Positions 1 through 64,000 of a stretch of 64,000 bases of DNA are shown here, piece after piece; position 1 is the stretch's first letter; each line of letters opens with the position of its first letter. This DNA comes from an uncultured Methanoregulaceae archaeon (GTDB lineage Archaea; Halobacteriota; Methanomicrobia; Methanomicrobiales; Methanospirillaceae), in the NCBI GenBank assembly GCA_963701095.1, contig OY969564.1:1792001-1856000 (forward strand). Direction: 5' to 3'. A program made the translations under genes and the position numbers. The notes under the pieces are model-generated. The model did no database searches and was not told the origin of the DNA. It saw nothing but the letters and a program-made list of their open reading frames with translations.

Positions 1-265
1 CGGTGCCAATATCAAGGACACGGGATCCGTTGGGAATAGCTAAAGCAGCGGCGCGGGCACCATCGTCACTGTTGTGCTTTTTCCTGCCTTTCATGTAGAC
101 GCTATCAATCATTTTTCTGTTTTTCCAGAACTGGTGGGCATTACCATATCCCGGCACAGCACAGTGGGCCAGTTTCAGTTTACGCCACTGTTCCCTCCAG
201 AAAAAGGGATCTTGTTTTGGGAATGCAGGCTTCTTGAGCTCAGCAGCAATAGTTCGTGATTTCAT
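1..265 (-). CDS. Class I SAM-dependent methyltransferase, 5' part (runs off the window; apparent frameshift)
   Basis: Manual translation from ATG 265 gives MKSRTIAAELKKPAFPKQDPFFWREQWRK...FWKN, then in a shifted frame AIPNGSRVLDIGT; paralogous to the methyltransferases at 2864-3834 and 6580-7428. Confidence 0.75.
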   Translation of the reverse strand, partial: MKSRTIAAELKKPAFPKQDPFFWREQWRKLKLAHCAVPGYGNAHQFWKNRKMIDSVYMKGRKKHNSDDGARAAALAIPNGSRVLDIGT

Positions 266-288
266 GTAAACACAATGTTTTCTCTTTG

Positions 289-1139
289 TTAGTTATCGTC
301 CGAATCTGATACCGGAACCGTTCCCCCGGATTTTTCCAATGCGTCCAGTGGATTGGGAGCTGTTCCGGTCACGATCGCGACCGTGACATCGAGGTAGTTT
401 CCTTGTATCGTAATCTGGAACTGGCCTGAGCTGTACACGGGGATAAAGCGTGGGCCAGGTAATGAGGTAGTACTTACCGTAGTCTGGCCGTTAACTGACG
501 TGGTTGTATATCCAGTTGTGGAAATCTCGTAGTGGCCGATATCGGAGTGTACTGCCGGCCATACCCATCCTCTGCCACAATCTCATTGGTCTGGTTGTCC
601 CGGATGGTGATCGACATATACGGGTTGTTTACCGGAACAAGAATCGTTCCTCTGCATGAATCGGGATCTGCGAGACAGTCAAACTTGGGATTGACCATAT
701 ACACAACATACAAGGGTCCCTGTGCTACATTTACGAGAAGACCTACTGCATTGCCGGTAAGCGTATAGGTCTTGGTAAATTGCGGTCTCAGGTACTGGAA
801 TGCAGGCTGGAGAGGCGTTTCATTGATTTTAGTCGCGTTAGGAAAAACATACGGATCTGGCGTCACGTCGGGTGTTACCTCAGTAACGATATCTGACATG
901 GCAGGGGTCATAAAAACACCCGGATCTGCTGTTAAATTACTTTGCGGGATCACAGATGGTGAGGTGTTTGGAATGGCTGTTACCACTGGCGTGATAGATA
1001 TGTTGCCGGTTGCCGATCCCCCGCTAATGGCATTCTGGGCGATTTTGATACACCCGGTTGAACCTGCCATGAGAACGATTAGGAGGAAAAGACCAAGCGG
1101 GAGGCATCCTGCCGGCGCCTTTCTTTTCTCAATCCTCAT
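289..1139 (-). CDS. Putative lipoprotein, Pro/Thr-rich linker, unknown function (frameshift near 540)
   Basis: ORF 474-1178 has a hydrophobic signal and lipobox-like GSTGC; the reading continues in another frame (PGPRFIPVYSSGQFQITIQGNYLDVTVAI) to TAA at 289-291. Confidence 0.65.
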
Positions 1140-1187
1140 AATATTCATTTCCTGCGGGGTGTGTCCGTGTGATTTCAACCATCTCCC

Positions 1188-2867
1188 TCAAGTCCCACCT
1201 TTAAGAACAACAACTTCCGCAACGGTGTTTGCATATGCATCGTCTTCGCCCCCGTAACTCATCTGGCCGAGGGAAAGACCCGGCCCTGTCAGATCGAGAT
1301 AATAGTACTTCTTTCCATCGATCGGGTAATAGTACCCGTTGCAGTTATCACAGGCTACCCCGACGATTGCATGACCGGCGTCCCTGCCAGCCACTTGGGG
1401 TAAAAGCACGATCGCAACATCGTAGTTCATATCTTTAAGAAGGGCTGCAGCAAGGATTGAATCATCAATGCAGTCACCGTTTCCTTCAACAAGGGTCTCG
1501 ACCGGGTATTTCCAGTAATCATTTGCATCAGTCGTTGTCTGTCCGGTCGCCGGATCGGTATGCAGTGCATAGGGTATTGACTGCACAAACGCAGTGACCG
1601 TGTGATAATCATCCCTGGCTGCCAGGTTCTGGTTGCCACTGGTGTCCTTGAGCTGCCCGATCAGGTCATAGAGGTAGAATTGGTCCTCATCGCTGAGCGT
1701 ATAATTGTCAAGCGCGGTTGCATTTGTTGGATGCGTCTGGTTTTTGTAATAGTAATACAGGCTTTTTGGAATATGCAGGGTTACCGATTCCGCACGTCCC
1801 CGTGAAAACCAGCTGTATGTTTTCTCGAATACCTGGTCCGTTCCGGCTGAGGTATCATTGCCTCCTGAGTTGTAACTCAGAAGGGAAGGCTTACTGGTAT
1901 CGTTGGGATCCGTGCTGAGCGTCGCAAAAATTTCCAACGTTTCCCCGCCGGTAAGATTAAAAGAGGCATCCTGGGTCGTGTAATTAGGTTTCTGAAAATC
2001 AAGGCTGTAATATCCCGCAGGAACACCTTCAAAGTTTGCAGGAGTCATGGTTTTGTAGGTGCCATTTAGGAACAACGCAGCGCCGTCCGGTGAGGAATCG
2101 ATAATAATGGTACCGGTATCGGGGATTTTTTCAAGATCTGCCTGTACAAGCCCGGATGTGCCACCCTGAACCACAATGGTCTGCGTATAATTCATATACC
2201 CCGGTTTCTGGACGATGAGGGTGTGGTTGCCGGCAATAACACTTGAAAACAGTGTAGGCGTTGTTCCAAAAAGGGTCCCGTCAAGGTAAGCAGTTGCATT
2301 TCCCGGAGATGATACCACATCCAGGAATCCGGTTTGAGGGACCGGGACCAGGAACTCGTTGTAGGTAGGAATCATTCCGGGTCCGGCGGTTACAGTGTCA
2401 GTATAATCCTCATAGCCGGATTTACGGATCAGGATTGCATGGGGACCCGGATAAAGTGCATCAATCAGGAGTGGTGTTGTTCCCTGCTGCAGTATCCCAT
2501 CAACAAAGATGCTCCCTCCGGGAGGGTCCGAGGTGATGTAAACGCTCCCTCGATCATCTGTGCGCTGGAGGTTTGCCACAATTGCCTGGGGAATTCCGGG
2601 TTCCAGTGTCACATCATCGATGTAATCAGCATAGCCATTTGCACTCATTATGATGGTATGGTTGCCGCAGGGAAGTTCAAGTTCTTCTTGAGGGACAGTG
2701 CCAATCAGGGTTCCGTCAATGCTTATTGCCGCACCGTCGGGAATAGAAAGCGCGGTGAGTGTACACGAATCTGTAGATGCGGCTGCTGGAACAAGAAAAA
2801 GAACCTGCATGAAGAGCAGGATGATAATAGGAATTAAAAACCGGGTTTTCATTTTTTCCCTCGTCAA
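1188..2867 (-). CDS. Secreted PEGA-repeat protein with C-terminal transglutaminase-like (Cys-His-Asp) domain
   Basis: Signal peptide; four PEGA-like repeats (S.P.GA..x.DG...GT.P...G.H.I...K.GY); C-terminal YPVETLV..GDCIDDSIL, GHAIVG and YLD motifs. Confidence 0.8.
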   Translation of the reverse strand: MTREKMKTRFLIPIIILLFMQVLFLVPAAASTDSCTLTALSIPDGAAISIDGTLIGTVPQEELELPCGNHTIIMSANGYADYIDDVTLEPGIPQAIVANLQRTDDRGSVYITSDPPGGSIFVDGILQQGTTPLLIDALYPGPHAILIRKSGYEDYTDTVTAGPGMIPTYNEFLVPVPQTGFLDVVSSPGNATAYLDGTLFGTTPTLFSSVIAGNHTLIVQKPGYMNYTQTIVVQGGTSGLVQADLEKIPDTGTIIIDSSPDGAALFLNGTYKTMTPANFEGVPAGYYSLDFQKPNYTTQDASFNLTGGETLEIFATLSTDPNDTSKPSLLSYNSGGNDTSAGTDQVFEKTYSWFSRGRAESVTLHIPKSLYYYYKNQTHPTNATALDNYTLSDEDQFYLYDLIGQLKDTSGNQNLAARDDYHTVTAFVQSIPYALHTDPATGQTTTDANDYWKYPVETLVEGNGDCIDDSILAAALLKDMNYDVAIVLLPQVAGRDAGHAIVGVACDNCNGYYYPIDGKKYYYLDLTGPGLSLGQMSYGGEDDAYANTVAEVVVLKGGT

Positions 2868-3834
2868 GATGGTCTAGTTTTTATGACCGGGTGACATGCA
2901 CTCGATGCATGGTTGTTATCACTTGACTTTTGTTGGACGCCGGACTCAGTTTTAACATTTTCCGACCGCTGGTCCGGAGCATTCCACCAGATATGGGCAC
3001 CGAGAGCACGGCCGTCGACGAAGTACCCATTTTCGGTTTTCTTCAATGTACGGTGGAAATACTCGCGAAGGATGTCCATCTGCTGAGGTGTTGTACAGTT
3101 CATGCGGCCACTGAATTCAGTAACTGCATCCTCAAGTGAAGGATAGACCGCAGGATCGCACCGGGTTCAACGGTAAGGTTTGCGTAAATCCCCATCTCGC
3201 AAAGCGCCTGCCAGAGACAGTCTGAAGTCGGTTCACCGCAGAAGTCCGACCCGTGCAGCTGGTTCCATACGCCGGCATTGACCTGTGCCCAAAGGGGTTG
3301 GGTTAAAAACCAGAAAATATGGACAGTTCCCCGGCATGACTGCTGCATTTTCAAAATGGCCTCACCGATATCGGTAACCATGAGGCTGTAGGAAGCGACG
3401 ACTGCATCGAAAGGTACGCCAAGTTCTTCTAGTGTCACGTCCTCCCACCGTTTGGGAATGAGGGTGATCTCCCGGCATTTTTCTTCCCGCTGGTACTCAC
3501 GCAGGGCCTCTCCCATGACCGGCGAGGGCTCAATAGCCGTGACGTCGCACCCATGCGCAGCGAGGGGAACTGCGAGCACCCCTGTGCCTGCACCGATATC
3601 CAGGACCCGTGATCCGTCCCTGACATTCATTCCCGCGATCCGGGTTTCGGCCATATCCCGCCATTCGTTTAGATCGTGAATAAAGTGACTTTTTATTGCC
3701 TTTTTATCGTTCCAGAAGCTATTGCCCTCAGTCTTACGTGTTTCAAGAAGGGCGAGCCTCTTTCGCTGCCACCGGTCCCGCCAGTAGGTTTGTCCATAAT
3801 TCGGTGTTCCGTGGACCGAACCATCCGGTGTCAT
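2864..3834 (-). CDS. Class I SAM-dependent methyltransferase (split ORFs 3100-3834 and 2864-3103)
   Basis: VLDIGAGTG motif I, AIEPS, KRWEDV, FDAVVASYSL; the C-terminal piece ends ...HIWW like paralog 6580-7428 (KIWW). Confidence 0.85.
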
Positions 3835-3971
3835 GTCTATATTATTGTACTAACTTTTTCATTTATTAAATACAATGATTAAACGTTGCTATAGATGCAT
3901 CAAGTCTTTATGCATGGGATCTTTGAAGTCTCCATTTTACCTATAAAGGTGAGAATCCCGGGGTATTACCA

Positions 3972-5671
3972 TTAAGTTTCAGGAAGGCCTACCTCGTGAT
4001 TAAATTTGGTATATTCCTCAGGAAGGGAATATTGAAAGATATCCGGGTGGAGGATATTTGCAACATCCATAAGCCCGAGAGCCCACCGCTGGGAACTGCC
4101 AGCGAGGTCCGTATTAAGGGTGTATACCCTCCCGGTATCAAGTGCCCGGCAGGATATCCCGAGTTCTTTGCACGTACTGATGAATTCTGCAACGGGAGTT
4201 GCGAAATTGCCCGATATAATAATAACCTCAGGATCAAGCGCATTGAGTTCTTCGACCGTGTATTCCGGGTTTGCACTTTCAGTTAAGCCGAGTTCCTTGT
4301 TAAGGCTCATCCCCCCCGCAATCTCGACAAGCTGATTTTCGGTTTTTACGGCATAGAGCGGGAGGAGCGGGTGACTGAGAACCGCGTAAACCCGGGGTTT
4401 TTCAGCAGTCGAAGCCTTTTGCTGGATATCAGTTATGACATGCTGTGTGTATCCTATCAAATGGTTTGCTTGGTCTTCGTGGTGAGCGAGCGTGGCGAGA
4501 TACCGTATCATATCGAAATATTTTCCGTACGTGCTCATATGATCCTGGAAATTGCTGATATAGCCGTTTTCGATGACTGTATTGCAGATCCGGTCGATTA
4601 CCCGTTCATCGGTTACTCCGAGAGTACCTAATATTTTGCTGATAAACTGCATGCCCATGATCGACCGGTACCCCCCAAGGATCTGGACTTCGCCTTCGAA
4701 AATGGGATCGATCTCACCCCGAAAGGGGAAGTGGTAACCGCAGCTGCATTTGCCATCCGACGGGCATGAGAGCACCCGGGCCGCCATCGGACCGAAAAAG
4801 ACCCGGTGGATGATCGTTTTCCCGCAAACCGGGCAACGTGAATCCAGTTCAGTCGTCGCACACGTGTTGAACAGGTACACATGATCGAAGTACCGGCGCA
4901 GATCGGCGCAGAGCTGCTCTCCTTGAGCCCGGTGGGAGCGATAGGTTCGAGGTTTTCATGGGTCGCCATAAAGCGCATCACCTGGAACGGGATAGATCGC
5001 GAGATTACACTGATCCGCTCTGCCGCTCCGATTACTTCCAGCTCCCTTCCGTTGAGGTACATAACGGAAACCTCGACGGCGACTCCGGCATCGTAGAGGG
5101 TTTTCAGGTTGCGGTAGGTCGGTACTGCCGATACTGCCCCACACTCGCGGTACCGTTCGTCAGTCGACCCTTTGAGGCCAATATTGACAAAGTCCAGGTA
5201 CGGCAGCATCATCTGCAACGTTGCTTCTGTCATGTAACCGTTGCTGGAACAACCGACAAGGAATCCCTCCTTTTTTGCGGCCTGTGCGACTTTTAAAAAA
5301 GTGGGGAGGGAAACCGTGGGTTCATTCAGGCAGAACGTGATGCCCCGGCAGGCATATCCCCGTGCTATGGCGAGGATCTCATCTGGTGTGTGGTGGTTGA
5401 GGATATCCTGCAGGGTTCCTTTACGGATAGTCTGGAATTCAGATATGCATCCTTCACAGGTAAAGTTGCAACCTATGGTGCTGAGGAGGAGGAAGATACT
5501 ATTGGGGTAAAAGTGAAGCATCGGAATAGATTCGCTTGAGACCGGGTAGATATTGAGATAACTGTCTGGATAGTTCTCCGTAATCGTGCCCATACTGTTT
5601 CGATACATACGGCAATACCCGTTCTGGCTTTCCTGTATATCACAGGCCCGTTCACAATAGCTGCATCTCAT
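3972..5671 (-). CDS. Radical SAM enzyme (PFL-activase/AmmeMemoRadiSam-like) fused to a C-terminal Fe/B12-type substrate-binding-protein-like domain (frameshift near 4920)
   Basis: N-terminal CSYC..C..GYC, CNFTCEGC (CxxxCxxC), NEPT; second ORF YLFN..CPVCG..CSCG is the usual end of this family, then KPRVY..AGG..EELNALDPEVIII typical of TroA/BtuF-like binding proteins. Confidence 0.8.
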
Positions 5672-6571
5672 GGAAATTTTCCTTTGACGTGTTTTGGTAC
5701 TGTTTGATGACTTCCTGCCATGGTGGATTTCCGATAGACATTTGTCTTCTCTGCAGATTTTCCGAAGAAATGGTAACCGGAGCCTCCTTCAGCAATGGTG
5801 TCGAGCAAGACATCTGGAGCGATGACCACGTCACCGCCCAGCAACGTAACGCCGCGCCGGAAGAACGCATCCGGAAGCATGCTGGCAGTCGGTCCAACAA
5901 CAATGATTGTTGTCCCGGGTTTAGCGGTGGCAAGTAAAGGTTCAAGTGTATTATTGAGAAGGGTTGTACCCGTGATGATGAGCATGTCCGCCCTTTGGAT
6001 TGCTGCCTCAGTCTGATTTTTTGGGATGATAAAGGGGAGTTCATCAGGTTTTAGGGTGCGTGGGTCGAGTTCAAGGATCCCAAACGGCTTTCCCCGGGTT
6101 TTCAGTCGCTTGAGGATTGGGACAAGTGCCCCGACCACGACTACATATCCCTCATCAGGAATAGGGGTTGTGTCGAGTACATCTTTGCCGGTTTCCCTGC
6201 CGAAATGCAGATCGACCCTCCTCTTCCTGCAGCTTTCCGAGAGTGCGCTTACAATAGCGATGCCAACCGCCTTCTTCAATGGGGGTGCTTGTGGAAGATC
6301 CCTAATGAATTCAGCAGCACTGCAGCCGGTAAATCGTCCTGGGAAAGGCATGGCCCGGGCAGAACTGGGGCAGCAGACTGCGTCCGGGATCTCTTTTATA
6401 GGCGTAAAGCAGATGCCCCCGGAACCGTCGCTGAGTTTCACACCGGTAAAGAAAATCCCTATGACGACTCGTTCAATAGAAATTTTTTCGAAATCGCTGC
6501 AAAGGGTTTTCCGTATCTGTGTGATGGTCTCTTCAAGAATCGAACCGGGCCGGTTGAGGTACTTCTGCCAT
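5668..6571 (-). CDS. DUF364-like Rossmann-fold protein (putative metal-chelation family)
   Basis: IERVVIGIFFTGVKLS, VVVVGA, ELDP, ADMLIITGTTLLNNTLE.LL, VGPTAS, GV..LGG; ATG at 6571 is one frameshift away from ORF 5668-6441. Confidence 0.8.
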
Positions 6572-6579
6572 ATGTATCT

Positions 6580-7428
6580 TTAACCCTCTTTTTCCCACCA
6601 GATCTTTGCCTGTGATGACTGCATTTTCATGAAATACTGTCCATTTTCGCACTGGAGCGTTTTCTGAAGATGTTTTTTGAGTACGGCGATTTGCCTCTCC
6701 TCTTTGAGATGCAGGACTTCCCGTTGATCGTCCACTGCTTCGTCGAAACTTGAAAAACTGATCGTACGATCCGCACGGGAAATTTCAACATTGGCGGAAA
6801 CTCCCATCTGGTAGAGCAGATTGAAAATAATGTTGGGCGTCCGGTTTGTAGCTGGTTGTTCTCCAAAGAGTTCCTCCCATATTTCGAGATATTGTCTATG
6901 ACGAGGCGACACTAGATCTGCAAACCAGAAGATATACACGTATTTCCGGGAAACGGCGTCCATCTTTTCAATGGCATCCCGAAGGTCAGGTACGCCGAGA
7001 GAATAGGATGCAACTACCACGTCATACGGCGGGTTGAGATCTCGTTGGATATCCACATCTTCCCACGTTTTCTGGATGGTTGTAATATTGTGAATTTCGC
7101 TATCACGGATATTGTTGTGAAGGCATTCGAGCATCCCGGAAGAGGGCTCAACGGCCGTAACATGCCGGACCATTCCGGAGAGCGGGATAGCAAGTGTCCC
7201 GGGGCCGGCGCCGATATCGAGGACCCTGGAGTCCGGGTCGATCTTCATGGCAGAGATGCGTTCCCGTGCATCTCTCCAGTTGTCTTCTTTGACCATATGG
7301 TCGAATTTTCTGCACCGTGCTGGATCCGACCATCTCGCGGCGCAGCTCGCACATTCGTCTTGGGCTCTTTTCTCTTTTTCCCTCTCTTTCCAGACTTCGT
7401 TCCAGTCTATGGCACTACTGTCCTGCAT
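6580..7428 (-). CDS. Class I SAM-dependent methyltransferase
   Basis: DWNEVWK N-terminus, VLDIGAGPGTL, AVEPS, YDVVVASYSL. Confidence 0.9.
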   Translation of the reverse strand: MQDSSAIDWNEVWKEREKEKRAQDECASCAARWSDPARCRKFDHMVKEDNWRDARERISAMKIDPDSRVLDIGAGPGTLAIPLSGMVRHVTAVEPSSGMLECLHNNIRDSEIHNITTIQKTWEDVDIQRDLNPPYDVVVASYSLGVPDLRDAIEKMDAVSRKYVYIFWFADLVSPRHRQYLEIWEELFGEQPATNRTPNIIFNLLYQMGVSANVEISRADRTISFSSFDEAVDDQREVLHLKEERQIAVLKKHLQKTLQCENGQYFMKMQSSQAKIWWEKEG

Positions 7429-7450
7429 GTCCTGTAGTATCTGTATTTGT

Positions 7451-7471
7451 TTAACAACTGTATATGGTTAA
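7451..7471. promoter_or_regulatory. Putative operator palindrome TTAACAA-N7-TGGTTAA
   Basis: Near-perfect 7-7-7 inverted repeat 23-43 bp upstream of the ATG at 7428; matches the site at 11184. Confidence 0.5.
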
Positions 7472-7501
7472 TTGAATTATTTTGATAAATGATTAATTTG
7501 A

Positions 7502-7948
7502 TCAATGTATTTTCGGCGCCCAAAATCCGGCGAGACCGGTTGAAATCATTGGATAATACAAGAATATAATTGCGGCAATGAAGTAAGTGATCATCAGATA
7601 ACCGAACAATCTGGCGGCACGTACCCCTTTAAAGGGGTGTCGGTTATTGTTGATCTCATATGCGATCCAGATGGCTGCCATAATACTATAGAGCCATACA
7701 AAGGATCGGAAGAAGGATCACGAGATGGGGAAGGGCGTTCTGGTACGGTTCCAGGAGAGCAAGCCAGTAGGTTCCTTTGAACGCATCTTGAACCGTACCT
7801 ATAAGGGCAAAGAAAAAGAGCGCTGCAAGGATGAGCCAGCCCCTTATATACTCCCCACTGTTGTAAACCGGGACAGACTGCAGAAACTGCACCAGGTCCC
7901 TGCCAGTTTTTCCCTTTTAATTGATAGGTAACAATCACGGGATACCAT
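7502..7948 (-). pseudogene. Small multi-TM membrane protein interrupted by several frameshifts (real decay or assembly error)
   Basis: Fragments SAVCPGL / YNSGEYIRGWLILAALFFFAL / MAAIWIAYE...IIFLYYP..KIH* lie in different frames just downstream of the pilin genes. Confidence 0.45.
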
Positions 7949-7956
7949 GATGCTAG

Positions 7957-8592
7957 TTACCCGGTGATCGTGACTACGGGTTCCGAGATCCGGATTCCGC
8001 TCGAAGAGTCAATTATATCGAGATAGAATCTCTTCCCAATATTGGTTGGATTTACGAACATGATCGTCCATAAATAGAAATCGGGATCGCCGCTGAAGGT
8101 CCATTCGCCATTGACTAAGGAAAAGTATCCTTTTGAAGGATATGGTTATGATGAATTCTCAAACGTTGCAGGATTACAGTTGGTGATGTTCACGTACCAA
8201 GTGTCTCTCGGGTTGAACGATGTGATGTCGTAACCGTCTATATTATCCGTTACAGGGTTGCGGAAAGCAATCGGTGTCCCAGCGGAATTGGTAACATTTG
8301 AAAGGTCGACGACACTTATGGTGCTTGTACCAAGGTTCGGGCCGAAAGAAGGTCCGTTTCTGGTCTCTATAATAAGACTGCTTGTCGGGAGCGCCTCGCC
8401 GCCGGCATTGGTGATTGTCATCCCTGAAGTGACACTGAATGTACCTATGATGACTGCAGTGGGTGCTTTCGTCTGGCCATTCACGAGTCCACCAGAAAAT
8501 CCGCTAACGATCGCAGCTATGATGATGGTCACAACGAGCATCAACATAACACCGACTATCGGCGAGGCTGCATGTTCGCTGACCGTTTTCAT
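7957..8592 (-). CDS. Archaeal type IV pilin (DUF1628-type), copy B' (frameshift near 8150)
   Basis: Class III signal HAA/SPIVGVMLML; the continuation FVNPTNIGKRFYLDIIDSSSG..VTITG* matches the C-terminus of copy B. Confidence 0.85.
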
Positions 8593-9356
8593 GATCCCTC
8601 CGTAACCGGGACGCCCTCACTGAAGATCGTAGCACCTGTAGGAGTATATATCACCTTGACATCCACCTTATCCCCACCCCGGAGTTGCTCCCAGCCGCCA
8701 CCGAGAACAGATATCGTTGGATCTACCGTACTACCTGCAGTAAATTCAGAGCCGGAGACATAGGAATAGGGGGTTACACCGTTGTATCCCCCATTGAAAT
8801 ATGAACCTCGGGGTGGACCGTAAGCTGGATAGGCAAAAAGGCCGACGCCCGCTTGAAGCGTGTAATTCCCGAAATAACCATCAGGATAATTCCAGTCCTC
8901 TGTACCCTGAATAATTCCTTTTCCCACTCCAAAAGGTACTGTCGCACCAGTCCAAAGTTCACCCACGTTCTGGCTGTTCGGTAGTGAGGTGTTTCCCCCG
9001 ATAAAGAAGGTTCCATCAGCAATTTTGGCCATAGATGTACCTGCCAAATCTGCACTGGTGTTGTCCTTCATCGTGGTGGTCCAGGAAGTCACAATCTTGA
9101 GCTGATTCGTATTGATCGGCTGACTTACCCCAAGTACATTTCCTGAGAATCCACTATCCAAATAACTTCCAGTATTAACAATCTGAACATCCATGGTAAG
9201 GGTCGGGGATTTTTGATGCCCCCCTACCAACCCCCCCGCAAATCCGCTGACGACCGCTGCTATGAGGACAGTCACAATCAGCATCAGCATAACGCCAACG
9301 ACCGGCGAGACTCCATCTTCGTCATTTTTTTCCATCATTCGTTTCAGATACTGCAT
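8589..9356 (-). CDS. Archaeal type IV pilin (DUF1628-type), copy A'
   Basis: EDG/VSPVVGVMLMLIVTVLIAAVVSGF class III signal; C-terminal VKVIYTPTG.TIF. Confidence 0.9.
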   Translation of the reverse strand: MQYLKRMMEKNDEDGVSPVVGVMLMLIVTVLIAAVVSGFAGGLVGGHQKSPTLTMDVQIVNTGSYLDSGFSGNVLGVSQPINTNQLKIVTSWTTTMKDNTSADLAGTSMAKIADGTFFIGGNTSLPNSQNVGELWTGATVPFGVGKGIIQGTEDWNYPDGYFGNYTLQAGVGLFAYPAYGPPRGSYFNGGYNGVTPYSYVSGSEFTAGSTVDPTISVLGGGWEQLRGGDKVDVKVIYTPTGATIFSEGVPVTEGS

Positions 9357-9633
9357 ATTGTTCCCTCTGAAATTCTTGCGCTTACCTCAACAAACGAACG
9401 CTCTTTTATATAAATCATAAACTGAAAAGAGGCTGGATCTCCTAGATGAAATGCTGAATATATCGGTTGTGTAATTTTTCCATATGAAGGGTGGTCAAAT
9501 CGCATCATTCACCCACTCATAGGAAAAATAAAAAAGTGAGATGAGGATGTTATTCCGGCAAGAACGCAATCGTCCCTGTCAGGTTTCCCTTTTTTCCAAA
9601 TGATTTACAGCAAATGAAACTCCACAATTCTGA

Positions 9634-10275
9634 TTATCCAGTGATCGTGACCTGCGACTGCGAGATCACGGCTCCGCTTGCCTGGTCATAGACATCGAGA
9701 TAGAACGCCTTCCCGATGTTTGCAGGGTTCACGAAGTTGAGGGCCCAGAATCCATCCGTTGGAGTGGTGAAACCCCATACACCGTTATTATTGGCGGGGA
9801 GGATATAGGATCCATGTTTCGACAGGGCCGATGTGGCGGACTCTGATAATACTGGGTTGCAGTTTGTGATGTTCAAGTACCATGTGTCGCCCGGGTTGAA
9901 CGAAGTGATATTATATCCATCGATCGATTGGGTACTCGGGTTCCAGAACGCAACCGGTGTGCCGGCCGAGTTAGTAACGAGCGTGAGGTTTAAATCACTT
10001 ACTGTAGTTGACCCAAGTCCTGGGCCGAATGTCGGTCCGTTCGATGTCGTGATAAGGATACTGCTTGATGGAAGTGAGTCTCCACCCGCATTAGTAATGG
10101 TCATACCTGAAGTAACACTGAAGGTTCCCGTGATAGTTGCCTGCGGTGCTTTTGTCTGGCCTTTCGCAAGGCCGCCAGCAAATCCGCTGACAACTGCTGC
10201 GATAATAATAGTCACGACCAGCATCAGCATGACACCGACGACTGGTGAGACTGCATTTTCCTTGTAATGCTTCAT
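9634..10275 (-). CDS. Archaeal type IV pilin (DUF1628-type), copy B
   Basis: MKHYKENA/VSPVVGVMLMLVVTIIIAAVVS. Confidence 0.9.
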   Translation of the reverse strand: MKHYKENAVSPVVGVMLMLVVTIIIAAVVSGFAGGLAKGQTKAPQATITGTFSVTSGMTITNAGGDSLPSSSILITTSNGPTFGPGLGSTTVSDLNLTLVTNSAGTPVAFWNPSTQSIDGYNITSFNPGDTWYLNITNCNPVLSESATSALSKHGSYILPANNNGVWGFTTPTDGFWALNFVNPANIGKAFYLDVYDQASGAVISQSQVTITG

Positions 10276-10279
10276 AATT

Positions 10280-11089
10280 TTAAGCCTCCGTAACCGGGAC
10301 ATCCTTGCTAAAGATTGTAGTACCCGTTGGCGTATAGATTACCTTGACGTGCACTATATCACCTACTGCGAGCTGTTCCCAGCCCCCACCCAGAACTGCT
10401 ATTGCGGGATCAACACCATTCGCCATGAAGCTCGATCCACCGACATAATCATTCGGTAGAATGTACCCTCCGTTAGTGAGAGATGCATGCCCGGGAGACC
10501 CGGCCATTGTCTCTCCGCCTCCCGCGCCGAAGGGTACGGCAAAGAGAGTAACCCCCTGCTGAAGTGTGTACTGCCCGAAGTAGCTGGAATTATATTCGTA
10601 AGGATCGGTAATATCCGAAACAAAGGAGCCCATTCCAAACGGTGCAACCGAGGCAGCTATTTGTGTCGGATAAGTCCCCATGCCAGGATTAAAGTTACCT
10701 AGATTCGGGGCATTCGGTAACGATGAGTTTCCACCACTAAAGACAGTCCCATTCGCTATTGCTGCCTGAGAAGGAGAAAGGTCATAGCTTGCATCGTTTT
10801 TCATCGTAGTAGTCCACGTGGTAACAATTTTGAGCTGCGAGGTAGCAATAGGCTGGCTCACTGAGTTCACGTTTGCGAAGAACCCGCTAGCGATATAACT
10901 CCCGGAGTTCACCACCTTGACATCCATCGAAATTGTCGGGGACTTTTGCTGCCCTCCGACTAGGCCGCCTGAAAATCCACTGACGACCGCTGCGATGATG
11001 ATTGTCACGACCAGCATCAGCATAACTCCAACGACCGGTGAGACCGCATCTTCGCCCTTTTTTCTTGTCATTCGTTTAAGATAATGCAT
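10280..11089 (-). CDS. Archaeal type IV pilin (DUF1628-type), copy A
   Basis: MHYLKRMTRKKGEDA/VSPVVGVMLML; start chosen by alignment to MQYLKRM of copy A'. Confidence 0.9.
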   Translation of the reverse strand: MHYLKRMTRKKGEDAVSPVVGVMLMLVVTIIIAAVVSGFSGGLVGGQQKSPTISMDVKVVNSGSYIASGFFANVNSVSQPIATSQLKIVTTWTTTMKNDASYDLSPSQAAIANGTVFSGGNSSLPNAPNLGNFNPGMGTYPTQIAASVAPFGMGSFVSDITDPYEYNSSYFGQYTLQQGVTLFAVPFGAGGGETMAGSPGHASLTNGGYILPNDYVGGSSFMANGVDPAIAVLGGGWEQLAVGDIVHVKVIYTPTGTTIFSKDVPVTEA

Positions 11090-11183
11090 GTTTTCCCTCT
11101 TTGAAATGCCTGAATTGCAGTGGTGGATCAATTTCTCGGGATCAAAACCACCATGCAAGTTTATTCGTTGTAATTTACTATAT

Positions 11184-11204
11184 TTAACAATTATCATTTG
11201 TTAA
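11184..11204. promoter_or_regulatory. Perfect palindrome TTAACAA-N7-TTGTTAA overlapping a TATA-like element of the pilin operon
   Basis: Sequence ttaacaattatcatttgttaa; minus-strand TTAAATATAG at 11178-11187 overlaps it; a weaker TTAA-N13-TTAA lies at 11229-11249. Confidence 0.55.
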
Positions 11205-11445
11205 TCAATTATTATTAATATAAACCGGTTAACTTTGCATCATTTTTAACAGAGATATTTTTTTATAGTAATTAACATCATTAGGCTACGAATTAAGTCG
11301 TTAAAAATATGATCTGGAGCGAAGAATTTATAATATATATATAGTATTTTAATATAAGATTCGTCATTTTTCATAATGGTGATCCCCAGCTGGAATAATA
11401 AAATAGAAAGTATTGTTATTCCCCAATTTGCTAAAAATAATTTAA

Positions 11446-11895
11446 TTATGATGCGTTAGGTTCAGCGACTATTGGAGTAGTTTCCACCATGGCTGGTGCT
11501 TCCGGTGGTACATAATATTTTGCGTTCTTTTTCTTGGTGAGCCAAACCAGTTTTCCCTCGACAAACCCAAATGATTCCATAAATATGACCTGGACTGTCT
11601 TTGGAATTCCCGAAACTACCGCTGCGTTCGGGACGATCAGGAACTGTCCTTTTGGCGCCTTTCCTTTCATGGATGCGACCAGTGCCTCAAGCGCGAGCGT
11701 CGATGGATCCTCATCATAGGAAACTGCAAGTGCCACGTTCTCGGTCCTGCCCCTGACATCCCGGGAAAGAATGAATGTCATATCTCGTCTATAGGGTGAT
11801 GGAACCTCTCGGCACGACCAGCCATCCCACGCTTTGAAATGTGCGCGAATCTCCTTTTGAGCAAAGGTCTGCATGATATCCTTAGATGAACCCAT
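11446..11895 (-). CDS. Hypothetical protein
   Basis: 149-aa ORF of normal composition between AT-rich intergenic regions. Confidence 0.65.
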   Translation of the reverse strand: MGSSKDIMQTFAQKEIRAHFKAWDGWSCREVPSPYRRDMTFILSRDVRGRTENVALAVSYDEDPSTLALEALVASMKGKAPKGQFLIVPNAAVVSGIPKTVQVIFMESFGFVEGKLVWLTKKKNAKYYVPPEAPAMVETTPIVAEPNAS

Positions 11896-12169
11896 ATGTG
11901 ATCATAGTGCGTGGTTCACACTACCATATATCTTTTTTGAATATTGTTTATTTTCAAGTAAAGTAAATAAAAAAAGGTTATCTTATAAAACATATTGTTT
12001 GCGGATGGTTTATTTTCCACATATAATGTCCTACCAGAGAAATCGAACAAAGTTTATTTGTAAATTTATATCTCTAAACATTAGAAAAAATTAAAGAAAA
12101 ATGGTTAAATAACTCTGCATGCGATTAATCACTACGATTCCGTTATTACCGGGTATCTGAGGTTATCAG

Positions 12170-13819
12170 ATGAACCATTCCGTCCGTCACAACCATCAAT
12201 CTATCAGTATTTTTTTTGCCATCTGTGGCATTAGCATCCTGTTATTTTGTTTTATAGCTGGGTGCGTGGATGATTCCTCATCTTCAGCAAATATAGGAAA
12301 CCTGTCAAACGTCCCTGCAAACGATGTCATCATTCCCGTGAATTCCCCTTCGTCGATGAGCTATACCAGCAATATGCAGAAAGGGGGAGTTCTGTCAGGC
12401 TCGCTCATCTATGAAGGCCTTGTAATCAAAGACATTGACGGCAAATTTGATCCTGCACTTGCACAGAGCTGGAATGTTTCAGATGATGCAAAGACATGGA
12501 CATTCCATTTGGTCCAAGATGCAACATGGAGTGATGGTGCCTCCTTCTCCTGCGCCGACGTCAAGTTCACCAATGATTACATGAAAGCCCACAATCTCAC
12601 TATGGGATATGTTCTTTCGGATGTCCAGTCGGTAGAATGCCCGGACAATAATACGGCAGTTTTTACCCTTATTACACCTTATTCCGCCTTCCTTGACCAG
12701 ATCTCACGAACACCGGGAATTACCATTTCGCCGGAACATATCTGGCAGAACATCGCTGATCCCCAGCATTACCAGGACAGCCAGATGATCGGAACCGGCC
12801 CATTTATCTTTACCCAGGCCGTTCCAGGCTATTACCAGTTTACAACCAATGAAAACTATCATGGCAGGGTTCCGGTCATTCCTGGTGTGGTCCTCAAAAT
12901 GATCACCAATCCTGACAGCCAGGTACTGGCATTGGAAAACGGTGAGATTGATGTGGTCTCTGGAATTACACCGGCAATGGCGCAGAGCTTGTCCGGTGAT
13001 TCAAATATTTCGGTCTACTCGATAAACGACACAGGTGAATGTGAAGTTGCTTTCAACATGGCTCGATATCCCGCTAATATCTCGGCATTCCGGCATGCGA
13101 TGAGCCACGCGGTCGATCGAGACACGATTAGCTCAATATTTGGCACCGGTAGGCCGACTGAAACAACGTTCCTGTTGCCGACTCTTGCAGGGGATGCTGT
13201 TAATCCCGTTGATGTTGGTATGTACAATTATAATCTGACAGAGGCTCAGGAAATGCTTGCAGCTGCAGGTTTTGTCAAGAACTCCGATGGGATGCTGGTC
13301 GGTCCTGACGGAAATCCTATAACAATCACCATTCCTCTCGGCAGCAAAGGTGACGCTGTGAATGGCAAGGTCATCCCTGTGCTCAAGAATGACTGGGCGC
13401 AGCTGGGGATCAGCGTGAGCACAGTATATTATGAGGATCCAACCCAATACCGAACAGCTTCAAACGCCAACCCGGTGTTCATCGATTCCTTCCCGGTTCT
13501 CCTTCACGATGATCCGGATGCCCTAGGTAATTTTGCAGTCACGCCATTACAGGAAACAAACTACTACAACTACAATAACCCGGAATACAACAGCCTTGTG
13601 GCTCAGGTTAAAAACGCCACGAACCAGACTGCAATTCTAGAGATGGTATATAAAGAGCAGGATCTCCTCGCCCAAGATGTGCCGACGGTACCGGTTGCAA
13701 GTACCGATACCCTCGTGGCGTACCGGACAGACCGGTTCACCGGTTGGGACATCGGGCCTGGATACCACAGTATCCTGGATCCAAAAGTTTTAGAGAACTT
13801 AACACCGGTTCAGCCCTGA
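12170..13819 (+). CDS. ABC transporter substrate-binding lipoprotein, family 5 (Dpp/Opp/Nik)
   Basis: Lipobox IAGC; IYEGLV, PALAQSW.VS.D.KTWTF.L, WSDG, IGTGPF. Confidence 0.92.
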   Translation: MNHSVRHNHQSISIFFAICGISILLFCFIAGCVDDSSSSANIGNLSNVPANDVIIPVNSPSSMSYTSNMQKGGVLSGSLIYEGLVIKDIDGKFDPALAQSWNVSDDAKTWTFHLVQDATWSDGASFSCADVKFTNDYMKAHNLTMGYVLSDVQSVECPDNNTAVFTLITPYSAFLDQISRTPGITISPEHIWQNIADPQHYQDSQMIGTGPFIFTQAVPGYYQFTTNENYHGRVPVIPGVVLKMITNPDSQVLALENGEIDVVSGITPAMAQSLSGDSNISVYSINDTGECEVAFNMARYPANISAFRHAMSHAVDRDTISSIFGTGRPTETTFLLPTLAGDAVNPVDVGMYNYNLTEAQEMLAAAGFVKNSDGMLVGPDGNPITITIPLGSKGDAVNGKVIPVLKNDWAQLGISVSTVYYEDPTQYRTASNANPVFIDSFPVLLHDDPDALGNFAVTPLQETNYYNYNNPEYNSLVAQVKNATNQTAILEMVYKEQDLLAQDVPTVPVASTDTLVAYRTDRFTGWDIGPGYHSILDPKVLENLTPVQP

Positions 13820-14015
13820 TAAGCGATTGTTCCCATGAGAAAAAAGACTCCAAAAAAGGAACCATTTTTTTCTGCGAATACAGCTTGGGTTCATGACGTC
13901 CCTTGGATTGACTTATTCCCGTATGAATCGGTTTTCATTTCCGTAATCGAAAAATTCAAAGGAACATAACGATGACCGTCCTCAACCATTCACAGGGATA
14001 TGGAGGAAAACGCGT

Positions 14016-14998
14016 ATGATAAGCGGGAAATATCTTTTGCGCCGCCTCTGTTACAGCGGGGCTTCGTTTTTCGTCTGCATCACCATTACCTTTTTCCTTC
14101 TCCATCTCATGCCCGGCGACTATATCACCAACTATCTTCTCTCGCTTTCAAACACCATCCCCCAAGCAGCAGTGGATCAGTTCCGCCACCAGTTCGGTCT
14201 TGATCTTCCCATCAGTGACCAGTATATCTTCTATATTGTAAACATACTCCACGGACAATGGGGTTACTCGTATGCTTACGGCCAGCCTGTGTTCTCGATG
14301 ATTATGGAAAAACTCAGCTGGTCACTCATCATTATAGTACCGGCGACAGTTCTGGGGATCCTGATCGGCATAATTATCGGCGCATGGTCCGGGTGGAGAT
14401 CCGGGGAAAAAAGGATCTGGCAATATTCAATATCATGATTGTGATCCGGGCGATCCCAGAGTTCTGGTGGGCGATCATGGCCGTGCTCGTCTTCTCCTTT
14501 TATCTCCGATGGTTTCCCCTCGGAGGATTCAGCAGCATCAGTGTTCTTTCAACTGGTCTTTCTATCCCGGACCTGTTGTACCACGCCCTCCTCCCTGTCG
14601 CCCTAATGACGTTTTTTATTGCAACCGGGAATTACTACGTCATGCGGAATTCGATGATTTCCGTTATAGGAGAGGATTACATCACCACCGCACGTGCAAA
14701 GGGGCTCGATGAGCGGGGGATCCTCTGGCGTCATGCCCTTAAAAACGCCCTCCTTCCCATAGTGACAATCACGACGTTCCAGTGCGCTGCAATCATTATG
14801 GGAAACGTGTTTATTGAGACTGTTTTTTCCTGGCCAGGGATCGGGTTCCTGACTACTGAAGCTCTTACGAATCGAGATCTTCCTCTGCTCGAAGGCATAT
14901 TCCTCCTGGATTCGCTGATGACCATATGTGCTATGCTGCTTGCTGACATCCTCTCATCGATGATCGATCCGCGGATCAGGATGGGAAATGATGAGTAG
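14016..14998 (+). CDS. ABC transporter permease, DppB/NikB-like (frameshift in the G/A run near 14405-14412)
   Basis: LMPGD, FGLD.P..QY, EDYITTARAKGL EAA loop, ETVFSWPGIG. Confidence 0.9.
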
Positions 14999-15812
14999 GC
15001 GAGCAATATTTTGGGTGGGAATTGCAGTCCTGCTCGCATATATAGTCATAGCCCTCGCAGCCCCACTGATTGCACCTCAGGGTCCTCAGGCTATTACCGG
15101 CAAACCACTTCAGCCACCAGATAATCATCATCTGTTTGGGACAAACGAAGTGGGTCAGGACATCTTTGCCCAGCTTGTCTTTGGGGCCCGTATTACCTTG
15201 CTCTTCGGATTCTGCTCTGCGGCTCTTGCTGTCGGGATTAGCACAAGCGTTGGGATAGTTATAGGGTATTATGGCGGTATTGTCGACGAGATTGTCTGTA
15301 GAGCTATTGATGTGGTCATGCCTATTCCGATGTTTGTCCTTCTTATCGTCCTCACAACATTCTTTTCGCCGGGCATCCTTCAGGTCAGCCTGCTTATGGG
15401 GCTGATGGGCAGTGTTTATGGCATACGCATCATGCGTGCGCAGGTCCTATCGGTCGCCCGTACCGGTTTCGTGGAAGGTGCGAGGGCGATTGGCGCCTCT
15501 GATTTTCGTATCATGTCCCGGCATATCCTGCCCAACGTAATGTCGCTGGTTATGGTCAAATTTGTAAGTTCATCCCAGCAGCTCCTCCTCATGGGTGTCG
15601 GCCTAAGTTTTATTGGACTTTGGGATACAACGACCGTGGACTGGGGGACGATGATTCAGAACGCGTATTCGCAGGGTGGTATGGCATTGGGTCTTTGGTG
15701 GTGGATACTGCCTCCAGGGATTGCAGTAATCGGGATTTCCCTCGCCCTTGCAATGATCGGGTACAGTTTCGAAGAGAAGTTTAACCCCCGTGTAGAGGTG
15801 AACAGGATATGA
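14988..15812 (+). CDS. ABC transporter permease, DppC/NikC-like
   Basis: HLFGTNEVGQDI, FVEGARAIGAS, RHILPN, WWWILPPG. Confidence 0.92.
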   Translation: MMSRRAIFWVGIAVLLAYIVIALAAPLIAPQGPQAITGKPLQPPDNHHLFGTNEVGQDIFAQLVFGARITLLFGFCSAALAVGISTSVGIVIGYYGGIVDEIVCRAIDVVMPIPMFVLLIVLTTFFSPGILQVSLLMGLMGSVYGIRIMRAQVLSVARTGFVEGARAIGASDFRIMSRHILPNVMSLVMVKFVSSSQQLLLMGVGLSFIGLWDTTTVDWGTMIQNAYSQGGMALGLWWWILPPGIAVIGISLALAMIGYSFEEKFNPRVEVNRI

Positions 15813-16804
15813 ACATTCCCGATTCGCTTGAGAACGCAAACAGGAACAATCCGGAGGCAAAAGGAATGGCACTGATCCAAATCGCTGGCCTGAAAGTGGT
15901 TTTCTCCACACGTTCTGAAAAAATAAGGGCTGTGGACACGGTTGATCTTACCATTAATGAAGGTGACACATTAGGCCTTATTGGTGAATCCGGGTGTGGA
16001 AAGACGGTTATGGGTATGGCCATGATGGGTCTTCTTCCGACAAACGCTGATATCAGTGGCATCATCCGTTATGCCGGGAAGGATCTCCTTACCGCACCCG
16101 AATCTATGATGCAAAAGATGAGGGGAAGAGAGATTGCCATGATCTCCCAGAACTCCGCAAACACGCTCAACCCGGTAATGAAAGTGGGTGACCAGATCGC
16201 AGAACCACTCCTGATCCACCATCTGTATTCCGCGGACGAGGCGAAAAAGGAGGTAATACGGCTGCTTGGCGCTCTTGGATTTGAGGATCCCGTGCAGGCT
16301 GCAGGCCGTTATCCCCACGAATTTTCTGGGGGGATGCGGGAACGCGTTCTTATTGCGCTTGCCCTTATCTGCAATCCCCGGGTTATTATCGCCGATGAGC
16401 CCACATCAGGGCTGGATGCGGAAGTCAAGATCGAAATTCTTCATCTGATCAAAGAGAAGGTTACCGGGAACCGGACTTTGTTTCTTATCACCCACGATCT
16501 GGGAACAGCTTCGTTTCTCTGTACCCGGCTCGTCGTTATGTATGCAGGGGAGATCGTAGAAACAGGGCCGACAAAAGAAGTGCTTTCCCGACCATTCCAT
16601 CCCTATACCAAAGGTCTCCTTGCATCTCTTCCTTCTGCCGGCCTCAATACTATCCCAGGGACTAGTCCTTCACCTTCATCACTCCCGGCGGGCTGCAGGT
16701 TTTCTGAACGATGCATAGCGGCGATGGAGCGATGCAGGAAAGAACACCCCCCCATGAAAGAGGTTGGTGATAATCGCCAGGTACGGTGTTTCCTTTATGA
16801 TTGA
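15809..16804 (+). CDS. ABC transporter ATP-binding protein, DppD-like
   Basis: GESGCGKT, FSGGMRER, IADEPT, HPYT, C-terminal GCRF..RC...C Cys tail. Confidence 0.93.
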   Translation: MNIPDSLENANRNNPEAKGMALIQIAGLKVVFSTRSEKIRAVDTVDLTINEGDTLGLIGESGCGKTVMGMAMMGLLPTNADISGIIRYAGKDLLTAPESMMQKMRGREIAMISQNSANTLNPVMKVGDQIAEPLLIHHLYSADEAKKEVIRLLGALGFEDPVQAAGRYPHEFSGGMRERVLIALALICNPRVIIADEPTSGLDAEVKIEILHLIKEKVTGNRTLFLITHDLGTASFLCTRLVVMYAGEIVETGPTKEVLSRPFHPYTKGLLASLPSAGLNTIPGTSPSPSSLPAGCRFSERCIAAMERCRKEHPPMKEVGDNRQVRCFLYD

Positions 16805-17603
16805 ACTTGAAGAAATAACCAAAGTTTATTCAAGAGGTTTTCTTCGCCGCCAAAAAACCATCGCAGTAAATAATGTCTCAATCTCGATTAAAAGGGGTAA
16901 AACGCTGGGCCTTGTCGGGGAGAGCGGGAGCGGTAAGTCTACGCTAGGCCGGATTGCACTCCGGCTTATCGAACCTTCGAGCGGGACGGTCCGGTTCGAC
17001 GGCATTGATCTGACCCGGCTTAAGGGATCGAAACTCCGGAAACTCAGGCCACGGATGCAAATATTGTTTCAGGACCCCGATACTTCGCTTGATCCACGTA
17101 TGACCATCCGGGAGTGTATGGCAGAACCCCTAATCATAAGCAATCGAGCCGGCCCAGAAGAGATGGAAGATCGTATTCTTGGCCTGCTCGGGCAGGTCGG
17201 GCTCCAATCCGACCTGATCGACCGGTATCCGTTCGAAATATCCGGTGGCCAGAAGCAGAGAGTTGCACTTGCCAGAGTCCTTTCCCTCGACCCCGATTTT
17301 ATCGTTGCCGATGAACCCACTGCCGCTCTTGATCTCTCGGTTCAGGCGCAGGTGCTCAGTCTGATAAAGTCCATTCAGAAAAAGTCCAATCTTACGATCC
17401 TTTTCATCTCCCACGACCTCCAGGTTATCGAACAGATGAGTGATTCTATTGCAGTAATGCATCACGGGTCGATAATTGAACAGGGAACACCGCAGGACAT
17501 TCTCCATATACCGATGGAACACTATACACGGAATCTGGTGGCGGCGGCATATGGAAGTGACGCGTGGCTGGGAAAAATTAAAGATTTGCGAGCCAAATCA
17601 TAG
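16797..17603 (+). CDS. ABC transporter ATP-binding protein, DppF/NikE-like
   Basis: GESGSGKS, ISGGQKQR, VADEPT, ISHDL. Confidence 0.93.
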   Translation: MIELEEITKVYSRGFLRRQKTIAVNNVSISIKRGKTLGLVGESGSGKSTLGRIALRLIEPSSGTVRFDGIDLTRLKGSKLRKLRPRMQILFQDPDTSLDPRMTIRECMAEPLIISNRAGPEEMEDRILGLLGQVGLQSDLIDRYPFEISGGQKQRVALARVLSLDPDFIVADEPTAALDLSVQAQVLSLIKSIQKKSNLTILFISHDLQVIEQMSDSIAVMHHGSIIEQGTPQDILHIPMEHYTRNLVAAAYGSDAWLGKIKDLRAKS

Positions 17604-17638
17604 AAATTTTGCATTATTTTTATGTTATGAACAAAATT

Positions 17639-17717
17639 GGTTCTGTCAACTTTATGTGGGATGAATTATTTTCTTTTTTGGTGAAAAGTTACAATCCCCC
17701 ACCAAGTTAACAGAACA
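17639..17717. mobile_element. MITE-like element, copy 1 (~79 bp, ~14-bp terminal inverted repeats)
   Basis: Ends GGTTCTGTCAACTT ... AAGTTAACAGAACA; the interior is similar to the copy at 18712. Confidence 0.65.
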
Positions 17718-17766
17718 AAAAGACAAAGTTTAGAGGTTTTCAATTTGTGTTTTTCAAAAAATAAGG

Positions 17767-18570
17767 TTATATCCCTGCAACAGGCACAGTTACCGGCGGT
17801 GCCGGTGGTGCGGCATGATCGTACACGCGGGATAAATAGCGTGCCGAGAAGACTATAATAAGGGGATACAGCGCAAGGTGGATGACCACGCCGAGGTACG
17901 GGATCAGCGCTAAGACTGAGGTAAGAAGGAAGAAGGCGATCACAATTACCATGAGAATAACAAAGGCAAGAATGTAGGATCCTAGGCCGATTGCCCCTAC
18001 GGTATTCAGGAGAGCAAAAACGCGAATCCCCTCGCGGATACTACCTGTGCGGGCAAAGCGGATGCTGCCCGGGATAATGCAGAGAATGGTTACAATTGCA
18101 AAAACCAGTGCGACAAACACAAGGAGCACAAGGAGAAGCCTGAGACCCGGCGATGTCATGCCTCCAAGACTGGTAAAGGCCACGAAGAAGCCGCTTGCAG
18201 CACCAAGGATGATGGTGGTCGGCACTATCCAGAGGAGTTCGACAATCATCAGTTTTATTCCGTCAAGATAAATCTGCCCCCAGTGATCGAATACCGGGGC
18301 GGGTTTTGTGCCGCGGAGGACCCTGACGATATATCCTCCCGTGAAAAACGAGAGGAGAAACCCTGCAAGGATGAGTGCAATGAACTGGACCCACGGGAAG
18401 GCACTCCAGTCAATGGTTTTTCCGGCCTCCAGTTTTTCCGGATCGAACAGGAACACCATCAGAGCAAAGGGGAAGCTGCAGATGAGAAAAACTAGCCATG
18501 TTTTCCAGTTGCCGACAAGGGCGTTCCGGGAATAATCGATCGAATCCGAGATAATTTCTCTATACTCCAT
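17767..18570 (-). CDS. DUF4013-like multi-pass membrane protein
   Basis: S..Y....L...WK.W, GYIVRVLRG..PAP.FD.W...LDG.K, IRFARTGSI.EG pattern; several TM helices. Confidence 0.75.
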   Translation of the reverse strand: MEYREIISDSIDYSRNALVGNWKTWLVFLICSFPFALMVFLFDPEKLEAGKTIDWSAFPWVQFIALILAGFLLSFFTGGYIVRVLRGTKPAPVFDHWGQIYLDGIKLMIVELLWIVPTTIILGAASGFFVAFTSLGGMTSPGLRLLLVLLVFVALVFAIVTILCIIPGSIRFARTGSIREGIRVFALLNTVGAIGLGSYILAFVILMVIVIAFFLLTSVLALIPYLGVVIHLALYPLIIVFSARYLSRVYDHAAPPAPPVTVPVAGI

Positions 18571-18711
18571 GAATATCGTACGGAGGACTGTATTATAATA
18601 ATAACGAAATTTTCTTTGCATGATTCCATGACCTCCCTCCAGGAAACTGCTCAAAACCTTGCTCTGGAAAAAAGCTCAATGATGAGAAACAGGATGCTGC
18701 TCGGGGAATTT

Positions 18712-18789
18712 GGTTCTGTTAACTTTACAAAGGATGAATTATTTTTTCTTCGGTGAAAAGTTGCAATCCCCCGCCAAGTTAACAGAATC
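18712..18789. mobile_element. MITE-like element, copy 2 (~78 bp)
   Basis: Ends GGTTCTGTTAACTT ... AAGTTAACAGAATC; same orientation as copy 1, sharing ggatgaattatttt and ggtgaaaagtt.caatccccc. Confidence 0.65.
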
Positions 18790-18857
18790 CGAAAATCCTG
18801 TGATGTGAGGAGGACCGTGAATCGTCGAGCCCCACCGACCTGTCAATACCAATTACA

Positions 18858-19562
18858 TCATTCCACATTCACTTTCCTGTCGTAGATAATACTCCCGCTC
18901 GGGATATGGATGATCCTGATTTCTACAACAGAACCTGTGCCGAATCCACCCTTCTGAATCTGATCTATCACGTTAAATCCGAGAAGGTAATCCATACCCG
19001 GGTTATCATGCGGGTTGGTAATCGGATCACCATCACATGAATCACTGCTAATGGGATTATTACCGCAAAAGAGCGCAGCGGTAGTCAGGTAATAACCGGG
19101 GCTGAGAATCGCCGATTCATCGCCAAACCAAGCGCTGTTCACTGTCGGAGAATTGCTAATAAATGAACCGAATTGTTTTCCCGTATTTAAGACTAATACG
19201 CCGCTGTACTGGCTTGAGGTAAACCCTTGCCAATTAGCGTTTCCGGGTACCGCCACCTCGCCACTGAGGTTTCCGGAGAACACAGAACCACCGGTGCTCG
19301 TATAAGCCGTTACAATCTTTAAGTCCTTGGTTGGAAGAGAATCGCCACTAATTTCATGGATGGTCATGGTCGGGGTGTAGAAGCAGCCATCCTGGTCTTG
19401 CAGCGCATAGATATGGACATCAAACGCTGCGGAGGGTGCTGTATGCGGTGTCCCAACTAAACCACCTGAAAACGCAGAGACAATTGCCGCAATAATGATG
19501 GTCACGACAAGCATAAGCATGACGCCAACGACCGGCGAGACCGCATGTGTGTTCTGCCTCAT
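18858..19562 (-). CDS. Archaeal type IV pilin (DUF1628-type)
   Basis: THA/VSPVVGVMLMLVVTIIIAAIVS; C-terminal IIHIPSG.IIYD. Confidence 0.9.
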   Translation of the reverse strand: MRQNTHAVSPVVGVMLMLVVTIIIAAIVSAFSGGLVGTPHTAPSAAFDVHIYALQDQDGCFYTPTMTIHEISGDSLPTKDLKIVTAYTSTGGSVFSGNLSGEVAVPGNANWQGFTSSQYSGVLVLNTGKQFGSFISNSPTVNSAWFGDESAILSPGYYLTTAALFCGNNPISSDSCDGDPITNPHDNPGMDYLLGFNVIDQIQKGGFGTGSVVEIRIIHIPSGSIIYDRKVNVE

Positions 19563-19564
19563 TT

Positions 19565-21688
19565 TCAGTACGCCTCCATTTTAATCTCGTCGATGTGGAG
19601 AGTGACATAAACCGGCCTCTCTATCTGATTATAAATATTATATCTATAGTAATGGGACAGGGGATTAGTGGCGCTGTCGGGGATGATAAGATTGTTACTA
19701 CAGGCAACCCTGACCGTATCGAAAAAAGTCTCATTTAAAGCATCTACAGTCGCATTCCCGAAAGGTTCTTGATCTGATCCAAATGAAATCTGAGTAACCG
19801 GGTAGAGATTAGGTATTGTTGTTATATTAGAGGTAAGCTTGAGCGTACCATACCCGTTGCTGCTGACAAACGAATGTTCGGGAGATGCGGTGATATTAAC
19901 TGCCCAGAGATCGAGGTTGGAACAAGACCCGCTGATAGGGGAATACGACGTGGGCAGATGTATGGGCTTTGGCAACAACCCTTCAGAATACGTGAAATTG
20001 TCGGCTGGTGACGTCTTGGATGTGCCGCTGAGAGTGGTTACGGTGACATCAACAGCATCTACGGGTCCGGATGAATCCGCTGGCGGGCTGACTACGGTTA
20101 TTGAAGTATCGCTGTTTACCGTTATGTTGCCGGTACTATTCGGGATTGTGCCGAATTTAACATTGTTTGCTCCGGTAAAACCAAATCCGGTGATAGTTAC
20201 TGACGTTCCGCCAGCAAGCGGACCGGCTGTCGGTGAGACACCAGTGACAGTCGGGACCGACGTATATGTGAACTGATCCGCCGGAGGATTTGGCAAGGAT
20301 GTGCCACCGGGAGTGGTCACAGTAACATCACCAGATACTCCATTCGGGCCCGGGCTGTATACTGTGATTGAAGTATCACTGTTAACCGTCATTGCACCGG
20401 TGGCATTCGCAATACCGCCAAACTCAACACAATTCGCTCCGGTAAAGCCAACCCCGGTGATGATTACCTGGGTCCCACCAGCGAGTGGACCCACGTTAGG
20501 TGAGATGCTGGTAACTACCATCACCGGTGTTTTTGCATACGTGAACTGATCAGCTGGCGGATTCGGCAAGGATGTGCCACTTGGAGTGGTCACAATAACA
20601 TCGACCGGGGCAGTTTGACCGCCCTGCGGGCTGTATACTGTGATTGAAGTATCGCTGTTAACCGTAAACGAAGGTGCCGGATAGCCAGAGCCAAACTCTA
20701 CCCTCGTCGCACCGGTAAATCCGGACCCGGTGATGGTTACTGACATGTTACCAGCGAGTGGACCGGCTGTCGGTGAAACACCGGTAACAATCGGGACTTG
20801 TGTATATGTGAACTGGTCGGCTGGCGGATTCAGAAATGATGTGTTGCCTGGATAAGGAGTAGTCACAGTAATATCAACAAGTCCGGTTTCGTTATCGGAC
20901 GGGCTAACCGCGGTGATTGAATTATCTCCGTTGACTGTAAACGCAATTGCCGGTATGGACCCAAACGTTACATTGGTCGCTCCAGTAAAGCCAACACCGG
21001 TGATGATAACAGGAGTCCCACCAGCGGGTGGACCGGCTATCGGTGAAATGCTGGTGACAACAGGTTGCTCCGAGGAGGTTGTTGGATAAACCGGGATCTC
21101 AGTTTGGTTTGGCATATAGTCAACACTCGCGAATGACTTGGCAAATAGTGCAAGCGATCCCGATTCGGTCGCGTTGGTAACGTTGTCCATAGTGTCGTAT
21201 GACAGAGGTGTGATAAGTGTACCGTATTTGGTCACGTTGATATAGCCATATTGCCACTGGTATCCCTGGTCCTGCCAGAAATTACCCACAGGTTCATACG
21301 AGAAATTGATTAGAGTTCCATTTTCCTCAATTGGTGTCGTCCCGTAAAAGAAGGAGATATTGTAGATAGTACTCTGACTCACTCTCGTCTGGTTACGATC
21401 CTGGACGACATCCAGTGTCCCGCTTGATTTAATTGGATTAAACAGAATATCCCCGCCACCAAGCTGGACTGGTTCACTAAATGCGAGATGATTCTGGTGA
21501 GATGATGCTGCGTTATCGATATCCGAAGAAAAATGCTCGAACGCAGTTTCCACATTTTGGATATGCTCTATCTCCGAGGATTCTTTCATTGACGGGATGT
21601 AGATCGCATTCCAGATCGAATAAAAAGTAACAATTGCTGCAAGGATCAACATCACGGCGATGACCGGGGCAATCGCATCGTCCTTCAT
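19565..21688 (-). CDS. Pilin-like protein carrying four tandem IPT/TIG Ig-like repeats
   Basis: MKDDA/IAPVIAVMLILAAIV class III-like signal; four repeats of VT.(I/V)SP..GP.AG...V.ITG.GFTGA..V.FG...TVNSD.SIT..SP...VDV.VTT..GTS...AD.FTY. Confidence 0.85.
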   Translation of the reverse strand: MKDDAIAPVIAVMLILAAIVTFYSIWNAIYIPSMKESSEIEHIQNVETAFEHFSSDIDNAASSHQNHLAFSEPVQLGGGDILFNPIKSSGTLDVVQDRNQTRVSQSTIYNISFFYGTTPIEENGTLINFSYEPVGNFWQDQGYQWQYGYINVTKYGTLITPLSYDTMDNVTNATESGSLALFAKSFASVDYMPNQTEIPVYPTTSSEQPVVTSISPIAGPPAGGTPVIITGVGFTGATNVTFGSIPAIAFTVNGDNSITAVSPSDNETGLVDITVTTPYPGNTSFLNPPADQFTYTQVPIVTGVSPTAGPLAGNMSVTITGSGFTGATRVEFGSGYPAPSFTVNSDTSITVYSPQGGQTAPVDVIVTTPSGTSLPNPPADQFTYAKTPVMVVTSISPNVGPLAGGTQVIITGVGFTGANCVEFGGIANATGAMTVNSDTSITVYSPGPNGVSGDVTVTTPGGTSLPNPPADQFTYTSVPTVTGVSPTAGPLAGGTSVTITGFGFTGANNVKFGTIPNSTGNITVNSDTSITVVSPPADSSGPVDAVDVTVTTLSGTSKTSPADNFTYSEGLLPKPIHLPTSYSPISGSCSNLDLWAVNITASPEHSFVSSNGYGTLKLTSNITTIPNLYPVTQISFGSDQEPFGNATVDALNETFFDTVRVACSNNLIIPDSATNPLSHYYRYNIYNQIERPVYVTLHIDEIKMEAY

Positions 21689-22134
21689 GGCTGGTCCTCG
21701 CTGACCACACCGGAGAAGAGCACTGCGCTTTCCGTGGAAAGGGTGATTTTTTCATCCCCGTAAAGCGGTGCTCCGGCATTGATGGTGATATTACCGCCTA
21801 GATCGAAGACTGAACTATTGGGTTCAGCGGGATCGGGCACAAAATAAAAAGGTGGGTTCCCGTTTAATGTATATGTTGACTGGTTGGTCTGGTTTGAGAC
21901 GATCACCTTCAGCGTGTTGATCTCTACCCAGTCGCCCCCTTTGTGCCAGAACGTTACATTTCCGGTGGTATCGTTGGTCATCATGATAGTTACGGTCGGA
22001 CTGCGTTCAGAAGGGAGATAATTCGAGAGCTGGGAAGTAAATACCGCGACGAGGATCAGTACAACTCCTATCATGAGCATTTCTCCAACTACTTCCGAGA
22101 CTGCCTCATTCCTGCTATTGTTTTTTTGTCGCAT
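21685..22134 (-). CDS. Archaeal type IV pilin (DUF1628-type)
   Basis: NEA/VSEVVGEMLMIGVVLILVAVF; HKGGD motif. Confidence 0.88.
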   Translation of the reverse strand: MRQKNNSRNEAVSEVVGEMLMIGVVLILVAVFTSQLSNYLPSERSPTVTIMMTNDTTGNVTFWHKGGDWVEINTLKVIVSNQTNQSTYTLNGNPPFYFVPDPAEPNSSVFDLGGNITINAGAPLYGDEKITLSTESAVLFSGVVSEDQP

Positions 22135-22143
22135 GCTCCTCCA

Positions 22144-23975
22144 TTACACCACGAAGATGAACATTGCCACCGCTGCCGCGAGAAGGACCATGCTGTGCTT
22201 GAACCCGGCAAGGATGCTGTTTGAGCTGAACTGGCCGGCCATAATGCCGGAGAAGAGACCGAGTATGATACCGATGTCAAACATCTCCGTCACGTTTCCT
22301 GCGATATTATAGTTAAGGTTGAAAGAAGAGAAACTCGCCATGAAGGGTCCATTGAGCTGGTATGCGGTATAGAGAAAGATCCCAAAAGAGAGGTAGATGA
22401 TCATGACGTACACGATGGCGGTATTGGTCCGTTCGCTCCTGAGCTTCAGGTAGTGTTCGAAATCGGTGATGGCGATGACGAAAATATCCCTAAGATTTGA
22501 TGTGATCTCGCTTGCCTTCACTAACAGTGAGATAGCCCGTTTGACCGAGACAAGGCCAATCCGTTCTTCCATGCGCACCAATGCAGCGTTGATATACGCT
22601 CCCGTACTGACCTCCCGTGATACTGTGGCAAGTTCCGAACTCAACAAGCCCAGTTTTGCATTGGAAATGCGGTGAATTGCGTCAGGGAGCGTAATGCCAA
22701 TTTCAATCATATCAGAGAGCTCACGGAGGAACTCGGGGATATTGGCCTCCACATTGTCGACATACCACCGCCGTCCTTCGTAGGCTATAGAGACAGGTGC
22801 CATGAACCCGACAAGGATAAGGCAGATCCCACCTTCAAATGCATTCTTCGGGAAAAGGAAACCAACCCCTCCGGATATAAGAAGTAAAGCAAAAAGCCCG
22901 GCACAGATAGTCCCGGCAATCAGTCCGTAGTTATAATTGGTAATATACGTGCGGAACGGATGACGAAGCATATTGTAAATTCTGCGTTCTTTTCTTTTCG
23001 CTTCAAGGGACTTGTAAAATGACGCCTCCTCTTTGAACGGGTAATTTTCGACGGTCACCCCAGAGCTAAGCCCGGTATCCTCCATCTCTCTCCGGCTTAT
23101 CTCAAGATTTTCCGGGGGCAGCATGATAGAGAGCATCCAGATCATGATGATGGCACCGACCGGGATCACCAGGTACATAAAAGGGAGGAGCCAGCCCATT
23201 GCCGATTGGCTTGTCATACCCTGCGCAACGATCATGATTATAAGAGCAATCGGACCGGCAACAAATGCTGAAACATAGACCTCTGCCATGATCTCGATGG
23301 TCTTGAGTAACAGATCCAGTTCTCTTTTTGCCTGTTCGTGGAAGAACACGGTTTTTGAGGAGAGGTATGCAGTGATATCGCCACCGCTTTCGTAAACCAC
23401 ACCCAGATCGTTAATGAAATCACGGAATAGAGGTGAAGGTGTTGTTTTCTGGACGTTGCGCAGTGCAGTTATCAGGTCGTCGCCGAAGAGCTCCACGTCC
23501 CGGACCACCTGGCCAAACTCGAGCGAGACCTCGCCAAACATCGATTTTTCCTCGTAAATCCTTTTTATCACTTCGAATGGCGACATCGTGGTAGAAAGGG
23601 CCTGCATGTAGGAGACTGCATAGGGCAGATCGAGATCGATCTTTGTTTTTCTCCCTTGTGCCAGTAACACCGGGTAATAGACTTGGAAGAGATAGACGCC
23701 CGGTACGCATATCGCAAATAAAAAGAGCCAGAACAACAACGGCGGGATCAGCGTAAATAATCCGAAATCATATCCTGTGATTTGAACGAATGCAAAGAAC
23801 CCGAAGAATAAGGCAATAGATGCAGCTGAGTTAATCCGTGTTGTGCGCAGGTATTGTTCTGCAGTGTAGGGAAGATGGGCTGAACGGAGATCCTTCTTGA
23901 GGTTCGTCCCGAGAACCACGAGCTCAAACCGCTCAAATGATGCCCCAGCGATCTCATACTTGAGTTAACGGTCAT
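22144..23975 (-). CDS. Type IV pilus/T2SS platform membrane protein (TadC/FlaJ-like, two T2SSF domains); frameshift near 23910
   Basis: DLPYAVSYMQAL, FGEVS.EF..VVRDVE.FG.D...AL..TPS, PEFLREL; adjacent to the assembly ATPase. Confidence 0.88.
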
Positions 23976-23976
23976 C

Positions 23977-26058
23977 TCAATCCCCGAGATCCTGGATCGC
24001 GTTCGCCAGATCGATTATATCCGGATGCGGGGCGTCGATGGCCATGTTCAGGAATTCTTCTCTCCTCTTAAGCTCAATTGCCACCTGTTCCATTGACCAG
24101 TTTCTCATAGAGGCAATTTCTTTAAGTACCCGCGACGGCGCCTCTGTTTTACTGAACCGGTTGTTGCCGATATCCCATTCATAGAGTTTCACCGGTATGA
24201 TGATTCCCTGATCGTCAACCGATATTTCGTGAATTGCAGAACAGCGCCGTAACCGGATACTGCCGAAGGAATAGACAGCCTGGTTCACGACAAGATCGAG
24301 AGCGGTAAACATAACAGACGGGACGTTGATCGGCTCATGGGTGAGCCGGTTGATGGCTTCCTGGACACTCCCGGCATGGAGGGTTGAAAGCGTCGCATGG
24401 CCGGTATTCATCGCCTGGAACAGTGTCTGGGCTTCCTTACCGCGGACTTCCCCGACAATAATAAACTCCGGCCGCTGACGCATGGACGATTTCAGGAGCG
24501 AGAAAAGATCGACGTCTCCTTGAACCCCCGGTGTATTCAGTTCCCTTGTTTGTGTGGCAAGCCAGTTCTTGTGGGGGAGCTGGATTTCGCGGGTATCTTC
24601 CAGAGACACAATTTTTGAGTTCAGTGGGATAAACAGAGAAATCGCGTTCATTGTCGAGGTTTTTCCGCTTGCCGTTCCCCCGGCAATAATCAGGCTTTTC
24701 CTGTGCTCGATAACCAGCCAGAGGAAGGCAAGGATCTCGCTGTTGTACGTCTCGAACTTGATAAGATCGAGTGGTGTCATAGGATCTGCACGGAATTTAC
24801 GGACGGTAAATGAACTGCCGTTGGTGGATATGACATTGCTGTACGTGATCTGAACCCGCGAACCGTCGGGGAGTGCTGCGTCCACCATCGGGGTTGAAAG
24901 TGAGATCTGTTTGTTGGCTTTCTGGGCGAGTTTTAAGACGAACTGGTTGAGCTCGCCTCTCCGGAAGATGACACTTGTCCGGAGGCTGCCGAAAACTCGG
25001 TGAAAGACAAAGACCGGCATGTTTTCACCGTTGCAGCTGATGTCTTCAAGAGCCGGGTCGTGCATAAGTGGTTCAAGCAGACCGAATCCTGAAAGGTCAC
25101 GTTGAAGGTAATAATTGAGTATCGGTAGCCGATCCGGACTTATTGTGGGATCATTCTCCAGAAGAATACGGTACACATTTTTGGCTTTAAGCAGATCAAC
25201 AGGAGATTTTTCCGGATTGTCAAAAATGATCACCTCACGAAGGTAGTTGTAGGTTTCCTGAAGGACAATTTTCTCCCTGGCGGTAATTACCGGTTCGACT
25301 ACCGTGTAGACTAAACCCAGGTTTCCCTGTCGAATGATTTTAATATATACAAAGGGAGACTGGACCCAGTACACATTCAGGCAACTGCCACCCGGTTTTT
25401 CGCAGAGCTCCGGAGACTCTGGAATGGGATCAACGTCGGTGGGTCTCGGCACAAACTTTGGGATGTCATTTTCATCTGGCAAGAGAATTGCCATTTGGCC
25501 GGGGGCAAACCTGGATACCGCTCCGAGGCAGACAGTTCCAAATGCGGCAATCGAAAGAATGCCAGAGGGCACGAGAATGGCGATTGGCACATTGACGAAA
25601 AACGCGATATATGCGGTAGCGATACCCACTAGACAACAGGCAAGAATTAATGAATCTCCCCGGTCAGTCCGGTTCCCCAACGACCGGGTCATCCTGAGAT
25701 ACGGTTCAAAAAATTCATGAGCTGATTGTTTGTTATCGGGTTTTGCAGTAAGGTTCTTGTTCGGGGTAAGGACCGGAAACGATGCGCTATCCATTGATGC
25801 ACTAAGTACCGGAGAAAAGCGGGCCCGGGCCCCGATAATAAAGAGAATCAATGCGACAAGAGAGATGACTGACAGGATCCCCATCAAAGGAATAGGCATA
25901 TCGATGAAAAGGACGACGATGCCAGTAACCACAGCCACGACCGCCATGGTCAGGAGCAGGAACGTTCCCTTTAACGAACGGCCGGAAAGAGCAGAAATGG
26001 TTTTCTGGTAGTAGTTTCCGGGTCTACCGGCGAATGGCCCCCTAAAAATCTCCGTCAT
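23977..26058 (-). CDS. Type II/IV secretion (pilus assembly) ATPase with an N-terminal hydrophobic extension
   Basis: EDISCNG, GSSFTVRKF, GGTASGKT, EDTRE, RQRPEFIIVGEVRG.EA, TGH..STLHA. Confidence 0.93.
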   Translation of the reverse strand: MTEIFRGPFAGRPGNYYQKTISALSGRSLKGTFLLLTMAVVAVVTGIVVLFIDMPIPLMGILSVISLVALILFIIGARARFSPVLSASMDSASFPVLTPNKNLTAKPDNKQSAHEFFEPYLRMTRSLGNRTDRGDSLILACCLVGIATAYIAFFVNVPIAILVPSGILSIAAFGTVCLGAVSRFAPGQMAILLPDENDIPKFVPRPTDVDPIPESPELCEKPGGSCLNVYWVQSPFVYIKIIRQGNLGLVYTVVEPVITAREKIVLQETYNYLREVIIFDNPEKSPVDLLKAKNVYRILLENDPTISPDRLPILNYYLQRDLSGFGLLEPLMHDPALEDISCNGENMPVFVFHRVFGSLRTSVIFRRGELNQFVLKLAQKANKQISLSTPMVDAALPDGSRVQITYSNVISTNGSSFTVRKFRADPMTPLDLIKFETYNSEILAFLWLVIEHRKSLIIAGGTASGKTSTMNAISLFIPLNSKIVSLEDTREIQLPHKNWLATQTRELNTPGVQGDVDLFSLLKSSMRQRPEFIIVGEVRGKEAQTLFQAMNTGHATLSTLHAGSVQEAINRLTHEPINVPSVMFTALDLVVNQAVYSFGSIRLRRCSAIHEISVDDQGIIIPVKLYEWDIGNNRFSKTEAPSRVLKEIASMRNWSMEQVAIELKRREEFLNMAIDAPHPDIIDLANAIQDLGD

Positions 26059-26445
26059 AGCAGCCCGTCCTGTTGGTTATTTCGTACAGATTGAAAGGTA
26101 GTCTAAATGCCCTGGTCATCCCGGAACCGGAATGGATATCCTTATGCCCCGTCTGCACGATGGTATCATAAGGAAGAGAATATTTGTTGTTGTACGGGAT
26201 ATTGTTTATGCTTTTCATTTTATCTAAATAATAAATAAACGTCTTTTGTTTATCAAAATCAAGAATACAAATTCTCACCTATTACTTTTTCTAGGCGAAT
26301 TCACATGCTGATCCATTTTATGAACCATATGATGTGGGGTTGATTGCTGGTTTTTCGGAACAAAACGGAAGAAAATAATCATCTCTAAAAAGGGACGAAT
26401 TGGAAGCGATTTATTAAATATCAACGAGGTATAACCGGAAACCCT

Positions 26446-26709
26446 ATGAGTGATCTTCTCCTTGCAGTCGTTTTTATCATCGTTATCCTGGTCATCGCAT
26501 ACTATGTAATAAAAAATTTATCGGTCCTTTTGATCAATGCCATTCTCGGTCTCATCTGTTTGTTCATTCTCAACACGCTCAATGTCATGCAATGGGTAGG
26601 TAAACCTGAACTTGGGTACGGCCTTGCAACGATCCTTATCGCCGGAATTGGGGGATTACCTGGCGTGTTTATCCTTATCCTGCTCAATTTGTTCGGTATT
26701 ACCGTATAA
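26446..26709 (+). CDS. BofA-like small membrane protein
   Basis: 87 aa, TM-rich, INAILGL..LF.LN and GIGGLPGV motifs. Confidence 0.7.
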   Translation: MSDLLLAVVFIIVILVIAYYVIKNLSVLLINAILGLICLFILNTLNVMQWVGKPELGYGLATILIAGIGGLPGVFILILLNLFGITV

Positions 26710-26785
26710 AAAATGCAAAAAGGGCCTAGGGAACGGATCCCCGGGAGGTTTACCGGATCATTTAGGGATAGGTGACAGTGGCGTA

Positions 26786-27484
26786 TTAGAAAACGTTTGC
26801 TTCAGAATATACCGTTACCTGCGTCTGTTCGATTTCATAGGGTTTGATTTCCCGTGAATGAGACGACATTCTCATTTTCACAACTTCAAGGGCGAGGTGA
26901 ACATCCGTGAGATCGCTTGAATGCACATAACGGAGCAGGATCACGGTATCGGCAAGATATTCGATCAGACCGTGCCGGCTGGAGAAAGCGTTGTCGCTGT
27001 TAGTTTCGGAGGTCATCATCATTGTGCATTCCTTATCCCGCAGCCCTTCGATGAACCGGAACATCTCACGGCGTCGCTCAGAATCGCTGCCAAAAAGATC
27101 CTCAAAAAGGGAGATCGGGTCGATTACGACCCGGCTTGCATCGATCTCGCTGATAAGGTTCGGGAGTTCATTTTTGATACGGTTGTTTGCCAGGTTAAAA
27201 TCGGTCGGATCGAGCTTGATGATATAGAGGGATTTGTTCAGGAACGGCTCAACATCCCAGCCTTTCTGTGTCATGTAAAGGATAAGCCTGTCTTCTCGTT
27301 CCTCAAGACTGATATAGATTACCCGCTCTCCCCGCTTGAGTCCCTCCCAGATAAAATCGAGGGAAAAGGTCGTTTTCCCCGTACCGTACGTCCCGATAAC
27401 TGCACAAATACTTCCGGCAAGCAGTCCGCCACCCAGCATATCGTCAAGTCCGGAGATCCCCATCTTCACACGTTCCCCGTTCAT
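26786..27484 (-). CDS. KaiC/RAD55-like RecA-superfamily ATPase
   Basis: GISGLDDMLGGG, Walker A GTYGTGKT, YISLEE, RVVIDP, VVKMR.S.HS. Confidence 0.9.
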   Translation of the reverse strand: MNGERVKMGISGLDDMLGGGLLAGSICAVIGTYGTGKTTFSLDFIWEGLKRGERVIYISLEEREDRLILYMTQKGWDVEPFLNKSLYIIKLDPTDFNLANNRIKNELPNLISEIDASRVVIDPISLFEDLFGSDSERRREMFRFIEGLRDKECTMMMTSETNSDNAFSSRHGLIEYLADTVILLRYVHSSDLTDVHLALEVVKMRMSSHSREIKPYEIEQTQVTVYSEANVF

Positions 27485-28307
27485 ATTACCATCCTGATAT
27501 TGCTTACCTCAAATCCACCGGTCGTAGATATCCTGACTGCAAACTTGACGAGATCCTGCTCCTCGAGGTATGGCATGACACCCCTGAATTTCTCAAAGAA
27601 CATGACCCGCTGGCGCCGTGAGCCGGTGCTCTCTTCCCACCGAAAAAGAAAGACTGCATCGGCGATGTCGGCAAGTTCAATTTCGTTGGCTGCATCAATG
27701 ACACCCCTGCTGAGCAGGAGGAAAATGGTGAGATCCCTCGTTTTCGAGAGTCGCTGGAGGCCCCGGAGAAAGGCAGTCAGGTCAGCCCAGAGATTGGGAA
27801 GGGCCTTCTGGGTGGCAATATCGGTGATCGAATCAAGGACGATCATGCTCTCCGGTTCTGCCGCGGCAAAAATCTCTGCAAGCCTCATGAAAAGATTCGC
27901 ATGTTCAGATCGTTTCTGAAGCCGGGTCAACGTGTTGCTATGGCTGTACCAGGAATCCGGTACAATACTACGATCAAAATAGAGATCTGAAAGATCCTCA
28001 AAGATGATGCCCTCCATCTCGCTATTCATTTCATCGGTGCGAAAAGATTGAACAATTTCTTGGCGGACATCAGCCTCGAGCGGGTGAAAGTGATATACAG
28101 GATTTTCTTGGGGGTAAATGTGCTGGTATCCTTTGATTGTTTCATTGCTGAAAGGATGTTTACCGTCGAACTGTAGACAAATTCATAGTGTCCGGCGCCC
28201 AAATCCCCGAGAAGGAGTGTCAGGGTACCCTGCGGGATACCCCCGCCAAGGATGGGATCGAGCGATGCGATCCCCGTGGGCATCCTGGTTTTCTGTGTAT
28301 TCTGCAT
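27481..28307 (-). CDS. KaiC/RAD55-like protein with degenerate Walker A (split ORFs 28026-28307 and 27481-28029)
   Basis: MPTGIASLDPILGGGIP, P-loop GDLGAGHYEF, VLDSITD, EKFRG. Confidence 0.8.
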
Positions 28308-28516
28308 CTGGCACTCCGTCTATCCGTTGAATTATATTGTTTTAAAATCTCTGGGGATAACTATAAAGATATCTGTCCCTGAACGACGGATTTCTTCAAT
28401 CAAAAAAATCGTATACGTCATGGATTATAGCCCGTTCTTGGAAAATACTATTTATATAAGTATCTGCCGAACTATTAACGAAGAAGAGAAATGCACCTTT
28501 CATAAGGAGCAGGTTT

Positions 28517-30228
28517 ATGCAGATTTCAGATTTTTTTCAAGGATTTAAAGAGTACCTGTCCCGGATAGGGGTTGCACGGAGAAATGCAGATATTGAACAT
28601 TTGCATGCGGGAAGCGACAGTCCCCCGCCAAGTGCACCAAAGATACGCGAGGCCAGCTACCGTTACTATTTTCAATTCTTTAATAAACAGCAGAAAAACC
28701 AGATCGAGGAGTACGATTTTGCAAAGCATGGACCGCTCGTAAAGGCCGGGCTGCCGCAGGGGTACGACCTGCTCGATCAGTACTGGATAGAAGAGGGATT
28801 GACGCTGGTGTTCATAGCCCTCAACCGGAAAACGAACCAGACTGAATACCTCCTTTTTGAACCCCCCCTCTCGGATTTCGAGTATGAGCTTCTCGAGCGT
28901 CTCCATGAGGATCTTCTTGATGTTCTTATTTTGTCATCGGACGAGATTAAAAAAGACCGAAAAAAGATCCTGCTTACAAAAGTGCACGGTCTTCTGGAAG
29001 ACTACGGGCTTGTCCTGGACCTGAATACACTTTTCAAGATAGAATATTATCTTCTCAGGAATTTTATCGGCTGGTCACGTATCGATCCCCTGATGAAAGA
29101 TCCCCATCTTGAAGATATTTCCTGTGACGGAAGCAGAATCCCGATATTCCTGTACCACCGGGAACACCGGAACATCAAAACAAACATTGCATTTGAAGCC
29201 GATGTCCTCAATTCTCTTGCTATCACTCTCGCCCAGCGTTCTGGTAAGCATATCTCGACCGGTTCACCGATGCTGGATGCCACGTTGCCCGACGGATCGC
29301 GGCTCCAGCTGACCCTTGGGACGGAGGTTACGACAAGGGGCACATCGTTTACCATCAGGAAATTCCGTGAAGATCCGTTTTCACCTATAGAGCTGATGGA
29401 ATATGGTACATTTTCGAGCGACGAGCTCGTATATTTCTGGCTTGCTATTGAAAACGGTATGAGCCTGCTCTTTATCGGGGGAACTGCATCCGGGAAGACC
29501 ACATCCCTGAATGCAGTTTCACTTTTTATCCCTCCTATTGCAAAGGTTGTCAGTATCGAAGATACCCGGGAAATCACGCTTTACCATGATAACTGGATTG
29601 CCAGTGTTACCCGGGAAGCACTCACCGAAGGTGGCAATGCTATCAATATGTTTGATCTCCTCAGGGCTGCGATGCGTCAGCGGCCGGAATACATTATTGT
29701 CGGGGAAGTCCGGGTCCGGAGGCGCAGACACTCTTCCAGGCGATGAATACCGGCCACACAACGTTCTCTACGATGCATGCAGGAAGCATCGACGCAGCAA
29801 TTCACCGGTTGGAAAATGCGCCCCTAAATGTGCCTCGCAATATGGTCCAGGCTTTAAACATCATCAGTGTCCAGGCACTCATTTACCGCGGAAACGAACG
29901 TGTCCGAAGAGTGCAGGAAGTTGTTGAAATCGTCGGTATCGATCCGGCCACCGGGAACCTCAAGGTTAACAATGTCTTCGAGTACGATCCCGTCAATGAT
30001 ATTACAAAATATACCGGCAGATCGCAGATTTATAGCACAATTTCAGAGAAACGCGGATGGACCAGAGCCCAGCTTGAAACAGAGATAGCCGTGAGAAAAA
30101 GCCTGCTTGACGCGATGCACACACAGGGAATCCGGGACTATATCTCGGTTGCCTCCCTCTTCCACGACTATAATATAAACCGTGCAGCAGTGCTTGCGCA
30201 CACAGATGATCTCAGACAGGTACTGTGA
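28517..30228 (+). CDS. Type II/IV secretion (pilus assembly) ATPase, second copy (frameshift near 29715)
   Basis: EDISCDG, GGTASGKTT, RQRPEYIIVGEVR, then MNTGHTTFSTMHA in the next ORF. Confidence 0.92.
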
Positions 30229-32159
30229 TGAATTTCCGCCATACTCTTCAGAAATGGCTGCTTCGCGATCCTATCCGGTACCACGGTGTTCACGCAGATC
30301 TCATCTCGTCCCGGTCCGGTCTGACGCTCGAACAATACCTCTGGAAATCCATCAGGATCTCCGTACTCGTCGGGATTCTTTTTGGGATCCTGGGGTACGT
30401 TGTGAGCCGGCTTCTCGTTCTGGAGGTTCAGTCAGGAAAAGGTGTCTATAACGTCCTCAATCTGCAGCTTCCCCAAAGTTTAGGTTTTCTCACCAGTCTG
30501 ACTTTTGTAGTATCGGCAAGTGTCGTTATCTCTTTTGTTTTTGGCGCTTATGTCGCCTTTCTGTTCCTGGTCCGGCTCCCCCGTATCGAGAAGAACAACC
30601 GGAAGGTCAAGATCAACCTGACGCTGCATAATGCAGTAGCCTACATGTACGCAATGCGTCGTGGCGGAGCGCAGCTGATGACCATTTTTTATGCCATTTC
30701 TGAAAACGCTTCCATCTATGGTGAAGTCGCGCTGGAGTTCCGGCAGATCACCCGTGATGTTGATTATTTCGGATCTGACGTTATTACAGCTGTACGGCAC
30801 CTCTCGGAAACAACACCATCAGAAAAACTCAAGGATTTTCTCGAGGATCTCCTGTCTGTGATCGGGAGCGGGGGAGATCTCTCTGAGTTTCTGGCAAGCC
30901 GGGTGAGATTGTACCAGGAAGAAGCACGGTTCGAACAGAAACAGTTCCTGACTATTCTTTCGATGGTAGCGGAGTCATATGTTACCCTCTTTGTCGCCGG
31001 CCCTCTTTTTTTAATCATTATCATGGTGGTCATGGGGATGATGGGAGGATCTGCTGTCCTCCAGCTCTCTATTGTTATCTATGCAGTCATGCCCATTGGG
31101 TCACTGATTTTTATGCTCCTCATCGATCTTATCTCGGGAAAGGCAGAAAAGGCCGAACGCTATACCCGGGAAAAAGAGCTTAACACGTACGCGGATATAG
31201 CGCTGGTTAAAAAAACCGGTGAAGAGCACCTGTTTGACCAGCTCAAAAAATACGATAAGATACGAGTCCTGACCACTTTTATCCGTCATCCTCTTGAAAA
31301 TTTTGTCAATGATGTCAATCATACATTAATTGTTACAGTACCATTAGCGATTCTTTACCTGGCGCTTGTTATCTTCAATACCCCTCCCTACGCGGATCCG
31401 GAACTTTTTATTGAAGTCATTAATGCCCATGTAGTAATTGCCATCCTGATCGTTCTTGTTCCCTACGCAATCTTCTACGAGATCTGGGCCCGTAAGGTCA
31501 AAGGAATCCAGATCATGATCCCGGATTTCCTTGAACGAATGGCCGGCATCAACCGGGTTGGCCTGACGATGGCCCAGGCTATCGGTATTATGGTCAACAC
31601 CAATCTCGGCCTCCTCAGCTACGAGATCCGCCGGATCAAACGCGACATGGATTGGGGGGCGAATTTTTCCGATGCACTTATACGGTTTGAACAGCGGATC
31701 AGTACCGCTTCAATTGCACGGACTGTGACTCTCATTACAAAAGCTAGCGAGATGAGCGGGCAGATTGGGGAAGTTCTTGCAATTGCTGCAAGTGATGCAA
31801 AGATGAGTGAAACCCTTAAAAAAGAGCGTCACGCTGAGATGTTCATCTACACTGCTATCGTTTACCTCTCGTTCTTTGTTTTCCTTTTCGTCGTTGCTGT
31901 CTTATCAACTCAATTCCTTCCGGTCCTCGCTCATATCGGGGCATCCGGGATATCTATGGCAGGCCCCATCTCCGGTATCGGATCTGTTCCTATCAGGGCA
32001 TTCAACCGGCTTCTCTACCATGCGTGCCTGATCCAGGCAATCTTCTCGGGACTTATCGCCGGCCAGATGGGAGAGGCTTCACTTGCGGCAGGAGTAAAAC
32101 ATTCCTGCATCATGCTGATTATCTCTCTTGTCACGTTCAGTTTCATCATTGTTACGTAA
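30225..32159 (+). CDS. Type IV pilus platform membrane protein (TadC/FlaJ-like), second copy
   Basis: YGEVALEF..I.RDV..FG.D..TA....TPS, PDFLERMA; multi-TM; overlaps the ATPase stop. Confidence 0.9.
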   Translation: MMNFRHTLQKWLLRDPIRYHGVHADLISSRSGLTLEQYLWKSIRISVLVGILFGILGYVVSRLLVLEVQSGKGVYNVLNLQLPQSLGFLTSLTFVVSASVVISFVFGAYVAFLFLVRLPRIEKNNRKVKINLTLHNAVAYMYAMRRGGAQLMTIFYAISENASIYGEVALEFRQITRDVDYFGSDVITAVRHLSETTPSEKLKDFLEDLLSVIGSGGDLSEFLASRVRLYQEEARFEQKQFLTILSMVAESYVTLFVAGPLFLIIIMVVMGMMGGSAVLQLSIVIYAVMPIGSLIFMLLIDLISGKAEKAERYTREKELNTYADIALVKKTGEEHLFDQLKKYDKIRVLTTFIRHPLENFVNDVNHTLIVTVPLAILYLALVIFNTPPYADPELFIEVINAHVVIAILIVLVPYAIFYEIWARKVKGIQIMIPDFLERMAGINRVGLTMAQAIGIMVNTNLGLLSYEIRRIKRDMDWGANFSDALIRFEQRISTASIARTVTLITKASEMSGQIGEVLAIAASDAKMSETLKKERHAEMFIYTAIVYLSFFVFLFVVAVLSTQFLPVLAHIGASGISMAGPISGIGSVPIRAFNRLLYHACLIQAIFSGLIAGQMGEASLAAGVKHSCIMLIISLVTFSFIIVT

Positions 32160-32250
32160 AGCAATACGCCGGAGTTTTCTTTTTGTTTAAGACCTGCAAA
32201 CAGGCATAAATAATAGAATGGGAAGATTAGAGTAGTGAGGTGATTGCTGC

Positions 32251-32406
32251 ATGTGTAGTGTTGGCGGACCAACGGATATTGATCTTCCCCCCGACCGGGT
32301 CACTGCAAAGGATTACCGGTGCAAAGAATGCGGGGAACGGTTCAAGGGGATTGGCAAGCGGCCCATGTGTCCCTCCTGCCAGTCTGAAGATGTAACCGAG
32401 CTATGA
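32251..32406 (+). CDS. Small zinc-ribbon protein (frameshift near 32305), absent from the ORF track
   Basis: MCSVGGPTDIDLPPTGSL then KDYRCKECGERFKGIGKRPMCPSCQSEDVTEL*; GAGGTG RBS upstream. Confidence 0.65.
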   Translation: MCSVGGPTDIDLPPDRVTAKDYRCKECGERFKGIGKRPMCPSCQSEDVTEL

Positions 32407-32918
32407 ACAATTCCGCCTGTGACGACGTTCTGATCGTGAAAGGCGCTCATTCTTTTCTGCTTGTCGCACCAGTCCGAGAAAATTTTGCACTTTGTCTCGA
32501 AACCCGCGACAATGAATATGTTCAGGGAGTTCACGCTGGCGATGTGGTGGTAGTTTCAGCCCCGGAAGATGGTCCCGTTGAACCCGCACTTATGATTCTG
32601 GAGCTTGTCAGGACGTACCATCTGCCCGTTATTGTCCTCCCCCGGAACCACCCGGGATCGAAACGGATCCCGTATGTTATTTCGGTCGCACCTGAAATCC
32701 AGACCAGCTGCTCTGTCGTCCGTGGAACACACCCGGAACAGCATCTCATCTGTTCCTCGGATGAACTTGCAGGCCTGACTATCCGCATGACCCGGGAGGG
32801 TATTACTCTTTTTCCGCTTGCCGATACGTTTACCCTTGAAAAGATACAGTCGGCAGGTATCGCACATTTCTCTCCCGAATCCAGCTCCCTGAACGAATCT
32901 CATAAAAAACCGACCTGA
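32403..32918 (+). CDS. Hypothetical protein
   Basis: 171-aa ORF coupled (ATGA overlap) to the zinc-ribbon gene. Confidence 0.7.
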   Translation: MNNSACDDVLIVKGAHSFLLVAPVRENFALCLETRDNEYVQGVHAGDVVVVSAPEDGPVEPALMILELVRTYHLPVIVLPRNHPGSKRIPYVISVAPEIQTSCSVVRGTHPEQHLICSSDELAGLTIRMTREGITLFPLADTFTLEKIQSAGIAHFSPESSSLNESHKKPT

Positions 32919-32986
32919 AATCGTAAATAACAATACATATATTGTGATTTTCACCAAGTATTGTACTGCCGTGAGTGGAGGGTTGG

Positions 32987-33316
32987 ATGAAAACTGAGGT
33001 CCTTAATGACATCAAGAAAACTGAAACTGAGTATCAGTCGATGATCAGTGCGGCACAGGAAGAAAAAAAGAAAAGACATGCCCAGGCCGAGCTGGAAGCT
33101 GATAACCTTATAGCAAAGGCGCAGAGCAATGCTGAACACTATAAAAAGCTGAAACTGGAAGAAGCACGGCACCAGGCAGCACAAAAGCACGCCGAGATCC
33201 TTAAGGAAGGCAATCAGCGTTCAGCGGCATTGAAGGAGAAGGGCAAAAATAACCTTTCAAAGGCAGTGCAGCTGCTGGTATCGCGGTTTAAGGAGCAGCT
33301 GCATGTTAGCGCCTAA
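32987..33316 (+). CDS. atpH: A1Ao ATP synthase subunit H
   Basis: Charged helical protein (EVL.DIKK.E) at the head of the operon. Confidence 0.85.
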   Translation: MKTEVLNDIKKTETEYQSMISAAQEEKKKRHAQAELEADNLIAKAQSNAEHYKKLKLEEARHQAAQKHAEILKEGNQRSAALKEKGKNNLSKAVQLLVSRFKEQLHVSA

Positions 33317-35274
33317 ACCGATGACCCGTGTACTCATCGTCAGCTTCGCGTGATCAGGCTGTGCCTATTATACAGGAACTGTACCGGGAGCACTTGTTCC
33401 ACATCGAAGATTATGTGGATCAGGGTCGTGTGGAATATGAAGGCTTTAAGATCGGGACACCCCTCGAAGGGGCTACCGAAGCATCTACCGAGCTTATCAA
33501 AGTAAGGGCGATTGAGAATGTTTTTGCAATCCGTGGAGAAGACATTGATGCAAAACAGAAACTGAGCCTTCCCCAGATCAGCTCGCAGATCGAACAGGAG
33601 CTTCCCGGCATCGAAAAAGAAGTCGAAGAACTTGCTGGTGCCCGCTCGAAGCTTGATACGAAAGCTAAAGAGTTCGAGCAGAAGATTGCAGAACTTGCAC
33701 CGTTCCTGGAGATTCCGGTGGATCTTGCTCTTTTACGTGGGTTGCGGTTTTTCAGTGTCTTTGCCGGTTACGTGAACGGCAACCTGATCCTGAATGTTCC
33801 CCACGAAATGCAGGTTGTAAAAAGCAAGGAGCGGTCTTTTGTTCTTGCTATTGTTCCTGAAAAGAACAGAGCGGAAACCGAACGGCTCCTGCAGGATGTA
33901 CAGTTCCAGGCAGTCACAATTCCCGAAGAAAACGGCTCAGCCCCGGAACGGACTGCTTATTACACAGAGCAGATCGCCGGTCTTAAAAAAGAGATCGCTG
34001 CGATCAACGAAAAACTCGCCGGGATCAAAGAATCCCATACCGGATTACTGGTTGCCTGCGAGGAAGCGTTCCGGGCGAAGATCGAGCAGGCTGAAGCTCC
34101 CCTGCGTTTTGCCACAACTTCGAAAGTGTTTGTGGCAGAGGGCTGGGTTCCCGCGGATAGCGCTAAGGGTATCGGTGCGGCGCTGGACAAAGTAACCGGC
34201 GGAAAAGTGTTTGTTACAGAACTCCCGGTAGATCCGGTTCACGATGCGGTACCGGTAGAGTACAACAATCCGTCATTTGCAAAACCTACACAGATGCTCA
34301 TGGATATTTACTCACGCCCAATGTACACTGAAGTAGATCCGACGCTGATGCTGGCCATCGTATTTCCGATCTTCTTTGGTTTTATTCTCGGTGACGTTGG
34401 ATACGGTCTGTTGCTCCTGATTATGTGTTTTGCACTCCGCAGCATGTTAAAGGGAGATGAGGGCCAGCAGTTCCTTGTCGTTCTCAGGAATGCAAGTATA
34501 ATGAGTATTATATTCGGTCTCCTGTTCAGTGAGTGCCTGGGATTCGAACTTCCCTGGGCGCCGATCATTTACAGCCGGCACCTCAACATAGGGGGAGCCG
34601 AAGCCGGAGCGGGACCTATGATCCCGGAGCTCCTGATTCTGACGGTCTGGATCGGTATTTTGCATATTACGCTCGGCCGGAGCCTTGGTATAATCAATCA
34701 TGCACGTCAGGATCATGGCGAGCACCGGATAAAAGCTGTTCTCGCTAATCTCGGCTGGATCACCGTCATGTGGGGTATTCTTATTGCCATCTGGTCGATG
34801 TTTGCAATTCCCCTTATGCCGGACCTTACAAAACTCCCGGTGGTTGTTGCAGGGCTTTCTCTTGGTCTGGTTATTGCGATTGTGTTCATTGTTTTCGGAG
34901 TTATCTTCATTGCACGGGATGCGATTCTCGACATTGTTGAACTCCCTACGATTATCTCGCATGTGCTATCGTATGCACGTCTTATGGCGGTCGGCCTTTC
35001 ATCAGTGGCCATCGCAATGGTAGTAAATTACATGTCTATTGGCATGTTCATCGGACCCGCCTTGAAAAATATATCGATCTTAGGAATTCTTATGATTATA
35101 ATCGGCGTCCTGGTCTTTTTGCTGGGACATGCCCTTAATCTGGCATTGGGCATTTTGGGCGGCGGGCTCCACTCAATCAGGTTGCATTACGTTGAATTCT
35201 TCACCAAATTCTATAAAGGTGGAGGCAGGAAGTACAATCCATTTGGAATGAAACGAAGATTTACGGAGGATTAG
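33303..35274 (+). CDS. atpI: A1Ao ATP synthase subunit I (frameshift near 33340)
   Basis: MLAPKPMTRVLIV start; EVDPT, GDVGYG, SYARL.AVGL, HSIRLHYVEFFTKFY.GGG..Y.PF. Confidence 0.95.
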
Positions 35275-35277
35275 ATT

Positions 35278-35526
35278 ATGGCAGACGTTAACATGACTCT
35301 TGATATGGTTCAGGCATCGCAGGCTGGAATGAAGGCAATCGGCGCAGGTCTCGCCGTTGGTCTCACCGGTGTGGGTACCGGTGTTGCTGAGATGGGGATC
35401 GGTGCTGCGGCCGTCGGTGCAATCGCGGAGAACAAGGATTTCTTCGGGCTTGGCCTGCTTTTCACGGTCATTCCGGAAACCATCGTTATTTTCGGTCTTG
35501 TCATTGCACTTCTGCTCCTGTTCTAA
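35278..35526 (+). CDS. atpK: A1Ao ATP synthase proteolipid subunit K (single hairpin)
   Basis: GAGLAVGL, PETIVIFG with the conserved Glu. Confidence 0.95.
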   Translation: MADVNMTLDMVQASQAGMKAIGAGLAVGLTGVGTGVAEMGIGAAAVGAIAENKDFFGLGLLFTVIPETIVIFGLVIALLLLF

Positions 35527-35540
35527 TTGCGAGGCAGACA

Positions 35541-36118
35541 ATGGGACTGGAAGCAGTACCTGGAAGAGATTAGGGAAAAAGGCAAAAAAGAAGCGGATGC
35601 TATACGGGCTGAATCCCAGAAGGATGCTGACCGGATTCTTGCGGAAGCAAACCAGAAGGTAGCCGGAATCAAGGGTGACGCCGAGGACGCCTCAGCAAAA
35701 CAGGCAACACGGATAGTCTCCCAGGAAATCTCGGCCGCAAACCTTCTTGTCAAACGTGAGATTCTCAACACGCAAAAAGAGCTCCTTGATGATGTGTTTG
35801 AGAGCACCCGTTCAGAAATTGCCCGGCTCCCTGAAAGCTTCCATCGTGAAGCAATCAAAAAACTCCTTTCGGAAGCAAAAAAGGAGATCCCCCGGGGAAC
35901 GATTCACTGTAATGCAAGGGATGTTGCAACAGCAAAGGCTGTTCTTGCCGAGAAGGAATTCTCGGGCTATACCTTGGGCGATGCAGTCGATATCGACGGG
36001 GGGATCCTTATTGAAGGCGAAGGCAATGAGCTGCAGATCGATTACAGCTATCTGTACGTTCATGAACAAAGTATGGGAATCCGGGCTCAAGGATGCATCT
36101 GATCTCCTCTTCGGATAA
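35541..36118 (+). CDS. atpE: A1Ao ATP synthase subunit E (two frameshifts)
   Basis: MGLEAV start, EEIREKG, GGILIE, IDYS, VWESGLKDASDLLFG. Confidence 0.9.
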
Positions 36119-36130
36119 GGTGGTGTACCG

Positions 36131-37185
36131 ATGGCAGGGATGAAAGGCATTTCAGCGCCTACTATCTACGTCTGTACCAGGATGAGGGTGAGGAAGTCCA
36201 AGCTTCTCCCCGGGAAGAATTCATGAGGATGCTCAACATGAGTCTTCCCGAGATTACCCGTGTCATCGAAGAGACGTCTTACAAACAGGAAATCGATGAG
36301 CTGGGTACCACCTTTAAAGGGATTGATCTTCTCGAAGTGGCCTTAAGCTGGAACCTTGCAAAAGAATACCAGCGGATCCAGGAAATCACTCCGGGACCGC
36401 TCAAGCAGTTCACCAGGGCGTACCTCCGCTATTGGGACATCCAGAACGTCCTTACTATACTTCGCGGCAAAACCCAGGGGGAGAAAACCGGTAAGATAAA
36501 GGAAGTCCTTGTCCCGGCCGGGATCCTTGATAAGGTAATCCTCGACCGGCTCCTTGCCGAGGATGGCCCTGACCGCGTCATCGACGCCCTTAAAGGACGA
36601 AGAATCTACCCTGTGCTCGCCCGCGAGTACCCCGTGGCAAAAGAAACCGGTTCGTTTGCCAGGATGGAAAATGAGCTGTACAAGCAGTTCTATGCAGAGC
36701 TTATCGCAGAATCTGCCGGCGGGGATGCCGGTGGCCGGCTCTTCCTTGGCTTTGTCCGGCTGGATATTGACATTAAAAATATTATGACCCTTTTCCGGCT
36801 GCGGGCTGATAAAATCCAGGAAGACGCTAAGGAAATGTATATCCCCGGCGGCACGATCACCCCTGCAGACTTTGCTGCATTAAACACGATGCAGGATTAC
36901 CGGGAATTCACTGACCAGCTCAGGGCAAAAGTTCGCACCGAGCCGGTGGTTGAGCTCCTTAAGGGTCTTGAGATTGAAAGGCCGGTTCATGAAATTGCAT
37001 CGCTTCTTGTGCGGGTGCAGATGGATCAGATGGAGAAACTCTCAAAACGCAACCCCTTCTCCATCTATCCCATACTCGTGTATCTGGAAAAAAAGAAGTA
37101 TGAAGTGTTCAACCTTCGTGCACTGGCACGGGGAAAAGAATCCAAGCTCTCCCCGGAAATGATCGGGAAATACCTGGTGATGTAA
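36131..37185 (+). CDS. atpC: A1Ao ATP synthase subunit C (frameshift near 36210)
   Basis: [37 protein letters not shown]. Confidence 0.92.
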
Positions 37186-37186
37186 C

Positions 37187-37489
37187 ATGGAGATTGCAGT
37201 TATAGGCAATAGTGAGTTTATTCTCGGGTTCCGGTTGGCGGGTATCCGCAAGACCTACGCCGCGGAAAACGACGAGAAACTCAACGAGTACATTACCAGC
37301 GCCCTTGCAGATGGACAAGTAGGAATTCTTGTCCTGAACAGCAGCGATATGGAACGGCTTCCGCGCCGGCTCCGTGCAACGCTTGAAAATTCCGTTAAGC
37401 CAACAGTGATCGCTCTTGGCGGTGAGGAAGGGGGGCTGTCCATGAGAGAGAAAATCAAGAGATCGGTGGGTGTTGATCTGTGGAAATGA
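37187..37489 (+). CDS. atpF: A1Ao ATP synthase subunit F
   Basis: [16 protein letters not shown]...[10 protein letters not shown]. Confidence 0.96.
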
Positions 37490-39246
37490 AAACTGAAAAA
37501 AACAAAGAGGCAAAACAGGGCATTCTCAAAAGAATCTCCGGCCCCGTGGTTACGGCAGTCAATCTTGACGCCCACATGTACGATGTGGTCAAGGTCGGTA
37601 AAGAAGCGCTGATGGGTGAAGTCATCAAGATCCAGGGAGATAACGTCATTATCCAGGTATATGAGGACACTTCGGGTATCAGACCCGGCGAGCCGGTTGT
37701 AAACACCGGACTCTCGCTTGCCGTGGAACTCGGACCCGGTCTCCTCACCAGTATTTATGATGGAATCCAGCGCCCGCTTTCCGTGCTCGTGGAAAAAATG
37801 GGAAATTTTATCGAGCGTGGTGTATCTGCGCCCGGTCTTTCCCATGAGAAGAAATGGACTTTTAAACCGCTCATCAAATCCGGCGACAAGGTCGAACCAG
37901 GAGCGATCCTAGGTGAAGTGCAGGAAACAAATATCGTCCACCGGGTAATGCTCCCCCCTAACGTGAAAGCCGGGGTCGTTAAGACGATTAAGAGCGGGGA
38001 TTTCACTGTTGACGAGATCATATGCGTTCTCGAAGACGGCCGTGAATACCCGATGATCCAGCGTTGGCCGGTCCGTGTACCCCGTCCTGTCAGGGAGAAG
38101 AAGAATCCGACGATCCCGCTGATCACCGGTCAGCGTATCCTCGATGGTTTGTTCCCTATTGCGAAGGGTGGCACGGCAGCAATTCCCGGCCCGTTTGGGA
38201 GCGGCAAAACGGTCACCCAGCAGCAGCTGGCCAAATGGTCGGATGCAGAGATCGTGGTCTATATCGGCTGCGGTGAACGTGGCAACGAAATGACCGAAGT
38301 TCTTACCGAATTCCCGCATCTCGAGGACCCAAAATCAGGCAAACCGCTCATGGAGCGGACAGTGCTTATCGCAAATACTTCAAATATGCCGGTGGCTGCA
38401 CGTGAAGCTTCGGTATATACCGGTATTACGATCGCAGAGTACTTCCGAGATATGGGGTACGACGTCTCGCTTATGGCTGATTCAACATCCCGCTGGGCAG
38501 AAGCCATGCGTGAAATCTCAAGTCGTCTTGAGGAGATGCCTGGTGAAGAAGGATACCCGGCCTACCTCGCAGCCCGGCTTTCTGAATTCTACGAGCGTGC
38601 GGGTCTTGTCGAGACCCTGAACGGCGCATCCGGGTCGGTCTCCGTCATCGGTGCGGTCTCACCACCTGGTGGTGACTTCTCAGAACCTGTTACCCAGAAC
38701 ACGCTGCGTATCGTTAAGGTCTTCTGGGCACTGGATGCCAAGCTTTCCCAGCGCCGACATTTCCCGGCAATCAACTGGCTCAATTCGTACTCTCTGTACC
38801 TTGAAGCCCTCCACGACTGGTACGATAAGGAAGTCTCACCCGACTGGAACAAGATCCGGTCTTGGGCAATGGAGATCCTTCAGAAAGAGGCGGAACTACA
38901 GGAAATAGTGCAGCTTGTCGGTTCCGACGCCCTGCCTGAATCGGAACAAGTGACTATCGAAGTCGCCCGAATGATCCGTGAGATATTCCTCCAGCAGAAC
39001 GCGTACGACGCCGTTGATACTTTCTGCGATATGAAAAAGCAGTACGATATGATGAAATCGATAAAGCTCTTCGCGGAGCTTGCCTATGCTGCCCAGCTTG
39101 CAGGAGTAACCCCGTCGCAAATCAACGGTGTTAAATCCAAAAATGAGCTGCCCCAGATCAAGTTCATCAAAGACTACAAAGAGCCTCTTGCCAAGATTGA
39201 GAAGGATATGGACACTGAGTTCAACACACTGAGGTCGGCAGCATGA
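37480..39246 (+). CDS. atpA: A1Ao ATP synthase subunit A
   Basis: [29 protein letters not shown]; no intein. Confidence 0.98.
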
Positions 39247-40631
39247 AGGAATACAGGACGATCACTAAAATTGCCGGTCCTCTCGTATTCGTCGAGAAGA
39301 CCGAACCTATTGCTTACGGAGAACTAGTCAACATTGTCCTTTTTGATGGCACCACCAAACGCGGCCAGGTGCTGGACACAAGCGACGAACTGGTCGTTGT
39401 CCAGATCTTTGAGACCACTACCGGTATAGGTAAAGACAGCGGGGTCCGGTTTACCGGCGAGACTATCAAGATGCCAGTTGGCCATGAGATGTTGGGGCGT
39501 ATCCTTTCAGGCGGCGGTAAACCAATCGACGGTGGTCCGGAGATTGTCCCGGAGAAACGCCTCGATATTACCGGTGCTGCGATTAACCCCTATGCCCGCG
39601 GTATGCCGGCAGAATTCATCCAGACCGGTATCTCAACTATTGATGGTACCAACACTCTCGTCCGTGGTCAGAAACTCCCGATCTTCTCAGGCGCGGGTCT
39701 GCCGCACAACAACGTTGCTTTGCAGATTGCCCGGCAGGCAAAAGTTCCCGGCTCGACTGAAAGTTTTGCTGTGGTCTTTGCTGCGATGGGAATCACCAAG
39801 GAAGAAGCCAATTACTTCATGCAGGACTTTGAGCGCACTGGAGCTCTCGAACGTGCTGTCGTCTTCCTTAATCTCGCAGATGACCCTGCTGTAGAACGTA
39901 TCATCACCCCGCGTCTTGCCCTTACAACTGCAGAATACCTTGCTTTCGAACTGGGTATGCATGTACTGGTCATATTGACGGACATGACCAACTATTGCGA
40001 AGCACTCCGTCAGATTGGTGCAGCCAGGGAAGAAGTTCCCGGTCGGCGTGGCTATCCCGGGTACATGTACACGGATCTTGCCAACATCTACGAACGTGCC
40101 GGTATGATCAAGGGCTTGAAAGGCTCAGTTACCCAGATCCCGATCCTTACGATGCCAGGTGACGACATTACCCATCCGATCCCCGATCTGACTGGCTACA
40201 TCACTGAAGGCCAGATCGTGGTCAACCGTGAACTGCACCGCAAGGGTATCTATCCACCTATCAACGTTCTGCCCTCACTTTCACGGCTGATGAACCTGGG
40301 TATTGGTAAGGGACATACCCGGGAAGACCACAAGAAAGTCTCAGACCAGATGTACGCTGGCTACGCTGAAGGAAACGATCTCCGTGGCCTCGTTGCAATC
40401 GTTGGTAAGGATGCACTCTCTGAACGAGACCGGTTACTCCTTGAGTTTGCCGATCTCTTCGAGAACCGTTTTGTCCGTCAGGGATACGATGAAGACCGCA
40501 CCATTGAGGATACATTGAACCTTGGATGGGACCTTCTCTCAACGTTACCGGTGGAACAGCTCACCCGTATCGACCGCGATCTGATCAACAAGTACCACCC
40601 GAAATTTAAAGCCGGTGCAAAGAAGGAGTAA
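39243..40631 (+). CDS. atpB: A1Ao ATP synthase subunit B
   Basis: [42 protein letters not shown]. Confidence 0.98.
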
Positions 40632-40640
40632 AGGTATCCC

Positions 40641-41270
40641 ATGGCGCTACGCGATATCAAGCCAACCCGTTCAGAATTGATCAATCTCAAAAGGAAGATC
40701 CAGCTTTCAGAACGCGGCTATAAGATCCTCAAGATGAAGCGCGATGGACTGATCTTAGAATTTTTCAAGATCCTTTCCGAGGCAAAAGACAGCCGAGGAG
40801 AGCTCCTGAGAAAGTACAAGCAAGCCGTAGATATGATGGCTGTGGCAAACACAGTTGAAGGAGCTATTGGCGTCAAGTCGGCGGCATTCTCAGTAAAAGA
40901 GGTGCCGGTTATCACGCTGAAGAGCAAAAACATTATGGGCGTAGTGGTTCCTGAAATTGAATCCTCGAAAGTGAAAAAAACCCTCACCGACCGGGGATAC
41001 GGTGTTCTTGGTACTTCACCGGTAATCGATGAAACGGCGTCAGCGTTCGAGGATCTGGTAGAATCCATCATCGAGAGCGCTGAGATCGAGACAACCATGA
41101 AACGTCTCCTTGATGAGATCGAAAAGACCAAACGCCGGGTCAATGCACTTGAGTTCAAGGTTATCCCGGAGCTCACTGAGGCCCGGGATTTCATCAAGAT
41201 GCGTCTTGACGAAATGGAACGTGAGGAACTTTTCAGGATGAAGAAAATCAAGGCCCGGGGTTCGGCGTAA
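40641..41270 (+). CDS. atpD: A1Ao ATP synthase subunit D
   Basis: PTRSEL, NIMGV, KTKRRVNALE. Confidence 0.97.
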   Translation: MALRDIKPTRSELINLKRKIQLSERGYKILKMKRDGLILEFFKILSEAKDSRGELLRKYKQAVDMMAVANTVEGAIGVKSAAFSVKEVPVITLKSKNIMGVVVPEIESSKVKKTLTDRGYGVLGTSPVIDETASAFEDLVESIIESAEIETTMKRLLDEIEKTKRRVNALEFKVIPELTEARDFIKMRLDEMEREELFRMKKIKARGSA

Positions 41271-41289
41271 CCCTGGGAGGTGTGGCAGT

Positions 41290-42504
41290 ATGCCTATTGG
41301 TACCCTCCGGGATCTGGAGTGTAGCGGAAAGACAGTACTACTCCGTCTGGATTTAAACTCCCCTATTGATCCCAACTCCCATCTTATTCTTGATGATAAA
41401 CGATTCAGGGAGCACCTGCCGACAGTTCGTGCTCTTTCAGATTGTCGGGTAGTGATCGTTACCCACCAAAGCCGGCCGGGAAAGAAAGATTTTACCACGC
41501 TTGAAGCCCATGCGGGAAAACTGGAAGATCTTCTGGGAACGCCGGTTACCTACATTGACAGCGTGTTTGGCCGGCATGCAAAAGATGCGGTGAATGCTTC
41601 AAAGCCCGGCGATATCCTGATGCTTGAGAACGTTCGGTTTGCAGCAGAAGAAAACCTCACGATGAAACCGGATGAAGCAAAAAAGACGCATCTTGTGAAA
41701 AAGCTCTCCTCTATGGCTGATTTTTTCGTCAATGATGCATTCGGGACTGCCCACCGGTCCCAACCGACGGTCGTAGGGCTTCCTCTTGCTATGAAATCAG
41801 CTGCTGGTCTCCTCATGGAAAAGGAGGTCGCCACGCTCTCGAAAGTTTTTACCGGTGCCCCACGCCCGGTCTGCATGGTCCTCGGAGGTACCAAAGTTGA
41901 TGATTCAATAGAAGTTGCCGCCCACGTACTCGAAAACGGTATTGCGGATAGTGTAATCGTGATAGGCGTGGTTGCAAATGTCTTCTATCTCGCAGCCGGG
42001 TACGATATAGGTAAACCCTCAACCCAGCTTATCGAGCAGCTCAAGTATTCTGCCGAGATCAAAAAGGCACAGGATATCCTGGCAAAGTTTAGTGACCGGG
42101 TAATCCTGCCTTTTTCGGTTGCTGTGCGGCAGAACGGCAAGCGGGCAGAATATCCCATCGACAAGATCCCTGCAGACGCCCCGGTTATGGATCTTGGAAT
42201 GGATTCACTTGCCCGGCTCGTTTCGACCCTTAAAAAGTCAGGAACCGTTGTCTTTAATGGTCCTGCCGGTGTGTTCGAGGACCCGGATTTTGCCACGGGA
42301 ACCTTCGAATTACTTCGTGCTGCGGCAAAGGTCGAATTCTCGGTTGTCGGTGGAGGACACACTGCGGCCGTGATTGAGAAACTTGGAATAACTAACGATT
42401 TCACGCACATCTCTACCGGTGGCGGGGCCTGTATTGAGTTTTTAACCGGAAAGAAACTTCCGGCCGTAGAAGCCCTTGAAGAGTCCTACAAGATCTTCGG
42501 GTGA
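41290..42504 (+). CDS. pgk: Phosphoglycerate kinase
   Basis: RLDLNSP, LENVRF, NDAFGTAHR, NGPAGVFE, HISTGGGA. Confidence 0.97.
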   Translation: MPIGTLRDLECSGKTVLLRLDLNSPIDPNSHLILDDKRFREHLPTVRALSDCRVVIVTHQSRPGKKDFTTLEAHAGKLEDLLGTPVTYIDSVFGRHAKDAVNASKPGDILMLENVRFAAEENLTMKPDEAKKTHLVKKLSSMADFFVNDAFGTAHRSQPTVVGLPLAMKSAAGLLMEKEVATLSKVFTGAPRPVCMVLGGTKVDDSIEVAAHVLENGIADSVIVIGVVANVFYLAAGYDIGKPSTQLIEQLKYSAEIKKAQDILAKFSDRVILPFSVAVRQNGKRAEYPIDKIPADAPVMDLGMDSLARLVSTLKKSGTVVFNGPAGVFEDPDFATGTFELLRAAAKVEFSVVGGGHTAAVIEKLGITNDFTHISTGGGACIEFLTGKKLPAVEALEESYKIFG

Positions 42505-42565
42505 GCGTCCCTCATCTCCCTTTTTACATCCGATGGTCCCGCAAGGAATGCGGGTTAAAAAAAGT

Positions 42566-43057
42566 TCAGGAATGCCTGAGCAGGATATCGATCGCAGTAG
42601 GTGATATTCGCCGTGCTGGCTTAGCTTTGGCAATAACCGGCGAAGGTACCTTCATACCCGTAGTCTTTTCCAGCTGGACACGTGCAGTCTCGATGGCAGC
42701 CTCCCGTTCGATGGAAAGAATAGCCTCCTGTCTTCTTTTAAGGGCACAGAGTACGGCAAAAGAGAAAGCAAGTGCAGTGAACAGGAAAAGGAAGGTGGCA
42801 AAGATCATAGTGATTCCTGATATCATCAATAGCCTATCCTGCTGCAGGACTGCCCAAAATCCAAGAAGGAAAAGAATCCAGAATATGACCACAGCCAGCC
42901 GGGTAGATTGGATGGGACTGGAAAGGCTGCGGATACGCTCATCTTCATATTCAGTAGGACACCGGTCAATTATTTTTCCCAACGCCAGGAGAGCACCACT
43001 GCAGGGAACAGAGAATACCCCAGCGATTCCAAGAATAAAAAGGAAAATGTCGTTCAC
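42566..43057 (-). CDS. Hypothetical membrane protein
   Basis: Three hydrophobic segments; GAGGTG RBS upstream of the GTG start. Confidence 0.6.
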   Translation of the reverse strand: MNDIFLFILGIAGVFSVPCSGALLALGKIIDRCPTEYEDERIRSLSSPIQSTRLAVVIFWILFLLGFWAVLQQDRLLMISGITMIFATFLFLFTALAFSFAVLCALKRRQEAILSIEREAAIETARVQLEKTTGMKVPSPVIAKAKPARRISPTAIDILLRHS

Positions 43058-43203
43058 GACTTCACCTCGTTCTAATCTCCTATTACCGGCCGCGCTATAA
43101 ATAGTATTCCATAAGTATTACATAAAGAATAATTTGGAAAAACGGTATTACAAAAAAGGGTTAGAACAGTCTATTTATAGTATTCTGGCTCATTTAGTAG
43201 AGA

Positions 43204-43518
43204 ATGGTCGAGAAGGTACCGTTAAACCGGGGCGAAAGAGTTGCAATCTCCTATAAAATGCCCCCCAATATCTACGATAAGGTCAATAAGCTCGTTTATG
43301 AGGAAAAGAAGTTCTCCACGGTCTCGGATTGTATCACGCAAGCTTTATTATCTTTCGTCGATAATCACCACGATATGGGGCAGTTCAAGGAACTGCTTAA
43401 GGATTATATGTCCTCTGATGAAGGTCGCGAACTTATGAAAAATATGATGAAAGAAGTATTGCTGGACGTTCTTTCGACCCAGAAACTGAACCCAAACGAA
43501 CGCAAAGGTAATCCTTAA
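43204..43518 (+). CDS. Ribbon-helix-helix (CopG-like) DNA-binding protein
   Basis: RVAISYKMP...KVNKLV...F.TVSD.I..AL pattern. Confidence 0.7.
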   Translation: MVEKVPLNRGERVAISYKMPPNIYDKVNKLVYEEKKFSTVSDCITQALLSFVDNHHDMGQFKELLKDYMSSDEGRELMKNMMKEVLLDVLSTQKLNPNERKGNP

Positions 43519-43604
43519 GTATCCTTTATCTATTAATCCCCGTAATAGTCCGCGAGCCCGGCGTCCGGCTCGTTGAACATCCTGTTTTGCAAAGGAGACC
43601 CTGA

Positions 43605-44084
43605 ATGCAGGTTCGTATAATTGCTGTAGGAAAGATCAAAGAGCGGTACCTTTCTGACGCTATTGCCGAGTACGAAAAGCGACTTATTCCTTACCTGAAC
43701 TTATCTATCCTCGAAATTCCTGAGGAGAAACGCGGTGTCCACCTTTCTGGAGGCAAGGAACACATCATTAAAAATCGTGAAGGCGACCGGATTCTCTCTG
43801 CTATACCAGACGGATCGCACATAATTGCTCTCGATATCAACGGAAAACAAATGTCAAGTGAGGTATTTGCTGCCCGGATCAAGGAATTGCAGTTTGCTGG
43901 GACAAGATCGATTGTCGTTGTTATAGGGGGAGATCTTGGTCTCTCCGATGATGTGCTCGGCCGGGCCTCTCTTCGCCTCTCATTCTCACCCATGACCTTT
44001 ACGCACCAGATGGTGCGGCTGATACTTCTTGAACAGATCTACCGGGCTTGTAAGATTAACAGTAACGAACCATACCATAAATAA
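43605..44084 (+). CDS. rlmH: 23S rRNA pseudouridine(1915)-N3 methyltransferase RlmH
   Basis: AVGKIKE, IGG..GL, LSFS.MTF.HQ..RLILLEQIYRA..I...EPYHK. Confidence 0.95.
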   Translation: MQVRIIAVGKIKERYLSDAIAEYEKRLIPYLNLSILEIPEEKRGVHLSGGKEHIIKNREGDRILSAIPDGSHIIALDINGKQMSSEVFAARIKELQFAGTRSIVVVIGGDLGLSDDVLGRASLRLSFSPMTFTHQMVRLILLEQIYRACKINSNEPYHK

Positions 44085-44125
44085 ATCTTGCAGGAAATCG
44101 CGTGCATGGTTGTCACAAAAAAGAA

Positions 44126-45664
44126 TTACTTTTTTTCCGTTATTTTGGATTGAGACGAGATAATCTCGTCTTCCCCTTCAGCCTGAATACTTTTCATCGA
44201 TGGGAAAAGGATCACTTCTTTGATGGAGTTGTTGCCGGTAAGTAACATTACGAGCCGGTCAATACCAATGCCTACTCCTCCGGTTGGTGGCATACCATAT
44301 CCGAGAGCGTTGATAAAGTCATAATCAATCATCTGGGCTTCAAGATCGCCAAGCTGCCGCTTTTTATCCTGGGCCTCGAATCGCTCCTTCTGATCAAGTG
44401 GATCGTTGAGCTCAGAGAAACCATTTGCAATCTCCATTCCATAAATGAAGAGTTCAAAGCGTTCTGTGAAACCCTCCCTCTCCCTATGGCGTTTTGCAAG
44501 AGGTGAGTTCTCGATCGGGAAATCAAAGATGAAGGTTGGTTGGACGAGCTTCTCTTCGACTATGTTCTCAAAGAAATAAACGAGGAACTCTCGATGCGTC
44601 TGGGGTTTTTCTGCCTCCTTGAGCCGGTTTTCCTGTGCAATGGTCCGGAGTTCTTGAATTGAATGGTTAAAGATGTCTATTCCCGCGTATTCTTTAACTG
44701 CATCTGCCATAGAGAGCCTCCGAAGCGGTTTATTAAAAGAAATCGTGGTGCCTTCAAACGGAATCTCATGCTTTCCATGAACTTCCTGCACGAGAGTTGC
44801 GAGGAAGTCCTCAGTGAGATCCATCATATCGTAGACATCATGGTATGCCCAATAGATTTCAACCATCGTGAATTCGGGGTTATGGTGTGTATCGATGTCT
44901 TCATTCCTGAAGTTACGGGCTATTTCAAAGACACGTTCGAACCCTCCGACAATAAGGCGCTTGAGATAGAGCTCCGGTGCGATCCTCAGGAAAAGTTTTT
45001 GTCCGAGGCAGTTATGGAACGTGGTAAAAGGTCGTGCGTTTGCTCCCCCATATACCGGCTGGAGAATGGGTGTTTCGAATTCAAGGAAATCCCGTTCAGT
45101 AAGATACCTCCTGATCGATGAGAGGATCCGGCTCCGCTTCCGGAATCCCTGCCGGGAGTCTTCGTTTACGATCAGGTCAACATATCGTTGCCGGTACCGT
45201 TTTTCCACATCGGTGAGCCCATGAAATTTCTCGGGAAGCGAACAGACGGCTTTCGAGAGGAGCGTGACTTTGTCCACCCAGATCGTAATTTCACCGAGTT
45301 TGGTCCGGAAAACATGCCCGGATACACCAATAAAGTCTCCCCTTTCGATGAATTGGTTGAAAAATTCAAATGTCTCATCCCCGAGATCCGCCTTTCGGAT
45401 GTAAAGCTGGATTTTGTCGTTCTCATCCCCGAGATCGGCAAAGATTGTTTTGCCATGATTGCGGATAATATAAAGACGCCCGGCTGTCGAAACACTTTCC
45501 TCACTTTTATCATGGGTGATTTCCGCAAACGTTCTCCTTATTTCTGCTATTGTGTCCTTCCGGTCGAATGTGGGAGGATAGAGGTCAATACCTTTTTTCC
45601 GTAGTGCATGTACTTTATCGAGCCGGGTCTGGTCGAACGAAAGACTTTCAGAAGGATCAGTCAT
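44126..45664 (-). CDS. lysS: Lysine--tRNA ligase, class II
   Basis: YRQRYVDL, GGANARPF, LRIAPELYLKRL, FRNE..D..HNPEF, GMPPTGG.GIGIDRL. Confidence 0.97.
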   Translation of the reverse strand: MTDPSESLSFDQTRLDKVHALRKKGIDLYPPTFDRKDTIAEIRRTFAEITHDKSEESVSTAGRLYIIRNHGKTIFADLGDENDKIQLYIRKADLGDETFEFFNQFIERGDFIGVSGHVFRTKLGEITIWVDKVTLLSKAVCSLPEKFHGLTDVEKRYRQRYVDLIVNEDSRQGFRKRSRILSSIRRYLTERDFLEFETPILQPVYGGANARPFTTFHNCLGQKLFLRIAPELYLKRLIVGGFERVFEIARNFRNEDIDTHHNPEFTMVEIYWAYHDVYDMMDLTEDFLATLVQEVHGKHEIPFEGTTISFNKPLRRLSMADAVKEYAGIDIFNHSIQELRTIAQENRLKEAEKPQTHREFLVYFFENIVEEKLVQPTFIFDFPIENSPLAKRHREREGFTERFELFIYGMEIANGFSELNDPLDQKERFEAQDKKRQLGDLEAQMIDYDFINALGYGMPPTGGVGIGIDRLVMLLTGNNSIKEVILFPSMKSIQAEGEDEIISSQSKITEKK

Positions 45665-45813
45665 CAGGAAGCTCCCAAGCGGGGATATACCACATACCTT
45701 CGATGTCTAGCGTAATAATACCTACAGAGGCGACCGTTCACGTCGATAGGATTCGAAAAACAAGGTTCGGAAAAGATCAACTTCCCGGTAATGGGGGGGA
45801 GCAGTCTGTCGAC

Positions 45814-47160
45814 TTAAGGTCGATTGTGTTTCCTGAAAAATTCTGATGAGTACTTCGCAAGACCATATATCCCGTCTGTTGAGGGATGGACTTCAATAAA
45901 ATCCTCGAAATCATGCACGGAGATGTTCCGCTGCATGAGAAAAGCGAGGTAACCGGCGATAATTCCACCCGAAGGGCCTGCTGCACAAATCCCGGAAATC
46001 TCCCCGGATACTGGATCTGCAAAAATTTTTGCGAGACCGGTATCGTTGTACGGAACCGACCAGTAGGTTCCCGGCCCTGCCGGACCAGGGATAGCAAGAG
46101 ATGCGCTTTTCGAATCTCCACATCCGCAGTATGCCAGCTCATGTCCAAGATAGATTGCCTGGGGGATACGGGAATAATCCATGTGCCGTTCTTTGCCAAG
46201 GATATTATCTGCGGCAACGATTCCCTGATGCCTGGCGACAGGTGTCAGGAACGGTGCACCGGTTACATCTCCGCAGGCATAGATGCCGGGCACGTTTGTC
46301 TGCATACGGTCGTTAACAACGATTTCGCCACAAGGCCCTTTCTCAATTCCGCTTGCCATCCCGGCGTTCGGGATAAGGCCGGTTGCAAGTAACACATTAT
46401 CACATAGGATTTCCGCCTCCTTTCCCTCTATATCATACCGAACGCCTTTAACCCGGGTAGTCCCGGTAATGCTGGTTACCCCAACTCCTTCTTGGATATC
46501 AACACCTGCCAATTCTTTGAAGGCTATGGCCCGGAGATGCCGGTCGAGTTTTTTCAGAAAACCGCTGCGGGAAAAGATCGTAACCTTGCATCCGAACGAC
46601 GAAAAAATATATGCGAACTCCGCTGCTATCACACCCCCGCCGATAATCACCAAATTTTTTGGAAGATCACGGAGATCCCAAAGAGAATGCGGTGTCAAGA
46701 CGCCGGGAATGGTTACTCCCGGGATGTCCGGAATGTAAGGTCGGGACCCGGTTGCGATGATCGTTGCCTCTGATTCGACCGGATCCTCACCTATAAATAC
46801 CTGAGCCCCGTTGACTTTTCCCGGTAAACTGTAAACAACGTTCACTCCAGCGTTTCTGGTCTCTTCATCAAGAATTCCGGCAATCTTTTGTTGAACGGTA
46901 AGTGTTTCGTCCATCACCCTTGAAAAATTAAGTACCGGGATCGCATCTGTCACACCAGACTCGTGGAATCTGCGGGTAGTATTGAGGATACGGGCAATAT
47001 CATTCAGAGCACATACCGGCATACAGCCAAAATGGAGGCACTGCCCGCCGATCCCGCGCATTTTTCCTTTGGGTTCGACGAGCGTCACATTTTTTCCTGC
47101 CGTGGCAAGCCGGATTGAGGCTATGCGCCCGGCAGGTCCCCCTCCTAGAACAACGATCAT
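45814..47160 (-). CDS. FAD-dependent pyridine nucleotide-disulfide oxidoreductase (dihydrolipoamide dehydrogenase family)
   Basis: GGGPAG, GGQCLHFGC redox disulfide, IGGGVIAAE, IYACGD, C-terminal HPS. Confidence 0.88.
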   Translation of the reverse strand: MIVVLGGGPAGRIASIRLATAGKNVTLVEPKGKMRGIGGQCLHFGCMPVCALNDIARILNTTRRFHESGVTDAIPVLNFSRVMDETLTVQQKIAGILDEETRNAGVNVVYSLPGKVNGAQVFIGEDPVESEATIIATGSRPYIPDIPGVTIPGVLTPHSLWDLRDLPKNLVIIGGGVIAAEFAYIFSSFGCKVTIFSRSGFLKKLDRHLRAIAFKELAGVDIQEGVGVTSITGTTRVKGVRYDIEGKEAEILCDNVLLATGLIPNAGMASGIEKGPCGEIVVNDRMQTNVPGIYACGDVTGAPFLTPVARHQGIVAADNILGKERHMDYSRIPQAIYLGHELAYCGCGDSKSASLAIPGPAGPGTYWSVPYNDTGLAKIFADPVSGEISGICAAGPSGGIIAGYLAFLMQRNISVHDFEDFIEVHPSTDGIYGLAKYSSEFFRKHNRP

Positions 47161-47172
47161 ACAGGTACTTTT

Positions 47173-48147
47173 TTAGAAGACTTCGACACCTTCATCCATT
47201 GGTTCGGACAGAAGTTCCCCGGTGAAGGCGTTGACTTCGACAATCTTCTTTCCCCGGATCTGCCAGACCGGGATATAAACCTGCTTGGTATCGACTGATA
47301 TATTCTTGCGATCAGGTTTGAGGGTTTTTTCCTCGTAAAAAATAGCATCACCCTTTTCCTGTTTGATCCGGACTTTCTGGGTGAGCCTTTCAATAAGCTC
47401 GGTTACCATCCTTTCTGTCAGCTTCCTCTTTGGTGATGTGCGCGTCAGATACTTCAGCGTTTGCCGGGATCTCCGAATCTTCGACTTTTGTCCCGTCAAG
47501 GTCTATTTTGATACCATTTATCGCGTTGATTGCGCCCCATCCGTCGGCATCGAAGGGTATGCGCCTGTCCTTATACACCTGCTCCCCTGAGCTGACGTAA
47601 TGGATCAGGTAGTAGGGAATGAACCGGAGTTTTGCCGCCCCCTGAATACCTGCAGTTCTGATGGCGGCCTGCTCGGAGAGCTTGACCGGGAAATGCAGGA
47701 TCGAAATTCCAGAAGGCTCATCTTCAGCAGGTGTGGCTTGTGCCCCAGACCCCGGGTACTAGCAGCCTTTTTTGCCTTTGCTTTACCCGGCGTAAGGTCG
47801 AGTGTAAGTTCACGCGCAACAATATCTGCAAGCACTGCCTCTCCGGCGTACTGGACAAACTCGTCAATGCCCCACTGGGTGCAGTTTTCAGTCACAATAT
47901 CCTTTTCAAGAGTAAAGAGGAGTTTTTTGCACGTCAACTCATGGTCGTCAACCATGAGGCTGTAATTGGTCTTGTCAAACTGCCCGATAAGCTCAGGATC
48001 GTTTGAACAGAGCACAAGAAGGCATTCACCGTCACGGACGGCAGAAAGATCCAGAGGTTCATCGACCTCTTCAACCTCAAAACGCGCAGCTTCAAGAATG
48101 AGCCTCATCGCATTCCTGGCTTTTTCCCGCATATCGTGTTCCATCAT
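47173..48147 (-). CDS. Conserved hypothetical protein (split across several frames)
   Basis: ORFs 47605-48147, 47390-47578 and 47173-47499 are contiguous; repeated F/Y-I-P-x-W...INA motifs. Confidence 0.6.
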
Positions 48148-48207
48148 ATAGAGATTTCCGTGGGCTTATAGAACAATTTTTCTATTGCAATCGCCGAGAT
48201 CACTATA

Positions 48208-48954
48208 ATGACCCGGCCGCTCAAATTTGTCGATCAGAGTATTGACGATTACGCGATGCAAGTAACCTATGATCCCACCAAGGGAACCGGGAAGGTAGTT
48301 TATAATCTCTCTCTTGTGAAAAATGAGGATTTTGAGTATGCCGTTTCGATCCTGAAAGATGCCTATAAGACCGGTGTTTCTGTCAGTGGCCTTGTCAAAT
48401 TCTGCCCATCTGGAGAAACTGTTGCAGGGTATGTTGTTCCTGATGGTAACACAGCCATATGCACCATCTGCAGCATCACCTTCGATGGGCTTTTGATAAA
48501 GCGGGGTGTGCCGATCACACCTATAGGTGGTGGGGTAGTTGAGATCGAGAACCGTGCCCCGCTTAGATTCACGCATATTATCCTTTACGAGCACACTACT
48601 ATCGATCCACTGCAGGTGCTAATCTCCCAGCAGATCACGTCAGTAAACGATGTTATGCGGAAGGGAAGTGGAAACATCCTTGCAAATATTCGTGAATTCC
48701 ATATGGAGGCAGAGCCTTTAGTGGGAAGTGTTCTCGATGAGCTCGCAGACAGTAGTTTCTCCGGGATTCTTGAAGTGGGTGTGCCAAACATTCCACTCCT
48801 TGGTGTCCAAGGGAGCCCGCAGTACGTGTCTATTGTCGCTGTCGGCGGCACAAATCCAATGGCGGCAATCCGTGAGGGCGGACGATGGGTCCAGACTCAG
48901 GCCATGAAAGGCCTAATGGATGTCCGGGAATTTGTCGAGATCCGGGACTATTAA
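48208..48954 (+). CDS. DUF128/NrpR-domain protein lacking the HTH (NrpRII-like)
   Basis: G.V.YN, ICTICSITFDG.L, GGG.VE, F...I.Y..T.IDPL, GSG.ILAN.RE, GG.NP.AA..E. Confidence 0.85.
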   Translation: MTRPLKFVDQSIDDYAMQVTYDPTKGTGKVVYNLSLVKNEDFEYAVSILKDAYKTGVSVSGLVKFCPSGETVAGYVVPDGNTAICTICSITFDGLLIKRGVPITPIGGGVVEIENRAPLRFTHIILYEHTTIDPLQVLISQQITSVNDVMRKGSGNILANIREFHMEAEPLVGSVLDELADSSFSGILEVGVPNIPLLGVQGSPQYVSIVAVGGTNPMAAIREGGRWVQTQAMKGLMDVREFVEIRDY

Positions 48955-49070
48955 TATCATGGTTTCGTGCTACTACTCAATATGAGTCCTTCAGTCGTCC
49001 TGTAACGACTCACATCGCTTTATATGATACCGTAGAAATGTGTAACAATAACAACCACGTGTGATTCCAG

Positions 49071-50365
49071 ATGAGATATTATACTATAGTTATTCCCCTG
49101 ATTCTCGCTGCTTTATTCTGCAGCATTCCAGCCTATGCCCAGGAAAAATACTTGGGAGGTTCCCCCCAGATAACTGCCTATATTGCCGGAACAAATGAAT
49201 TCTATCCCGGGCAGGATGCCACGATCACCGTTGATATCCAGAACAGCGGCACAAGCCAGGTCCTCTACACCAACCAGGGTACCCTGCCCCAGGCGGATCT
49301 ACCAACAACGGCGAAGTTTGTCATCGTAGGACTTTCCGGGGAAGGAACACCAATCAATATAACAACTAACGCCCAGAACTTGGCCGACATCCCAAGCCCC
49401 GGGATAACAAGCGCGAGTTTTTCAGTAAAAATAACGTCTGACGCGACGCTCGGTCAGTATACCCTTCCCTTGGTTGTTCGGTATTCGTATCTATCGAACA
49501 GCCTGAACAACCAGCCGACAAGTGATCAGGTCCAGTCAGTTTATACTCCGGTAAATTTGACGATTCCTCTCACGGTTATGATAAAACCTGTCGTCAAAAT
49601 AGACGTGCTCGCAGCTGAGGGATCGGGTCTCGCCGTGGGAACAGAAGGGTACATCAACCTGACCATTGAAAATGCAGGTTATGAGGATGGAACCCGGGCT
49701 ACCGTTAAAATCCTGCAAAACGGTGATAGCGCTATTATTCCGACTGATAACAGTGTCTATGTAGGGGATTTTCCACGTGGAGGGACGGTTACCTGCCAGT
49801 ACAAAGTATCTGTCTCTGCAGCGGCGCAGCAGCAGACGTACCCGATCGATGTGGAAGTGACTTACACTAATTCGGAAGGGAATACCGTAACTTCTGCAGT
49901 TGATACAGTAGGTGTGCCTGTTGCAAACAAACTTAGCTTTATCGTCACTTCACCTCCGGCTGTCATAACACAGGGATCGAGCAGTGTCATCTCCGTGGAA
50001 TATCAGAATACAGGATCCATCACTGCAAATAACGCAGAAGCACGACTTTCAACGTATGGGCCACTCTCAAGCTCAGATACACTTGCGTATCTGGGAGACA
50101 TCCCTCCCGGGGGAAAGCCACAGCTCGTTATGCCATCAGCGTCGCAAGCGGGGCAACGCCTGGGATCTATCCTCTTGATACTGAAGTCAGGTACCGCGAT
50201 GAACTCGATAACAGCCAGGTTTCTGATACTTTCACCGCAGATGTGCAAGTAAATTCTCAGCCGGCGACATCAGCCCTTATCCAGATGCTGGAGGTTATCG
50301 TAGCAGCGGTAGTAATCCTTTGTGCTATTGGATACTACGTGTTTATAGTGAGGAAAAAGAAGTGA
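49071..50365 (+). CDS. COG1361-type S-layer/Ig-like surface protein with C-terminal TM anchor (frameshift in the G run near 50110)
   Basis: Signal peptide, repeated I.N.G...A...GD..G motifs; the continuation ends VIVAAVVILCAIGYYVFIVRKKK*. Confidence 0.8.
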
Positions 50366-51075
50366 GGGGTTGGTGGAAGGGGGCGCTTCCAGCGCCAGCA
50401 ATACGAACAATCCGTGACATGAAGATTGTTCTTGCAAATCCTGAATGTGATGTATCTGATCCCCTCTACTATATGTATCGTGATCTTGCACTATCAGCCG
50501 CAGACCGGTGCTGGCTTGAAAAAGAACATCTCCGTTACGATGTCACGGTTATTCCTCCTCAGGATATCTGTGGTGAATATGTCAAGACCAAGGGGCATTA
50601 CCATCCCTGCAGCCCAAAGGGTATGGGCTATCCCGAACTATATGAAGTTATAGAAGGACAGGCGCAGTTCCTCCTGCAATCACACACTCTTAATGATGCT
50701 ATTCTTGTTATTGCCGGGACAGGCACCAGGGTGATCATCCCGCCGGGTTACGGTCATATCTCTATAAATCCCTCAAACGACTCCATGCTTGCTCTTTCGA
50801 ACCTGGTATCAACGGCGTTTGAAAGTGAGTACGGTGAGTATGAATCCAGGCATGGGGCGGTCTATTTTATAATGAATGATGGCCGGATTGTCAGGAACCG
50901 TAATTACCCGAATGTTCCCCCGTTGCGACGAATTATCGTTGTCAGGGGGAAAGATACCGCCGGCCGATCTTATACGGGGCAGATCTATTCCCTGATCGGC
51001 GATCGAAAGGCCCTTGCGTTTCTTAATGAACCGGAAAAATATCCTGATGTTTTTAGGGGACTGTTAAAAGGTTAG
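50362..51075 (+). CDS. pgi: Cupin-type glucose-6-phosphate isomerase
   Basis: LYYMYRD, LRYDVT, KTKGHYH, YPELYEV..G, IPPGYGH..IN. Confidence 0.85.
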   Translation: MRGWWKGALPAPAIRTIRDMKIVLANPECDVSDPLYYMYRDLALSAADRCWLEKEHLRYDVTVIPPQDICGEYVKTKGHYHPCSPKGMGYPELYEVIEGQAQFLLQSHTLNDAILVIAGTGTRVIIPPGYGHISINPSNDSMLALSNLVSTAFESEYGEYESRHGAVYFIMNDGRIVRNRNYPNVPPLRRIIVVRGKDTAGRSYTGQIYSLIGDRKALAFLNEPEKYPDVFRGLLKG

Positions 51076-51799
51076 GTGCAGGAAGGCGCTTATGGGCATT
51101 TTTCTGTGCCCTTGACAGAACTTTTTCTTCTACCAGCGATCCAGCTTTCCAACCATTTACTTCAAGGTTTTTAAGCGCCAGATCGATATCAGCATAGGAA
51201 AGACCGATCTCACCTTCATCGCTCTGGCCGGTCCAGAGACCGGCTGAAGGTGCTTTAGTAAGGATTGACTCTGGTATTTTCATCTCTTTTGCCATTTCGT
51301 AGACGTCAGATTTATACAGATGTACGATAGGCTGGAGATCTGCCGCATTGTCACCGTATTTCGTGCAGTAACCAAGCATAAACTCGCTACGGTTTGAAGT
51401 ACCGCACACGAGCCGGTGATCCCGGTTGGCATGATAGTATAGTATAGTCATCCGGATTCGTGCCATAAGGTTCCCGAGAAGGAATGGTGATTCCACGAAT
51501 CCCGGGATAGTGGAAAAGGCTGCAAGCATGGGATCGATACTTACGACCCGGTGCTCCATACCAAGGGTAGCACAAAGATCTGCTGCATCGTTAAGGTCAT
51601 GAGGGTTGCTCACGGATGCCGGAAGGGATATCCCAAGCACGTTGTCAACTCCTATCGCCCGGCAGCAGAAAGCTGCGGCCAGCGCTGAGTCTACGCCACC
51701 GGAGACACCGATGACTATCCCGTCACACCCACTGTTCCAGTAAGTGTACCGGATCATCTGTTCAACCTGACCCATCCTGCATCCAAGTTCCGCTGCCAT
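51053..51799 (-). CDS. nadE: NH3-dependent NAD+ synthetase
   Basis: GVSGGVDS, GNLMARIRM, GTSNRSE...GY.TKYGD, KAPSAGLW.GQSDE. Confidence 0.95.
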   Translation of the reverse strand: MAAELGCRMGQVEQMIRYTYWNSGCDGIVIGVSGGVDSALAAAFCCRAIGVDNVLGISLPASVSNPHDLNDAADLCATLGMEHRVVSIDPMLAAFSTIPGFVESPFLLGNLMARIRMTILYYHANRDHRLVCGTSNRSEFMLGYCTKYGDNAADLQPIVHLYKSDVYEMAKEMKIPESILTKAPSAGLWTGQSDEGEIGLSYADIDLALKNLEVNGWKAGSLVEEKVLSRAQKNAHKRLPAPNLLTVP

Positions 51800-51813
51800 C
51801 GCTTTTTCCTTTA

Positions 51814-53513
51814 TTAGAATAAGCGGATAAATTTTTTTAACTGTTCGGTGCTTCCTGCAACGATAACTGCATCTCCTTCGTGAAGTATTTCTTCTTCAGT
51901 CGGTGATACAATGACACTTTCGGATCTCTCGATCCCCAAAAATCGGACGCCGCTTTTTCCCGTTACGCTTTTTACCGAGTGCTCAACGGGATGCTGTATT
52001 TGTTTAAGCACGACCATCTCACCGTCTGGAAGATCGATAATGATAGTGACTGTATCCGCGAGAACAATTCTGCCTACAGCCTGTCCGCCAATCCGGGGCA
52101 GCAGCGCGACATAATCTGCCCCCGCCCTGTAGAGTTTATCGACGGACAATGGATCATTTGCCCGGGCAAGGATGCGGATACCGGGATTAAGGTTGCGTGC
52201 CATTAACGTTGTAAAAATATTCACATTGTCATCATTAAGCGCGACAATACAGAACTGGGCCTCTCCGATACGGGCCTCCCTCAAAATCTCCTCGTCCTCA
52301 GCGTTCCCTTCTACCTCGTTCACGTCATACTTTTTTGCATCGACGACGATACAGGATATTCCTGACGCCATCATCTCGGTGTACACTGAAGACCCCACAT
52401 CACCGAATCCTGCGATGACCGCGTGACCGATCTGTTCACGACTTACTTCTAATTCTTCATGAACCGCCCGGCGAATTGCGTCGGCACGCCCAAACAAAAA
52501 AAGCGAGGTCGTCGCATCGATCGTCTCTTCCGTGTCTGGGAGAGAAATGAACCTGCCAGATTTCCAGATAAACGGTACTATAACACCGTACTTACCGTAC
52601 AGATCCAGATCACCGATTTGTTTTCCCTTCGCCTTGCTTTCCACCATAACAGGGATGTGAATTAGCCGGAGGATCTTTTCTGGAAATTCTTCATTATTAA
52701 TGGTAAGGCGGTCGAGCCCGGGGAGGGAAGATTCCGTATCCCCGCCGGATTTAGTATTGCATGCCTTGCAAGGATTCTCCCCGTAATCTGTTTTGGGGAG
52801 AGTACATACTCTGCACCTGCATATCGTAAATACCGGTCAAAGGATACCTTGTCGACGATAGAGATAATCCGTGCTGAAGTTATCCCCCGGATCCCCAGAA
52901 TTATGCTTGCTATTGTGCGTTCATTCTCGCAAAGGATCACGAAATCTGCATTCCTGATCCACGCCTGCTCCCAAGTCTGGGGGTCGTCATATTCACCCCA
53001 TATAACAAATGCCCTCCGGAGGTGTTTGCGGGCAAGGGTACGGGCTGCGGTCTCGTCTTCTTCGACAATGAGTATCTCCTTATCCGAGAGGGACAGACTC
53101 TCCACCAATGCTCTGGATAACTCGCCGTTCCCCACAATGATCGTATGGTGATAGAGAGCATGAGGTGTCTTCCGCGCCGGTCCTGATCGGAGCACTGCTA
53201 CAAGGTAAGGGGTGAGGAGAAGGGGGACGACCATGAAGATCATGATGACACCCGAAAGCATCATGATCGTCGAAAGGATGATTATAGTGTCTGAGTGATA
53301 AGTAAGCAAACTTCCCGTAGTAGTTATGGTTTGAATTACAAAAAGCACCGATTGTGCCCAATCGACCGTTTTTCCCTCAAAATCGGGGTACAATCCGTGA
53401 AATATAACGGTAAAAATTGTTATAAGTAATGCGAATAGCACGAAGTAAATCAGGATCCGCATCTCGACAGACGTTTGAATGATCCGCCAGATCAGGTGTT
53501 TTCTTGATCTCAT
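51814..53513 (-). CDS. Potassium channel/TrkA-family protein with two RCK pairs (frameshift near 52740)
   Basis: TM plus pore-like QTITTTG; IVGNG and IAGFGDVG Rossmann motifs; AGAEYVLSP and AGADYV. Confidence 0.85.
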
Positions 53514-54406
53514 GATTTGGTTCTCTGTCTTATCTTACAGCGGATATCACAAGCTTCACACTTTCCCTCCCCTAGTGGCCAGCCACAAATAGGGCATAGA
53601 GCGGAAGGTTTGCGGGCAAGGGTACGGGCCAGATTTGCGAGAGCGAATTTTGTCGCTGGATGCCTTTCTTCGTAAACATCAAGTTCTTTCTGTGCTTCTG
53701 TTACTGTGGCGCTGCTGTAGGCATAAGGGCATGGATGCAGGAATGAGGAATCAAAAAGATTCGCGTACTGATTTATTTCTTTTGCCGGTATTTCAATAAA
53801 AGGACGTATCACCGGGATTTGTTTTGCGCCTATAGACCACGAGGAAAACAAAGTCTTTTCCACCGAACCAAAAAGAACGTCAGTAAAAAAAGATGTGGCA
53901 ATATCGTCTACAGTGGTGGCAAAGGCGCAAGAGGTGATCCCATGCTCCTGGGCAAGTTCACCAATCAGATCTTTTTTAAGGATATGACAGGCACGACAAG
54001 ATTTTTCCCTACCTTCATACCTAAAGATTTCATCTGCAGTCCTCCCATATCGGTCCGCAAACGAGCCGGAGAACCATTCCACATCGCAGGCAGCGGCTTT
54101 TTCTCGGGCAACCTGTTTGACCTCATACCCAACAATCCCCGGGTCGATAGTAATTGCAGAAAGCCTGATATCCCGGCGATTTGAGGTTAGTTTTGAAAGG
54201 AAGAAAAGGAGAGCTGCACTGGCAGTATCCCCCGATAGTGCAACGGCGATGTGATCTCCCGGATGCAGCCAGCTATACATCCGGACAGTACGTTTGGCCT
54301 TTGCCTCGACATCCTTGGCAAAATGCTCCGGACACAAATATTTTCCAGAATATGGCTGGAAAATAATCGCTTTGTGCCGGCACACAGTGCATTGCATTGG
54401 GGACAA
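53510..54406 (-). CDS. TtuA/TtcA-family (PP-loop) protein with degenerate motifs
   Basis: N-terminal CxxC..CxxH, VALSGDTAS, CRAC, IRPF, CPY, C-terminal CxxC..CxxC. Confidence 0.8.
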   Translation of the reverse strand: MSPMQCTVCRHKAIIFQPYSGKYLCPEHFAKDVEAKAKRTVRMYSWLHPGDHIAVALSGDTASAALLFFLSKLTSNRRDIRLSAITIDPGIVGYEVKQVAREKAAACDVEWFSGSFADRYGRTADEIFRYEGREKSCRACHILKKDLIGELAQEHGITSCAFATTVDDIATSFFTDVLFGSVEKTLFSSWSIGAKQIPVIRPFIEIPAKEINQYANLFDSSFLHPCPYAYSSATVTEAQKELDVYEERHPATKFALANLARTLARKPSALCPICGWPLGEGKCEACDIRCKIRQRTKS

Positions 54407-54513
54407 TCCGATCTGATCTGTATAATTGAAGATGTTTAAAGTTGTGCTGTCCCGGCGGCGGTTTGCATGGTGCCCATGATTTTATAGTCTGCCACATAAC
54501 CACTGTAGCAATC

Positions 54514-55371
54514 ATGGTCGTGTCTCCGGAACGTATCCGAGGCTTGCATAAATACGAGAAGGCAATTCTTGTCGCTCTCGAGCGGTATATGAAGCGATAC
54601 GAGTGGGTGCCGCTCGACAGCCTTATGCAGGCAACGGCACTGTCTGAATCTGAAGTTAATTACCGGTTGTCTCGACTGATTTCATGGGGTATGGTCAGAT
54701 TCAATGCAGTGCCGTATGATGGTTATGCTCTGGTCTTTGGCGGGTATGATACCCTCGCCCTGACAACGCTCACCAAAAAAGGGATCATTTCGGCACTGGG
54801 AGCAAAGATTGGTGAGGGAAAAGAGTCCGTAGTGTACGAGGCGCTCGGTCTTGGGCCGGTAGCGATCAAGTTTCACCGGGTTGGTCAGCGTTCGTTTAAT
54901 ACGGCCCGGGTCAACCGTGAATATATCCCTGAAACTGGCTGCTGCCCTTGGCTTTTTGCCTCAAGGCTCTCGGCTGAACGCGAGTATATGGCGTTATGTA
55001 CCCTGCATCCGAAGGTATCAGTTCCGCTTCCTATAGGCCAGAACCGGAATGCTGTGGTCATGGCAAAGATTTGCGGGCCAGGGCTCTCCCGGTGCCGGCT
55101 CGAGGACCCTGCTGCCACTCTTGAATCAATCATCGCAAATGTCCGGTCTTCGTACCAGGCCGGCATTATTCACGCTGATCTTTCAGAATTCAATATCCTC
55201 ATGGAAGAGGGCAAATGTGTTCTTATCGACTGGCCACAATGGATGGAGACCTCCCACCCAAATGCTATGGAAATTCTTTCACGCGATATTGGTAATATCC
55301 TGTCCTTCTTTGAACGGAAGTACAAACTGGATTATGACATCGGGGAAGCTCTGCGATGCGTGACCGGCTGA
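54514..55371 (+). CDS. rio2: RIO2-type serine/threonine kinase
   Basis: N-terminal wHTH (GY.L...GYD.LAL), IGEGKESVVY, KFHR.G, IHADLSEFNI, IDWPQ. Confidence 0.92.
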   Translation: MVVSPERIRGLHKYEKAILVALERYMKRYEWVPLDSLMQATALSESEVNYRLSRLISWGMVRFNAVPYDGYALVFGGYDTLALTTLTKKGIISALGAKIGEGKESVVYEALGLGPVAIKFHRVGQRSFNTARVNREYIPETGCCPWLFASRLSAEREYMALCTLHPKVSVPLPIGQNRNAVVMAKICGPGLSRCRLEDPAATLESIIANVRSSYQAGIIHADLSEFNILMEEGKCVLIDWPQWMETSHPNAMEILSRDIGNILSFFERKYKLDYDIGEALRCVTG

Positions 55372-57321
55372 GTGTTTTTGGGATCGATATCATAAAAGGC
55401 TCGGTGAGATCTCGATCCCGCAGACCGATGTATGCTCTTGTCAGGCTCGTTGGGCACGAGATAGTCAGCGAGACTACTGTTTCGATGTTCCGGCTTTTCC
55501 GGTTGCTAACTGAGGAAACGCCAGACATCCTTGCGGTAGATAGCCTGCAGGAGATCGCGACTGATCAACACGAGCTCTTCTTTTTTTTGCAAGGTCTTCC
55601 GCCACAGACAAAACTTGTTCAGGTAACCGGTGGTGAGAAAAAGGAGACTCTGGGCAAGGTTGCCGCCCGGTTCAATATCGGCTTTGACCGGTTCGATCCG
55701 TTTGCCGAAGCCCGGACAACGGCCAGAGTGGCTGCGTTAGGAGCCGGGGCAGAAGTTATTGCGTTTGAAAATGAGAGTGAGATCGTAGTAAGCCGGCACC
55801 GTTCCCCTGGTCGTGGTGGATGGAGCCAGAACCGGTATGTCCGAAAGATTCATGGTGCAGTCAGAGCTCAAAGGCCGCGAGATCGAGATGCAGCTTTCAG
55901 CAGCCGGGCTTCGGTACGAGAAAAAAGAGACCAAAGCGTTTGGGGGATGCAGTCGTGTGGTCTTCCGGGTTTTCGCTGTCAGGAGCCAGGTGCAAGTTTC
56001 TACATATCGTGGCGCCGACGTTCAGGTGAGAGTTAGTGGCAAACGCCTCGAGAGGATCCGGTTCCGTCCGCTCTCCGGGAAACCAAGGTACCTAATCGTA
56101 GGTATCGATCCTGGCACGACAACAGCAATCGCCGTTCTCGATCTTGATGGCAATATCCTCCATCTTGAAAGTTCCCGGCAGATGAATATGTCCGGTGTAA
56201 TTGAGGTTTTATACCGGATTGGAAAACCACTTGTTATTGCTTCAGATGTACAGGAGATGCCGTACTCCGTGGAGAAGATCAGAAGGGCATTCTCGGCTGT
56301 ATCTTATACACCACGGCAGGACACTAGCGTAGAGTCCAAACTTGCACTCACTGCTGGACATCCGTATGAAAATGTTCATGAGCGGGACGCCCTTGCTGCA
56401 GCGCTCATTGCAAATCTCCAGTACCAGAACAAGTTCCGGAACCTCGTCAAAAGGGTACCTCCAGGCCATGATCTTGATGAAGTCAGGGCCCGGGTAATCC
56501 GGGGTCAGGCACTTGACCAGGTACTTATTGACCTGAATGCAGTCGTACCTGCAACTCCTGCGGAAGAAGCCCCTGCGGCCCCGATCCAAGCCCGGCATGA
56601 TGAACGTGTCCGAATGCTCGATGGAATGGTAAAACGGCTGCGTACATATATAGCTGAACTTCAGGAAGAGATCAAGGCTAAAGAATATGAGATCCACCGC
56701 CTTCAGGCACGGCTCCGTAATATGAACGATCGCCGGGAAGAACAGATAGCAAAAGACGGGGAAGTAGCAAAACGCGACGCAATCATCCAGAGCCTGAAAA
56801 AAAGACTCAGGAAAGAGGAACGTCACAGCCGAACGCTCGCAAAACGAGTGGAACGGATCAGGACATTTGCCGAGCTCTCTGTTGATGGCGCGGCACTTCC
56901 GGTTAAGGTTCTAGATGCACTCACAAAAGAGGGTTTGCGACGACTCATGGAGGATACCGGCATAAGCGAAGGAGAGATAGTATATGTACAGCGCACTAGC
57001 GGCTGGGGACGCAGTGTGGTCAGGGATCTTGCCGATTTACGTATCCGGGCCCTTATCACGCCTTCTATCGGTGAAAGTGATCCTCAGATACTCACAACGT
57101 TCCGGGAAGCCGGTATTCCTCTTCTAGCTGGAGCTGAATACCGGTGTTCAGGTTCGGGGGAGGCAGGGTCTTGCGCCAAAAGACCGATTCGACGCCACTC
57201 TCCGATTATGGCAGGAAGAACAGGTTCAGTTTTTACGAGAAAAAGAATCCAGCCGGATCGAGCACATGTTCAAGGAGTATAAAAGCGAACGGGGCAAGGA
57301 AGTACGCAAGGGGGGAGTTGA
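55356..57321 (+). CDS. DUF460-domain protein (RNase H-like fold plus coiled coil), several frameshifts
   Basis: RSPGRGGWSQNRYVRKIH, IVGIDPGTTTAIAVLDLDG, HERDALAAA, long coiled coil. Confidence 0.82.
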
Positions 57322-57323
57322 CC

Positions 57324-58186
57324 ATGGATGACCGGGAACTTTTAAAAACCGTGATGGCGGTAGTTGGTGAAGAAAATTGCAGAGATGATTGTGCTGTGCT
57401 TTTATGTGGGAACCAGGTGATGGTTGCGACTACAGATATGCTTCATAGGACGACTGATTTCGTGGACGGGATGACTGACTGGCAGATAGGCTGGATGAGC
57501 GCCGCAGTCACTATCAGTGATATCGCGAGCATGGGAGCGGCACCAAAATATGTTCTTATCGCTGTTGGACTTTCCCGTTGGGAACAACTTTCCGGTATTA
57601 TGCAGGGAGCACAGGACTGCTGCAAAAAATACGGTGCCGCAATTGTCGGGGGAGACATTGACCACCATGATGAACTCACCGTGGTAACTACTGGTCTGGG
57701 GCTTACCGATCAACGATATCTCGTCCACCGCACCGGCGCCAGACCCGGAGATCTCGTATGTATCACCGGGATACCCGGTCAGGCACAAGCATGGCTTGAA
57801 GGGTACCTGCAGTTCGAAAAAGCGCTTTTCGAGCCTCAACCCCGGTGAAAGAAGGCCAAAAACTTGCCCGCCGGGGAGTTTCAGCGATGATGGACGATAG
57901 TGACGGCATTGCACTCTCTCTCTACGATCTTTTGAGTGTCAATTCCTGTGGATTCTCTGTTGATCCTGAAAAACTGCCTCTTCCTTCGGGCATCCCGGAG
58001 GAGAAAGCGAGGAAATTTGCGTTATATGGCGGAGGGGATTATGAGCTCATTTTTACCCTGCCTCCTGAAAAATTTCCAATACCTGAAGTGCCATGTACTG
58101 TAATCGGAAAAGCGATCCCGGAAAAGGTCGTGATCGCCGGAGGGAAATCCATGGAAAAACGAGGGTATCAGCATAAGTGGACATGA
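57324..58186 (+). CDS. thiL: Thiamine-phosphate kinase (frameshift near 57845)
   Basis: DDCAV, SDIASMGA.P, VGGD, GARPGD, PQPR, MDDSDG, GGDYEL. Confidence 0.92.
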
Positions 58187-58269
58187 CCCCTAACGAACAA
58201 ATGGCTTACGGAGTCTCTTAATACAAATAACAAAAGATACTGATCAGAAACAGTCCTAATCTACCCACT

Positions 58270-58728
58270 ATGGATCCACTGGAAAACAAACTTGATCGCC
58301 TTTCTCCCGAGCAACGCCGGGAAGTTGAGGATTTTGTAGATTTTCTGATCCAGCGGGCGGAGGGTATCCGGGTGACAATCCAGCTGGCATCGCATGATGC
58401 TTCCCAGCCATTAAAATCTGTTGCTCCACCACTCATTTCTCCTGATCCGATTTTGTCAGATGACGCTTCAGTGCCCCCTATGAGGGATGTGAATAATTCG
58501 TCTGCGGCATTTCCTCCGACCCATGAAGTACTTGTTCATGAGATTGCCGGAACCGATGGAGAAAACACATCTGAGGAGTACTTCGAATACGGAAAATTCG
58601 AGAAATCACCCTCACCGGCGCTATTTCCTCCCTCTCCTGCAGATGCGGCAGTGCAGAAGGTCAAGAAAAAACTAATCCAAAAAAGCGAACAGGTGTCAAA
58701 AGACAAGTTCCTCGATTGGATTGATTGA
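58270..58728 (+). CDS. DUF2281-like domain protein with low-complexity tail
   Basis: LDRLSPEQRREVEDFVDFL N-terminus; ends LDWID. Confidence 0.6.
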   Translation: MDPLENKLDRLSPEQRREVEDFVDFLIQRAEGIRVTIQLASHDASQPLKSVAPPLISPDPILSDDASVPPMRDVNNSSAAFPPTHEVLVHEIAGTDGENTSEEYFEYGKFEKSPSPALFPPSPADAAVQKVKKKLIQKSEQVSKDKFLDWID

Positions 58729-58808
58729 AACACCCGCTATTTATAAATGAATTTGCCAGATCGGTGTTTTTCCCTATTGGTATTAAAGAAATTAATCTCG
58801 AAAAATGA

Positions 58809-58880
58809 TGGACTCGACGGGATTCGAACCCGTGGCCTTCACGTTGCAAACGTGACGATCTACCCCTGATCTACGAGCCC
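58809..58880 (-). tRNA. tRNA-Ala(TGC)
   Basis: GGGCTCGTAGATCAGGGGTAGATCGTCACGTTTGCAACGTGAAGGCCACGGGTTCGAATCCCGTCGAGTCCA; G3:U70 pair; no encoded CCA. Confidence 0.96.
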
Positions 58881-59218
58881 TTTGTGCGGCATATACTTTT
58901 TCCGCCGATTCCATATAGTTGTTACTGATCGTGCCAGAAAATCTTCATGAGAATCTTCCTCTCTCTTAAGGCTGCTTCCGATAGAGCGAATGAACAGTGG
59001 CAATCGCCCCTAAAATCACTGCAATACTGCCAATCACTGCTGATATGACTGTAGGCCCGTCCAGATCGAAGAGTTTTCTGTCGGAACCGTCGTACCAAAA
59101 CAGGTGTTGGTACCACAAGGTTGCGGATAGAGAGTGATCCGAATGCGGTTGTAGCCTCACGTTTACAACCTGAACAGAAGTTTCGAAGCCAGACTTATTT
59201 TAATTTAAGGAAAACAGA

Positions 59219-59290
59219 TGGACCCGGCGGGAATTGAACCCGCGGCCTTTACGTTGCGAACGTAACGATCTACCCCTGATCTACGAGCCC
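59219..59290 (-). tRNA. tRNA-Ala(CGC)
   Basis: GGGCTCGTAGATCAGGGGTAGATCGTTACGTTCGCAACGTAAAGGCCGCGGGTTCAATTCCCGCCGGGTCCA; G3:U70 pair. Confidence 0.96.
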
Positions 59291-59400
59291 GGTATATGTT
59301 TGGATTATAATGTTTTAACTCTGGCAATATAGTTATTGTCGTCTTGCAATGCAATACACCACTGACAGATCATACGAAGGGACTAAAAAAGGAATTGGTA

Positions 59401-60405
59401 TCAGAGGATAATCTCGATGTCGAGCTTCTCTGCAAGTTCCTTGTACCGGTTCCGGATAGTTACTTCTGTGACCCCGGCAACCTCCGCCACTTCACGCTGA
59501 GTCCGCCTTTCGCCGCCGAGAATGGACGAGATATAGATGGCTGCAGCGGCAACGCCGGTCGGACCTCTTCCGCTCGTCAGCTCGCGTTCCCCTGCCTGCC
59601 TCAGGATTTCAACTGCCCGGCTCTGGACCTCTCCTTTCAGCGTGAGGCCGGAACAGAATCGGGGCACATAATCGATGGGGGAGGTCGGAAGCAGCTTTAA
59701 TCCTAGTTCACGGGAAATAAATCGGTAGGTTCTGCCAATTTCTTTTCTTGAAACCCGTGATACTTCAGCAATTTCATCTAGAGTTCGGGGCACACTACAT
59801 TGACGGCAGGCCGCGTATAATGCAGCTGCCGCGACTCCTTCGATACTTCGACCACGTATCAGGTTTTTATCAACTGCATCACGATACACCACTGCAGCGG
59901 TCTCCCTTACATTTCGTGGAAGACCGAGCGCTGATGCCATACGGTCAAGTTCCGATAATGCAAAGGCAAGGTTTCTTTCTGTTGCGTTGCTTACACGGAT
60001 CCGGCGCTGCCATTTGCGGAGACGATAAAGCTGGGCACGGTTTTTCGAAGAGATTGCCCGGCCATACGAATCCCGGTTTCTCCAATCGATCATTGTCGAG
60101 AGCCCTTTATCGTGAATGGTAAAGGTCATCGGGGCACCGACACGGGATCGTTTCATCCGCTGGTCATGGTCGAATGCACGCCATTCGGGGCCGCGGTCGA
60201 TGAAGTCATCATCGATTACGAGTCCACACGCTTGGCATACCAGCTCCGCGCGTTCGTAATCATGGACAAGCTGTCTGCTTCCACATTCCGGGCAAACGGT
60301 TTCGGTATGATTTTCTGCCTTCTTTTCCTGCTCTTTAACTTTTATTCGGGATTTAAGCGCTTCTCTCTCACTCTGGAGAAGTTTTAATTTCTCAACTTCC
60401 TGCAT
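59401..60405 (-). CDS. tfb: Transcription initiation factor IIB
   Basis: CPECG..CQACG zinc ribbon, [25 protein letters not shown]. Confidence 0.98.
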
Positions 60406-60420
60406 CCGGATTCACCAATT

Positions 60421-60699
60421 TTATCTTGTTATTGTTCTGGGCGTTCTCACGTGGGGGGTTGCGGAGGCGTGGGACTCCTTCGCATAGACTTTCTCGCCAA
60501 CTTTGACGCAGCATGGACCGTGGGAAAGGATAAGGGCATATGGCAGTTTTACGTTCCCGAAGACATCCATGATCTTGCCCACTGGTTTTGTCTTCCGATC
60601 CATTACTTCACTATACAACCCCGGGAGCTGGGCGGCATCACACTGAATGATAAGCATCCTGCTTCCGTAGGTGCTCATCGCTCGGCCAATAACTTTCAC
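60421..60699 (-). CDS. gar1: H/ACA RNP protein Gar1
   Basis: V.D...K.VGKI.DVFGNV..PY; conserved position next to tfb. Confidence 0.8.
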   Translation of the reverse strand: MKVIGRAMSTYGSRMLIIQCDAAQLPGLYSEVMDRKTKPVGKIMDVFGNVKLPYALILSHGPCCVKVGEKVYAKESHASATPHVRTPRTITR

Positions 60700-60805
60700 A
60701 CAACAACCTCGAAGGGGGGTATACAAAGTACTAATGTAGTTTAGTAATCTATATATGTAAGACTCTACGGTATTTAAATTTTCCGTGAAAGTATAAATAG
60801 AAATT

Positions 60806-61459
60806 TCAGAATCGGAGGAACTGATCGATATTTAAAGATATAATTTCAGCGGTTTCTGACAAGGTCAACCCTGCACCTATTGCGACATTTTCTTTGCTTT
60901 TTTTGTCGAGCAAATCATATGGAGAATGTGCATCCGAATCTACAACAAGCTGGCACGAAACTTCGCGGGCAATACGGACTACGTGGCCATTAGTACGGTT
61001 GTGCCCGCCGCGTGATGTGATCTCCAGGGCGATACCGTTTTCCTGTGCGAGCCGAGCATCTTCATGTGATATCAGGCCCGGGTGGGCAAGTACATTAACA
61101 TCAGGACAAGTACAGGCTGCATGATTGGTGCCAGGTGCTACTGGTTCAACGGTCGTCTCTCCGTGAACAACGATGATTTCTGCTCCAGCTTTCCGGGCTT
61201 GCCGGGCGACTGAGGCGATTTGAGATGGAGGTACATGAGTGATCTCGACACCGCACAGAAGTCTGATGCCAAAAAGCCGGGCGGACTCCTGCACTTCGAG
61301 GAGTGTCGTCACAACCGGTGTGGCATTGGATGTATCGACATGGTCGGTAATAGCGACAGTAGAATACCCTATTACTGCCATACGCCTCACCAGTTCAGTG
61401 GGAAGCATTTCGCCATCTGAAAGGATAGTATGCGTATGGAGATCATATAATCCGGTCAT
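60806..61459 (-). CDS. PHP-family phosphoesterase (histidinol-phosphatase-like)
   Basis: DLHTHT..SDG, ITDH, LAHPG, DSDAH. Confidence 0.9.
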   Translation of the reverse strand: MTGLYDLHTHTILSDGEMLPTELVRRMAVIGYSTVAITDHVDTSNATPVVTTLLEVQESARLFGIRLLCGVEITHVPPSQIASVARQARKAGAEIIVVHGETTVEPVAPGTNHAACTCPDVNVLAHPGLISHEDARLAQENGIALEITSRGGHNRTNGHVVRIAREVSCQLVVDSDAHSPYDLLDKKSKENVAIGAGLTLSETAEIISLNIDQFLRF

Positions 61460-61731
61460 CGTTTTAACTCCATAGCGCGGGCGACTTTCTTAATGAGCGC
61501 TTCTTTTTTCCCTGTCCAGGTTGCTACAACTCTTCCCTCGTGCCGGAACCAGTGAGCCGGGTGGTGGTGCTCTTCGATCTGGCTTGAAATATCCAAGCGT
61601 TTTAATGCCCTCTCGATATCGCCAGCACTTGGCCCTTTCGCGCCCAGAGAACGGGGAACCCTGCGTCCCTCTTCTCGGGAGAGTGTTGCGTTGAAATAGC
61701 AGGGATACAGGATGCGCTCGCCTTTATCCAT
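61456..61731 (-). CDS. srp19: Signal recognition particle protein SRP19
   Basis: LYPCYFN..LSR.EGRRVP, HP..W..GRV. Confidence 0.92.
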   Translation of the reverse strand: MDKGERILYPCYFNATLSREEGRRVPRSLGAKGPSAGDIERALKRLDISSQIEEHHHPAHWFRHEGRVVATWTGKKEALIKKVARAMELKR

Positions 61732-61780
61732 CGTTTAAACGTATGAGGGTCAAGATATAAACACTGTCCGCTCAAAAAGT

Positions 61781-62434
61781 ATGGGTATGCACCATATCGA
61801 CGTCAGGATGGAAAAAGATGTTTACGACGTCAATAACGCGATTGCCGATGAAAATGCCCGGCACCTGAAGGGTCATGGGATACGTGCCTTTGATCTGCTT
61901 GGCGCTATTGGCTCGGGAAAGACTGCACTTATTGAGCGTCTCGTTCCCTTACTTAAAGAAAAGGGGCTCCGGGCCGGCGCTATCGCCGGCGATGTTTATG
62001 GCGATGATGATTTTCAGAGGATCATAAAACAAGGGATTCCTGCTTATAACGCAAATACCGGCAAAGAGTGCCACCTCGATGCGCACCTTGTGGAACATGC
62101 TATTGAGCACCTACCTCTCAATGATATCGATATTTTGTTTATCGAAAACGTTGGTAATATGGTCTGCCCCACAGACTTCCGGCTTGGAGCGGAAAAAAGG
62201 ATAGTAATCGTCAGCTCAACTGAAGGTGACGATGTCGTCAATAAACACCCTATGATGTTCAGGGATTGCACAATTGGTGTCATCAACAAGGTTGACCTCG
62301 CACCCCTTGTCGGAGCGAATATTACTCGGATGGAAGCCGATATCCACCGATACAACCCGAAGATGCCGGTTTTTAAAACCAATATGAAAACAGGAGAAAA
62401 TGTTGCAGAGCTTCTTGATGCCATCCTGGCTTAA
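61781..62434 (+). CDS. hypB: Hydrogenase nickel incorporation GTPase HypB
   Basis: GAIGSGKT, CHLDA, ENVGNMVCP, EGDD...KHP, NKVD. Confidence 0.96.
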   Translation: MGMHHIDVRMEKDVYDVNNAIADENARHLKGHGIRAFDLLGAIGSGKTALIERLVPLLKEKGLRAGAIAGDVYGDDDFQRIIKQGIPAYNANTGKECHLDAHLVEHAIEHLPLNDIDILFIENVGNMVCPTDFRLGAEKRIVIVSSTEGDDVVNKHPMMFRDCTIGVINKVDLAPLVGANITRMEADIHRYNPKMPVFKTNMKTGENVAELLDAILA

Positions 62435-62549
62435 TAAAGAAATGAATCCCTGATTGGGAAATAGTATAAATAACTCCGGAGGGGAATATGTATAGCACCA
62501 TTTCCGGAAAAAGAAATGGTTCCGGAAAAAATCATAAAGGAGTAATACT

Positions 62550-62927
62550 ATGCTCTGGCAGGGAGAATCAATACGGAAGGTAACCGGTGGCAGGCGCCGT
62601 CCGGCACAGGGAAAGCGGAGATTTGAAATTGGGCTCGCACCAGCTGACACCCATATTGGCGAAGAACGGTCAAAAATTGTCAGGATCACGGGCGGAAACA
62701 CCAAAGTCAGATCAATGCGTGCACAATATGCAAATGTCACCCGTCTGTCTAATGGAGAAACTAAAAAAGTAAAGATTGAGAATGTTGAAGAAAACGGGGC
62801 AAACCCAAACTACGTCCGGCGGAACCTTCTCACAAAAGGCGCGATTGTCAAGACAGAGATAGGACGTGCCCGGATCATGAGCCGCCCCGGTCAGGACGGC
62901 ATCATTAACGCAGTGTTACTCGAATAA
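62550..62927 (+). CDS. rps8e: 30S ribosomal protein S8e
   Basis: RK.TGG, GGN.K.R, RRN.LTKGAI, SRPGQDG.INAV. Confidence 0.97.
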   Translation: MLWQGESIRKVTGGRRRPAQGKRRFEIGLAPADTHIGEERSKIVRITGGNTKVRSMRAQYANVTRLSNGETKKVKIENVEENGANPNYVRRNLLTKGAIVKTEIGRARIMSRPGQDGIINAVLLE

Positions 62928-63100
62928 ATGACAATGTATATTCTTTTTTCTCGTATTGAGTAATTGGTTCCGATTGGGCAAAGATCTAGCATAAAGGATT
63001 GCATCAATTGTTTTTTTAGGTTATACTATCTCATAATTTAACCATGCGAAGGATCTATTATCGTTACCCGCAGCGGGTGGATCTCTCGTTTGCGATAGGA

Positions 63101-63466
63101 ATGACGTTTCCTGAAACCCTGAAATATATATCAGACCTGAATGGACAAGAGTCCACCAAAACAACAGGAAAAGAACTTCTCCGGGTCAGGGTTAAAGTCG
63201 AAATCGCGACCAACCGGGCAGAATTCGGCGATATAACCCCGGATGTCCTGCGCCCCGGTGTCATCACGGAATCTGCCGATCTCAGGATCTCGGTGCTTGC
63301 GCTTGCTCTTCGCGGAACCGGCAAAGTCCCTGTTGCAAACGATGTTTTTTTCGTACGACTCACTGATCAAAACACTTGCACTGACATTGATATTGCAAGG
63401 CAGGACTCTGGTGAAGGATTAGACGCTCTCGACATGAAAAATATTCTTCTGGGAAAATCGAATTGA
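63101..63466 (+). CDS. Hypothetical protein
   Basis: ORF with AGGA before ATG 63101; overlaps the start of the next gene. Confidence 0.5.
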   Translation: MTFPETLKYISDLNGQESTKTTGKELLRVRVKVEIATNRAEFGDITPDVLRPGVITESADLRISVLALALRGTGKVPVANDVFFVRLTDQNTCTDIDIARQDSGEGLDALDMKNILLGKSN

Positions 63467-63921
63467 CACTCCAGATCACAGTTGCTGCACCGTTCAGGCA
63501 CACCCGCAAAACCGGCTTACGCAGGAATGAGCTCGTCTATTATTATGCGCTTGACCGTAAATGGATGAGCACAGATCAGGCAGCCGTTTTACTTCGACGG
63601 GCAGAAGAGGCAGGACTTCTCCGGCAGGAGAACGGGATTTTTTCGATCCTTTTCGACCCGGCGGCGGTCACCGTTCCTATTGGGTTCCGGCCCTCTTCTA
63701 CCATTTTCGAAGCAAATGATCCTGCACAAGAGCTTATTTCCAGGATCGCAAAAGCATCAGGTCAGCCGGAAACAGACATTGTTGCGGAGATGAACAAAAT
63801 TATCCGCGACCAGTTCGGCGGAAATCTGCTGCCACCTGCGGCATTGGTGTTTCTTGCAAAAAAATATCGTATTCCCTATGAGGACCTCCGCGAGGCCCTC
63901 ATATCTGCGGTAAAAAAATAA
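63463..63921 (+). CDS. DUF2240-like protein
   Basis: VAAPF, LDRKWMS.DQA, VP.GFRP. Confidence 0.75.
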   Translation: MTLQITVAAPFRHTRKTGLRRNELVYYYALDRKWMSTDQAAVLLRRAEEAGLLRQENGIFSILFDPAAVTVPIGFRPSSTIFEANDPAQELISRIAKASGQPETDIVAEMNKIIRDQFGGNLLPPAALVFLAKKYRIPYEDLREALISAVKK

Positions 63922-64000
63922 TACCAAGGATAAATACGGTATTTTTTCATTTGGCGCCAGAATTCCCGGAAAATCAATATAATCCAAAGGTCAAAAGATA

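Follow-up and report, generated by a model that had tools for sequence, protein, structure and literature searches.

The 11-kb stretch at the beginning of the window (the whole 64-kb piece of DNA that was analysed) is, in the reading that we favour with some reserve, composed of three units, pilins, an enzyme module and an insertion, which are juxtaposed on one strand; probably it does not form one single system. The enzyme module is a real, conserved and widespread one, and is uncharacterised. The listed genes of the stretch lie on the minus strand throughout: two pilin pairs in tandem come first, then a degraded gene for a membrane protein, followed by methyltransferase (MTase)-DUF364-radical SAM/binding-protein fusion and finally by MTase-PEGA/transglutaminase-lipoprotein-MTase. 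The features seen in the initial annotation were confirmed in part: its gene content largely holds, several ORFs need correction and a palindrome described as shared is not. The order of its approximately 12 minus-strand genes agrees with ORF coordinates and profile matches, and the short or overlapping junctions within blocks agree with the gene coordinates: the DUF364 and radical SAM genes overlap by 4 nt, as do pilA2 and pilB2, and gaps of 8 nt and 0-12 nt separate MTase/DUF364 and MTase/PEGA, respectively.

The centre of the enzyme module is a fusion of a radical SAM domain with half of a substrate-binding protein (3972..5671, minus strand; Radical_SAM 4628-5671, Peripla_BP_2 3972-4880). 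It is present here in two frames, one C having been lost from a CCC run at ~4931 (a 1-nt deletion); with P0001, an intact relative of 567 aa, both halves share 91-92% identity. Its N-terminus (MRCSYCERACD) carries no signal peptide. In the alignment of the fusion the CX3CX2C motif is invariant and 14 further Cys are conserved. Structure comparison of the predicted model (pLDDT 86) suggests that the core has the radical SAM fold of the pyruvate formate-lyase (PFL) activating enzyme and AmmeMemoRadiSam (TM 0.72-0.75), and it also resembles them in a Cys cluster at the N-terminus and a CxxC...CxC at the C-terminus of the protein. These families lack the C-terminal binding-protein-derived domain of the fusion. 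The C-terminal half of the model matches only ~170-210 residues of class III binding proteins (4pag, 4ovk, 4hn9, ShuT, MolA), best explained by its putative origin as a single lobe of a binding protein for metal chelates. Altogether 82 proteins of 545-856 aa have the fused architecture, among them P0007 (856 aa), a natural fusion of radical SAM, binding and MTase domains. The fusion scores below the family cutoffs of TIGR04337 (87 versus 220) and TIGR02494 (29 versus 174).

The adjoining DUF4213+DUF364 protein (5668..6571, minus strand; DUF364 150.6 bits) is 85% identical to the DUF364 protein of the related locus L017. A DNA alignment with L017 shows one extra base after its ATG (6571-6569), and the listed ORF therefore begins only at 6441. 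The genes of the MTase-DUF364-radical SAM block are thus present as annotated initially, but the frames of the fusion and DUF364 are broken here and their coordinates were corrected. The methyltransferase of the block, MTase4a, is the first of three paralogous class I SAM methyltransferases and lies at 6580..7428 (minus strand; Methyltransf_25/23, 42-44 bits). A second one, MTase4b (2864..3834, minus strand), was delimited by an MTase match at 3100-3834 and by homologue alignment; it is frameshifted at ~3160, and the 79-aa ORF at 2864-3103 is its C-terminus. Of the third, MTase4c, only the N-terminus is present (2..265, minus strand) as the gene runs off the window; the fragment is 66% identical to residues 21-110 of L001:13123-14154.

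For the comparison between genomes, 235 genomic relatives of the fusion were found, of which the best 80 were fetched and the best 79 loci, many of them on short contigs, were examined; all counts out of 79 given below refer to these best 79 of 235. A class I MTase is found near the fusion in 63/79 loci. Among the 69 loci with an intact fusion ORF, it is located immediately upstream (<=60 nt, same strand) in 35 and immediately downstream in 11. The cluster of MTase4a (cluster 4) is represented in 23 of the best 79 loci by clustering and in 32/79 by best-HMM assignment (13/18 in clade A and 19/61 in clade B). DUF364 occurs in 20/79 loci, including 11/18 in the clade of the window, and in a Desulfobacula locus (L059) MTase, fusion and DUF364 follow each other consecutively.

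Genes of metal transport are frequent in the neighbourhood. FecCD permeases were found in 39/79 loci and standalone secreted Peripla_BP_2 proteins in 38/79, followed by ModA-like (14/79), TOBE (13/79) and ModB-like (12/79) proteins as well as FmdE (8/79), MoeA (6/79) and XdhC (5/79). A TonB-dependent receptor near the fusion was seen in one bacterium among the 79 best loci, a Desulfobacterales locus (L050) in which the fusion directly follows it, in the order ATPase-FecCD-binding protein-TonB receptor-fusion-MTase-MTase. The earlier proposal that the enzymes handle a metal chelate or cofactor is in part supported by this context. In Methanoregula and Methanospirillum it points to molybdenum/tungsten handling, and in other genomes to a cargo of the iron-chelate, haem or corrinoid type, a difference in cargo between the Mo/W and the FecCD/TonB contexts that counts against our reading of the module. 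ABC exporter-type genes, which flank the module in L002 and L049, count against import.

A tetrapyrrole (haem or corrinoid) delivered by a BtuCD/Hmu-type importer has also to be considered as the compound that the module would salvage or remodel, in which case the module would be an anaerobic counterpart of the haem-degrading radical SAM methyltransferases and have no part in Mo/W metabolism. We regard this view as doubtful though not negligible. It would fit the FecCD permeases, the TonB receptor of L050 and the closest solved relatives of the C-terminal domain, which include the haem binders IsdE, ShuT, RhuT and BhuT and, more weakly, BtuF; in addition, the closest NCBIfam names for the MTases are the corrinoid-protein-associated CpaM and CbiT, with scores far below the cutoffs. 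However, the neighbour clusters recurring in at least 4 loci and ~30 further selected neighbours showed no cob, cbi or haem genes, a search of 9 bacterial loci for a cobalamin riboswitch was negative, the molybdate binder MolA is among the structural matches, and the clade of the window is flanked by ModA-like, TOBE, XdhC, MoeA and FmdE proteins.

From the observed gene identities, domain architecture and cross-genome linkage or its absence we infer a substrate class and the chemical steps. For the enzyme module, the site of action would probably be the cytoplasm and the substrate a small ligand that carries a metal and is taken up by an ABC importer. The binding-protein-derived domain of the fusion would hold this ligand, the radical SAM core would attack it by a 5'-deoxyadenosyl radical, the partner methyltransferase(s) would methylate it and DUF364 may carry out a further SAM-based step, with metal release or cofactor remodelling as the putative outcome. 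The apparent likeness of the modelled radical SAM core to activases acting on proteins counts against a small ligand, and the same evidence fits import and processing as well as the synthesis of a chelator.

The closest known enzymes include the radical SAM methyltransferases of the ChuW/HutW type, single HemN-like proteins encoded in anaerobic haem-uptake operons. By description, the likeness consists in the combination of radical SAM chemistry and methyl transfer within uptake operons of anaerobes (binding protein, FecCD, ATPase and also TonB receptor) and in a cargo processed in the cytoplasm, as would be the case for the module. In contrast to ChuW/HutW, the core here is PFL-activase-like and carries a fused half domain of binding-protein origin, and separate class I proteins would be responsible for methyl transfer.

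The first characterised DUF364 enzyme cyclises methylated SAM which a radical SAM methylase has produced, and enzymes of this methylase type are found together with DUF364 (PMC12930334). In this BnvC/Orf5 pair of 4-methylazetidine-carboxylate biosynthesis, a DUF364 protein using a SAM derivative likewise has a radical SAM enzyme as its neighbour, together with methyltransferase-like proteins of class I, but BnvC is cobalamin-dependent and the context, as described there, is a nonribosomal peptide cluster (PMC12930334), whereas the domain search detected no B12-binding domain here and the context is metal transport. A link of the DUF364 context to metal transport was pointed out in 2010 (PMC2954201), and a modABC operon containing DUF364 shows cofitness with nifH (bioRxiv 10.1101/2024.03.05.583561). 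According to the same sources, methanogen molybdate transport operons have DUF364 beside Mod-type genes, as in the clade of the window, but contain neither the methyltransferases nor the radical SAM fusion, and the role of DUF364 in them is only putative.

Four pilins had been annotated upstream of the enzymes, and the Pilin_N proteins indeed score 52-76 bits at a cutoff of 25.2. In detail, pilA1 (10280..11197, minus strand; 57.5 bits) likely starts at the ATG at 11089 (MHYLKRM...), judging from its N-terminus and the tblastn start. Its end is overlapped by pilB1 (9634..10302, minus strand; 76.2 bits), which is 62% identical to pilB of L001. The pair is duplicated in tandem as pilA2 (8589..9356, minus strand; 52.1 bits), for which the direct repeats D2, D3 and D7 show 73-76% DNA identity, and pilB2 (7957..8592, minus strand). 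In pilB2 an in-frame TAA (8146-8148) ends the listed ORF at 8146-8592, and the single-frame tblastn alignment continues from 8592 to 7960. Between pilins and enzymes the "membrane protein" of the initial annotation is of membrane-protein origin but not an intact gene: a two-frame remnant (7508..7868, minus strand; frameshift ~7701) corresponds to residues 132-254, in the C-terminal half, of the intact TPR-containing protein L017:395-1159.

On the other side of the pilins, a conserved archaeal protein of 149 aa (11446..11895, minus strand) matched no Pfam family and gave a weak PD-(D/E)XK lead (0.81-0.83); homologues occur in 4 related loci, strong in L049, L056 and L057 and weak in L005 (E 7.5e-6). 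The neighbouring Dpp/Nik-type importer, a binding protein, two permeases and two ATPases, is present as annotated (12170..17603, plus strand), divergent from the minus-strand genes and with its first permease frameshifted at ~14405. Beyond it, outside the stretch under study, lies a type IV pilus locus with complete machinery (17767..32159; domain matches): a DUF4013 protein, two pilins, a TIG-repeat protein, two T2SSF and two T2SSE proteins (T2SSE and T2SSF genes at 22-32 kb) and a KaiC-like ATPase. The N-terminal helix VSPVVGVMLMLVVTIIIAA is common to all six pilins of the window. As this helix matches the pilins beside the pilus ATPase and platform genes, the pilA-pilB pairs are best explained as subunits for the machinery at 17.7-32 kb. 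Archaeal type IV pili with multiple minor pilins (Pilin_N/class III signal peptide) likewise combine the Pilin_N domain, a hydrophobic N-terminal helix and nearby T2SSE/T2SSF genes, but here there are two tandem copies of the pair, one of them truncated, and the Dpp/Nik operon intervenes.

The initial annotation had united pilins, enzymes and surface proteins in one nutrient-limitation regulon, with a dedicated filament coupled to a metal chelate that is synthesised or captured and with Dpp/Nik as the importer serving it, which we now consider quite improbable. Besides the tight junctions within blocks, it could draw on pilA-pilB being directly upstream of and co-oriented with the enzymes in L001, L005 and L013 as in the window, and in L049 too, there beside a different fusion paralogue, and on Dpp/Nik genes (DppA) near the fusion in 3/79 loci (L001, L013 and L019, the latter with the order DppABCDF-NTPase-fusion). 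Nevertheless, the neighbourhood check across related loci found no stable linkage: no more than 5 of the best 79 loci have pilins near the fusion, four of these loci being of the Methanoregulaceae type; among the 54 loci whose upstream sequence extends over at least 5.5 kb there are 3, and pilins are missing in 3/6 Methanoregula-type relatives (L002, L003, L004). Against our preferred reading of three units, the distribution of pilins on the fusion tree (5 changes for 6 positives) could be taken as recurrent association instead of inherited synteny.

A role of the enzymes in post-translational modification of the pilins or the PEGA protein, by methylation or radical-mediated crosslinking, is very improbable. 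The fold of the radical SAM core, which in the model appears closest to protein-acting activases, and the three methyltransferases and the transglutaminase-like domain beside the pilins would agree with such a function. Pilin modification fails, however, because the module occurs without pilins in 74 of the best 79 loci, including those of Desulfobacterales and Spirochaetota; moreover, the enzymes are embedded in ABC importer operons and lack signal peptides, and the transglutaminase gene is found in 0/79 related loci.

The transglutaminase-like domain (DUF553, 31.6 bits) belongs to a secreted protein with 4xPEGA (1188..2867, minus strand; PEGA 170.6 bits). It is followed by a lipobox protein (289..1178, minus strand; listed ORF 474-1178) whose tail continues in another frame from ~530-545 to a stop at 289-291 and which matched no Pfam or NCBIfam family. 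The genes and order of the MTase-PEGA/transglutaminase-lipoprotein-MTase block stand as annotated, with the ends of the MTase4b and lipoprotein ORFs corrected for frameshifts. Homologues of the PEGA/transglutaminase protein and the lipoprotein are found in 0 of the best 79 loci, and L001 and L013 have fusion-MTase-MTase without either (followed by FmdE directly in L001 and ~3 kb further on in L013), so that both genes are best explained as a genome-specific insertion between two MTase paralogues. Their tight packing with MTase4b, with which they are probably co-transcribed here, counts against a separate unit.

The regulatory regions also argue against a single regulon. The intergenic promoter region at 3835..3971 (minus strand) contains an element of 35 nt (3844-3878) that L001 has in identical form, as well as the 21-bp palindrome ATGCATCAAGTCTTTATGCAT (3895-3915). 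The latter had been reported from two promoter regions, but a search of the 64-kb window allowing up to 3 mismatches gave this single copy, and its ATGCAT-N7-11-ATGCAT pattern is found in 0/79 related loci. Pairs of promoter regions have no 21-mer in common at <=5 mismatches, save a 17/21 match at 7896/9572 that is a relic of the pilin tandem duplication, and no 14-mer better than base-shuffled controls. No operator-like motif is therefore common to the blocks, which are separated by AT-rich gaps with TATA-like boxes, one for each block. Of the initial interpretation the metal chelate or cofactor role is supported in part, but not the single regulon with a dedicated filament.

At least 6 frame breaks and one nonsense codon within 11 kb might indicate a decaying locus, in which the module and one pilin are pseudogenes, but we think this unlikely. 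A similar, homologue-confirmed break affects the adjacent DppB permease, the Pfam domain of a pilus T2SSE ATPase is split across two ORFs at 29743, and overlapping or split ORFs at 55-58 kb of the window suggest further breaks. Five of the 6 inspected break contexts fall within or next to homopolymer runs of 2-6 bases, a pattern which fits assembly indel errors; the T2SSE junction at 29743 has no obvious base run. If the frame breaks are real, the enzyme module would be inactive in this organism.

ORF listing together with Pfam and NCBIfam scans confirmed the run of minus-strand genes which the initial annotation had described at the beginning of the window. Two pilin pairs, pilA1-pilB1 (10280-11197, with a likely start at 11089, and 9634-10302) and pilA2-pilB2 (8589-9356 and 7957-8592), are separated by an AT-rich gap of 277 nt and represent a tandem duplication with a DNA identity of 71-80%. 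They are followed by the remnant of a membrane-protein gene (7508-7868), the class I SAM methyltransferase MTase4a (6580-7428), a DUF4213+DUF364 protein (5668-6571) and a fusion in which a Radical_SAM domain (to 5671) is joined to a Peripla_BP_2 domain (from 3972), i.e. to half of a substrate-binding protein. After a gap of 137 nt the run continues with MTase4b (2864-3834), the second methyltransferase, a secreted protein that carries four PEGA domains together with a DUF553 transglutaminase-like domain (1188-2867), and a lipobox protein (289-1178); it ends with the N-terminus of a third methyltransferase, MTase4c (2-265), which leaves the window. All of these genes lie on the minus strand. 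The junctions inside the blocks are as short or overlapping as had been claimed, measuring 0-12 nt or a 4-nt overlap.

Several of these reading frames are broken. Both domains of the claimed fusion are indeed present, but its halves lie in different frames in the window, the switch being located at 4931, where ACCGGG is found instead of the expected ACCCGGG (tblastn with P0001, an intact 567-aa relative, 91-92% identical). The DUF364 gene carries one additional base four codons past its ATG when compared to the related locus L017 (break at 6555), MTase4b switches frame at ~3160 with a 79-aa ORF representing its C-terminus, the membrane-protein gene does so at ~7701, the lipobox protein breaks at ~535 and continues in another frame until the stop at 289-291, and pilB2 contains an in-frame TAA at 8146-8148. 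As the neighbouring DppB permease is likewise frame-broken (at 14405), as a T2SSE ATPase is divided between two ORFs at 29743, and as short homopolymers lie in or adjoin five of the six frame-break contexts inspected, we think that assembly error is a likelier source of the breaks than decay. That single-base breaks and a nonsense codon occur in unrelated genes all over the window also suggests that the assembly is error-prone rather than that the breaks are biological. Among housekeeping genes, the ORF of an NrpR-like nitrogen regulator with NRD domains (48208-48954) measures only 248 aa and may be a further truncated call.

The radical SAM half of the fusion scored 52.3 bits with PF04055 (threshold 29.5) and the binding-protein half 39.5 bits with PF01497 (threshold 27.5). 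The motif CX3CX2C (C68, C72, C75) is invariant in 31 aligned fusion sequences, which also show a group of four Cys near the N-terminus and a CPxC...CxC group, and a signal peptide is missing from the fusion. P0001 was modelled by AlphaFold with the 31-sequence alignment (pLDDT 86.3, pTM 0.84); the core of the model matches PFL-activating enzyme and QueE (TM 0.67-0.75), and its C-terminal part matches 4pag, 4ovk, 4hn9, Lmo2184, YiuA and CeuE. The fusion lacks the complete two-lobe architecture, as only profile positions ~372-565 match binding-protein chains, and do so from residue ~120 of these chains on; the fold alignment to class III binding proteins likewise covers only ~170-210 of ~320 residues. 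Sequence profile and model thus agree in a partial binding-protein match, and the C-terminal domain is predicted to consist of the backbone helix and the C-lobe, with helices replacing the N-lobe.

By score or domain tests the fusion falls outside the known families that were considered. It stays below the cut-off for AmmeMemoRadiSam (TIGR04337, 87.1 vs 220 bits) and for glycyl-radical activases (TIGR02494, 29.2 vs 174 bits), which it resembles in fold only, and no B12-binding Pfam domain, as expected for class B methylases, was found in either half or in the precomputed domains of 82 relatives. An assignment of the methyltransferases to CpaM failed as well (NF043040, 48.8 and 44.6 vs 180 bits). 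NCBIfam holds no model specific to the fusion, full-text searches found no description of it, and for CpaM only unrelated uses of the acronym occurred among the 10 of 1,892 matches listed. One paper considered in this context (PMC11484787) proved irrelevant.

Among the partners, the DUF4213/DUF364 protein exceeds both gathering scores (150.6 bits for DUF364, PF04016, and 34.1 bits for DUF4213, PF13938) and matches PDB 3npg and 3l5o. Three longer DUF364 fusions, tried as a Rosetta stone, carry unrelated extra domains and were uninformative. The MTase4 family, to which the paralogues of the window belong, represents ordinary class I methyltransferases according to the best 60 of 189 matches in a PDB profile search; a similarity to nicotianamine, opine or azetidine synthases was dropped as a candidate, as only ordinary class I enzymes occurred among these 60. 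The binding protein of the divergent Dpp/Nik importer operon (12170-17603) remains below the cut-offs of CntA (110.4 vs 800) and NikA (161.8 vs 393) and reaches the general SBP_bac_5 family only (224 bits).

To find relatives of the fusion, its binding-protein half was searched among longer proteins, which yielded 82 proteins (545-856 aa) with a radical SAM and a binding domain fused; their sources are Methanomicrobiales as well as bacteria, e.g. Sulfurospirillum, Anaerovorax and Desulfosporosinus. One of these, with 856 aa, combines radical SAM domain, binding domain and an MTase4-type methyltransferase, and this natural triple fusion argues for a partnership of fusion and methyltransferase. 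An alignment of 31 fused proteins was then scanned against one genome per species, giving 235 relatives, and the loci of the best 79 were examined together with as much as 10 kb of flanking sequence (upstream sequence is shorter than 5.5 kb in 25 of them). ORFs were called and clustered, recurrent clusters were named by Pfam and features were counted by cluster HMMs; these counts rest on our own ORF calls, and the HMMs of class I methyltransferases cross-match one another.

Any class I methyltransferase was found near the fusion in 63 of the 79 loci, a FecCD permease in 39, a standalone Peripla_BP_2 protein in 38 and DUF364 in 20. Most of the standalone Peripla_BP_2 proteins listed have a hydrophobic leader or a lipobox-like N-terminus, and a few entries are fusion fragments. 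Less frequent neighbours are NTPase_1 (15), ModA-like (14), TOBE (13), ModB-like (12), FmdE (8), MoeA (6), XdhC (5), TrmO-like (4) and DppA (3). Where the fusion ORF is intact (69 loci), a methyltransferase lies directly upstream (same strand, ≤60 nt) in 35 and directly downstream in 11. The layouts include binding protein-MTase-fusion-FecCD-ATPase in Methanohalophilus, ANME-1 and Methanoculleus, DUF364-XdhC, NTPase and fusion-MTase with Mod/TOBE close by in Methanospirillum, ATPase-FecCD-binding protein-TonB receptor-fusion-MTase-MTase in one Desulfobacterales genome (L050 4791-13338) and MTase-fusion-DUF364 in Desulfobacula (L059 9327-14763). Fusion, methyltransferases and DUF364 are three kinds of enzyme that form a conserved set, which is found in methanogens, ANME archaea, Desulfobacterota and Spirochaetota, inside or beside metal importer operons. 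Cultured carriers include Methanospirillum lacunae Ki8-1 (L012) and M. stamsii Pt1 (L014).

Further genes at these loci vary. In the Desulfobacula locus the gene after DUF364 encodes a 769-aa multihaem cytochrome-like protein, and an ABC exporter-type protein, three ParA/NifH-like P-loop ATPases and SPFH/Band 7 proteins occur beside the module elsewhere (L002 11783-13591; L049 17636-19492 and 12751-15341; L005 6516-8360). In four loci (L002, L012, L034, L039) three or four paralogous secreted Peripla_BP_2 proteins stand in tandem beside the fusion; this may indicate that the range of cargo is broad or variable.

The initial annotation had regarded pilins and enzymes as one nutrient-limitation system, and seen from the fusion side this linkage did not hold, as pilins occur in only 5 of the 79 loci. 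Pilin homologues are located directly upstream of the fusion on the same strand in three loci of Methanoregula or Methanoregulaceae (L001, L005, L013). Among the 54 loci whose upstream sequence reaches 5.5 kb or more, 3 carry upstream pilins. Methanospirillum (L007) has a single pilin, downstream and on the opposite strand, and the unclassified Methanomicrobiales archaeon of L049 has pilins near its fusion, with a doubled pilA-pilB and the same 149-aa gene as the window; its fusion groups with Methanoregula paralogues, and these pilins adjoin a different fusion paralogue from that of the window. Three Methanoregula loci (L002, L003, L004) have no pilins near the fusion. On a FastTree phylogeny of 70 fusions, in which the relevant nodes are unresolved, the pilin state changes five times for six positives, and this patchy distribution is the chief argument for a non-random association of pilins and fusion.

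The 149-aa protein, an archaeal protein without family, recurs at the margin of these metal and enzyme clusters (window 11446-11895, L049 930-1352, L056 1736-2188, L057 1732-2184); in L056 and L057 MTase4 adjoins its gene with no pilins in between. In the ESM Atlas it matched unnamed archaeal clusters and gave a weak PD-(D/E)XK-like nuclease-fold lead only.

Nor do the promoter regions connect the blocks. A 21-bp palindrome said to be common to two promoters was not recovered by an exhaustive palindrome scan, which found a single copy at 3895-3915; pattern searches detected no second copy in the window at up to three mismatches and none in any of the 79 related loci. When five to seven intergenic regions were compared pairwise by 21-mers and 14-mers, no motif common to promoter pairs emerged beyond shuffled expectation, the sole 17/21 shared stretch (7896/9572) being a relic of the pilin duplication. 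Rfam, scanned for riboswitches that might point to the ligand, gave 0 matches in nine bacterial loci (gathering) and in 1-34 kb of the window (E up to 0.1). A 35-nt promoter-proximal element, in which the inverted hexamers ATTGTA/TACAAT flank a TATA-like box, is 100% identical between window 3844-3878 (minus) and L001 11970-12004, while the adjoining methyltransferase is only ~79% identical between the two genomes; of the 80 sources, these 2 alone contain it.

The surface proteins point in the same direction. Two MTase4 paralogues come after the fusion in L001 and L013, with FmdE immediately after them (L001) or ~3 kb on (L013); in the window, two surface-protein genes stand between the corresponding paralogues. 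Homologues of the PEGA/transglutaminase protein and of the lipobox protein were found in 0 of the 79 loci (phmmer, E up to 1e-3), and by this comparison both genes are an insertion absent from all of them, probably co-transcribed with MTase4b in the window. With pilins in 5 of 79 loci, no shared promoter motif and the two surface proteins in none, the idea of one pilus-chelate system is unsupported, and that pilins and enzymes are packed on the same strand is a matter of local synteny in a single archaeal family and not the mark of a system.

All four pilins score above the Pilin_N gathering score (PF07790, 52.1-76.2 vs 25.2 bits), and all have ...E[DN][AG]VSPVVGVMLMLVVTIIIAAVVSGF..., where a short charged leader precedes the hydrophobic helix of the N-terminus, an arrangement that constitutes the class III signal peptide of archaeal type IV pilins. 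A complete type IV pilus locus lies at 17767-32159, with two T2SSE/T2SSF pairs (assembly ATPases 23977-26058 and 28517-30228, platform proteins 22144-23919 and 30225-32159), two pilins, a 707-aa TIG-repeat protein and a KaiC-like ATPase; the Dpp/Nik operon intervenes between it and the four pilins. Since the N-terminal helix is nearly identical in all six pilins of the window, and since the other two (18858-19562 and 21685-22134) adjoin T2SSF/T2SSE, the TIG-repeat protein and the KaiC-like ATPase, we assign the four to this pilus locus, split by the Dpp/Nik operon, and count this against an association with the fusion.

As to the enzymes, radical SAM enzymes are also housed in anaerobic haem-uptake operons, and this likeness would suggest a similar mode of working. 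DUF364 had no demonstrated activity before 2026. The first one described is reported to be the cyclisation of 4''-methyl-SAM supplied by a radical SAM methylase, with which kind of enzyme DUF364 co-occurs (PMC12930334); this Orf5-type protein has a B12-radical SAM partner, whereas the partner in the window lacks a B12 domain. Two other papers note a DUF364-metal transporter association (PMC2954201) and a DUF364 gene within a modABC operon, cofit with nifH (bioRxiv 10.1101/2024.03.05.583561). From these three papers, the missing signal peptide, the invariant CX3CX2C and the fold and domain matches we infer a cytoplasmic, import-linked module which would take a metal-bearing ligand from the importer and act on it with radical and methyl chemistry. 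Of this, the gene linkage is an observation, while ligand and reactions are deduced. The C-terminal part of the model also matches the haem binders ShuT/RhuT/BhuT and the molybdate binder MolA; the rival readings are that the cargo is haem or a corrinoid, or that the module serves Mo/W handling. A more specific version, to which we give a rather low probability, is that fusion and partner methyltransferase form a new kind of import-coupled enzyme, in which a domain taken over from the importer's binding protein would accept the incoming metal chelate on the cytoplasmic side and offer it to the radical and methyl chemistry, while DUF364 would add a SAM-derived step.

How strict anaerobes extract or reshape scarce chelated metals (Mo, W, Fe, Ni, Co) is poorly known. 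Because the module is conserved across phyla, lies in importer operons and exists as a natural triple fusion, it offers a concrete and testable entry point to anaerobe metal handling. If the import-coupled enzyme proposed above exists, strict anaerobes such as methanogens, ANME archaea and sulfate reducers would gain a hitherto unknown route to the release or remodelling of trace-metal cofactors.
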